From Candidatus Aenigmatarchaeota archaeon (GTDB lineage: Archaea; Aenigmatarchaeota; Aenigmatarchaeia; GW2011-AR5): a stretch of DNA of 24,000 nt. The stretch is from contig JACPAH010000020.1 in assembly GCA_016180925.1 (NCBI GenBank), positions 4,620 through 28,619 on the forward strand. Reading direction: 5' to 3'. The translations under genes were made by a program, and so were the position numbers. Under the pieces are notes generated by a model. It ran no database searches, had not been told where the DNA came from, and saw nothing but the letters and a program-made list of their open reading frames with translations. How positions within the stretch are numbered: position 1 is the stretch's first letter; each line of letters begins with the position of its first letter. Of the stretch, positions 1-24,000 are shown piece after piece.

Positions 1-2
1 AG

Positions 3-770
3 CGCATTACGCCGTTCTTCCTGCTTCTTGTGCCTTTTGTGATGCTGTTCGCGGCTTTTGCCGAGCCGGCCCTGAATTTCCTTTCACAGTACGGGATGCT
101 TTCGGCGGCCGGCACCATCCCCCTTGACATTGCCGTTTCTCTGACGTCGTTCTTCGCCCTGTTTGCTTTTCTGATAGTCGCGGTCTTCCTCATAGACCTC
201 TACGTGAGGGGCGTCATAATAGACAATGCCAAGGCGTTTTACGGCGGGAAAAGACTGTCCCTGAAGAGCAGCAGGAAGGCCTTCAGGGGAAGATATCTGA
301 GCCTTCTGGGAGCTATTATAATAGTAAAGCTTATCAGCACCGGCCTCAGCGTCATACCTTTCGTTGGATGGATATTCACGATAGTTCTTACATGGGTATT
401 TTTGGTTGTACTCCAGTCCGTCGTGGTTTCAAGGAAAAACACCATAGACTCGATAAAGGACAGTTACAATCTCTTCATTTCAAGGAAGCTTGACACCGTG
501 GTATTCTGGCTCCTGCTGGCGATAATATCTTTCGCGCTTTTCATAGCCGCGATGATACCGCTTCTCATAGCGGCGTGGCCCGTGATAGCCGCCGTCCTTT
601 CAAACCTCACTGGCGGAACAGGCGTTTCGGTAGTTGACATGATAAGGCTCAACCTTTCGCAGATATTCGCTGCCGGGCTGGTGTCGGCTTTCATACTGGG
701 ATTCGCGCAGCTCTTCAAGGAGTCAGCCACCACCTTCTTCTACATCGAGGCCAGGAAGAGAAAGCGCTGA
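3..770 (+). CDS. polytopic membrane protein of unknown family; 5' end probably outside the window
   Basis: The frame is open from position 3, with no stop upstream of the GTG at 30. It has several long hydrophobic segments and ends ...EARKRKR-TGA at 770. No family recognised. Confidence 0.6.
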   Translation, partial: RITPFFLLLVPFVMLFAAFAEPALNFLSQYGMLSAAGTIPLDIAVSLTSFFALFAFLIVAVFLIDLYVRGVIIDNAKAFYGGKRLSLKSSRKAFRGRYLSLLGAIIIVKLISTGLSVIPFVGWIFTIVLTWVFLVVLQSVVVSRKNTIDSIKDSYNLFISRKLDTVVFWLLLAIISFALFIAAMIPLLIAAWPVIAAVLSNLTGGTGVSVVDMIRLNLSQIFAAGLVSAFILGFAQLFKESATTFFYIEARKRKR

Positions 771-819
771 GTGGGACAAACAGGATAAAAAGACAGGAAA
801 AATCATCTTATAGAAGCAA

Positions 820-2253
820 ATGTACGAAGTAGAGCATAACTGCGGATTCTGCGTGACCCACAGCCTGAATGACGCTTATTCTTTCATCGGCGACCTGCAG
901 CACAGGGGAAGGGATGCAGCTGGAATTGCCGCCATAGGCGACCGTATAGATGTCATAAAATGGAAGGGCACCGTTGCCACCATCGACCTTGGAGATTTGT
1001 ATAAACTTTTGAGAAGCAGCGACTATCACACTTATATGGCCCATGTAAGGTATGCCACGCGCGGAAGGAAGGACATGATTCTGGAAGACGCGCATCCTCA
1101 TGTCATAGGCGGGGCTTTCGTCGACAAAGAAAATCATGTTATAATAAGAGGATGTGAGATGGCAATCGTTCACAACGGCCAGGTCAGCGACGAATACCTT
1201 TCCGGGGTCGACCGGGCGCTTCTGAGAAGCGGCTCCGATACAGAGGCACTGCTTCATATCTATAGGGAGATAGGTGAAAGGGGCCTGATGAACAGAGTTC
1301 CGGGCGCTTACACAATGGCAATCGCGGATACGGCCAGGAAAGATGTCATAGTCATGAGGGACAGGACAGGGATAAAACCCGGGGTCCTTGGCTACAAGGA
1401 CGGGAAATATGGCGTCGCGTCCGAGGACATAGCATACAGGAAAGGACACGGAAGATTCGAGGCGGACCTGACACCCGGCACAGTATATTATCTGTCGTCA
1501 AACGGGGCGTTTCCGAGGCTTGATGCAGTCGTCGACCCGGTAATGAGCCGATGTTTTTTTGAATATAACTACGTCGCTGACATGGATTCCGTCATGGACG
1601 GCGTGAGTGTGAGAACGGTAAGGCAGGCTCTGGGCTCCGCGCTGGCTATTGAACATCCGGTACGGGACGCCGACCTTGTGACTTTCATGCCAAGATGCCC
1701 CGAGCCGGCTGCTAAAGTTTATGCTGCGGAAACACTGAAACCCTTTGAAAGTATTTTCTACAAGCTCCGGAGGGAGCGCTCTTTCATGGGCTCCAGCGGC
1801 GCAGACAGGGAAAACTCCATAGGCCTGAATCTCCACATCCTTGACGGAGCTGATGTAAGAGGGAAGAATGTTGTGGTCGTGGATGACAGCACCATAAGGG
1901 GGAACAATTCCAGGCGTGGCATAGAGCTCCTTCGCAGCGCCGGCGTAAGAAAAATATATTATCTGAATTACACACCGATGATAGGCATCGTGGGCGAGGA
2001 TGGAGTGCCCAGGGGATGCGAGTTCGGCGTCGACATGCCGCCGCAGGAAAGCCCGCCTGACCACCAGTTTATAGCAAGAGGCAGGAGTTCGGCGGAGATT
2101 GCAGACATAATGAGGGTGGATGATGTGTATTTTTTGTCCGTTGAAGGCATGCTTCGCGCGTTCGAGAGGAGCGGTATCCCGCGAAGCCATTTGTGCACCT
2201 ACTGCATCGGCGGCTCGCATCCATTCCTTCAGATAGAGGATGCCGTAAGGTAA
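820..2253 (+). CDS. purF: glutamine-PRPP amidotransferase (PurF)-like protein
   Basis: N-terminal nucleophile Cys follows a short propeptide (MYEVEHN-CGFCV). Ntn-amidotransferase-like HRGRDAAGIA is present. The PRTase motif is VVVVDDSTIRGNNSR (canonical VDDSIVRGTT). The sequence is divergent, so the exact activity is uncertain. Confidence 0.75.
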   Translation: MYEVEHNCGFCVTHSLNDAYSFIGDLQHRGRDAAGIAAIGDRIDVIKWKGTVATIDLGDLYKLLRSSDYHTYMAHVRYATRGRKDMILEDAHPHVIGGAFVDKENHVIIRGCEMAIVHNGQVSDEYLSGVDRALLRSGSDTEALLHIYREIGERGLMNRVPGAYTMAIADTARKDVIVMRDRTGIKPGVLGYKDGKYGVASEDIAYRKGHGRFEADLTPGTVYYLSSNGAFPRLDAVVDPVMSRCFFEYNYVADMDSVMDGVSVRTVRQALGSALAIEHPVRDADLVTFMPRCPEPAAKVYAAETLKPFESIFYKLRRERSFMGSSGADRENSIGLNLHILDGADVRGKNVVVVDDSTIRGNNSRRGIELLRSAGVRKIYYLNYTPMIGIVGEDGVPRGCEFGVDMPPQESPPDHQFIARGRSSAEIADIMRVDDVYFLSVEGMLRAFERSGIPRSHLCTYCIGGSHPFLQIEDAVR

Positions 2254-2316
2254 TCACGCACGCATTTCCTTCGTAATTAGGCATTGCAATAAAAATACCT
2301 GAGGACAACAGTTATA

Positions 2317-2688
2317 ATGGCAGGCGATATCGAGAGGATTCTGAGGGAGCAGGCGGACATGAATGATAGGATAGGGCGCCTCGTCAAGTCCATAAATTCC
2401 GAGTATTCTGACGCCGTTTCCGGCGAGATAGAGAAGCTTTATGCGAACGACGCCGAGCTCGAAAAGAGCATCGATGGTCTCCATGAGGCCGCAAAATCCA
2501 TGGAAACCGTCATCGAGGCCTTGGGGGAAAAAATAGACGCCCTGGCGCAGAAGATGAGATATATTGAGGAGACCAACGAGAAGATAGCCGGCGACGTAGA
2601 CATCATGGAGAGGCGGCTGTCGTCGGCCGAGAGGCTCCAGGACATGAACGGGATGGAAGAGGCCGTCAGGAAGATAAAAAGGGAATAG
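2317..2688 (+). CDS. small coiled-coil protein, hypothetical
   Basis: 123-aa ORF, Glu/Lys/Ala-rich with heptad-like character. ATG start, TAG stop. No recognisable motif. Confidence 0.55.
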   Translation: MAGDIERILREQADMNDRIGRLVKSINSEYSDAVSGEIEKLYANDAELEKSIDGLHEAAKSMETVIEALGEKIDALAQKMRYIEETNEKIAGDVDIMERRLSSAERLQDMNGMEEAVRKIKRE

Positions 2689-2723
2689 TTCTTTGCGCCT
2701 TCGGGCTTCTGCATGGCACGGAC

Positions 2724-2854
2724 GATTGTATCCAAAATAAGTATGATGGCGGACGTAGCGGTATACGCATTAATGCGTATACCGCAGCTAGGGGTATTGT
2801 GAAAACACAATACCCCTCACGTCCGCCATCGTCATACGAGAATTGGATACAATC
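2724..2854 (+). other. 131-nt nested perfect inverted repeats predicting a three-way junction (candidate BHB-like intron or palindromic insertion)
   Basis: 2724-2735 is the exact reverse complement of 2843-2854, and 2745-2756 of 2819-2830. The 4-bp GTAT/ATAC helix is 2741-2744/2834-2837. Apical hairpins are 2758-2769/2774-2785 (loop TTAA) and 2790-2801/2806-2817 (loop AAAA). The four main helices are each 12 bp, and all helices are free of mismatches and G-U pairs. Confidence 0.8.
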
Positions 2855-2979
2855 TACACATACTTGAGTACGCGGCCATACTTGCCGCCCTTCTCGCGGC
2901 TTCGTACCTTTCGTTTAGCCTTACGGGATTTCTGATTGCGGATGATTACGCATACGAAAGCGAAGTCGTAGCGACCTCG

Positions 2980-4581
2980 GTGAAGAAGGATATCGCAGAG
3001 ACTATAAAGTTCGAGAGCTTCAGGCCCGGGTCGTGCAAGGACGGCATTCTGGTGACGGTGAAGGACGGGACCGCCGTCGACTTCACGACGAAGAAGGAGA
3101 AGTACAGGGACGGCCTCTGCAAAAAGGCGACAGTGGAATTCGACAACGTCATTTACAGCAAGGCCGACAAGAAGAAGAATGCCACGTCAATAACCTATAT
3201 GATATATTACGGTAAGATATCCTCGGGCAACGGGACGTTCGGGAACGAAACCGGCGACGAATACGAGAACGGGCCTCCGGTCCTCCTGTCGGATGTGCCG
3301 GACGTCGTGATAGAGTACAACGGCTCTTATTCGCTCAACCTCTCTGAATACTTCTCGGACAGCGAGACGCTTGCATTCACTGCAGACGTTAACAGCAACA
3401 TTTCCATATCCATATCAGGCAGCGAGGCGACGCTGTCGCCTCTTTCATACCCTTATAACGGAACCCACACTGTAACTGCGAGCGACGGGGAATACACTGC
3501 GTCCAGCACTTTCAATGTCTATGCAAAGCCGCCTCCCGTCATCAACCAGACGGGACAGAACGAAGACAATGGCACTGCGCTTGACGAGAGTATATCGGTT
3601 CAAATTAGCCTGACGTATCCGGAGAACAACACGGTAATATTTGAGGGCAACCATACGTTCCTTTTCAGTGCATCAAACGGCACCTGCTCAGTCAGGCTGA
3701 GGAACCAGAGCGTCCAGAGCGAAGCTTATATTGAAAAAGGCTATTACTGGTGGGGCGTCTCATGCGAATACATGAACAGGACTTATCTTTCTGGAAAGAA
3801 TTATCTAGTTGTGATGCCCCGGACGACCATGAGTATAAATTACAGCAATGTCCAGGACCTTGCCAATGCGAGCAACATAAGCGTTGAGAACCCCTCCATA
3901 GGAAAGCTCGTCTTCGACGAGCCGATAGACCTTACGGTCGTGCAGGAGATGGAGAGGTACATAAACATATCAAGGAACCGCGTCGAGATAGATACGCAGT
4001 CAATGCAGCACCTGAACAAGAGTGCGATAGTTACTCTTTATAACATAGAGGCATCGAACCCTGTCATAAAGCAGGATGGCAGGCCATGCCCCGAGGATGT
4101 ATGCCGGATAATAAGCTACGGGAACGGCGTCCTCGTCTTCAGGGTTGGGCACTTTACCGTTTACGAGGTCGGCGACGCGCCCCAGCCTGAACCGGAGCCG
4201 CAGGCTGCACCCCAGGCTTCTGGAGGCGGCGGAAGCAGCGGGGGAAGCGGCAACTTCGCCCCGTCTCCGGAGAGCTCTTTCGGGGGAGCTGTCACAATCA
4301 CGAGAAAGAATCAGACGCAGGAGGCGGCTTCTCCCGAAGAAGTTGACGCGGAGGAACAGGCCGCGCCAACGGCGGCACAACCCTCCATGCCGCAGGAAGA
4401 GACCGTATACGAACAGCCGGTATCCGACACGAAAAATGAGAACTACATAACAGGGAGCGTGATACGATTATTTGTGGATAATGCGGTATATATTGTCGCT
4501 TTCTTTGTGGCACTCTTAGCCGGTATTGTTTTGATGAGGAAGAAAGGCATTAATGCTTCAAAAAGAAAGAAAAGACGATGA
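2980..4581 (+). CDS. C-terminally anchored, N-glycosylation-sequon-rich surface protein (true N-terminus lies upstream of the GTG at 2980)
   Basis: There are dozens of N-x-S/T sequons, a Pro/Glu/Gln/Gly/Ser linker (PQPEPEPQAAPQASGGGGSSGGSG), and a C-terminal TM helix followed by a basic tail (RKKGINASKRKKRR). The frame is open back to 2803 and encodes a signal-peptide-like LEYAAILAALLAASYLSFSLTGFLIA without any canonical start codon. Confidence 0.8.
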   Translation: MKKDIAETIKFESFRPGSCKDGILVTVKDGTAVDFTTKKEKYRDGLCKKATVEFDNVIYSKADKKKNATSITYMIYYGKISSGNGTFGNETGDEYENGPPVLLSDVPDVVIEYNGSYSLNLSEYFSDSETLAFTADVNSNISISISGSEATLSPLSYPYNGTHTVTASDGEYTASSTFNVYAKPPPVINQTGQNEDNGTALDESISVQISLTYPENNTVIFEGNHTFLFSASNGTCSVRLRNQSVQSEAYIEKGYYWWGVSCEYMNRTYLSGKNYLVVMPRTTMSINYSNVQDLANASNISVENPSIGKLVFDEPIDLTVVQEMERYINISRNRVEIDTQSMQHLNKSAIVTLYNIEASNPVIKQDGRPCPEDVCRIISYGNGVLVFRVGHFTVYEVGDAPQPEPEPQAAPQASGGGGSSGGSGNFAPSPESSFGGAVTITRKNQTQEAASPEEVDAEEQAAPTAAQPSMPQEETVYEQPVSDTKNENYITGSVIRLFVDNAVYIVAFFVALLAGIVLMRKKGINASKRKKRR

Positions 4582-5186
4582 GAATTCTGGTCTTCGACTT
4601 TGACGGCGTCATATCGGACTCTGCTGAAACTCATGTGAAAATATTCAACAGGCTATGCCGCAAATACGGCCTGTCTCCAGTGAAGGATGCCGTGGAATAC
4701 GGCAAACTGTTCGGCAAGAATTTCTACGAATCAGCAGTCGGGCTTGGGCTGAAAAGGGAAATGATACCCGAATTGTTAAGGGACTTCACGGAAAATTGCT
4801 TGAAGGAAAAAATACACCTGTTCCAGGGCGCAAAGGAGATGCTCGAATCCCTTTCCGCGGGGAACGAGATAATCATAGTTACGTCCAATGTCACGGCGTC
4901 TGTGGAAAAGAACCTGGCGGAAAACGGCATCGTATACATAAAAGAAATACTCGGTGGCGACAAGGGCACGAGCAAGGTGGAAAAACTCCTGATGCTGAAG
5001 AAAAGATTTTCCGGCAGTGACGTGTATTTCATCGGCGACACGGCCGGCGACATGAAGGAAGGGAAGGAGGCCGGCGTGAAGACCGTGGCTGTGACATGGG
5101 GCATTCACTCGAAGGATGAGCTCCGGAAGGAAACCCCTGACTATATTGTGGATTCTGTGCGGGAACTTGAGGTGCTTTTCAGGTGA
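4578..5186 (+). CDS. HAD-superfamily phosphatase (phosphoglycolate phosphatase-like)
   Basis: Motif I is FDFDGVISDS, motif II IIVTSN, motif IV GDTAGDMKEG. The ATGA start/stop overlaps the upstream gene. Confidence 0.85.
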   Translation: MRILVFDFDGVISDSAETHVKIFNRLCRKYGLSPVKDAVEYGKLFGKNFYESAVGLGLKREMIPELLRDFTENCLKEKIHLFQGAKEMLESLSAGNEIIIVTSNVTASVEKNLAENGIVYIKEILGGDKGTSKVEKLLMLKKRFSGSDVYFIGDTAGDMKEGKEAGVKTVAVTWGIHSKDELRKETPDYIVDSVRELEVLFR

Positions 5187-5479
5187 CTAAGATGCGCCCC
5201 GGCAGGACTTCCTCTTATAAAATGAAGCCTTCATGCAGGTTCGCGTTGGTTTCCGGGGCCCTGGTAGCGGCGCTCAACATAGGTGGGTATTTTCTTGAAA
5301 ACTCCCAGCTTAGGACGGCCGAGGAAGTCGAAGGATGGCGGGGCACTGAAAGATACGCCAGGAGCATCGTCGACTCGGTAGATTGGCCCCACGAATATCT
5401 GTTTTTCTACGGAGTCAGGCTGTCTGCCAGTAATTACTTGGAAAAAAAATCTATTGCGGCTTACGGTATCAAGGAATAA
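5183..5479 (+). CDS. small hypothetical protein with one hydrophobic segment
   Basis: 98-aa ORF whose start overlaps the HAD stop. It contains hydrophobic FALVSGALVAALNIGGYF. No family recognised and the start is uncertain. Confidence 0.4.
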   Translation: MTKMRPGRTSSYKMKPSCRFALVSGALVAALNIGGYFLENSQLRTAEEVEGWRGTERYARSIVDSVDWPHEYLFFYGVRLSASNYLEKKSIAAYGIKE

Positions 5480-5488
5480 AAGGGAAAA

Positions 5489-7417
5489 CTACTTCACCAC
5501 TACCCGTCCCCGGGCCTTCACCACGTTGCTGGCAGGCCAGTACGACGTAAAGGAAAAGCTCTTCTCGGCAGTGAACTCGACCTCGCCCGCGCCGCCGGGC
5601 TCTATCTTATTGGTGTTGAAGTAGTCGGACCTGAAGTCCAGGCCGCCGAACGAGACCTTCTCTTCCCGCACCTTGAACGTTATCCTGACCTTGTCGCCCC
5701 TGTTCACTTCTATTATGGACGGCGACATGACCACATCGTCGCCCTCGACAGTGAAGCTTTTTGCCTCCCCTGTGCGTTCCTGTATCTTTTCCTGCATCTT
5801 CTCTATCCTGCCCTCGACCCTATCCCTTATCTTCATCGCCCTCTCGACGTTGCGCTCGGCCGCGCGCTTCGCGATCTCAGGCAGCTTTTCCGAGCGCTCA
5901 CATATGTTGGCAAGGCGCTTCGCGTTGCCGACCTCGCGCTGCTGCTTGAGGAGGGATGCGGCCTTCGGGTGGTCGCTGGCGTCAAGCGCAGTTTTTATTG
6001 AATCCCTGAGGGATTTTGCCTCTTCCACCAGTTTCTCCACGTCGGTGGAGTTGCACTTCTCCTTCAGCCGCGGAAGCACGCTCTCGACTTCGTTCAGCGT
6101 GCTCTCGTACATTCCGCGGATGTTGGCAGCGCCCCTCTCCTCGATGTCAACGTGCTTCTGCCATTCCCATTTTATTCTGTCTCTTGACTGCCATTTTTCT
6201 TCCCTGTAGGCCCTTATTTCCTGCATTTTTCTCTCGGCTATCGCCACGTCGCCCGCAATTATGTCGTTCTTTATCGCAAGAAGCTTCGCCTTGGCGTCGT
6301 TCAGCTTCGCTTTAAGGGATGAAACGTCGCCGTTTGCAGCAAGGTCGTCGGCTTCTATGAGCTCCTCGTCTATCTCGCTCTCAGTCTCGTTCAGCCTCTC
6401 GAGGAGCTTCGCCTTTATTTTTTCCTTCATCGAGTTTCTTATCCCGGCGTATTTCTCCCTTCGCTCCTCCCATTTTTCCCTGTGGGCTTCCCACATTTTC
6501 TTCGCCGTTTCGCTTGCCCTCTCGCCCGTGACCTTTGTCGGCACTATGCTGCGCGCCCTCAACCCGGCCTCTATCTCGCCGGCGAGGGCCGGGATGCCGG
6601 CTATTCTCACGTCCTTTATGCTGTTCTCCACGATGAAGTCTGCTATGGCTTCTGTCTGTGACGCATCCGTTACAAACCTGACCACGGAGCCAGCAGCCGG
6701 GTTTGACGATGCGACGGCAACGTCGTTCCACGCCTTGGCCGCAATGATGACGACCTTCGTATTATTGGAGTAGTATTCTAGGACTTCCTTGTCAACGTCC
6801 GTGTCTCTAAGTTCTTTCAGCTTGTATTTTGCAAGCATGGCCTTCGGGCCCGAAGAAAGCACCCCTATATGGTGCACGTCGCTGACATTCATGCTTTCAA
6901 GCAATGCAAGAACCTCGGAAGGCACCTCGCCTTTCGGCACCGGCAGGAAGGGGCACTCAAGGTTCGATGCCAGAGTGGACGCAAGCAGTCCGTCCTGCGT
7001 GTCAGCCTCAGGGTTCTTGGTGTCATCGGCGAGGACTGCGCACCTTGAGCCCTCGACCCAGAAATATTTCGCGACCTCGACAGCCGTTCCGGTTCTCTCT
7101 ATCCCCCACAGCCTTATCACGTTGTAGCCCAGAGTTTTGAGGCTGCTTTCGGCATTTGCCGACACGACGGCTGGTCCCCCGACTATGATTACAGTCCTGG
7201 CGCTGGCGGATGCTATCGACGATTTCACGTCTTCATTCAGCTCGCCGCCAGGCATCGTGAATACGGGGATGCCGTGCCTGTCGCCCGCGGCCTTCGCCAC
7301 CAGAAGGTCGACGCTCGTCTTGTCGGTCGTGACTATTACAGTGTCGACGCTTTGCGCAAAAGATACGCTTGCAAGAAGAATAACAGCCAGTGCCAGATAC
7401 TTCATGAGCAACCACAT
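5489..7417 (-). CDS. secreted surface protein: CWB2-like repeat region, long coiled coil, C-terminal cupredoxin-like beta domain
   Basis: A signal peptide MKYLALAVILLASVSFAQS follows ATGs at 7417 and 7405; the GTG at 7465 would overlap the upstream gene. TVIIVGGPAVVS and GIERTGTAVEVAKYF resemble cell-wall-binding repeat 2. About 250 aa are Glu/Lys/Arg-rich coiled coil. The C-terminus (SIIEVNRGDKVRITFK...EPGGAGEVEFTAEK) looks like a cupredoxin/EfeO-type fold. Confidence 0.75.
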   Translation of the reverse strand: MWLLMKYLALAVILLASVSFAQSVDTVIVTTDKTSVDLLVAKAAGDRHGIPVFTMPGGELNEDVKSSIASASARTVIIVGGPAVVSANAESSLKTLGYNVIRLWGIERTGTAVEVAKYFWVEGSRCAVLADDTKNPEADTQDGLLASTLASNLECPFLPVPKGEVPSEVLALLESMNVSDVHHIGVLSSGPKAMLAKYKLKELRDTDVDKEVLEYYSNNTKVVIIAAKAWNDVAVASSNPAAGSVVRFVTDASQTEAIADFIVENSIKDVRIAGIPALAGEIEAGLRARSIVPTKVTGERASETAKKMWEAHREKWEERREKYAGIRNSMKEKIKAKLLERLNETESEIDEELIEADDLAANGDVSSLKAKLNDAKAKLLAIKNDIIAGDVAIAERKMQEIRAYREEKWQSRDRIKWEWQKHVDIEERGAANIRGMYESTLNEVESVLPRLKEKCNSTDVEKLVEEAKSLRDSIKTALDASDHPKAASLLKQQREVGNAKRLANICERSEKLPEIAKRAAERNVERAMKIRDRVEGRIEKMQEKIQERTGEAKSFTVEGDDVVMSPSIIEVNRGDKVRITFKVREEKVSFGGLDFRSDYFNTNKIEPGGAGEVEFTAEKSFSFTSYWPASNVVKARGRVVVK

Positions 7418-7449
7418 TCCAATAATTGATTGTGGATATTTATATGTCT

Positions 7450-8496
7450 TTACCGGACTGCGCACCTGTTCGGTCCGGCCTCAAGCTCGCGCAATTCCTC
7501 ATCCTCAAGCTCTGCAAGGCCTTTGTTGAATTCCTTTATCGCCTCGAAGTTGCTGGGCTTCGGCTGCACGTTTCCGGCGACCCACCGGATAAATTTCTGC
7601 TTCTGCATTGAAAGCGCCGCCAGGCTTCTTTTGAGCTCGCCGAGCGCTGCTGATATGAGGAGTCCGTGTTTTATTTCACTTCCGTAATGTGCCGGAAGTA
7701 TTTTCGTGGTGTCAGGAAGCACAAGAATTCTTTTCTGGAGGGTTTCCCACAGAATGCCGGCGTTTTCCTCCGCGTCCTGCCCGAGGTCTGGCCGTCCGAC
7801 GCTTTCTATAAAAAGCGTGTCGCCGGTGAATGCAAATTCCCCCAGCAAATAAGTCATGCTTCCCGGCGTATGGCCTGGAGTGTGAACGGCTCGTATTTCA
7901 GCGTCTCCGACTCTGATAGCAGTCCCGTATGACACGGTTTGATGTTTTGTCGTCTGACCATCGTCAGGCGCATAATAGGCTGCTCCAGTCCGTTCGGCAA
8001 GTATGCATCCGCCGCTTGCGTGGTCCGCATGGACGTGGGTTTCTATGGCCGCGGCAATGCGATTTTTTCCTGCAGCCTGCATGTACACGTCGGTGTCAAT
8101 TGTCGGGTCTATGACAGCGGCCTCGCCATCGCTTGTAATCATGTAACTTAGGCACCCCTTGCCGACGCGCCTTATCTGAAGAATGCCGGAAGAAATTTCA
8201 GTGATGTCGTAGACGCTGTTCCATGCAACCATCCCGCCCCTCATGCTCGAGATGTCGTATCCCTGCATGGACAGGATTTGCTTTGCCCTTTCGCTTCTCA
8301 TGCCGTGCAGGCAGACTGCGATTATTTTCCTGTCCTTCGGCAGCTCCGCGCCGGCATAAACGGACGAAAGCGGGATGTTCACGCTTCCCGGAATGTGCCA
8401 TTCTTCATACTCCAAAGGCTCACGCACGTCAAGAACAAATATTTTCTGCCCTTCGTCAAGCTTCTGCTTGAGTTCCTGTGGAGTCATGAAGCTCAT
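7450..8496 (-). CDS. rhodanese domain fused to a metallo-beta-lactamase fold (persulfide dioxygenase-like)
   Basis: N-terminal rhodanese has the active-site loop CLHGMRS. The MBL motif is ETHVHADHASG, with later HTPGHTPGS and FTGDTLF. Confidence 0.8.
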   Translation of the reverse strand: MSFMTPQELKQKLDEGQKIFVLDVREPLEYEEWHIPGSVNIPLSSVYAGAELPKDRKIIAVCLHGMRSERAKQILSMQGYDISSMRGGMVAWNSVYDITEISSGILQIRRVGKGCLSYMITSDGEAAVIDPTIDTDVYMQAAGKNRIAAAIETHVHADHASGGCILAERTGAAYYAPDDGQTTKHQTVSYGTAIRVGDAEIRAVHTPGHTPGSMTYLLGEFAFTGDTLFIESVGRPDLGQDAEENAGILWETLQKRILVLPDTTKILPAHYGSEIKHGLLISAALGELKRSLAALSMQKQKFIRWVAGNVQPKPSNFEAIKEFNKGLAELEDEELRELEAGPNRCAVR

Positions 8497-8585
8497 TATA
8501 ATAAATTTTCAGAAAGGGATTAATATCCCAGAGCCCTTGCGTACATCTTTGCATTTTTCAGAAATCCGCCTTTTAGAAAAGTCAA

Positions 8586-9695
8586 TCAAAGCCCGGCTTC
8601 TCTCCTCAGCTTTTCGGCCATGTCAGTCTTTTCCCATGTGAAGTCTGGGTCGTTCCTTCCGAAGTGCCCGTAAGCGGCCGTTTTCTTGTATATCGGTCTT
8701 CTGAGATTGAGGCGGGAGATTATCCTCGCCGGCCTCAGGTCAAAATTCTTTTTCACTGCGTCTTCTATCTTCTCTTCCGCGACTTTGGCCGTGCCGAACG
8801 TGTTCACAAGCACCGATACGGGCTCCGCGACGCCTATCGCATACGCCACTTGGACTTCACACCTGTCCGCCAGGCCTGCGGCGACGATGTTCTTTGCTAT
8901 ATATCTTGCCATATATGAAGCAGACCTGTCAACCTTGCTTGGGTCTTTTCCTGAATATGCGCCGCCTCCATGAGAACCCTGCCCTCCGTATGTGTCCACT
9001 ATTATCTTCCTTCCTGTGAGTCCCGAGTCGCCCGGCGGCCCGCCTATGACAAACCTGCCGGTAGGGTTTATGTGGTATATCGTGTTTTCATCTATCCACT
9101 TGCCGCATACAGGCTTTATTATTCTTTCAATTATGTCGCGCTTTATTTCCTCATGCTGCACATTAGGGTCGTGCTGCGTTGATATGACGACGGTATGGAC
9201 TCTTTTCGGGACATCGTTTTCGTATTCCACGGTCACCTGGGATTTCCCGTCCGGACGGAGCCACCATATCTCTTTTTTCTTTCTGGATTCGGCCAGCTTC
9301 TGCGTGAGCTTGTGCGCAAGGCTTATCGGAAGGGGCATCAGCTCCGGGGTTTCGTTGGTTGCGTAGCCGAACATCAATCCCTGGTCTCCTGCCCCCTGCT
9401 CCCTCTCGGAAGTTTCCGTGACGCCCTGCGATATGTCTGGGCTTTGCTCATGGAGCGATACCAGAACGGAGCAATTATCGCAGTCGAACCCGTATTTTGG
9501 GTCGTCATAACCTATGTCCTTTACTACACCCCTCACGACTTTTTGGACATCCGCGTAAGCTTTTGTCGTGACTTCTCCCGCCACAACTATGAGGCCGGTG
9601 GTCGTCAGAGTTTCAACGGCGACTCTTGAATTGGGGTCTTTTGATATGAACTCGTCAAGAAGTGCATCTGATATCTGGTCACACAATATAGACAT
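8586..9695 (-). CDS. metK: S-adenosylmethionine synthetase, bacterial/eukaryotic type; as called it lacks the conserved N-terminal GHPDK segment
   Basis: [44 protein letters not shown] and the C-terminal YGHFGR motifs are present. The conserved N-terminus is encoded upstream at 9770-9714, separated by a 30-nt stop-containing insert. Confidence 0.85.
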
Positions 9696-9770
9696 CTAAG
9701 AGTGTTACTCAAAGATTTTGTCTGGGTGGCCCTCAGTCACGGACTCTGAAGTGAAAAGATATCTTTTCAT
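9684..9770 (-). other. displaced metK 5' segment (9770-9714, MKRYLFTSESVTEGHPDKI) plus in-frame 30-nt insert (9713-9684) carrying TAA and TAG
   Basis: I translated the minus strand directly. The order is ATG 9770, GHPDKI ending at 9714, then TTT GAG TAA CAC TCT TAG ATG TCT ATA TTG, then TGT GAC CAG (CDQ) from 9683. Confidence 0.85.
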
Positions 9771-9828
9771 TCGATCATCTCCTTCCATTTAATTTCTTAC
9801 AAAATATTTAAACAGATTATAGAAAGGC

Positions 9829-10506
9829 TTAGTATCCTGTGAATTTTTCGCGCTTTATGCGGTTTTCTTCAATGTCTATATCCTTGAGAATCTGCACCGT
9901 CCCGTCCACCATAGCCGGCGGGCCGCAGACGTAAAAAACCGGCTGCCTTTTGAGGAATTCTCTTATCATATTTTCGTCAATACGTCCCTTCCTTCCGCTC
10001 CACTGGAGGCCTTCGGCTCTTGTTACCGTGTGGATAACCCTGAGATTTTTGTTTTCCTTTTGCAGTTCCTCAAGCTCTTTCCTGAAGGCTATGTCTTCCG
10101 GCGTCCTACTGGAGTAAAGGAGCGTTATCTTTGCAGGCAGTTTCTTTGCCGTTGCATATTTTATCATGGACATGAAAGGCGTCACGCCTATCCCGCCTGC
10201 CAGCATTACAGCATCCCTGTTCTCGTCAAGCAGGAAGACTCCGTACGGGCCCTTAATCTCGAAACTGTCGCCTATGGCGGCTGCATCCAGCGCCCTTTTG
10301 TAGTCGCTGTCTGTCATCTTCATAGTCAGGTCCATGTAATCCTTTTCAGTCGGCGAGGAGCATACGCTGAACGCCTCAGATTTCTCCCCGACTTTCAGCA
10401 TGACGAACTGGCCGGGCCTGAAGTCCATGCTGCCAGCGAAGCGGAAAGTCTTTATGTCGTGTGTTTCCTCTTTCTTTCTTGTGAGGACAGATATCATTGT
10501 TTGCAT
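9829..10506 (-). CDS. ferredoxin-NADP reductase family FAD/NAD(P)-binding oxidoreductase (PyrK-like, without a C-terminal Fe-S cysteine cluster)
   Basis: FRPGQFVMLK is a beta-barrel FAD-domain motif, MLAGGIGVTPFMSM an NAD(P)-binding motif, and VCGPPAMV lies near the C-terminus. Confidence 0.8.
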   Translation of the reverse strand: MQTMISVLTRKKEETHDIKTFRFAGSMDFRPGQFVMLKVGEKSEAFSVCSSPTEKDYMDLTMKMTDSDYKRALDAAAIGDSFEIKGPYGVFLLDENRDAVMLAGGIGVTPFMSMIKYATAKKLPAKITLLYSSRTPEDIAFRKELEELQKENKNLRVIHTVTRAEGLQWSGRKGRIDENMIREFLKRQPVFYVCGPPAMVDGTVQILKDIDIEENRIKREKFTGY

Positions 10507-10540
10507 ACTTTCAACTTACGGCAAATCTTTTTAATGTGAT

Positions 10541-10846
10541 ATGGTAAATCTGAATATGGCCAAGCGCGCTGAGATAGAAAAGACCCTGAAAATATTGAAA
10601 AGGGAGTCGCATAAATTCAATAATGCCGCCCTGACGGAGATAGGCCGCGAGACTCATGACGCTTTTCAGGTCCTCGTGTCGTGCATCATGAGCCTGCGCA
10701 CGCGCGATACCGTGACATACCCGACCGCGAAAAAGCTTTTTTCCACCGCCAAGACGCCGAAGCAGATAGCAAATATGCCCCTCCGCCGGCTTGAGGGCAT
10801 AATAAGGCCAGTGAACTTCTACAGAACTAAAATTTGTACCCATTAA
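10541..10846 (+). pseudogene. nth: 5' fragment of the host endonuclease III (nth); homology ends at FYRTK (10831), followed by 5 junk codons and TAA
   Basis: VLVSCIMSLRTRD...AKTPKQI...PVNFYRTK aligns with the N-terminal third of endonuclease III and with the island-encoded copy. Base composition switches to AT-rich at about 10830. Confidence 0.85.
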
Positions 10847-10954
10847 CTTTAACAAAAAGTTGTTTTTCTATATATAAAGCCATTATTATGGTACTAAATA
10901 TATTTTGTTTCAACTTCTTTTTGATTTTAAGAAATCTAAGAGCTAATTAACTAT

Positions 10955-11107
10955 ATGACCATATTTGACGGAAACGAAGAAATACCTGAGATTTGCCATT
11001 TTTGTGGTGAATTTGAGCAAAAGGTAGATTTAGCCACGTTGAACATGAAGATTTGGGGATGTGTTAATTCCAATTGTATATTGAATAAAACACCTGAATC
11101 AATGTGA
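10955..11107 (+). CDS. 50-aa zinc-ribbon protein (island)
   Basis: MTIFDGNEEIPEICHFCGEF...WGCVNSNCILNKTPESM has CxxC ... CxxxxC. It is below the ORF-track size cutoff, so I translated it by hand. Confidence 0.4.
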   Translation: MTIFDGNEEIPEICHFCGEFEQKVDLATLNMKIWGCVNSNCILNKTPESM

Positions 11108-11139
11108 GATAGGTGTTCATAATGCAATGAGGTATCGAA

Positions 11140-11352
11140 ATGAAAGATGAACTATCTAAACTGAATAATAAATTAAAAAAAAGATTCAAAAGAGAGGGCA
11201 TTACAGACCAGCAGGTTTCTGACGTCTATAATAGAAAAAGATGCGAAAAATGTCTAGGTAGAATTGATATTAAGACACAAAGAAAAGGCATGAATATTTG
11301 TAAATGCAAGACAAGAATGGTCGATGTGGAAGAAGAAGTTATAGAAGATTGA
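11140..11352 (+). CDS. 70-aa basic protein with a Cys4 motif (island)
   Basis: CEKC ... CKC in a Lys/Arg-rich context, with an acidic tail VDVEEEVIED. Confidence 0.45.
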   Translation: MKDELSKLNNKLKKRFKREGITDQQVSDVYNRKRCEKCLGRIDIKTQRKGMNICKCKTRMVDVEEEVIED

Positions 11353-11407
11353 TAATCGACTTTTTACAATAAAAAATAATATATTCAGAGTGCAATGAAG
11401 TGAAAAA

Positions 11408-11812
11408 ATGAAGAAAAACTCGACAGAAAGAAAGGCTATTGAAATTGTTAAAAAATTTGAACAGGAAAGAACGAATGAGATACCAGAAGAAATGCCAAAT
11501 GGACACGGCTATGACATAAAATCTGGAAATAGATTTATTGAAGTAAAAGGTACATATGGAGGTTTAGATAAGGTATGGGTTGTTTTACATCATACGTTTT
11601 TCAAGAAAATGTGGAATAGTGGAAGAAATTATTATATTTATTTCGTCTATAATTTAAATGACAAACCAAAAATGAAAATAATTAATCCAGAGAAAATATT
11701 TCCTAACTTGGAAATAGAACCTAAATACATTCTTCGTGGAAAAATCATAAGGGATAAAGAAATAGACGAAATCGATGTTTCTAAATTTTACACAGATTCT
11801 TCAGAAATATAA
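11408..11812 (+). CDS. PD-(D/E)xK nuclease-fold protein, DUF3883-like (island)
   Basis: GYDIKSGNRFIEVKGT matches the D...(E/Q)xK core as arranged in DUF3883/restriction-endonuclease-like domains, and an upstream acidic residue lies in the KKFEQER helix. Confidence 0.55.
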   Translation: MKKNSTERKAIEIVKKFEQERTNEIPEEMPNGHGYDIKSGNRFIEVKGTYGGLDKVWVVLHHTFFKKMWNSGRNYYIYFVYNLNDKPKMKIINPEKIFPNLEIEPKYILRGKIIRDKEIDEIDVSKFYTDSSEI

Positions 11813-11853
11813 ATTTTTGCCTGCATTGATGATATCATTATCAAGTACGGTGT

Positions 11854-12546
11854 TTATTTCTTCTTTATAGTAGGAATTTGATTGGTAAACTGCGAAGTAA
11901 CAACCTCATCATAATACTTACAATACTTTGTCACAGGACACTCCCAACAATGAGGTTTTACAGGCTTGCATATATTCTGTCCAAAGGTCACGAAAGTATC
12001 GTTAAAATCAGCCCAAAACCGTTTAGGTATAAGCTTTCTAAGTTCTTGTTCAGTTTGTTCTGGAGTCTTTGTTTCTATCCATCCTAATCTATTGGGTATC
12101 CTATGGCAGTGAATATCTATAGGCATACCTTCTTTACGATAGCCATAAACAAGGACGATATTAGCGGTTTTTCTGCCTACACCCTTTAATTTGAGCAATT
12201 CTTCCATAGTGTCCGGTACTTTGCCTTTATACTGCTCTAAAATGACCTTACTAATGTCCTTTATACGTCGTGCCTTAACCCGATAAAATCCGACAGGGAA
12301 TATGGCTTTCTCTATGCTTTTTACATTCAGCTTAACCATTTGTTGAGGTGTTTTGGCTAATTGGAATAGCCTATAGGAGGCTTTCTTAGTCGTTTCATCC
12401 CTTGTGCGTAAACTGAGCAAACAACTGATTAGGACTTCATAAGGGCTCTGGTTTTTATGACTTACTTGGGTAATTAGAGGTTCCTCAAATTTAGATACCA
12501 TTTTCTTGATAAGAGAAATGACAACAGGGATATGTTTTTTTCTCAT
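11854..12546 (-). CDS. nth: endonuclease III (HhH-GPD DNA glycosylase/AP lyase), complete, island-encoded
   Basis: SLRTRD is present. The HhH motif LLKLKGVGRKTANIVL includes the catalytic Lys, and IDIHCHRIPNRLG includes the catalytic Asp. The 4Fe-4S cluster loop CKPVKPHCWECPVTKYC is C-x6-C-x2-C-x5-C. Confidence 0.9.
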   Translation of the reverse strand: MRKKHIPVVISLIKKMVSKFEEPLITQVSHKNQSPYEVLISCLLSLRTRDETTKKASYRLFQLAKTPQQMVKLNVKSIEKAIFPVGFYRVKARRIKDISKVILEQYKGKVPDTMEELLKLKGVGRKTANIVLVYGYRKEGMPIDIHCHRIPNRLGWIETKTPEQTEQELRKLIPKRFWADFNDTFVTFGQNICKPVKPHCWECPVTKYCKYYDEVVTSQFTNQIPTIKKK

Positions 12547-12547
12547 G

Positions 12548-13537
12548 TTAAGACCTAGTTATTAAACTGCTTAATTTTTGCCTCTTTTCGGACGATGTAA
12601 AATTTATATGCTTTTGAAATTTAATGAAGTTTTCATAACCATAAATACCAAAATAAAACCTGTTTTTATTTCTTTTAATATATTTTCTGATGGGTGCAGC
12701 TTTAATGCCAAAATTTGATAATAGTTTTCTAATAGATTCTAAAATATCAGGATTATCTTGATATAATCTTATATGCCGAGATTTTATATCAACAGAAGAT
12801 TCATCATCATAAATTGCTCTAATCAATCCTGATTTAAATTCAAGTGATAAATCAAAAACTATGTCAGGAATATTTTTTCTTTTATTGTTAATGAATTTCC
12901 CGAAAATAAAAAATAATAAAATACCGGTAGATTTTGGATAAAATAATACGATATTTGCTTTACCTTTTATTTCGTCTAGATTTTCAATACGTTTTAACCA
13001 TGAAGATTTTTCTTCAAATTTCTTCTCTTTTTGCACCCATATTCTAGGTTTCACATTAAATAAATAATTCATGCTCTGAGAAAATTCATTTAATAGTTCT
13101 TTATTGCTATTTGAATAGGCGGGTTGTGATAATTTAGAATTTATCCATCCATCTCCTATAATATGACCTAATACTAATCCTAAATTTATGTCATCTTTAA
13201 TTGGAAAATTTGGTTTGATAAATTTTGTGAATCCCAACCCAAAAGATTTAATGGAAATTAAATTGTTTTCAACATCAATCCAACTATAGGATTTACTATT
13301 TTCTATAATAATTTTCAGTTTCGACATAGGCATATTACGACTTGAATAATACCATTGCTTTATCCCTATAGATTGGTTAAATTTTTTACTAAATATCATG
13401 TTAAGTTTTTCGGCTAAAATAGTATCTCTATGAGGATATTTTTCATTTGAAGCCGAATGTAGTAACTTCTTTATAAAATCTTTATTCAGACTCAAGTAAA
13501 AATCATTACTTTGTAAATTCTCCAATTGAATTTTCAT
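12548..13537 (-). CDS. double-motif LAGLIDADG homing endonuclease
   Basis: There are two LAGLIDADG-type motifs, LGLVLGHIIGDGW and GLIRAIYDDESSV, about 100 aa apart. The protein is AT-rich and Lys/Asn/Ile-rich. Its stop abuts the nth' start (TAAcATG at 12550-12544). Confidence 0.8.
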   Translation of the reverse strand: MKIQLENLQSNDFYLSLNKDFIKKLLHSASNEKYPHRDTILAEKLNMIFSKKFNQSIGIKQWYYSSRNMPMSKLKIIIENSKSYSWIDVENNLISIKSFGLGFTKFIKPNFPIKDDINLGLVLGHIIGDGWINSKLSQPAYSNSNKELLNEFSQSMNYLFNVKPRIWVQKEKKFEEKSSWLKRIENLDEIKGKANIVLFYPKSTGILLFFIFGKFINNKRKNIPDIVFDLSLEFKSGLIRAIYDDESSVDIKSRHIRLYQDNPDILESIRKLLSNFGIKAAPIRKYIKRNKNRFYFGIYGYENFIKFQKHINFTSSEKRQKLSSLITRS

Positions 13538-13615
13538 ATTTTTTAATAAATCACAAACTACTTAAATTTAACTCATGTCCAACGAATACTAAATATATTG
13601 TAACCTAAAATATAG

Positions 13616-13783
13616 ATGAAGCGCGTCGTGCCGAAGCGCTACTGGAGGGACATCAACGACATATTTGTGCGATTTGGCCAGAGCATATGCCTGCCGCGAA
13701 ACCCGAAATGCAATGCATGTCCTGTTAATAAATACTGCGTGTATTACAGGAACGAATATAAGCCGCCAGCTCCAAAGAAATAG
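13616..13783 (+). pseudogene. nth: 3' fragment of the host endonuclease III (Fe-S cluster loop)
   Basis: Hand translation gives MKRVVPKRYWRDINDIFVRFGQSICLPRNPKCNACPVNKYCVYYRNEYKPPAPKK. It aligns with KLIPKRFWADFNDTFVTFGQNICKPVKPHCWECPVTKYC of the island copy. It is GC-rich like the 5' fragment. Confidence 0.85.
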
Positions 13784-13784
13784 G

Positions 13785-13973
13785 ATGAAAGACCTCGCGA
13801 AATACTACAGGCTTCTATCTATTCTGATACCGCTGTATATTGCCATAGGATTCGTGGCTGAAAGGAACGCAGTGTTCAATTATTTCAACGCCGGGCTAGC
13901 TGTTTTTTGGGTGATAATGGTTTTTGCGTGGTTCAAGTTTAGGAAATCGGCGCGAACTTTCAGGAAAAAGTAA
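13785..13973 (+). CDS. 62-aa two-helix membrane protein
   Basis: MKDLAKYYRLLSILIPLYIAIGFVAERNAVFNYFNAGLAVFWVIMVFAWFKFRK. The longer 13665 start in the ORF track would overlap the nth 3' fragment in another frame. Confidence 0.5.
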   Translation: MKDLAKYYRLLSILIPLYIAIGFVAERNAVFNYFNAGLAVFWVIMVFAWFKFRKSARTFRKK

Positions 13974-14029
13974 AAGATTTCTTTAAATATAGGCTACGAT
14001 ATATATATCTCTACGCTATTTTAAGGAAA

Positions 14030-14188
14030 TTGGCGGATTGGTGTATTCTCTTGGCAAGAAAGAAAAAAAGCAAGTATAAGAAGCAGTTCATCGAGGTCTG
14101 GAAATGCAAGGGCTGCAGCTTCGAATGGTCATACAAGACCTTCAGATGCCCCCTGTGCTCAACGGCTGAGATGTTGAAAATTGTCTGA
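14030..14188 (+). CDS. 52-aa basic zinc-ribbon protein (TTG start tentative)
   Basis: Hand translation gives ...LARKKKSKYKKQFIEVWKCKGCSFEWSYKTFRCPLCSTAEMLKIV with CxxC...CxxC. A TATA-like ATATATATAT lies about 25 nt upstream. Confidence 0.4.
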   Translation: MADWCILLARKKKSKYKKQFIEVWKCKGCSFEWSYKTFRCPLCSTAEMLKIV

Positions 14189-14208
14189 GATTTTTTATTT
14201 TTTGTTTC

Positions 14209-14220
14209 TATTTATATTTT
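14209..14220 (+). promoter_or_regulatory. TATA-box-like element for pyrG (near-leaderless)
   Basis: TATTTATATTTT is centred about 25 nt upstream of the GTG at 14239. Confidence 0.4.
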
Positions 14221-14238
14221 CCTTCCATATTGTAAATC

Positions 14239-15951
14239 GTGAAGCTCATAGTTGTTTCAGGCGGCGTGATATCCGGCGTGGGCAAAGGCATCGCCACCGC
14301 TTCCATCGGCAAGATTCTCCAGGAATACGGTTTCTCCGTTACCGCCGTGAAAATAGACCCGTATCTCAATTATGACGCCGGCACCCTGAGGCCAACGGAG
14401 CACGGCGAGGTATGGGTGACCGACGACGGCGGAGAGATAGACCAGGACCTCGGGAACTATGAGCGCTTCCTAGGCTTCCAGATTTCGCGGCGCAACAACA
14501 TCACGACCGGCCAGGTATACAAGGAGATAATAGACAAGGAGAGGCGCGGCGAATTCCTCGGGCAGACGATATCGCCGTTTCCTTTCATACCCAACGAGAT
14601 AAAATCGCGCGTGAAGGAATGCGCCAGGCGCCCGGACGGCGGCGAATACGACTTTGTGATAGTCGAGATAGGGGGCACCATAGGCGATTACGAAAACGCG
14701 CCTTTCCTGTTCGCAATGAAGAGCTTCGAGATAGAGCTCGGGAAGGACAGCGTGACGAACATGCTCGTCTCCTATTTGCCGGTGCCGCCCAACGTCGGCG
14801 AAATGAAGACGAAGCCGACCCAGCAGGCCATACGCATGCTGAACGAGCACGGCATATTTCCGGATTTCGTGCTTTGCAGGAGCACGGAGCCCCTTGACGA
14901 CGTGCGCAAGAAGAAGATAGAGACTTATGCCAACATACCCAGCGACCACATAATATCGGCGCCGGACATAAAGAGCGTCTACCGCGTGCCGCTGAACTTC
15001 GAGTCCCAGAACCTGGGCTACAAGCTGATGAAGCTCATGAACGTGATGCCCAGGGCCACGCCTGACTGGTCAAAATGGAAGGAGCTTGTCGAGAACATCG
15101 AGAATCCCTCGAGGAGTGTGAAGGTGGCAATGGTCGGCAAGTACGTGTCGACCGGGAACTTCAATCTTTCGGATTCGTACATATCCATAAACAGCGCCCT
15201 CTCGCATGCCGGCGCGAACCTCGGCGTCGGCATCGACATAGACTGGATAGACTCGGGAAAATTCGATAATGGCGGTTCTGACGTGCTTGATGGATATGAC
15301 GGGGTGATAATACCGGGAGGCTTCGGCGGCAGCGGCGTTGAAGGGAAGATAAATTCCATAAGGCATGCACGGGAGAACGGCACGCCTTTCCTCGGCCTCT
15401 GCTACGGGATGCAGCTTGCCATAATAGAATTTGCGAGAAACGTCTGCGGCATGGAAGGCGCCCACACGACCGAAGTCGACCCGCAGGCCAGGTATCCTGT
15501 TATAGACGTCCTGCCCTCCCAGAAGGCGATACTGAAAAACAAGGAATACGGCGGCACGATGAGGCTGGGGGCATACGCGGCCGTCCTGGAAAAATCGAAA
15601 GTCCTTGACGCTTATTCCTCCGGGAGGATGAAAACCGACATGAAAATAGCTGGACTCATAAGGAAGAGTTCACCATTCAGGCTTGGTATCCTGAATGAAG
15701 GCGAGCCTTTCGTTTTAGAGCGTCACCGCCACAGATATGAGGTCGCTCCGAAGTTCATAGATGCCCTGAAGAAGGGCGGCCTTGTCTTCCCTGGATTCCA
15801 CAGGCGCGACGACGGCGCGAACCTTATGGAGTTCATCGAGCTTCCTGAGCACCCTTTCTTCGTTGCAACGCAGGCGCATCCGGAATTCAAGTCGCGCCTC
15901 GACGACACTGCCCCGCTTTTCCTTGAATTTGTCAGGGCGTGCGTTGATTAA
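14239..15951 (+). CDS. pyrG: CTP synthase
   Basis: The N-terminus VVSGGVISGVGKGI is present. The glutaminase domain has GIIIPGGFGGSG-like VIIPGGFGGSGVEGK, the nucleophile motif GLCYGMQ, and HRHRYEV. Confidence 0.95.
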   Translation: MKLIVVSGGVISGVGKGIATASIGKILQEYGFSVTAVKIDPYLNYDAGTLRPTEHGEVWVTDDGGEIDQDLGNYERFLGFQISRRNNITTGQVYKEIIDKERRGEFLGQTISPFPFIPNEIKSRVKECARRPDGGEYDFVIVEIGGTIGDYENAPFLFAMKSFEIELGKDSVTNMLVSYLPVPPNVGEMKTKPTQQAIRMLNEHGIFPDFVLCRSTEPLDDVRKKKIETYANIPSDHIISAPDIKSVYRVPLNFESQNLGYKLMKLMNVMPRATPDWSKWKELVENIENPSRSVKVAMVGKYVSTGNFNLSDSYISINSALSHAGANLGVGIDIDWIDSGKFDNGGSDVLDGYDGVIIPGGFGGSGVEGKINSIRHARENGTPFLGLCYGMQLAIIEFARNVCGMEGAHTTEVDPQARYPVIDVLPSQKAILKNKEYGGTMRLGAYAAVLEKSKVLDAYSSGRMKTDMKIAGLIRKSSPFRLGILNEGEPFVLERHRHRYEVAPKFIDALKKGGLVFPGFHRRDDGANLMEFIELPEHPFFVATQAHPEFKSRLDDTAPLFLEFVRACVD

Positions 15952-16354
15952 TAATTCCTGTATTTCTTCTGGAGAATCTTTCGTGGACAGGCCCTGCAAC
16001 GTATTCCAGGAAAGCGCCTAGCGTTATGCCGAGCGCTGCAGGGCCGAATGTATGGAATATGTTGTCGGCTTCGCCTGCCTGAAGCCTGTATTCTGTCATT
16101 GCCGGCCCGGCGACTTCCATCCCCCTTCCGACATGGACAAGAGGTGACCTTCTGCCTTCTCCTGCGTACTTGGCGGCATTCCATGCAGCAAGACCAGCTG
16201 ACATGACGCCCATCCCTTCGTCAACCTGTTCCGGTCCTGTAAAATTGCCGTCATACATGAGTCTTGCAGCAGTTTCAGCCGGTCCAAGAAGTATTCCTGA
16301 TGCCCCCAGTTTGTCAAGCCAATATTGGGCATTTGACATAGTTATCACTGCCAT
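15932..16354 (-). CDS. hypothetical 140-aa protein
   Basis: Non-repetitive ORF. Its start overlaps the stop of the upstream Zn-ribbon ORF (ATGGCAGTGA). Its 3' end overlaps convergent pyrG by 20 nt. No family recognised. Confidence 0.45.
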   Translation of the reverse strand: MAVITMSNAQYWLDKLGASGILLGPAETAARLMYDGNFTGPEQVDEGMGVMSAGLAAWNAAKYAGEGRRSPLVHVGRGMEVAGPAMTEYRLQAGEADNIFHTFGPAALGITLGAFLEYVAGPVHERFSRRNTGIINQRTP

Positions 16355-16461
16355 TTAGTCTTTTTCGCGTTGTATTCCTTGCCGCAGAAGCCGCAGAATA
16401 TCATGTGGCGAGTCTTAATCAGACGGCCGTCCTTGCAGCTGTTGCACCTTTTTATTACCAT
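16345..16461 (-). CDS. 38-aa zinc-ribbon protein
   Basis: Hand translation gives MVIKRCNSCKDGRLIKTRHMIFCGFCGKEYNAKKTKWQ with CxxC...CxxC. It is coupled to the downstream ORF. Confidence 0.45.
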   Translation of the reverse strand: MVIKRCNSCKDGRLIKTRHMIFCGFCGKEYNAKKTKWQ

Positions 16462-16474
16462 TTGACACACACCC

Positions 16475-16642
16475 TTACTCGTTCTTTCTGCCGTCCAGCC
16501 CGGACATGAGCATCTCCTTGCTTATCTCTCCAGAGAGCAAAGCTTTCTGAGATCTTGAAGGAATTTCATTCCTTCCAAGACTGCCTTCGGCATACTCATG
16601 CCCGTGTTTGGCCCTCTCATCCCTGTTCTGGCGGCTTTTCAT
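16475..16642 (-). CDS. 55-aa hypothetical ORF containing repeat copy C1
   Basis: MKSRQNRDERAKHGHEYAEGSLGRNEIPSRSQKALLSGEISKEMLMSGLDGRKNE. The IPSRSQKALLS part is encoded by the two-hairpin repeat, so coding status is doubtful. Confidence 0.3.
   Translation of the reverse strand: MKSRQNRDERAKHGHEYAEGSLGRNEIPSRSQKALLSGEISKEMLMSGLDGRKNE
16531..16575 (-). repeat. two-hairpin repeat, copy C1
   Basis: On the plus strand: CAGAGAGC-AAA-GCTTTCTG (16531-16549), linker AGATCTT, GAAGGAAT-TTC-ATTCCTTC (16557-16575). Confidence 0.8.
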
Positions 16643-17058
16643 CTGTATTATATGCCCGGAGTGCCTTAAATAGTTTACTACTTATTAGTAGTTATTTTAT
16701 GATATATATTTCAGCGTGATAATAATCATATACAAATGGCATGGGAAGAAGGTGGGAACACGTTAATTGAAGCCTTTAAATAATTTATCTTGGACTTAGT
16801 TAACAAAATATAAAGGCAGCAAGAGGGGTGAAAAGCGTGAAAATAAGATTCTATGAAGAAGAAGATGACGACAGCGGCTGGGACGATGACGACGACGCCG
16901 GTGACGAAGATGAAGGTGGCGGCGGAGAAGAGGAATAACCCTTTGTTTCGGTATTTTTTGTTTTAATTACCAAATTCCTTCAAAAACCTCACTTTTGAGG
17001 ATTTCAAAGAAATGTAATTTCTTTGAAGATTTCTGTGATTTTATGCATCTGAATATGT

Positions 17059-17150
17059 TATAGTGCTCCAAGAAAACATTCAGGATATTAGTTTTCTTGG
17101 GCACTATATGTGAAGCAAATAAACATGTCGGGATTCTTTATTTGCTTCAC
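17059..17150 (-). other. two adjacent long hairpins immediately 3' of aIF2-gamma (terminator or small structured RNA candidate)
   Basis: 17059-17077 pairs with 17091-17108 (18 bp, one bulged T, 13-nt loop). 17110-17123 pairs with 17137-17150 (14 bp, 13-nt loop). Confidence 0.5.
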
Positions 17151-17171
17151 TATAAGAATATTTATGCTCAT

Positions 17172-18407
17172 CTAGAGGATTTCGCCCCATCCTATGAGAT
17201 GCCACCTGCCGCCGACCTGCTTTGATAATGCAACCTTGCTTCCGGCCCGAGCGCAGACAGGTATCTTCAGGCTTACATTTACGCTCTTTCCGGAGGAAGT
17301 CACCAGGCCGACAGTTTTTGATATGGCTACCGTCATCATGAGAACGTCTCCCGTCCTTATCGGCTCCACTTTCTTTACGCCTTCCACTCCTATTATATGG
17401 TCGAACGGATGGACCTTGAGGTTCAGCTGATCCATGTTGGACGGCAGGTTCTTTCCTGCGATGCTTCCGGTCATCGAGTCTCCTCTGGTGAGCGACGGGT
17501 CGAGCTCCGTCTGCATCGCGACAAGACCACCGGGCGACGCCTCGTCTACCCTGCCTGTCTGGAACATCTCTGTTATCTTTGTCGTTATGGGGCTCCATTT
17601 GTCGTTTATCTTGACCCCGGGCTTTATCTCTATCTCGTCGCCCGTCTTTATTGTGCCTTCTATCAGCGAACCGCCTATGACGCCGCCTTTGAGCTCGCCG
17701 GGCGGCGTGCCGGGCTTGTTGATGTCGAACGACCTTGCCACATAGAAAATAGGGCTTTTTGTCGCATCCCTCTTCGGGCTCGGCATGAGCCTTTCTATCT
17801 CCTCTATGAGCATGTCGATGTTGATGTTGTTTATGGCGCTGATTGGTATTATCGGGGCGTTCTCCGCGACCGTCCCTTTCACGAATTTCTTTATTTCGTC
17901 ATGGCTCTCGATCGCCCTCTTTTCCGGGACCAGGTCTATCTTGTTCTGGACTATTATTATGTTCTTTATTCCCGCTATATCCAGCGCCTTGAGATGCTCG
18001 GCTGTCTGGGGCTGGGGGCATTTCTCGTCCGCGGATATCAGGAGAAGCGCTCCGTCCATCAGCGCCGCGCCCGACAGGACGGTCGCCATCAGCGTCTCGT
18101 GGCCGGGGGCGTCCACGAAGCTTACCGCCCTCTTCGGCCTGCAGTCGCCGAAGCATGACATGCATTTCCTGGCGTTGCCGTATTTCCTGCATTTGTCGCA
18201 GTAGTAGAACGTGACGTCGGCGTAGCCCAGCCTTATCGTGATGCCCCTTTTCATTTCCTCGCTGTGGGTGTCCGTCCACTTGCCCGTCAGGGTCTGTGCC
18301 AGGCTGGTCTTCCCGTGGTCCACGTGCCCGACCATTCCTATGTTTATCTCTGGCTTCATTTCATCTTCGTTCTGTTTCATCTCTGTTTTCTTCGGGAAAG
18401 AAACCAC
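17172..18407 (-). CDS. eif2g: translation initiation factor aIF2 gamma subunit
   Basis: G1 motif GHVDHGKTSL, DAPGHE and NKID are present. The zinc knuckle is CDKCRKYGNARKCMSCFGDC. An alternative start is the ATG at 18380 (MKQNEDE...). Confidence 0.95.
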   Translation of the reverse strand: MVSFPKKTEMKQNEDEMKPEINIGMVGHVDHGKTSLAQTLTGKWTDTHSEEMKRGITIRLGYADVTFYYCDKCRKYGNARKCMSCFGDCRPKRAVSFVDAPGHETLMATVLSGAALMDGALLLISADEKCPQPQTAEHLKALDIAGIKNIIIVQNKIDLVPEKRAIESHDEIKKFVKGTVAENAPIIPISAINNINIDMLIEEIERLMPSPKRDATKSPIFYVARSFDINKPGTPPGELKGGVIGGSLIEGTIKTGDEIEIKPGVKINDKWSPITTKITEMFQTGRVDEASPGGLVAMQTELDPSLTRGDSMTGSIAGKNLPSNMDQLNLKVHPFDHIIGVEGVKKVEPIRTGDVLMMTVAISKTVGLVTSSGKSVNVSLKIPVCARAGSKVALSKQVGGRWHLIGWGEIL

Positions 18408-18419
18408 CCCTGCAAGTCT

Positions 18420-18464
18420 GGAGAGAACAAAGCTCTCTCAGGCCATGAAGGAATCCCATTCCTT
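18420..18464 (-). repeat. two-hairpin repeat, copy C3 (diverged), in the aIF2-gamma 5' leader/promoter region
   Basis: On the plus strand: GAGAGAAC-AAA-GCTCTCTC (18420-18438), linker AGGCCAT, GAAGGAAT-CCC-ATTCCTTC (18446-18464). Confidence 0.7.
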
Positions 18465-18542
18465 CAATGCAAGAATTATGAAATCAAATATAAAAAAGCG
18501 TTCATGGCCTTTTTATTGCGGTTCTGCATTAATTGTTATTAT

Positions 18543-18764
18543 ATGGGCGACGAAAGGAAGCGGGAGATAGACAGGCTGCTTGACGAGGAGTTCGGGAAAA
18601 ATCTTGCGAAGGAATCATCAATTCCTTCAAGATCTCAGAAAGCTTTGCTTTCTGCAGAGAAGGGAAAAGGGTTCTTTCGCAGGCATCTCCTGCTGATACT
18701 GGCATTGATCCCGATAGTCTTCTTCAATACGCTCACACTGCTTGCGATTTTGGGAGTGATTTAG
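18543..18764 (+). CDS. 73-aa tail-anchored membrane protein, hypothetical; contains repeat copy C2
   Basis: MGDERKREIDRLLDEEFGKNLAKESSIPSRSQKALLSAEKGKGFFRRHLLLILALIPIVFFNTLTLLAILGVI. A TATA-like AAATATAAAAAA lies about 45 nt upstream of the ATG. Confidence 0.45.
   Translation: MGDERKREIDRLLDEEFGKNLAKESSIPSRSQKALLSAEKGKGFFRRHLLLILALIPIVFFNTLTLLAILGVI
18608..18654 (+). repeat. two-hairpin repeat, copy C2
   Basis: GAAGGAAT-CATCA-ATTCCTTC (18608-18628), linker AAGATCT, CAGAAAGC-TTT-GCTTTCTG (18636-18654). 18621-18654 equals the reverse complement of 16531-16564 with 1 mismatch. Confidence 0.8.
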
Positions 18765-18925
18765 CTTATATATATATTTTGGACAAGAAAAAGAAATGGC
18801 ACATGCTGAAATAATTACGCCGCATGGAGATATGAAATAGTCATGCAAATTACAGCTCTTCTCAAGTGAGGCAGAAATTAATCTTATTCCTTCTTTTCTC
18901 ATGAGAGCATGTCTGCAGGTAGAAT

Positions 18926-19330
18926 TTACTCTTTTTTATCCTCTTTCTGCTCTTTGGCCTTCCTCGGGAGCAGCTCTTCCAGCGCCTTCGCGCCCAGCTT
19001 CGAGACCTTGCAGTTTATCTGCGTGACTTCCTGCGACACAGTGTTGCCGCGGAACATGCGCCTCTTTCTCATGCCTTCCTTCCCTTTCCTGAAGCCTATT
19101 CCAATGGTCGCGACTATGTTCTTCCTTCCTATTCCCTCTATGTCCCTGCGCATCGGGAATCCGTCCTTGTCGGAGCCACCCGTTATCTGGAGCTCGTAGC
19201 CTTCAAGTCCCAAGAAATCGCCCGGAAAAGTGTCGCCTATGCGCTTTCCCATGACAGGGCAGTCCTTCTGCTCCTTCTCAACCTGTCCTGAATGCTTCTT
19301 GCCGCTTACGACGAATTTGAATACTGCCAT
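18926..19330 (-). CDS. rps6e: 30S ribosomal protein S6e
   Basis: MAVFKFVVSGKK...GYELQITGGSDKDGFPMRRDI...RKRRMFRGNTV is characteristic of S6e. I chose the ATG at 19330 rather than the longer ORF-track start at 19375. Confidence 0.9.
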   Translation of the reverse strand: MAVFKFVVSGKKHSGQVEKEQKDCPVMGKRIGDTFPGDFLGLEGYELQITGGSDKDGFPMRRDIEGIGRKNIVATIGIGFRKGKEGMRKRRMFRGNTVSQEVTQINCKVSKLGAKALEELLPRKAKEQKEDKKE

Positions 19331-19599
19331 TATACATCCCTTTCTTTCCGAAAGAAAGGTCTGTATCAACCCCAAAGAAAGGGCCTACAGACCTTCTTGA
19401 AAAAACCTTATAAGGAAGCAGCGAATCTCTTCATTGCTTCCCAGTTTTTTCAGCCGGGCTAATGCATTTGTTGGAGATAAAGCTTATAAATCCGCTGCAC
19501 TAGCGCAGCGGATTTGTGTGCAGAAAGCATAGATTTCTGACATCTCAAAAGAGCAAAGCTCTTTTGCAGACATATAAAATTTCCATACATCTTAACACC

Positions 19600-21036
19600 A
19601 TGAAAGCCCGCGTAGACGAAAAGTGGCCGTTCCACTTCTCCGAAATCCTGCTGAAGGGCAACCCTGAAAGCAGCGTCGCCGTGTGCACCCTGTGGACGCT
19701 GAAGGAGAAGTTCCTGCCGCTTGAAAACTTCGCCCTGATAGGCAACATGTATTACGGCGAGGGCGTGAGTTATCTTCTCCGCGGCATCCTCTCCAACCCC
19801 AACATACGCTATCTGGTGCTGTGCGGCGTTGACATATCGAATAGTGGCGAAGCCCTTGTTTCCATGTTCAAAAATGGCATCGACGACAACCACATGATAA
19901 TCGGGACCGGCGTTGAAGTGCACAAGGAAATTCCCAGAGATGCGATAGAGGACGTCAGGAAGCACGTTTTTCTCGTGGATATGCGCGGCGCAATAGACGG
20001 CGATAAAGTTGCGTCAAAAATAAGGGAGCTTGAGCCGCTGGACGCCTTTGGCGAGCCCAGGACGTTTCCCATGCCCGAGATTAAAAAAGTCGGCACGTTC
20101 CCGTCCGAGAAGACGGGATTCATAGTGCGCGAGGGGAAGATAGCCGACGCCTGGCTGCGCATCGTCAGGCACGTGATGAAATTTGGCAAGATAAAGAAGA
20201 GCCAGCAGGCGTCGGACATGCGAGAAGTCGTTAACCTGGTCTCGGTGATAGAAGACGAGAACCCGTCGGACCCGTATCTGCCTGAATTCATGCCGTTCGG
20301 CATCCGGGAGATAGAGAATTATTATCCGCAAATCATGACTCCCAAGGGCATCCCGGGCACAAAGTATACATACGGCCAGAAACTGCGGGACTTTCATGGC
20401 GTTAACCAGGTCGAATACATCATAGAGGACCTTAAGCGCACGCCATATTCCCGGCGCGCCGTGGCTGTGACATGGAACCCCGAAACGGACACGCGGAATG
20501 ACAATCCCCCCTGCTGGATAGTTGTGCAGTGCATCATTCAGGACCCGTATCTTTACCTGACATGCTATATCAGGACCAATGACATGTTCGCGGCGTGGCC
20601 CCTGAATGCGTTCGGCCTGCGCAAATTGCAGCAGGAAATAGCGGCCTCTCTTGGCGTCAAACTAGGGCCTTTGATAGTAGTTTCATGCAGCGCCCATATA
20701 TACAGCCACGACTGGAACAAGGCAAAAGAGCTGATAGATAAATACGGGCCGTCCCGGAAGTTCGTTGCGGACCCGCGGGGAAACTTCGTCATAAGGCTGG
20801 ACAGGGAGAAACAGGAACTCATTGTTACGCATTATTCGCCTGAGCAGAAGCAGCTGCAGGAATTCGCGGGGAAGACGGCCGTGGAGCTTTACAGGAAGAT
20901 ACTGGATGCGGACGCAATCTCCATGCCGGGGCACATGATGGACTTGGGCTGCGAACTCCAGAAAGCCGATACCGCCCTCAGGCAGGGTATAGTCTACGAG
21001 CAGGACAAGCCACTGGACTTCGGGAAGAAAGTTTGA
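19600..21036 (+). CDS. thyA: thymidylate synthase (ThyA-type core) with an N-terminal MtrA-like/pterin-associated domain and a C-terminal DUF4346-like domain
   Basis: ThyA core: RRAVAVTWNPETD, PPCW (catalytic Cys context), YIRTNDMFAAWPLNAFGL. C-terminal: RGNFVIRLDREKQELIVTHY...GHMMDLGCELQKADTAL...YEQDKPL, which resembles DUF4346. The ATG at 19600 is preferred over the 19516 extension, which crosses promoter hairpins. Confidence 0.8.
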   Translation: MKARVDEKWPFHFSEILLKGNPESSVAVCTLWTLKEKFLPLENFALIGNMYYGEGVSYLLRGILSNPNIRYLVLCGVDISNSGEALVSMFKNGIDDNHMIIGTGVEVHKEIPRDAIEDVRKHVFLVDMRGAIDGDKVASKIRELEPLDAFGEPRTFPMPEIKKVGTFPSEKTGFIVREGKIADAWLRIVRHVMKFGKIKKSQQASDMREVVNLVSVIEDENPSDPYLPEFMPFGIREIENYYPQIMTPKGIPGTKYTYGQKLRDFHGVNQVEYIIEDLKRTPYSRRAVAVTWNPETDTRNDNPPCWIVVQCIIQDPYLYLTCYIRTNDMFAAWPLNAFGLRKLQQEIAASLGVKLGPLIVVSCSAHIYSHDWNKAKELIDKYGPSRKFVADPRGNFVIRLDREKQELIVTHYSPEQKQLQEFAGKTAVELYRKILDADAISMPGHMMDLGCELQKADTALRQGIVYEQDKPLDFGKKV

Positions 21037-21071
21037 CGACCGTTTTTATACTTTGCTTTTTGAGATATAGC

Positions 21072-21401
21072 ATGAATTCAAGCACGTTCTATGTGGATAC
21101 AGCCGACCATGTGGGCCTGGCGCTGAAAGTCCGCCGTGCTGTTGTTGAAGTCAGCAGACAGCCGGACAACGAAGTCTATACAGTCTACCAGAGAAGAGAT
21201 GGGGTTCACGAATATTTCATAAAAGGCGATATAGAACTTTCTGTGGAAAGCAACCCCACGTATGCTTACGTGGGCCATGACGGAAGGGGGGTTGAAGTGA
21301 TAGTTTGCGATACCCTCGGGCAATACTACGAAAGAACGGTCGATTTGGTAGCCGGTATCTGCGGAAAAAGAGAGGAATCCAAAACACTCCCGCCTTCTTA
21401 A
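21072..21401 (+). CDS. hypothetical protein
   Basis: MNSSTFYVDTADHVGLALKVRRAVVEVSRQPDNEVYTVYQRRDG... has no recognisable motif. The ATG at 21072 is preferred to the 21033 start that overlaps thyA. Confidence 0.4.
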   Translation: MNSSTFYVDTADHVGLALKVRRAVVEVSRQPDNEVYTVYQRRDGVHEYFIKGDIELSVESNPTYAYVGHDGRGVEVIVCDTLGQYYERTVDLVAGICGKREESKTLPPS

Positions 21402-21407
21402 CGAAGT

Positions 21408-21641
21408 TCAGTCCCCTTCTTCCATATGTTCTTCTTCCTGCGCCTCGGGCTCTGGCAGGCTCTTGGTGATTACCTCTACAGAAATGCCCCCGCCTTCCCT
21501 TTTTCCTATCTTATATTCAGTCTCGCATCTGGGGCAAGTCATGGGCCTTGGCTCGTCCTCTATAAACTCGACTTTTATGTGGTATTTGCACTCGATGCAG
21601 TCGAACTCATTGCCGTCTTCCTCAAATGAGTAGTCTTCCAT
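21408..21641 (-). CDS. 77-aa acidic zinc-ribbon protein
   Basis: CIEC ... CPRC with acidic termini (EEEHMEEGD). Confidence 0.55.
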   Translation of the reverse strand: MEDYSFEEDGNEFDCIECKYHIKVEFIEDEPRPMTCPRCETEYKIGKREGGGISVEVITKSLPEPEAQEEEHMEEGD

Positions 21642-21679
21642 ATGGAATTTATATGAAACCTGAAATAAATAAGACGGTA

Positions 21680-21892
21680 TCAGGGGAACCTGTGGTCCCT
21701 TCCTCGTATGTATTGTCTGGCTGTATCAAGCTCACGTCCTTCGAGCGGGGTTCCGTCAGGCCTTTCGAGGCGGACATCGCCTCCGAGGCTGTAGCAAACC
21801 TCGACAGTCCTGGTATAGCCGGACCTCAATCTTCCGCTGTCAGTAAGCTCTACAGACATGCGCATTCCCGAAAGCGGCTCCATTCTTGACAT
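21680..21892 (-). CDS. hypothetical 70-aa protein
   Basis: The ATG at 21892 is preceded by TTTTTATAG about 25-30 nt upstream on the minus strand. An 87-aa ORF on the plus strand overlaps it, so strand assignment is tentative. Confidence 0.35.
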   Translation of the reverse strand: MSRMEPLSGMRMSVELTDSGRLRSGYTRTVEVCYSLGGDVRLERPDGTPLEGRELDTARQYIRGRDHRFP

Positions 21893-21986
21893 GGTAAGGA
21901 TATCCAAAATAACTATAAAAAGACGGATTTGGTTTTTGCGATGCCGGCTTCTGCCAAGACCATTCTTTACCAAAGAAACATATTTA

Positions 21987-22025
21987 AAGATATCTAACTA
22001 AGATATCTTATAGAGATATCAATGG
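21987..22025 (+). promoter_or_regulatory. three tandem 13-bp units, each containing the palindrome GATATC, overlapping the start of the 22022 ORF
   Basis: GATATC occurs at 21989, 22002 and 22015 (exact 13-bp spacing). The units are AAGATATCTAACT / AAGATATCTTATA / GAGATATCAATGG. A TATA-like ATATTTAAAG lies at 21979-21988. Confidence 0.6.
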
Positions 22026-22264
22026 CTTCATACAGGAGTATTCCGATAAGGGCTATAACAGAAAGAGCATCAAGGGAAGCCGAGGAATTGGGTTTGAATC
22101 TTGATGATATCGAAAGGATGATGAATGAAAGCTACGAATGCGCTGAAAGCAGGCGGAAAGAAGGCATTGAAGAAAGGTGCGTAAGAAAAGATAGTAAAAT
22201 ACTCAAAATCGTCATCAAGTTAAAAACAAGCAAAAGCGGGTTTGAGTATCTGCAAAGAGTATGA
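22022..22264 (+). CDS. 80-aa hypothetical protein (weak DUF4258/toxin-like resemblance)
   Basis: IRAITERASREAEELGLNLDDIERMMNE...KILKIVIKLKT loosely resembles the 'H-A-x-x-R-M-x-E-R-G-I' helix plus beta-strand layout of DUF4258. The resemblance is weak. Confidence 0.45.
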   Translation: MASYRSIPIRAITERASREAEELGLNLDDIERMMNESYECAESRRKEGIEERCVRKDSKILKIVIKLKTSKSGFEYLQRV

Positions 22265-22375
22265 ATAATGTCTTTCAAGTCACCATACTCTTTGAGATCA
22301 AAGCATTCGTATCAAAAATATTAAGAATGCTTATGATTGGAGAGTTCGCGAAATTGCATATGTGAGGTGAGAGTG

Positions 22376-22702
22376 ATGTCAAAAACAATATACGAGGATG
22401 AACTGGAATGCGAATGCGGCGGCACCATGAAGCCCAGGCTCTTTAATGTAGAAGGCTTCGCAGTCAGGGGATGGCAGTGCGAGAAATGCAGCAGAATCGA
22501 TTACTCGGACGACATGAATCTGGTGCTTACCGTGAAAAAATTCAAAAAAGATGGGGCTTCTCTGAAGCTCAGGAGCGTCGGCGATACGATTGTGGTCACA
22601 ATCCCGAAGGAAATCCGCGATGCGCTGGAGCTGAAAGCGGGGGAAGACGTGAAAATGTACCCGTTGTCAAAGAAGAAGATTATGGTGGAAATTGAGAAAT
22701 AA
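22376..22702 (+). CDS. zinc-ribbon + AbrB/SpoVT (MazE-like) DNA-binding protein
   Basis: CECGG...CEKC zinc ribbon, then VGDTIVVTIPKEIRDALELKAGEDVKMY, typical of the swapped-hairpin AbrB/MazE fold. The ATG at 22376 is preceded by GGTGAGAGTG. Confidence 0.65.
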   Translation: MSKTIYEDELECECGGTMKPRLFNVEGFAVRGWQCEKCSRIDYSDDMNLVLTVKKFKKDGASLKLRSVGDTIVVTIPKEIRDALELKAGEDVKMYPLSKKKIMVEIEK

Positions 22703-22721
22703 AATAATAATTAAAATTAAA

Positions 22722-22757
22722 TTTTCTACAGGCCCCACTTGGGCTCCTGCTTGCATT
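22722..22757 (-). repeat. orphan duplicate of the aIF5B 3' end (encodes KCKQEPKWGL-stop)
   Basis: 22733-22754 matches 23549-23570 at 21 of 22 positions. In the minus frame it reads ...KQEPKWGL-TAG versus KRKQEPKWGL-TGA at the true gene end. All differences within the codons are synonymous. Confidence 0.75.
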
Positions 22758-22767
22758 TGCTTATAAT

Positions 22768-23100
22768 TTAAACTTCTACTTTCTTCTTGATTTTTTCTAT
22801 TTCTTCTTCCGCAAATGCCGAGGCAAGCTTGAAACTTAATTCCATGAGAACTCTTACTTTAGATTTTTCTTTGTTGAGTTTGTACATATCAGCCCTGCCT
22901 ATGGTTCTTGTCTTTGTTATTATTTTTTTGTCTATCAGTTCTTCCCATATCTTGTCAAGGGTGATTCTGGATACGCCGGTTTCTTCCGCAACCTGGCTTT
23001 TTGAGTAGTCGAAGCTGTCATAAGTCAAAAAGAAATCTAATACCTTCACGACAGGGGTTTCTCCGAATGTCTCCACAAATATCGAGTTTTTTGCTTCCAT
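22768..23100 (-). CDS. winged-helix transcriptional regulator
   Basis: YSKSQVAEETGVSRITLDKIWEELIDKKIITKTRTIGRADMYKLN has an HTH plus wing layout, followed by a C-terminal coiled tail. Confidence 0.65.
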   Translation of the reverse strand: MEAKNSIFVETFGETPVVKVLDFFLTYDSFDYSKSQVAEETGVSRITLDKIWEELIDKKIITKTRTIGRADMYKLNKEKSKVRVLMELSFKLASAFAEEEIEKIKKKVEV

Positions 23101-23131
23101 TTTATATCAACCTAATCTTTATGATTATTCA

Positions 23132-23206
23132 CATCATAATGAACTAGTCGCATAGTTTCAATGGATTTCATGTTCACTTTGGATTGGAACTAGTTCACTT
23201 ATGATG
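23132..23206. promoter_or_regulatory. imperfect 17/18-bp inverted repeat and 10-bp palindrome GAACTAGTTC in the divergent promoter region
   Basis: CATCATAATGAACTAGT (23132-23148) versus ACTAGTTCACTTATGATG (23189-23206), which is the reverse complement with one extra C. GAACTAGTTC lies at 23187-23196. Confidence 0.5.
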
Positions 23207-23285
23207 TTATTAGTTGTTAAATTTAGTATTTAAATAATTATGCATTTAATGTATAATAATTATACAATACAGAGGTCGTGTGTTT

Positions 23286-23540
23286 ATGGATGTTAAAGAT
23301 GACAGGGAAATAGAGCGTATCTTGCTGAAAAAGCTTCATACCATGGGATGCTGGGGCACCAGGCATACTTCTGAAAGAAACCTTCCAAAAGGATTTCCGT
23401 CTCATGTCAGAAAACGCGTTTTGGAAATTGCCGAAGAATTGCGCAAAAAGGGATTTCTTGTCAAATTCCCGACAAGCCATGATAACCAGTGGTATCTTAA
23501 CTGGAATTTCAAGAAGGAAATCGAGGAAAAAATTAAATAA
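23286..23540 (+). CDS. 84-aa hypothetical protein, possible small wHTH
   Basis: MDVKDDREIERILLKKLHTMG...VRKRVLEIAEELRKKGFLVKFPT. It is divergent from the wHTH regulator. Confidence 0.45.
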   Translation: MDVKDDREIERILLKKLHTMGCWGTRHTSERNLPKGFPSHVRKRVLEIAEELRKKGFLVKFPTSHDNQWYLNWNFKKEIEEKIK

Positions 23541-23541
23541 T

Positions 23542-24000
23542 TCAAAGCCCCCACTTCGGCTCCTGCTTGCGCTTGAGCTCGCGGATTTCGTTCAGCGCCT
23601 CTATCTCAGAATGCGACAGGAGCTTCTCGTTCTTTATGAGCCTCTTGTATTCCTCGGTCGAGATGTCGGTGTAAAGAATGTCGTCCTCGTCGACCTGCCT
23701 GCCCACCGTCGGGCCCATTATAGACACCGCGACCTTCTCCCCCTGCTTGGCCTCGGTGACGTTCTCGCCCTGCGACTGGAGCTGCTTCACTTCGCCGCAT
23801 TCCTTCAGCGAGCCCGGAAAGTCCTTGAGCTCCTTGAACAGCCTGAACTTCGGCCTTATTATTCCCGACAGGATTTCGCATCCAACGATGGCGGGGTTGC
23901 TTGCCCTGAAGGTGCAGCCGCGGAGTATCGTCATCTTTCCGGGGCGCGTTATGTCCTCTATCTCTCTGCGCTTCACTTCCTCCTTCTCCGTCTCGCTCCA
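23542..24000 (-). CDS. infB: translation initiation factor aIF5B (IF2-type GTPase), C-terminal domain; 5' part outside the window
   Basis: The domain IV-like beta-barrel is FRASNPAIVGCEILSGIIRPKFRL...GEKVAVSIMGPTVGRQVDEDDILYTD, with the C-terminal helices. The frame remains open to position 24000. Confidence 0.8.
   Translation of the reverse strand, partial: WSETEKEEVKRREIEDITRPGKMTILRGCTFRASNPAIVGCEILSGIIRPKFRLFKELKDFPGSLKECGEVKQLQSQGENVTEAKQGEKVAVSIMGPTVGRQVDEDDILYTDISTEEYKRLIKNEKLLSHSEIEALNEIRELKRKQEPKWGL

Follow-up and report, generated by a model that had tools for sequence, protein, structure and literature searches.

Positions 2724–2854 of the window, that is, of the whole 24,000-nucleotide stretch of archaeal DNA analyzed here, are very probably a copy of a MITE that inserted into a surface-protein gene and, together with an adjacent deletion or rearrangement, left that gene without its start, as judged from sequence comparison. 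This 131-nt non-coding mobile element with a three-way-junction fold is supported by five full copies with identical boundaries in two genomes, by a covariance model, and by a fold z score of −11.3. In size, repeats, and duplications, it agrees with prokaryotic MITEs as defined in the literature (PMC11602168, PMC10969869): the element is short, within about 50–800 bp, and non-coding, carries terminal repeats of at least 10–15 bp, generates target duplications, and occurs at unrelated loci for which empty sites exist. A first-pass annotation had put forward the palindrome as a bulge-helix-bulge (BHB)-type mRNA intron and had given a MITE-like palindromic insertion as the alternative; the copies, terminal repeats, target duplications, and empty orthologous sites described below support the latter. 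The family is apparently undescribed in Aenigmarchaeota (DPANN), and no described family of this kind in Aenigmarchaeota was found in the literature searched.

The element is read from its sequence as GATTG...CAATC at the ends, and its terminal-repeat pair is GATTGTATCCAA...TTGGATACAATC. The left repeat (2724–2735, forward strand), a perfect 12 bp that is invariant in all five full copies, extends imperfectly to 2756, and the right one (2843–2854, reverse strand) extends imperfectly from 2819; counting the imperfect part, the repeat measures approximately 33–36 bp. A 5-nt mismatch block (2838–2842 against 2736–2740) and a 3-nt indel (2831–2833) distinguish the right arm from the left. Between the arms stand a perfect apical hairpin of 12–14 bp (2758–2785) and a second one of 12 bp with a 4-nt loop (2790–2817), the latter holding an in-frame TGA at 2800–2802; each showed compensatory changes at three pairs between copies. 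The helices drawn earlier for this region, 2724–2735/2843–2854, 2741–2744/2834–2837, and 2745–2756/2819–2830 plus the two hairpins, indeed consist of Watson-Crick pairs throughout, 52 bp in all. The minimum-free-energy RNA fold of 2700–2870 was the three-way junction at −86.9 kcal/mol, compared with −41.8 ± 4.0 kcal/mol for shuffled sequences (z = −11.3; none of 200 as good as the real fold), and the other strand folded as DNA gave a z score of −13.3. The full copies are 130–131 nt long and conserve no reading frame among them, and the concatenated six-frame peptides of the element, with which spurious ORFs over other copies were sought, had no match in the protein collection. Rfam at gathering and permissive thresholds and ARAGORN returned nothing meaningful for the element, neither a family nor a tRNA; the best permissive Rfam matches were plant or animal miRNA-precursor models (E > 1), which is due to the long hairpin.

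A scan with the terminal-repeat pattern detected four more full copies (L001, L002, L003, and L005) on four contigs of the Aenigmarchaeota MAG JACPJX01, two of them in the opposite orientation, and one (L002) was identical to the window copy at 131 of 131 positions. The five full copies scored 148–157 bits on the covariance model, whereas a decayed sixth and last known copy (L006), on an unrelated metagenome contig, scored 31.6 bits, with its hairpins persisting, the second apical hairpin among them. Direct target duplications identical at 9 of 9 positions flanked L002 (AAGGTTTAA), L003 (GTTAACAGA), and L005 (CCGGCTCAC), with a chance probability of about 4e-6 for each 9-mer match, and L001 was flanked by a 16-bp duplication (15/16 identical). 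All four JACPJX01 copies were intergenic, their neighbors being unrelated housekeeping genes (aminoacyl-tRNA synthetases, a T2SSF-like protein, and a membrane protein), and three were located directly 3′ of stop codons, i.e., in 3′ untranslated regions. The search for further copies and target-site duplications that the first-pass annotation had proposed yielded near-identical copies at four unrelated intergenic sites, with duplications present, an outcome that this annotation had itself named as speaking against its intron. Target duplications together with terminal inverted repeats show that the element moves as DNA. Furthermore, one copy of the element was 100% identical between the two genomes, whereas their best-conserved neighboring gene was 87% identical at the nucleotide level, which suggests that mobile DNA has passed recently between ultra-small archaea living together; their surface-protein genes shared 69% nucleotide and 59% amino-acid identity.

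No further copy occurred within the window. The repeat-pattern scan of viral contigs gave no locus, and blastn of the element against phages and plasmids gave no match. The one-end repeat pattern hit 24 loci in metagenome contigs, 23 of them chance matches in unrelated coding sequence and the remaining one L006. A contig labeled "Dehalococcoidia" (L004) also carries the 12-mer repeat but was not accepted as a relative, since its interior is unrelated and its palindrome reaches base 1 of the contig, thus representing a fold-back assembly artifact. The window, approximately 35 kb surrounding the other copies, and the collections scanned yielded neither an autonomous element or transposase with these terminal repeats nor a parental insertion sequence, and Pfam scans of the ORFs of the window and around the other copies revealed no transposase or integrase. 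This absence weighs against the MITE reading, as does the small number of known copies, six.

The locus around the window copy was then compared with its orthologues. A coiled-coil gene of 123 amino acids lies upstream (2317–2688, forward strand); the same gene order and a protein 83% identical are found in the syntenic locus L030, so both flanks of the element belong to one locus. The left flank (2689–2723, forward strand), an intergenic-spacer remnant ending in GGCACGGAC, holds an ATG at 2713 and does not duplicate the right flank. The latter, TACACATAC (2855–2863, forward strand), is the presumed 9-bp target and, from the protein alignment and the L030 sequence GAG ATA CAC ATA CTC GAG, corresponds to the orthologous codons Ile7-His-Ile-Leu, starting at the second base of the Ile7 codon. 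It opens a start-less 5′ coding remnant (2855–2979, forward strand) that encodes an N-terminal signal-anchor helix and aligns with residues 7 to ~48 of the orthologous proteins P0002, P0003, and P0004; the first two bases of this remnant complete a codon begun at 2854. The rest of the surface-protein ORF (2980–4581, forward strand) is publicly annotated as P0001, and the orthologues have an internal Val where it has its GTG start at 2980. As had been noticed from the sequence alone, the database protein called from this GTG has no hydrophobic N terminus, and its frame, unbroken from 2803 onward, encodes ...HILEYAAILAALLAASYLSFSLTGFLIA..., with no in-frame ATG, GTG, or TTG between 2803 and 2979.

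At three orthologous loci, the syntenic L030, the JACPJX01 orthologue L031, and L032, the element is absent and the gene uninterrupted. The orthologues start with MKKKEEIHILEY, MKRREEVHILEY, or MNRNEVHILEY, sharing the N terminus M-K/N-K/R-..-E-(I/V)-HILEY, and a TATA-like box (AAAATATTAAT-like) is located upstream. This comparison with relatives, likewise proposed beforehand, places the canonical start where the element now sits in the window. Aligned with L030, approximately 57 nt are absent to the left of the window element, comprising the TATA-like box and the first six codons. The element accounts for an annotation puzzle: a conserved archaeal surface protein seems to be devoid of a signal anchor because a mobile element decapitated its gene, and so no new RNA-processing mechanism is needed.

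Because the window copy has no target duplication, its two flanks matching at only 5 of 9 positions, insertion at this locus is deduced from the other copies and the orthologues. The presence of several copies, their repeat boundaries and target duplications, the compensatory changes, and the empty orthologous sites are demonstrated, whereas we infer the transposase type, the order of events, and the loss of gene function. The element would be a non-autonomous DNA transposon circulating in groundwater Aenigmarchaeota and mobilized in trans by a transposase that makes staggered target cuts, usually 9 bp apart. The window copy would have inserted into codons 7–10 of the surface-protein gene, at the target TACACATAC, and DNA on its left would later have been lost through adjacent deletion or recombination between copies, taking with it the TATA-like box of the promoter, codons 1–6, and one copy of the target. 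The outcome would be a surface-protein frame that looks intact and is nevertheless start-less and promoter-less. Assembly collapse of two nearby copies may also have occurred at this locus.

Simple excision does not recreate the ancestral gene. Deletion of 132 nt was verified to give the MARIHILEY... start claimed for it; this product, however, is not the true empty site, because no gene is restored by exact removal of either the 131 nt, which shifts the frame into a stop, or the element plus 9 nt, after which no start codon remains, and the promoter and start codons were apparently lost as well. The ATG at 2713 is in frame, as reported earlier, and opens MARTIVSKISMMADVAVYALMRIPQLGVL, a 29-codon ORF (MARTIVSKI...; 2713–2802, forward strand) that runs from the flank into the element, ends at the TGA, and is probably no gene. 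Most probably, this ATG is a fortuitous triplet in the intergenic-spacer remnant. It could nonetheless be the true ancestral start, since ATG-GCA-CGG-A resembles ATG-AAC-CGG-A of L032, and this resemblance is counted against insertion of a MITE as the main reading.

The one unusual feature of the element is its strict stem compensation, which exceeds the need of a purely selfish, decaying MITE. Between copies, seven base pairs were changed on both sides and none was broken, a result reached by 0 of 500 shuffles. Only one G-U occurred in 208 pair cells, and both strands of the element therefore fold equally well. The inner hairpins are a conserved property of the element, maintained through palindrome-templated mutation or because selection acts on a folded single strand, and they offer a small testable case for distinguishing selected MITE structure from such mutation. 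Compensation of this kind, the hairpins retained in decayed L006, and the three JACPJX01 copies in 3′ untranslated regions would also suit a multi-copy structured non-coding RNA gene or a cis-regulatory RNA, for example an element of UTR stability or processing, selected for its RNA fold rather than moving as a selfish transposon. We consider this improbable, given that the target duplications and terminal inverted repeats show movement as DNA, that copies lie in both orientations, that a single G-U pair among 208 cells is unexpected under selection on one RNA strand, and that Rfam gave no match. Nevertheless, the two readings are compatible, because MITE transcripts are often structured (PMC10969869).

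The headline claim of the first-pass annotation, a BHB-type mRNA intron, finds no support, and we regard it, also in the form of a relaxed bulge-helix-loop intron, as very unlikely. According to this claim, a tRNA-splicing endonuclease would cut at a 5×5 internal loop and a GTC bulge and remove 93 nt with the TGA, and ligation would yield a signal-anchor protein from ATG 2713. Deletion of 2740–2832 does give MARTIVSKIHTRIGYNLHILEY..., keeping the frame and eliminating the sole stop; the downstream ORF is still intact, one 3-nt bulge adjoins a short helix, some endonucleases of DPANN (ARMAN) and TACK archaea tolerate non-canonical motifs, and two mRNAs of archaea have been established as substrates (PMC7714728, PMC2738675). 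The canonical BHB, however, consists of two 3-nt bulges on opposite strands with a 4-bp helix between them (PMC7714728), and this geometry is absent from the element, one side of which is a 5×5 internal loop (AATAA/GAGAA in the window copy, GATAA/GATAA in L001) with no way to form a bulge. The 4-bp helix and GTC bulge described earlier are present, but they are one of several equivalent registers that shift between the folds of the copies: in the RNAfold structures, 6 bp precede the 3-nt bulge in the window copy and 3 bp precede it in L001, making the central helix 3, 4, or 6 bp by register and copy. The "BHB half-site" amounts to a 3-nt indel by which the two imperfect terminal repeats differ, and the internal loop likewise reflects differences between them. 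Moreover, the same bulge and loop recur in intergenic copies, in both orientations and with flanking target duplications, and thus belong to the imperfect terminal repeats of a DNA transposon. For two of the five copies (L003 and L005), excision would remove 92 nt. The predicted N terminus would comprise 20 residues ahead of HILEY, the element encoding 13 of these, compared with 5–6 in all orthologues, and the coincidences in favor of splicing, an ATG in frame and a length that is a multiple of 3, have odds no longer than about 1 in 9.

A combination of the two readings is conceivable, namely, a transposon that, owing to its conserved three-way fold and bulge-helix-loop asymmetry, a DPANN splicing endonuclease of broad specificity could cut out of transcripts; we give it little credence. 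If it were true, insertions into genes would be partly forgiven and the stem compensation would reflect selection for the RNA fold, and the element would be the archaeal equivalent of eukaryotic "introners" derived from transposons and offer a way of gaining BHB introns.

Two further explanations are highly implausible. An in-frame palindromic insert translated with the protein, or a TGA at 2800 that is read through or recoded, would agree with a frame that crosses the whole element from ATG 2713 with one stop and with the L001 variant being fully open in that frame; the element plus its 9-bp duplication, however, totals 140 nt, which 3 does not divide, the other copies lie between genes, and recoding was dismissed since TGA terminates 5 of the 15 long ORFs of the window, the surface-protein gene included, and thus shows no sign of being recoded. 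A folded single-strand recombination or transposition site, such as an integron attC or an IS200/IS605-type palindrome-associated element, would share the imperfect palindromes with extrahelical bases and the hairpins perfect on both strands, yet these classes, marked by subterminal hairpins or a GTTRRRY core, have neither the terminal inverted repeats nor the 9-bp target duplications found here, the attC core does not occur in the GATTG...CAATC ends, and neither the window nor the surroundings of the other copies contain a gene for an integrase, TnpA, or TnpB.

Comparison with known systems places the element among prokaryotic MITEs. Like the archaeal mRNA BHB introns, in cbf5 of Crenarchaeota (PMC2738675) and the 5′ untranslated region of HVO_1309 of Haloferax (PMC7714728), it is a structured insert near an mRNA 5′ end, with a short helix next to its one 3-nt bulge and a removal that would keep the frame; unlike them, it has no second bulge, its helix register is variable, it is a DNA-level repeat that generates target duplications, and most of the predicted exon 1 would be element sequence. 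With the Rickettsia palindromic elements it shares the position of a palindromic mobile element within a protein-coding gene (PMC10969869), whereas those elements keep the host frame open and are translated, and this one contains a stop at 2800–2802, has a length that its duplication makes a non-multiple of 3, and is otherwise intergenic. ERIC, Correia, and BOX are likewise imperfect palindromes of approximately 130 nt at gene ends and are co-transcribed (PMC10969869), but the element is unrelated to them in sequence and its host is archaeal. The closest parallels are Sulfolobus SM1–SM4 and Coxiella QMITE2, with direct repeats of 7–9 bp, terminal repeats of 23–29 bp, and cores of 113–145 bp (PMC10969869). 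The element resembles them in being small, non-coding, multi-copy, and mostly intergenic, with terminal inverted repeats and 9-bp duplications, and its transcript is predicted to fold as a very stable stem-loop. It differs from them in that one copy has a 16-bp duplication, that all stem differences between copies are compensated, and that it forms a three-way junction with two perfect inner hairpins rather than one long hairpin.

The 131-nt palindrome at the 5′ end of the surface-protein gene (window 2724-2854) was examined with an inverted-repeat finder, which returned the same helices and hairpins as the first-pass annotation: outer arms at 2724-2746/2832-2854, with the outer 12 bp perfect, and three fully (100%) complementary pairs of arms, namely the inner helix at 2745-2756/2819-2830 (12 bp), apical hairpin 1 at 2758-2771/2772-2785 (14 bp), and apical hairpin 2 at 2790-2801/2806-2817 (12 bp). 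RNA folding of 2700-2870 gave the three-way junction as minimum-free-energy and centroid structure alike, at -86.9 kcal/mol versus -41.8 +/- 4.0 kcal/mol in dinucleotide shuffles (z = -11.3), and the DNA fold of the opposite strand was as exceptional as the RNA (z = -13.3). The previously described 4-bp helix plus GTC bulge was present as one register, but the right-arm sequence TC-GTC-ATAC allows several equivalent registers; RNAfold placed the bulge after 6 bp in the window copy and after 3 bp in L001, a copy from another genome.

A pattern scan of one genome per species for GATTGTATCCAA-N(95-120)-TTGGATACAATC gave four matches on four contigs of the Aenigmatarchaeota MAG JACPJX01 (L001, L002, L003, and L005) and one further match, L004. 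The JACPJX01 copies were 130-131 nt long and ended exactly as the window element, two of the four in opposite orientation. The L002 copy (1811-1941) was the exact reverse complement of window 2724-2854 (131/131), and the five full-length copies comprised four distinct sequences. Direct target duplications bounded all four JACPJX01 copies, with 9/9 matches at L002 (AAGGTTTAA), L003 (GTTAACAGA), and L005 (CCGGCTCAC) and 15/16 at L001 (TTTTCAGAG(C/T)CCGAAC). All four were intergenic and adjoined unrelated housekeeping genes, their neighbors including seryl- and Trp/Tyr-type tRNA synthetases, a T2SSF-like protein, and membrane proteins. These results bear out what the first-pass annotation had offered as its alternative, a MITE-like palindromic insertion, and indicate that the element is a mobile DNA repeat. 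In three of the four cases, the duplicated target overlapped the stop codon of an adjacent minus-strand gene (L001 1752-1767, L002 1942-1950, and L005 4403-4411), the element lying 3-6 nt past the coding sequence, which may mean that gene ends are preferred as targets or that no other insertions survive in a compact genome. L001 (1605-1767) was the most divergent copy and had all the compensatory changes of hairpin 2, and its flanking direct repeat was 16 bp with one mismatch versus 9 bp at the other JACPJX01 copies. L004 (1-217 of DAOUIN010000347.1, a 'Dehalococcoidia' MAG) was rejected as a chance pattern match with an unrelated interior; its contig opens with a palindrome of ~217 nt, most likely a fold-back assembly artefact because it runs to contig base 1.

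Searching with a covariance model of the five copies revealed no additional copy in either the window or the orthologous loci. It recovered a decayed 119-nt relative (L006, 9665-9783 of Ga0209541_10011540; 31.6 bits) adjoining a PIN-domain gene on an unrelated metagenomic contig of low GC (0.36), with a perfect right and a degenerate left terminal repeat. Neither the window nor the surroundings of any copy held a transposase or integrase, no solo terminal repeat was found, and viral contigs, phages, and plasmids contained no copies. No Rfam family matched the element, and no protein-level trace of it was detected. A 9-bp duplication fits several transposase families.

Elsewhere in the window, a low-GC island (11000-14000; 0.31-0.33 versus ~0.5 elsewhere) was probably acquired horizontally. 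It encodes an NOV_C/DUF3883-like ORF (11408-11812, +) and, on the minus strand, an HhH-GPD gene resembling endonuclease III (11854-12546) and a free-standing LAGLIDADG_3 protein similar to homing endonucleases (12548-13537). Downstream of the aIF2-gamma gene (17172-18407, -), ~20 nt past its 3′ end, lies a perfect inverted repeat of 14 bp (GTGAAGCAAATAAA ... TTTATTTGCTTCAC; 17110-17150), and a single 506-aa ORF (19516-21036, +) combines MtrA-like, thymidylate-synthase, and PterinBD-DUF4346 domains in an unusual fusion.

The genome of the window and JACPJX01 share 87% nucleotide and 88% amino-acid identity in their best-conserved neighboring gene, 69% and 59%, respectively, in the surface-protein gene, and 46% amino-acid identity in the HAD hydrolase; sequences that are 87% identical would keep 131 positions unchanged with a probability of ~1e-8. 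Complete identity of the element against far lower genome identity implies that the element, or its mobiliser, moved recently between these co-occurring lineages. Across the four distinct full-length sequences, standard pairs occupied 208/208 pair cells; seven pairs, in the inner stem P3 and both apical hairpins, had changed on both sides, none was broken, and only one was G-U. The compensation values were reached by 0 of 500 shuffles, and shifted-register controls fell to 20-44% pairing. In L006, the P3 stem and one terminal repeat are gone, and both apical hairpins persist with different sequences. Intrastrand template switching can copy a mutation of one palindrome arm to the other, and for these six copies either the single-strand fold may have been selected or arm mutations may have been copied in this way. 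If the fold was selected, DNA is a likelier level of selection than one RNA strand, because both strands fold equally well.

Script checks upheld the coding claims made for this gene. The ORF from ATG 2713 comprises 29 codons and stops at TGA 2800-2802; the frame is open from 2803, encodes ...HILEYAAILAALLAASYLSFSLTGFLIADD..., and contains no in-frame ATG, GTG, or TTG before GTG 2980; and deleting either the 93 nt at 2740-2832 or any 132 nt gives a continuous frame again. The public record of the protein (P0001, 'Candidatus Aenigmarchaeota archaeon', 533 aa) agrees with the start called at GTG 2980. TGA ends 5 of 15 long ORFs, the surface-protein gene included, and is thus an ordinary stop here. 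The surface protein (2857-4578, +) matches PF04096 (Nup98-96 S59 autopeptidase family; 30.6 versus a curated cut-off of 28.4 bits) and has a C-terminal transmembrane anchor and numerous N-x-S/T sites.

Alignment of orthologous surface-protein genes, which the first-pass annotation had proposed as a check, placed the element in none of the three loci with full-length relatives (L030, L031, and L032). L030 retains the gene order of the window (membrane protein, amidotransferase, 123-aa coiled-coil protein, surface protein, HAD hydrolase) at 79-84% protein identity, and L031 is JACPJX01's own orthologue. All three orthologues begin M-K/N-K/R-x-E-(E)-(I/V)-H-I-L-E-Y; L030 and L031 each have a AAAATATTAAT-like (TATA-type) box ~25 nt upstream, and L032 has AT-rich upstream boxes resembling it. 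The element's right flank, TA CAC ATA CTT GAG, enters the orthologous Ile7 codon at its second base. On the left, window and L030 are identical up to 9 nt beyond the upstream stop codon and then align loosely for ~25 nt, after which ~57 nt of L030, with the TATA-like box and ATG AAG AAG AAG GAA GAG A, lack a counterpart in the window. The 9-nt flanks of the window copy (GGCACGGAC left, TACACATAC right) match at only 5 positions. Simple excision of 131 nt yields MARTTHT*, and when a further 9 nt are excised with the element, no start codon remains.

Because the flanks are not duplicated, ~57 nt are missing, and simple excision models fail, we infer that the element inserted at TACACATAC and that the left target copy, first codons, and promoter would then have been lost, via transposase-mediated adjacent deletion or recombination between two nearby copies. 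ATG 2713 would accordingly lie in a spacer remnant, in frame by a 1-in-3 chance. Assembly collapse may alternatively have produced the structure of the window locus. A weaker alternative takes ATG-GCA-CGG-A, to which ATG-AAC-CGG-A of L032 is comparable, as the true ancestral start, with only ~17 nt lost. On either start reading, translation is blocked by the TGA inside hairpin 2, and the most likely outcome for the surface-protein gene is inactivation or truncation at the N terminus; its ORF is still intact because the event is recent. We conclude that a MITE copy decapitated the surface-protein gene.

Canonically, the archaeal splicing endonuclease acts on a 4-bp helix between two 3-nt bulges; (alpha-beta)2 and ARMAN-type enzymes have broader specificity, and the known mRNA substrates number only two (PMC7714728, PMC2738675). 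Excision of the 93 nt from RNA as a BHB-type mRNA intron, the reading preferred in the first-pass annotation, is very improbable: an in-frame ATG and a length divisible by 3 speak weakly for it (jointly ~1 in 9), whereas only a single 3-nt bulge is present, the other site lies in a 5x5 internal loop (AATAA/GAGAA, in L001 GATAA/GATAA) not redrawable as a bulge, the helix between the two sites is 3, 4, or 6 bp by register and copy, L003 and L005 would lose 92 nt, the predicted spliced N terminus MARTIVSKIHTRIGYNL before HILEY is unlike that of every orthologue, 13 of its 20 residues would be encoded by element sequence, and, weightier, bulge and loop recur in all copies, including the intergenic ones and in either orientation, as a 3-nt indel and a 5-nt mismatch block between imperfect left and right terminal repeats.

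MITEs are defined by terminal inverted repeats, target duplications, occurrence at many unrelated sites, and small non-coding size (PMC11602168, PMC10969869). The element has these properties and is therefore a MITE copy, of interest for its DPANN host, its identity between genomes, and its strictly compensated three-way fold.

What the first reader, a model, noticed from the sequence alone, without database searches (positions are those of the whole stretch)
10541..13783. Host endonuclease III gene gutted and replaced by an AT-rich cassette that brings its own nth coupled to a LAGLIDADG homing endonuclease: candidate natural 'cleave-and-rescue' element
Seen: the GC-rich host nth is present as a 5' piece (10541-10831, ...SLRTRD...PVNFYRTK) and a 3' piece (13616-13783, KRVVPKRYW...C-x6-C-x2-C-x5-C). 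The pieces are on the same strand and collinear. The ~78 codons in between, which carry the HhH motif and the catalytic Lys and Asp, are missing. In their place is 2.8 kb of very AT-rich DNA. On the opposite strand this DNA encodes a full-length endonuclease III with every catalytic and Fe-S motif. By eye, roughly half of its aligned residues are identical to the host fragments, so it is a foreign homologue, not a duplicate. Immediately upstream in the same operon is a double-motif LAGLIDADG endonuclease. Established knowledge: LAGLIDADG enzymes home into conserved regions of essential or conserved genes, usually inside introns or inteins that preserve host gene function. Free-standing homing endonucleases in phages spread together with cleavage-immune alleles of their target. 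Inference: this element appears to destroy the resident nth and supply a divergent, presumably cleavage-immune nth as a rescue copy. That would make loss of the element costly and copy the cassette into naive nth alleles. I do not know of a described archaeal element with this intron-less, intein-less gene-replacement logic. The inverted orientation of nth' and the 234-bp deletion of host sequence do not fit simple homologous recombination or classical homing.
Basis: partly seen in the sequence, partly recalled or inferred. Interest (0 to 1): 0.9.

Follow-up and report, generated by a model that had tools for sequence, protein, structure and literature searches.

The report
Homing endonuclease gene invading archaeal nth
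A selfish DNA-cutting gene that specialises in the DNA-repair gene nth has broken that gene in a tiny groundwater archaeon and left behind a complete foreign nth, an unusual product of a widespread, apparently undescribed family of such elements.

Summary
The host nth is split into 10541-10831 and 13617-13783. Related genomes carry it intact in the same gene neighbourhood, and 235 bp are replaced by a 2,785-bp AT-rich block (10832-13616). Three independent assemblies span both junctions, so it is not a chimera.

The block encodes an intact double-motif LAGLIDADG endonuclease, a complete foreign nth' and three small cargo genes.

The new evidence is that this endonuclease belongs to a family tied to nth:
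- In 55 of 55 non-identical metagenomic loci, a homologue lies tail-to-tail against the 3' end of a full-length nth.
- In 16 of 55, a displaced nth 3' fragment sits just upstream of the endonuclease gene.

So the family normally homes into the 3' part of nth, probably carrying a replacement 3' end. Mobile endonuclease ORFs in fungal mitochondria do the same.

In the window, the endonuclease gene and the displaced host 3' piece are in the canonical position. The rest is not: the middle of the gene is deleted and a whole inverted donor nth' plus cargo is present. This most likely reflects one aberrant homing event between lineages too divergent for normal repair. It is the only such case among 56 loci, so an evolved "cleave-and-rescue" cassette is possible but unsupported.

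The parts
10541..10831 (+). 5' piece of the resident (host-type) nth, codons 1-97. The ORF runs on into the island for 4 more codons, to a stop at 10846.
   Evidence: PF00730 positions 1-55. 81% aa identity to the intact nth of L103 and L104. Nucleotide homology ends at 10831. dN/dS of 0.18-0.23 against the intact relatives shows no pseudogene decay.
10832..13616 (.). AT-rich foreign block of 2,785 nt (GC 0.296, against 0.49-0.52 in the flanks). It replaces 235 nt of nth.
   Evidence: Identical in independent Logan assemblies.
10955..11107 (+). Cargo ORF of 50 aa with CxxC...CxxxxC (zinc-ribbon-like). Function unknown.
   Evidence: No match in Pfam, PHROGs, PADLOC or NCBIfam. No relative in any fetched locus.
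11140..11352 (+). Cargo ORF of 70 aa with a CxxC...CxC zinc-ribbon-like motif. Function unknown.
   Evidence: Only weak PADLOC matches to the zinc-finger region of Cas12 (E about 1e-3).
11408..11812 (+). Cargo ORF of 134 aa with a NOV_C (PF13020/DUF3883) domain, also found at the C-terminus of the candidate defence protein TmtA.
   Evidence: Pfam E 1e-15. PADLOC TmtA C-terminus, E 2e-12. Not related to the Mrr_cat genes next to the endonuclease gene or nth in L012 and L112.
11854..12546 (-). nth': a complete foreign endonuclease III of 230 aa. It has the HhH motif with Lys (GVGRKTAN), the Asp (PIDIHCH) and the C-x6-C-x2-C-x5-C cluster. Its ATG lies 1 nt after the endonuclease stop codon.
   Evidence: Pfam and NCBIfam TIGR01083. 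Closest relatives are 70-75% identical nth genes of other Aenigmatarchaeota. 35% and 56% identity to the two host pieces.
12548..13537 (-). Free-standing monomeric double-LAGLIDADG homing endonuclease gene of 329 aa: an N-terminal domain of about 110 aa plus two LAGLIDADG domains (motifs LGLVLGHIIGDG and GLIRAIYDDES).
   Evidence: PF14528. Family-invariant G128-D129-G130 and D244-D245-E246. AlphaFold2 pLDDT 93.6, and Foldseek matches to the TliVMA, PI-SceI and PI-PfuI intein endonucleases and to I-DmoI. Homologues are always next to nth.
13538..13616 (-). Upstream (promoter) region of the endonuclease gene, running to the right junction. The A of the junction-created ATG is at 13616.
13617..13783 (+). 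Displaced 3' piece of the resident nth (about the last 55 codons, including the Fe-S loop). It occupies the same position, upstream of and divergent from the endonuclease gene, as the nth 3' remnants in 16 other loci.
   Evidence: PF10576. 78% aa identity to L103 and L104. Homology resumes at 13617. Canonical remnants.

Best explanation
The block is the footprint of an nth-specific, free-standing LAGLIDADG homing endonuclease gene (HEG) that entered the endonuclease III gene of a GC-rich Aenigmarchaeota archaeon.

How the family normally behaves. It lives at the 3' end of nth, on the opposite strand, with the two stop codons back-to-back or overlapping. The inferred mechanism has three steps:
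1. The enzyme cuts HEG-less nth alleles in their 3' half.
2. Repair copies the HEG together with a replacement nth 3' end.
3. The native 3' end is pushed out as a dead remnant just upstream of the HEG.

The two nth 3' copies flanking the HEG would then give homology on both sides. That would let the element move between genomes that share nothing but nth.

What happened here. Relative to the host gene, the HEG (minus strand) and the displaced host 3' piece (13617-13783) are exactly canonical. The other side is not. The donor was an AT-rich Aenigmarchaeote whose nth is only about 50% identical to the host's. I infer that the upstream break end found no usable homology. It was resected to codon 97 and sealed illegitimately after about 1.7 kb of extra donor DNA had been taken in. 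That DNA comprises three small genes and the donor's whole nth'. nth' now lies inverted, directly behind the HEG.

Consequences. The host's own nth is dead, because its HhH motif, Lys and Asp are deleted. Nth function now depends on the foreign copy. Because nth' coexists with an intact HEG, it is presumably not cleaved.

What is shown and what is inferred.
- Shown: the anatomy, the empty sites, the family-wide linkage to nth and the remnants, the fold and motifs of the enzyme, and that the disruption is recent.
- Inferred: cleavage of nth, the position of the cut, immunity of nth', and the repair path, including how nth' came to be inverted.
For: Anatomy and empty sites:
- Anatomy and junctions.
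- Intact nth in the same synteny in L103 and L104.
- Both junctions present in independent assemblies.

Linkage of the family to nth:
- Seven look-ups of homologues with 41-59% identity all showed the HEG convergent with a full-length nth, while the other neighbours varied.
- In the metagenome scan, 55 of 55 evaluable non-identical loci with at least 35% identity have a convergent nth within 265 nt. 16 of 55 have an nth 3' remnant just upstream of the HEG. None of 15 more distant relatives has either.
- The flanks are chromosomal housekeeping genes, including the archaeal/eukaryotic-type MCM helicase.

Evidence that the HEG is mobile and foreign:
- In L012 the HEG (GC 0.29) and the last ~180 nt of nth (0.28-0.32) are AT-rich, while most of the rest of nth (0.40-0.58, with one 60-nt dip to 0.33) and the flanking genes are GC-richer. 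This suggests the replacement 3' end travels with the HEG.
- HEG-linked and displaced 3' ends differ systematically. The residue after the first cluster Cys differs in 10 of 10 pairs. The next residue is Pro in 8 of 34 linked copies against 13 of 14 displaced or empty copies (Fisher p = 1e-5, not corrected for relatedness).

The enzyme looks active:
- Invariant catalytic acidic residues.
- AlphaFold2 pLDDT 93.6, with Foldseek hits to homing endonucleases.

The event is recent:
- The host fragments have no stops or frameshifts. Their dN/dS of 0.18-0.23 equals that between the intact genes.
- The island's composition has not drifted towards the host's.

A junction between the HEG and nth':
- The last 4 residues of the window's HEG depart from the family consensus. 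Canonical loci have the nth stop codon exactly at that place.

A plausible donor pool:
- The closest HEG homologue (59% identity, canonical arrangement with a remnant) comes from the same set of sequencing runs, on an AT-rich contig.
Against: - No cleavage data exist, and the target site is not mapped.
- Only one locus (L012, weakly also L102) shows by composition that the nth 3' end is part of the mobile unit. Protein best-hit analysis of L012 did not separate the N and C parts.
- The inverted orientation of nth', with its ATG 1 nt after the HEG stop codon, is not predicted by simple copying from a canonical donor. It needs an extra inversion or template switch, or a donor that already had this arrangement.
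- No donor genome with the cargo genes was found.
- The tight HEG-nth' spacing could indicate selection for an operon, which is the rival reading.
- The motif KPVKP in nth' is the norm in its clade, so it is not evidence of an immunity mutation.
Confidence: 0.65

Rival explanations
1. An evolved 'cleave-and-rescue / cleave-and-replace' cassette. The HEG and a complete, cleavage-immune nth' form a selected operon that spreads as a unit. It destroys resident nth alleles and makes the host depend on the cassette.
For: - The HEG stop codon and the nth' start codon are 1 nt apart on the same strand.
- The host nth lacks all its catalytic parts, while nth' is complete.
- A whole-gene rescue would remove the need for homology with the 5' part of the target. 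That would help jumps between lineages whose nth genes are about 50% identical.
Against: - This is the only such arrangement among 56 non-identical loci. All 55 others have the nth convergent with the HEG.
- The closest HEG relatives (57-59% identity) are canonical.
- The cargo genes recur nowhere.
- The HEG's altered last four residues look like a rearrangement scar.
- From general knowledge, nth is usually dispensable in the laboratory, which weakens any addiction effect.
Confidence: 0.15
2. Two separate events. First, a canonical homing event produced a hybrid but intact host nth, the HEG and the displaced 3' piece. Later, an unrelated replacement swapped nth codons 98 to the end for a donor fragment carrying the cargo and nth'.
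For: - The HEG and the displaced piece are canonical relative to the host gene.
- The right end of the replaced segment coincides with where the nth stop codon would overlap the HEG tail, and the HEG tail is altered there.
Against: - It requires two independent acquisitions of equally AT-rich DNA at the same spot.
- No trace remains of the hybrid nth.
- No mechanism is evident for the second event.
Confidence: 0.12
3. A generic genomic island that landed in nth by chance, with the LAGLIDADG gene as a passive passenger or inactive relic.
For: - The island carries unrelated cargo, including a domain related to a candidate defence protein.
- No cleavage data exist.
Against: - Homologues are adjacent to nth in 55 of 55 loci, with nth remnants on the far side in 16. 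This makes a chance landing in nth untenable.
- There is no integrase, no tRNA and no terminal repeat at the borders.
- The catalytic residues of the enzyme are conserved.
Confidence: 0.04
4. The LAGLIDADG protein is a domesticated partner or regulator of Nth (as WhiA is a domesticated LAGLIDADG protein), not a mobile element.
For: - The gene pair is strictly conserved.
- WhiA appears among the distant structural matches.
- Extra N-terminal and, in some members, C-terminal putative DNA-binding domains are present.
Against: - The convergent orientation means the two genes are not co-transcribed.
- Close relatives of the host lack the gene altogether (L103, L104; also L112).
- Its composition is foreign to the host in L012 and in the window.
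- Duplicated nth 3' remnants flank it.
- The catalytic acidic residues are retained.
Confidence: 0.03
5. An assembly or binning chimera joining AT-rich and GC-rich organisms.
For: A sharp compositional step at both borders.
Against: - Both flanks are collinear parts of a single gene.
- Three independent single-run assemblies span both junctions at 100% identity.
Confidence: 0.01

Closest known systems
Mobile endonuclease ORFs (mORFs) of fungal mitochondria that create gene hybrids: Allomyces macrogynus atp6, and Glomus sp. atp6/atp9/cox2/nad3 (PMC3630166, read)
   Same: - An intron-less, intein-less LAGLIDADG (or GIY-YIG) endonuclease gene is inserted into the 3' part of a conserved protein-coding gene.
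- A foreign C-terminal segment comes in with it.
- The native C-terminus is left as a non-functional duplicate beyond the endonuclease ORF.
- The native remnant resembles close relatives, while the inserted copy is divergent.
The canonical nth elements found here have the same layout, although the replaced 3' end is shown by composition in only one locus.
   Different: - These elements are in archaeal chromosomes, not organelles.
- The target is a DNA-repair gene.
- The endonuclease gene is antisense to its target, tail-to-tail, rather than in phase with it.
- In this window no hybrid gene was formed: the middle of the gene was deleted, and a whole foreign homologue plus three cargo genes came in.
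Free-standing homing endonuclease genes of T-even phages (Seg and Mob families): 'intronless homing' (PMC2988022 and PMC2790892, abstracts seen)
   Same: - The endonuclease gene sits beside its target gene rather than inside an intron or intein.
- A double-strand break in genomes lacking it leads to gene conversion that carries the endonuclease gene and flanking DNA.
- Flanking DNA, here nth' and the cargo, can hitch-hike.
   Different: - The enzyme class differs: phage enzymes are GIY-YIG or HNH, and this one is LAGLIDADG.
- Phage homing relies on synteny on both sides. Here the flanking duplicate of the target's 3' end would supply the second homology arm.
- Transfer appears to cross deep lineage boundaries.
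Synthetic Cleave and Rescue (ClvR) gene-drive elements (PMC6442612)
   Same: A nuclease that disrupts the endogenous copy of a gene is tightly linked to a divergent copy of the same gene that still works. In the window, the HEG lies next to a complete nth', and the resident nth is destroyed.
   Different: - ClvR acts in trans on an essential gene and spreads by killing non-carriers in a sexual diploid. It does not copy itself into the target.
- Here the element sits inside the target locus, the host is a haploid archaeon, nth is probably not essential, and the arrangement has been seen only once.
Archaeal intron- and intein-encoded LAGLIDADG enzymes (I-DmoI, PI-PfuI, the TliVMA intein endonuclease)
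   Same: - The best structural matches of the predicted model (Foldseek E 5e-9 to 1e-6; TM-score normalised to I-DmoI 0.6-0.7).
- NCBIfam hits fall on the intein parts of intein-containing proteins.
- It is monomeric with two LAGLIDADG motifs.
   Different: - There is no Hint (splicing) domain, and the ORF is not in frame with a host protein.
- No intron RNA was detected.
- It has an extra N-terminal domain of about 110 aa.
- Sequence similarity to any solved structure is marginal (E about 0.6).

Membership tests
LAGLIDADG homing endonuclease (monomeric, double-motif) | Two LAGLIDADG motifs, each ending in a conserved acidic catalytic residue | tested here: met
   PF14528 with two matched stretches. 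GHIIGDG (D129) and YDDES (D244, D245, E246) are invariant in 12 homologues.
LAGLIDADG homing endonuclease (monomeric, double-motif) | Pseudo-dimeric alpha-beta-beta-alpha-beta-beta-alpha fold | tested here: met
   AlphaFold2 pLDDT 93.6 and pTM 0.90. Foldseek probability 1.00 to the TliVMA, PI-SceI and PI-PfuI intein endonucleases and to I-DmoI.
LAGLIDADG homing endonuclease (monomeric, double-motif) | Site-specific cleavage of the allele that lacks the element | not testable with these tools
   Needs expression of the protein and a cleavage assay on L103/L104-type nth.
LAGLIDADG homing endonuclease (monomeric, double-motif) | Presence/absence polymorphism at one conserved genomic site | tested here: met
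   Close relatives of the host have empty sites (L103, L104). The gene is present at the nth 3' end in 55 of 55 loci, with otherwise unrelated neighbours.
Intein- or intron-borne homing endonuclease | ORF embedded in frame within a Hint/splicing domain, or inside a self-splicing intron of the target gene | tested here: not met
   The gene has its own start and stop codons and lies on the strand opposite to the host nth. No Hint domain was found. No Rfam intron was found in 10300-14100.
mORF-type gene-hybrid element (fungal mitochondria; PMC3630166) | Endonuclease ORF inserted in the 3' part of a conserved protein-coding gene | tested here: met
   The window and 16 loci have nth 3' sequence on both sides of the endonuclease gene.
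mORF-type gene-hybrid element (fungal mitochondria; PMC3630166) | Displaced native C-terminal remnant beyond the endonuclease ORF, resembling close relatives of the host | tested here: met
   The piece at 13617-13783 is 78% identical (aa) to L103 and L104 and is GC-rich like the host.
mORF-type gene-hybrid element (fungal mitochondria; PMC3630166) | Foreign C-terminus fused in frame to the native 5' part, giving an intact hybrid gene | tested here: not met
   In the window the native 5' part ends at codon 97 plus 4 junk codons, and the foreign nth' is a separate, complete, inverted gene. In canonical relatives the feature is plausible: L012 shows a GC step about 180 nt before the nth stop codon.
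mORF-type gene-hybrid element (fungal mitochondria; PMC3630166) | Endonuclease ORF on the same strand as, and often in phase with, the target gene | tested here: not met
   It is always antisense and tail-to-tail.
Phage-type free-standing homing endonuclease gene (intronless homing) | Endonuclease gene lies next to its target gene, not within an intron or intein | tested here: met
Phage-type free-standing homing endonuclease gene (intronless homing) | The linked target allele carries polymorphisms that prevent cleavage | tested here: inconclusive
   Linked and displaced 3' ends differ systematically in the Fe-S loop codons. The cleavage site is unknown, and the test is not corrected for relatedness. 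The motif in nth' is normal for its clade.
Cleave-and-Rescue (ClvR)-like toxin-antidote element | Nuclease tightly linked to a functional, divergent copy of the gene it destroys | tested here: met
   Met structurally: the HEG and a complete nth' are adjacent, and the resident nth is gutted. Function and immunity of nth' were not tested.
Cleave-and-Rescue (ClvR)-like toxin-antidote element | The target gene is essential, so loss of the element or non-inheritance is lethal | not testable with these tools
   Only 24 kb of the genome is available, so other glycosylases cannot be excluded. From general knowledge, nth mutants of model organisms are viable.
Cleave-and-Rescue (ClvR)-like toxin-antidote element | The nuclease + rescue unit recurs as one transmissible module | tested here: not met
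   None of 55 other loci shows a co-directional endonuclease gene and nth, or the cargo genes.

The most novel reading that the evidence does not exclude
The co-directional HEG-nth' pair is not an accident. It would be a selected 'cleave-and-replace' module, a derivative of the nth-homing family that carries a whole immune target gene instead of only its 3' end. It would then need homology on one side only, or none. That would let it invade nth alleles as little as 50% identical and make the recipient depend on the element's own repair gene. This would be a natural prokaryotic counterpart of synthetic Cleave-and-Rescue drives.
Probability: 0.15. Interest if true: 0.85.

Novelty: new variant of a known kind. 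Interest (0 to 1): 0.62.

Why it matters
- It reveals a sizeable and, as far as I could find, undescribed family of free-standing LAGLIDADG homing endonuclease genes in archaeal chromosomes. About 30 clusters at 50% identity have strong full-length matches, and 61 clusters reach E <= 1e-30. All loci examined are tied to one target, the base-excision repair gene nth.
- The family appears to have reached the same solution as fungal mitochondrial mobile ORFs: bring a replacement 3' end for the gene you cut and leave the old one behind. If so, this trick is a general route to intron-less, intein-less homing, not an organelle oddity.
- The window shows what happens when such an element crosses into a lineage too divergent for clean repair. 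A host gene is destroyed and replaced by a foreign orthologue plus unrelated cargo. That is homing-endonuclease-driven orthologous gene replacement and horizontal transfer, in small-genome groundwater archaea.
- The enzymes would be new meganuclease scaffolds with a conserved natural target that remains to be mapped.
- Pairs of linked and displaced 3' ends offer a ready-made data set for studying how immunity to a homing endonuclease evolves.

Tried and rejected
- An 'immunity mutation' in nth'. nth' has ICKPVKP where its closest relative (L112) and the host have ICLPRNP. I rejected this as evidence because KPVKP/KPVRP is the norm among 40 nth' relatives.
- Exact-protein look-ups of host neighbours, to find an empty site. 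They returned only the same strain. The empty sites came from the genome-collection scan.
- A viral origin. No relative of the endonuclease was found in 2.9 million viral contigs. PHROGs gave only an intein-like hit.
- A sequence search against solved structures gave only marginal hits (E about 0.6). Structure prediction plus Foldseek was needed.
- Identity of the cargo. The 50-aa and 70-aa proteins match nothing convincing. No cargo homologue lies near any other family member. The NOV_C protein is unrelated to the Mrr_cat genes beside L012 and L112.
- Terminal repeats. No repeat lies at the borders. A 13-nt exact direct repeat sits 60 nt and 17 nt inside the two ends. By my own estimate, about 0.4 such pairs are expected by chance in 2.8 kb of AT-rich DNA, so I left it unexplained.
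- Chimerism of L012 nth by protein best hits. The N and C parts have similar best hits. Only composition shows the step.
- An inverted repeat that could have flipped nth'. None is evident around 11813-11853 or 12547-12600.
- Literature. No paper links LAGLIDADG or homing endonucleases with nth, or describes such elements in DPANN archaea.

Full report
**1. The observation**

The window is archaeal chromosome with GC about 0.5. It carries eIF2-gamma, ribosomal protein S6e, metK and pyrG. NCBI names the source a Candidatus Aenigmarchaeota MAG.

Between about 10.8 and 13.6 kb, GC drops to 0.25-0.38. The genes in and around this stretch are:

| Coordinates | Strand | What it is | Evidence |
|---|---|---|---|
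| 10541-10846 | + | First half of an HhH-GPD glycosylase (host nth, 5' piece) | |
| 10955-11107 | + | 50-aa zinc-ribbon-like ORF | |
| 11140-11352 | + | 70-aa zinc-ribbon-like ORF | |
| 11408-11812 | + | 134-aa NOV_C/PF13020 protein | |
| 11854-12546 | - | Complete endonuclease III (nth'), 230 aa | |
| 12548-13537 | - | 329-aa LAGLIDADG_3 protein | |
| 13616-13783 | + | Endonuclease III Fe-S motif (host nth, 3' piece) | |

- The stop codon of the LAGLIDADG gene lies 1 nt before the nth' start codon.
- nth' is 35% identical to the host N piece and 56% identical to the host C piece.

**2. Empty sites and junctions**

A scan of one genome per GTDB species, using a profile of the host N piece, found two close relatives with an uninterrupted 228-codon host-type nth in the same neighbourhood:

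- **L103:** nth, the 62-aa gene, the Zn-ribbon gene and pyrG. pyrG is 91.6% identical at the protein level.
- **L104**, a Ca. Aenigmatarchaeota groundwater MAG: metK (88% identical), the oxidoreductase gene and nth.

Nucleotide alignment places the left junction at 10831/10832 and the right junction at 13616/13617. So 235 nt of nth, carrying the HhH motif, the catalytic Lys and the Asp, are replaced by 2,785 nt.

Independent single-run Logan assemblies are 100% identical to the window across the island. Three of them span both junctions. The only difference anywhere is a 3-nt indel near 5929. The structure is real, not a chimera.

The two host fragments contain no stops or frameshifts. Their dN/dS against the intact relatives is 0.18-0.23, the same as between the two intact genes. 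The disruption is therefore recent.

**3. The endonuclease**

- The protein has two LAGLIDADG motifs. Their acidic residues are invariant across 12 homologues.
- AlphaFold2 gives a confident model (pLDDT 93.6).
- The C-terminal ~210 residues match intein-type and intron-type LAGLIDADG homing endonucleases: TliVMA, PI-SceI, PI-PfuI and I-DmoI.
- There is no Hint domain and no intron RNA in the region. It is a free-standing gene with an extra N-terminal domain of about 110 residues.

**4. The decisive context: a family tied to nth**

Look-ups of seven homologues (41-59% identity) all showed the same picture. The endonuclease gene is convergent with a full-length nth immediately downstream, while the other neighbours differ from locus to locus.

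A metagenome scan then gave 80 more loci. I mapped nth around them with tblastn:

- Among non-identical loci with at least 35% identity, 55 of 55 evaluable have a convergent nth within 265 nt of the endonuclease gene's end. Stop codons are often back-to-back or overlapping.
- 16 of 55 also have a short nth 3' fragment just upstream of the endonuclease gene, on the nth strand. These fragments start between about residue 141 and residue 190.
- None of 15 more distant relatives (under 35% identity) has a convergent nth.
- The flanks are ordinary chromosomal genes, including the archaeal/eukaryotic-type MCM helicase.
- No relative occurs in viral contigs.

The endonuclease gene behaves as foreign DNA. 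In L012 it has GC 0.29, against 0.43-0.55 for its neighbours. The last ~180 nt of the adjacent nth share the low GC.

Endonuclease-linked nth 3' ends resemble one another and differ systematically from the displaced fragments in the Fe-S loop codons:

- The residue after the first cluster Cys differs in 10 of 10 pairs.
- The following residue is Pro in 8 of 34 linked copies, against 13 of 14 displaced or empty copies.
- This test is not corrected for relatedness.

The simplest reading is a homing endonuclease gene that targets the 3' half of nth. It travels with a replacement 3' end and leaves the native end behind.

This is the layout described for mobile endonuclease ORFs of fungal mitochondria, in Allomyces atp6 and in Glomus atp6, atp9, cox2 and nad3 (PMC3630166). 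It is related to intronless homing in T-even phages (PMC2988022, PMC2790892). I found no paper describing it for nth or in DPANN archaea.

The family is modest in size. 61 clusters at 50% identity reach E <= 1e-30, within a broader set of 734 at E <= 1e-10.

**5. How the window fits the family**

Relative to the host nth (plus strand), two features are exactly canonical:

- The endonuclease gene is on the minus strand.
- It is followed by the displaced host 3' piece (13617-13783), 79 nt upstream of its start codon.

What is not canonical lies between host codon 97 and the endonuclease tail. A canonical element would have the rest of nth there. Instead there are three cargo genes and a complete, inverted nth'.

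- **Origin of nth'.** It is of Aenigmatarchaeota type, 70-75% identical to nth genes of other members of the phylum.
- **Possible donor pool.** The closest endonuclease homologue is canonical, has a remnant, sits on an AT-rich contig, and comes from the same set of sequencing runs.
- **A rearrangement scar.** The window's endonuclease differs from the family consensus in its last four residues. That is exactly where canonical loci have the nth stop codon, so a rearrangement junction lies there.

I infer an aberrant homing event across a wide divergence, in these steps:

1. The host nth was cut.
2. The downstream end was joined next to the endonuclease gene's upstream region.
3. The upstream end found no usable homology, because the donor nth is only about 50% identical. 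It was resected to codon 97.
4. It was sealed illegitimately after extra donor DNA had been incorporated.

The inversion of nth' needs an additional template switch or inversion, or a donor that already had this order. I could not resolve which. A two-step history, with canonical homing followed by a second replacement, is a weaker alternative.

**6.

Structurally the locus does pair a nuclease with a complete, divergent copy of the gene it has apparently destroyed. The 1-nt spacing between the two genes is operon-like.

Against an evolved cassette:

- This arrangement is the only one of its kind among 56 loci.
- The cargo genes recur nowhere.
- The family's normal strategy appears to be 3'-end replacement.
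- Immunity of nth' is only a logical inference from its coexistence with an intact endonuclease gene. The one sequence feature I considered as an immunity mutation is normal for its clade.

I rate the evolved-cassette reading at about 0.15.

**7. Verdict**

- The element is a new variant of a known kind: a free-standing homing endonuclease gene that repairs or replaces its target gene. It is found in a new host domain and against a new target.
- The family-level finding is arguably more interesting than the single locus.
- Cleavage specificity, the cut site, immunity of nth' and the repair pathway all remain to be shown experimentally.

Noticed in passing
L083-L099 (metagenome loci; e.g. L087 6001-6831, L097 6001-6780): More distant relatives of the endonuclease (26-31% identity) have no nth nearby (0 of 15). 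They presumably home into other genes. The representative search suggests a broad superfamily (734 clusters at E <= 1e-10).
   Followed up: partly
L065 2974-3576 (+) and 6001-6978 (+): One 35%-identical homologue has no convergent nth. Instead a full-length nth lies 2.4 kb upstream on the same strand. This is a second non-canonical arrangement, different from the window's.
   Followed up: no
L023, L030, L037, L055, L069, L070, L082 (nth next to the endonuclease gene): A subgroup of the family sits next to nth genes that lack the four-cysteine Fe-S loop (C-termini such as ...NWILVRFGQTY-SK-KN..LD.IK). These loci also have displaced 3' remnants. The endonuclease family therefore appears to follow two structurally different nth subfamilies.
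   Followed up: partly
P0008, P0011, P0012 (L102, L016, L018): Some family members carry an extra C-terminal extension of about 75 aa, ending ...G.YLW.L(K). It looks like an added DNA-binding (winged-helix-like) module. The window's protein lacks it.
   Followed up: no
window 10892-10904 and 13587-13599: An exact 13-nt direct repeat, TACTAAATATATT, occurs only twice in the window. The copies lie 60 nt inside the left border and 17 nt inside the right border of the island. Each is about 50-60 nt upstream of the first gene at that end. It may be chance in AT-rich DNA or a promoter/TATA-like element. It is not a border repeat.
   Followed up: partly
L112 1963-3412, compared with L012 2864-4951: L112 holds the closest nth' relative (75% identity) and has no endonuclease gene. 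A 117-aa lipoprotein-like gene overlaps its nth 3' end, and an Mrr_cat gene follows. In L012 an Mrr_cat gene that is 60% identical lies on the other side of the endonuclease gene. These look like occupied and unoccupied versions of a similar neighbourhood.
   Followed up: partly
window 2980-4581 (+): A 533-aa protein in this archaeon matches the Nup98-type autopeptidase S59 domain (PF04096, E 3e-7, just above the gathering score).
   Followed up: no
window 19516-21036 (+): A 506-aa fusion protein combines an MtrA-like domain, a thymidylate synthase domain and the pterin-binding DUF4346 domain.
   Followed up: no
window 14030-14188 (+): A 52-aa zinc-ribbon ORF upstream of pyrG is 94% identical in L103, far more conserved than the adjacent 62-aa membrane ORF (53%). 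It is weakly similar to an 80-aa ORF in L012.
   Followed up: no
window 16400-17200 and 21800-23400: Further patches of lower GC (0.34-0.44) hold only small ORFs, including an AbrB/SpoVT-like one at 22337-22702 and a winged-helix-like one at 22768-23100. I did not examine them for mobility.
   Followed up: no

Follow-up and report, generated by a model that had tools for sequence, protein, structure and literature searches.

In Proteobacteria, REP doublets, BIMEs and REPINs are mobilised by RAYT (Y1 HUH) transposases, and some REP and BIME elements have been proposed to be signals that were spread by transposition and retained by selection. The Rickettsia palindromic elements (RPEs) are bacterial and ~100–150 bp long (PMC10969869). 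Among Archaea, small mobile repeats (SMR-A and SMR-B; HqIRS40-43 and HqIRS55) were described in Haloquadratum walsbyi (Dyall-Smith et al. 2011, PMC3119063). The SMRs are ~80–110 bp in length and >95% identical within a type, and their mode of mobilisation was called "enigmatic" (PMC3119063). Searches of the literature on Aenigmarchaeota palindromes and DPANN MITEs gave no account of the double-hairpin family described here.

The family was found in a window of 24,000 nucleotides from a Candidatus Aenigmatarchaeota archaeon (GCA_016180925.1, contig JACPAH010000020.1, positions 4,620–28,619 of the forward strand), a member of the DPANN from groundwater with a 0.84-Mb genome. This source genome (G000) is 81% complete and has two same-genus relatives, G001 and G002, of which G001 is the closer. 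Four units lie in the window, and they probably belong to a non-autonomous mobile palindromic repeat family of Aenigmatarchaeota.

A first-pass annotation of the window had reported three copies of a two-hairpin motif, and all three are present. C1 is a 54-nt unit on the minus strand (16527–16580) and C2 a 57-nt unit on the plus strand (18601–18657); their cores, 16531–16575 and 18608–18654, are exactly those reported. C3, a 57-nt unit on the minus strand (18417–18473), has its core at 18421–18465, one base off the 18420–18464 that had been given. The hairpin II loops were correctly read as TTC, CCC and CATCA, as was the closing pair of hairpin I, C-G in C1 and C2 and G-C in C3. For the fifth pair of hairpin I, the A-T of C2 and the G-C of C3 were likewise correctly read, but the G-T given for C1 holds on the plus strand only and is an A-C mismatch on the minus strand, the claimed sense strand, where the fold is weaker (z of −1.7 vs −3.7 on the plus strand). 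Pair 7 in C3 is G-T (A-C on the opposite strand), which had escaped mention. The hairpin-I-like palindromes noticed upstream of thyA proved to be a full fourth two-hairpin unit at 19515–19571, with the minus strand scoring best (35.7 bits).

C1 is in frame within a 55-codon ORF (16475–16642, minus strand) upstream of a conserved Zn-ribbon gene; this ORF is kept in G001 and has no obvious start codon in G002. C3 lies between a TATA box (18487–18497, minus strand) and the start of the gene for aIF2-gamma (17172–18368, minus strand; Pfam GTP_EFTU and eIF2_C), that is, in its leader. The gene for ribosomal protein S6e (18926–19330, minus strand; Pfam Ribosomal_S6e) is co-directional with that for aIF2-gamma, and C2 is antisense to both. 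C2 lies within a gene on the plus strand (18543–18764) which encodes a conserved small tail-anchored membrane protein. The fourth unit is upstream of, and antisense to, a gene for an MtrA-like/ThyA fusion (19600–21036, plus strand). Rfam gave nothing at gathering score over the whole window.

The consensus of the unit is TCTG-[CARRRNNN loop NNNYYYTG]-AGATCT-[CARRRNNN loop NNNYYYTG]-CAGA, with a length of 52–57 nt and no transposase gene. Each unit contains two Watson-Crick hairpins of 8 bp whose 5′ arms are rich in purines; either hairpin can be lengthened by TCT/AGA beyond a bulge of one base, and the palindromic linker AGATCT is common to both. The unit is bounded by inverted termini of ~9 bp (consensus TCTGCAAAG/CTTTGCAGA); these are its only inverted repeats, and the stems of hairpins A and B of one unit differ. 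The conserved bases are CAAAG/CTTTG, the linker, and ATCT/AGAT at the hairpin feet. Three of the six reading frames through the unit are open.

The compensatory pairing to which the first-pass annotation had drawn attention is genuine. Changes occur on both sides in 16 of 16 pairs, all of which covary, and 98.8% of cells are paired compared to 75.7% in shuffles; the observed values were reached in none of 500 shuffles. Stem variation is almost wholly between A-T and G-C, and more than 20 stem variants have near-perfect Watson-Crick pairing throughout. G-U makes up 8 of 672 cells. There are 9 G-U vs 6 A-C among 832 pairs, and 24 G-T vs 20 A-C among the mismatches on the sense strand. Since G-U is about as rare as A-C, these counts point to a palindrome at the level of DNA rather than to a fold of RNA.

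A covariance model (R1) trained on C1, C2 and C3, used at a match threshold of E ≤ 1e-3, gave 56 matches in the 0.84 Mb of the source genome. The scores of C1 (81.6 bits), C2 (77.6 bits) and C3 (77.1 bits), 77–82 bits with a rough E of ~1e-16 to 1e-17, are circular, the model having been built from these copies; it is the independent support from 53 further genome matches that places them far beyond chance. Among 30 relatives scanned the matches ranged from 0 to 54 per genome, with 29 in G001, 50 in G002 and 20–54 in seven other genera; ten of the 30 had none in the covariance scan. The scan thus uncovered a generic dispersed repeat, at a density of ~66 units per Mb in the source genome and without a functional theme among its 56 matches. 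Perfect 8-bp hairpins number 339 in this genome vs ~57 in shuffles, with 1.3–1.7 per kb in all intergenic classes vs 0.13 in genes, and non-coding DNA is at least 10-fold enriched in double-hairpin units. The density of hairpins is alike in divergent, convergent and tandem spacers. The copies had been thought to follow the sense orientation of local transcription, which is true of C1–C3 but false for the fourth copy and for the genome as a whole, where 15 units are sense and 17 antisense to their flanking genes (co-directional spacers; binomial p = 0.86). Viral carriage was considered and rejected, as all eight pattern matches in IMG/VR fail the covariance model.

At a given site a unit may be present in one congener and absent from another, the edges being clean and a duplication of the target not apparent. 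C2 is exactly missing (57 nt) at the orthologous sites in G001 and G002, and C3 (57 nt) is missing from the orthologous spacer in both; both genomes nonetheless retain aIF2-gamma, S6e and the small ORF. C1 (54 nt) is exactly missing on contig C45 of G001, where aIF2-gamma is 92% identical. It is present at the same site on contig C15 of G002, with hairpin I differing by paired changes; the three stem changes between the two copies keep or improve pairing. The G000 and G002 copies have 100% identity over 40 nt in flanks of ~75%, which may reflect constraint-based retention, gene conversion or repeated insertion at one site. At the fourth unit (19515–19571), the sequences upstream of the gene in G001 and G002 could not be aligned. 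Elsewhere in the source genome, a genic unit of 54 nt on contig C16 (10978–11031) is missing in G001. In the reverse direction, units on contigs C16 and C69 of G002 and C19 of G001 are matched in G000 by empty sites. Remnants, decayed or deleted, lie on contig C33 (~680) and contig C14 (~7560), and at L044, L047, L048, L056 and L073 the alignments were too complex for a filled or empty call.

C1, C2, the genic unit on contig C16 (10978), the unit on contig C16 of G002 (907) and the two nested TA|TA sites show no evident duplication of the target. At the junctions of C3 and of the units on contig C19 of G001 and contig C69 of G002, repeats of 2–6 nt make target duplication ambiguous. CTTGCA occurs both at the 5′ end of C3 and in its flank, so that a 51-nt insert with a 6-bp duplication is possible. 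C2 carries the same TCTTGC end without a CTTGCA-like flank, and CTTGCA at C3 would most simply be the unit's own 5′ end beside a similar flank. The GGGAAAA around C2 was rejected as a target duplication; it is part of the ancestral coding sequence, which is rich in purines, and the empty alleles have it too.

These comparisons bear on the possibility that the units serve the host as RNA or DNA structural signals (mRNA-stabilising, terminating or acting in 5′ leaders) that were spread by transposition and retained by selection. Such a role would agree with the placement of C3, which would stand at the very start of the aIF2-gamma mRNA, and with the C1 stem changes that preserve pairing. In four shared orthologous copies, changes fell at 3 of 128 stem positions compared to 10 of 52 in loops and linkers (p = 3e-4), a difference subject to ascertainment bias, as the pairs were picked because both copies still fit the model; decayed orthologues also exist. 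The sparing of stems could mean a host-level constraint on the hairpins. The even orientation, the absence of a preference for G-U over A-C, the equal density in all three classes of spacer, the ten relatives without any match, and the sites of C2 and C3, empty in both congeners with the same genes kept, speak against host signals. In addition, the units have no T-run of the archaeal termination type. Signals held by selection are therefore quite improbable. The first-pass interpretation of the motif, as a 5′-leader RNA element or a regulator-binding palindrome, is thus partly supported: its structural half was right, and its functional half is not borne out by the dispersal over 56 matches, the random orientation, the lack of a G-U excess and the empty orthologous sites. 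A dispersed repeat unrelated to transcription units is one of the two outcomes that the first-pass annotation had itself named as refuting its claim.

Units are also nested in other repeats. Six paralogous copies of a 98-nt repeat (contig:position C3:1490, C7:8116, C12:23175, C14:1259, C32:1985 and C38:12246) carry a 52-nt double-hairpin unit at TA|TA. When window positions 17058–17155 are compared with these six paralogues, the window copy is seen to be empty, with its target TA|TA at 17094–17097. In all, nested insertions at TA|TA occur in two other repeat families. Besides the 98-nt repeat, a MITE-like element of ~125 nt in G002 contains a nested unit, as does the linker of a second double-hairpin unit.

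The copies of the window are palindromic and near promoters, as would be expected of the operator of a dimeric transcription factor with a regulon including aIF2-gamma and S6e. A sequence-specific operator should keep its sequence, and the opposite is observed here, the stems diverging between copies while pairing stays. Copies also lie within coding sequences and other repeats, orthologous promoters lack them, and no common function links the 56 matches, all of which makes an operator very improbable.

Coding DNA has tolerated units that are divisible by three in length and leave an open frame. Inserts in open reading frames are 54, 57 and 54 nt long (the ORF that hosts C1 being doubtful), and those outside open reading frames 57, 55, 56, 54 and 52 nt. 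The protein that hosts C2, which has no Pfam family, has 73 residues here vs 53–57 in relatives. C2 adds 19 residues in frame between a cytosolic helix and the membrane anchor; this insert is missing from homologues that have 53 and 57 residues and are ~80% identical outside it. The shared reading frame of C1 and C2 yields the identical 11 residues IPSRSQKALLS, which raised the question of a shared peptide motif of paralogous small proteins, with selection acting on the protein. This explanation has been rejected and is hardly tenable. The segment is wholly missing from homologues of the C2 host, and the G002 orthologue of C1 encodes QRTPFS in place of QKALLS with its hairpin kept; C3 and the fourth copy are non-coding, and members of the family are mostly intergenic. 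The first-pass annotation had likewise argued that selection is not on the encoded peptide.

The search for a mobilising enzyme was directed to Y1 transposases and TnpB. Y1_Tnp (PF01797) was not detected in the source genome, which is 81% complete. Among 31 genomes, 65–97% complete in this comparison, an intact Y1 gene is found only in G001, G010, G018 and G028, with 29, 4, 1 and 7 units, yet G002, G005, G006, G014, G017 and G020, with no Y1 or fragments only, hold 20–54 units. Since the presence of Y1 does not track copy number, RAYT or an IS200 TnpA was rejected as the mobiliser. In G001, the intact tnpA is flanked by hairpins that have no relation to the double-hairpin unit, and the ends of this IS200-like element differ from the unit termini. 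The TnpB genes of the source genome lie on contigs C21 and C37 and have no double-hairpin units at their borders. No autonomous parent element with matching termini emerged from the Y1_Tnp and TnpB searches; this empty result counts against mobility.

If the units are mobile palindromes, they would spread by copy-and-paste, with an enzyme provided in trans acting on a DNA intermediate that forms hairpins and is probably single-stranded. Propagation would need intact hairpins, and only well-paired lineages would multiply, which would give rise to the covariation that was first noticed. C2 is probably a local copy of C1, the older unit. With C3 in place, the aIF2-gamma mRNA would begin with a double hairpin, tolerated as a by-product and not designed as a regulator. 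An unlikely alternative is that the units are copied on their own hairpins without a dedicated transposase, or have become, by co-option, structural signals of DNA or RNA held in place. In such copying, host replication or repair enzymes, or an enzyme class new to transposition, would act on extruded hairpins, and each round would resynthesise one arm from the other. If true, this would explain why pairing is near-perfect in more than 20 variants of the stem, why the A-T/G-C variation is confined to transitions, and the relation of C1, with its A-C mismatch, to C2, with A-T.

On the preferred reading, that of a mobile palindromic repeat, an apparently regulatory covarying structure beside essential translation genes is explained as selfish DNA. 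As strong covariation can arise from a mobile DNA palindrome and not a functional RNA, caution is needed in the discovery of RNA motifs in DPANN. The window provides clean natural examples of insertion, in frame into a small membrane protein and into the leader of aIF2-gamma, and of the gain and loss of units within one genus.

Among known systems, classical prokaryotic MITEs (e.g., Correia/NEMIS, IS630-derived) resemble the units in being non-autonomous and mostly intergenic, with terminal inverted repeats and many copies. They differ in that resolved insertions of the units have no target-site duplication, no parent IS with matching termini was found in the Y1_Tnp and TnpB searches, and the units are far shorter. 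RPEs are similar in their in-frame palindromic insertion in protein genes, which adds a peptide and spares the host gene (PMC10969869); C2 and the unit on contig C16 (10978–11031) behave in this way. The units, at ~55 nt, are archaeal and mostly intergenic, unlike RPEs, and the likeness would be one of analogy. REP doublets, BIMEs and REPINs are likewise short, mostly extragenic paired palindromes with conserved hairpin-foot bases, many copies, no target duplication and compensatory stem variation. In contrast to these, no RAYT or Y1 gene was detected in the source genome, Y1 does not follow copies across relatives, and within a unit neither hairpin is an inverted copy of the other, the 9-bp termini alone being inverted. 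The SMRs of Haloquadratum are comparable, by their described features, in being archaeal, too short for a transposase and present in tens of copies, and also in having inverted termini unrelated to any transposon found and no target duplication (PMC3119063). Both are often inserted in palindromes of other small mobile elements (PMC3119063). The present hosts are archaea with genomes of <1 Mb and almost no transposases, and the question of how such repeats move is common to them and Haloquadratum. The units are distinguished from SMRs by their length of 52–57 nt, their two short hairpins, their variable stems with perfect compensation, and their DPANN hosts.

The two-hairpin motif noticed in the first-pass annotation is real. 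The regulatory reading placed on it is not supported, and its copies, double-hairpin units of 52-57 nt, form a new family within a known class of selfish DNA. C1 (16531-16575, minus strand) and C2 (18608-18654, plus strand) are present as described; C3 is also present, at 18421-18465 on the minus strand, one base from the position first assigned. Hairpin II has the arms GAAGGAAT/ATTCCTTC with plus-strand loops of TTC, CCC and CATCA, and the closing pair of hairpin I is C-G in C1 and C2 and G-C in C3, as reported. The fifth pair of C1, given as G-T, is so on the plus strand only; on the supposed sense (minus) strand it is an A-C mismatch. Folding of C1 is weaker on that strand (z -1.7 vs -3.7 on the plus). 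In C3 the mismatch runs the other way: its minus strand has G-U and its plus strand A-C. The hairpin-I-like palindromes seen before thyA, an MtrA-like/ThyA fusion gene (19600-21036, plus), make up a fourth full unit, 19515-19571, whose best score with R1, the covariance model built from C1, C2 and C3, is on the strand antisense to thyA.

Around these copies lie CTP synthase (14239-15951, plus), a conserved Zn-ribbon gene of 37 aa (16345-16458, minus), a 55-codon ORF hosting C1 (16475-16642, minus), aIF2-gamma (17172-18368, minus), a 73-codon ORF hosting C2 (18543-18764, plus) and S6e (18926-19330, minus). A small, highly acidic ORF (16837-16938, plus; VKIRFYEEEDDDSGWDDDDD...) is kept in the congeners G001 and G002; upstream of it are a TATA-like box, which is conserved, and the motif GGGGTGA. 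By ORF-based gene calls, coding density is low across 10846-14239.

The covariance-model scan proposed in the earlier annotation gave 56 matches at E<=1e-3 in the source genome, G000 (843,696 bp, 41 contigs, 81% complete), in which the window occupies C13:4620-28619. A census of perfect 8-bp stems with loops of 3-7 nt found 339 distinct hairpins there, compared to about 57 in shuffled sequence, with stems of the form CARRRRNN...NNYYYYTG. Most of these (247 of 339) fall in the 19% of the genome outside ORF calls. Tandem, divergent and convergent spacers all have 1.3-1.7 of them per kb, and genes 0.13 per kb. In consensus, the unit reads (A)TCTG-CAAAGNNN-loop-NNNCTTTG-AGATCT-CAAAGNNN-loop-NNNCTTTG-CAGA(T). 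Its inverted termini are the outer 9 bp, and TCT/AGA can lengthen each hairpin across a one-base bulge. Among the 30 relatives scanned, as also proposed, the congeners gave 29 and 50 matches and seven other genera, one of them in another family, gave 20-54; ten genomes, 65-94% complete, gave no match. The relatives recovered with aIF2-gamma are Candidatus Aenigmatarchaeota MAGs and SAGs, most of groundwater origin.

Comparison with the congeners revealed filled and empty sites. The window region is syntenic in G001 and G002, with aIF2-gamma DNA identities of 92% and 76%, respectively. At the C3 site, bounded by the conserved TATA box on one side and the leader of aIF2-gamma on the other, 57 nt are missing in both. 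Exactly 57 nt are likewise missing in both at C2, where the surrounding small ORF is otherwise conserved; database homologues of the C2 host (53 and 57 aa, about 80% identity outside the insert, one of them listed as a hypothetical protein of Aenigmarchaeota) do not have the 19 residues NLAKESSIPSRSQKALLSA, which separate a conserved N-terminal helix from a C-terminal membrane anchor. The C1 site lacks exactly 54 nt in G001 and is filled in G002. Over 40 nt, covering hairpin II and the linker, the G000 and G002 copies are identical; in hairpin I the G002 copy departs from C1 by a double compensatory change, a further change that restores pairing at the A-C mismatch, and two loop bases. The ORF hosting C1 is retained in G001, but no start codon is apparent for it in G002, so it is not taken as a proven gene. 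A genic unit of 54 nt at G000:C16:10978-11031 is missing in G001. Conversely, the sites of units G002:C16:907, G001:C19:10045 and G002:C69:721 are empty in G000, two further congener units match decayed or partly deleted remnants there, and about five units are common to G000 and G001 or G002 at seemingly orthologous sites. Inserts in open reading frames measure 54, 57 and 54 nt, with C1's host ORF doubtful, and non-coding inserts 57, 55, 56, 54 and 52 nt; this small sample fits a frame-preservation filter. The unit at G002:C16:907-964 (L045; site empty at G000:C16:~6400) lies directly upstream of a tRNA 3′ half, GGTTCGAATCCCG, and may be located in a tRNA intron or leader.

The first-pass annotation had all copies in the sense orientation of local transcription, with covariation indicating selection on structure. 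Genome-wide, units between co-directional genes number 15 sense and 17 antisense (p=0.86), and among hairpins with a single mismatch, read on the sense strand, G-T (24) is no commoner than A-C (20); the all-sense pattern is thus due to chance. The covariation preserving pairing is real. In 43 matches aligned by fitting to R1, some loci included on both strands, pairing holds in 98.8% of cells vs 75.7% in shuffles, both-sided changes occur at all 16 pairs (201 cells), and none of 500 shuffles reached the observed values. Pairing falls to 39-54% when partners are slid out of register. A register-based table of 52 units gave the same result, with several positions about half A-T and half G-C and 0-3 mismatches. 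An RNA helix is not borne out: G-U makes up about 1% of cells and does not exceed A-C, and stem variation is almost all A-T to G-C, the 5′ arm staying purine-rich. The pattern is that of a Watson-Crick DNA palindrome obliged to stay paired.

Among four shared copies at orthologous sites, 3 of 128 stem positions have changed, compared to 10 of 52 in loops and linkers (p=3e-4). Since these pairs were chosen because both copies still match R1, and decayed orthologues exist, this sparing is treated as a lead only; it could reflect constraint in place or arm-to-arm correction. Hairpin I of C1 (CAGAAAGC/GCTCTCTG, including the A-C mismatch) falls between that of G002 (CAGAGAAC/GTTCTCTG) and that of C2 (CAGAAAGC/GCTTTCTG). 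This, together with 95% identity of C2 to C1 over 41 nt, suggests that C2 is a local copy of C1.

Target duplication is not evident at the unambiguous boundaries (C1, C2, C16:10978, G002:C16:907 and two TA|TA sites). GGGAAAA around C2 was rejected as one, since the empty alleles already carry it. At C3, CTTGCA occurs once at the unit's 5′ end and once in the flank; it is read as probable microhomology because C2 has the same TCTTGC end without such a flank, which leaves some room for a 6-bp duplication.

Units also enter other repeats. In six G000 copies of a 98-nt repeat, the TA|TA point separating its two hairpins is occupied by a 52-nt unit, and the window copy (17058-17155) is the empty form. 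This repeat consists of two long hairpins with 17-bp and 14-bp stems, and is multicopy in G000 and in most genera of the family (75-95% identity). The aIF2-gamma/small ORF/S6e block (17172-19330) is inverted in G001 (C45, C33) relative to G000 and G002; both breakpoints carry copies of the 98-nt repeat (C45:809-907, C33:1-56), and an additional membrane-protein gene of about 0.8 kb separates S6e from the small ORF in G001. At ~2724-2856 the window has a MITE-like element, about 125 nt long, whose inverted repeats are nested (GATTGTATCC...GGATACAATC; GATGGCGGACGT...ACGTCCGCCATC) and which contains two hairpins; its G002 copies C8:10954 and C27:2205 have a unit inserted at GCGTA|TACCG. One G002 unit sits within another unit's linker. 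A 36-nt single-hairpin insertion (AAAATCCCA...TGGGATTTT) at G000:C7:1410-1445, with TTTAA duplicated on either side, lies within hairpin A of a unit and is missing in G001 (C33:4154-4211, L076); it looks like a different micro-element, one that makes a target duplication. Overlapping the S6e start codon (19328-19330) is a 54-nt purine/pyrimidine-tract repeat at 19327-19380 (CCCTTTCTTTCC / GAAAGAAAGG / AAAGAAAGGG), copies of which occur in at least eight other genera at 85-92% identity.

The hairpins, the lack of duplication and the seamless absence of C1 in G001 fit HUH/Y1 chemistry (IS200/IS605, RAYT). The Y1 transposase domain, PF01797, was not detected in G000 (81% complete). An intact copy is present in only four of 31 genomes, with 29, 4, 1 and 7 units; elsewhere it is absent or fragmentary in genomes with 20-56 units. 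Hairpins flanking G001 tnpA are unrelated to the unit. This intact IS200-like gene (G001:C52:1357-1749, L016) is flanked by CTGCGGTATGC...GCATACCGCAG and CCACCGTAtttaTACGGTGG. Similar hairpins, CCACYGYC-N4-GRCRGTGG, are found solo in G000 at C1:25050, C7:23478 and C14:8966 and point to a second hairpin family, related to IS200. The genus has TnpB genes, and a search for a link between them and the units found none; IMG/VR contigs contain no matching unit.

The family is of moderate interest, chiefly for its mobilisation mechanism and for the mimicry of RNA covariation by selfish DNA. A literature search on palindromic repeats in Aenigmarchaeota and MITEs in DPANN found no description of it. 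The units have the hairpin-pair architecture of REP doublets and REPINs, from which the RAYT criterion sets them apart, and they resemble RPEs in in-frame insertion (PMC10969869). Among published classes, the units come nearest to the "small mobile repeats" of Haloquadratum walsbyi, whose inverted termini are unrelated to any transposon; these repeats produce no target duplication, insert in the palindromes of other elements and move by a mechanism described as "enigmatic" (PMC3119063).
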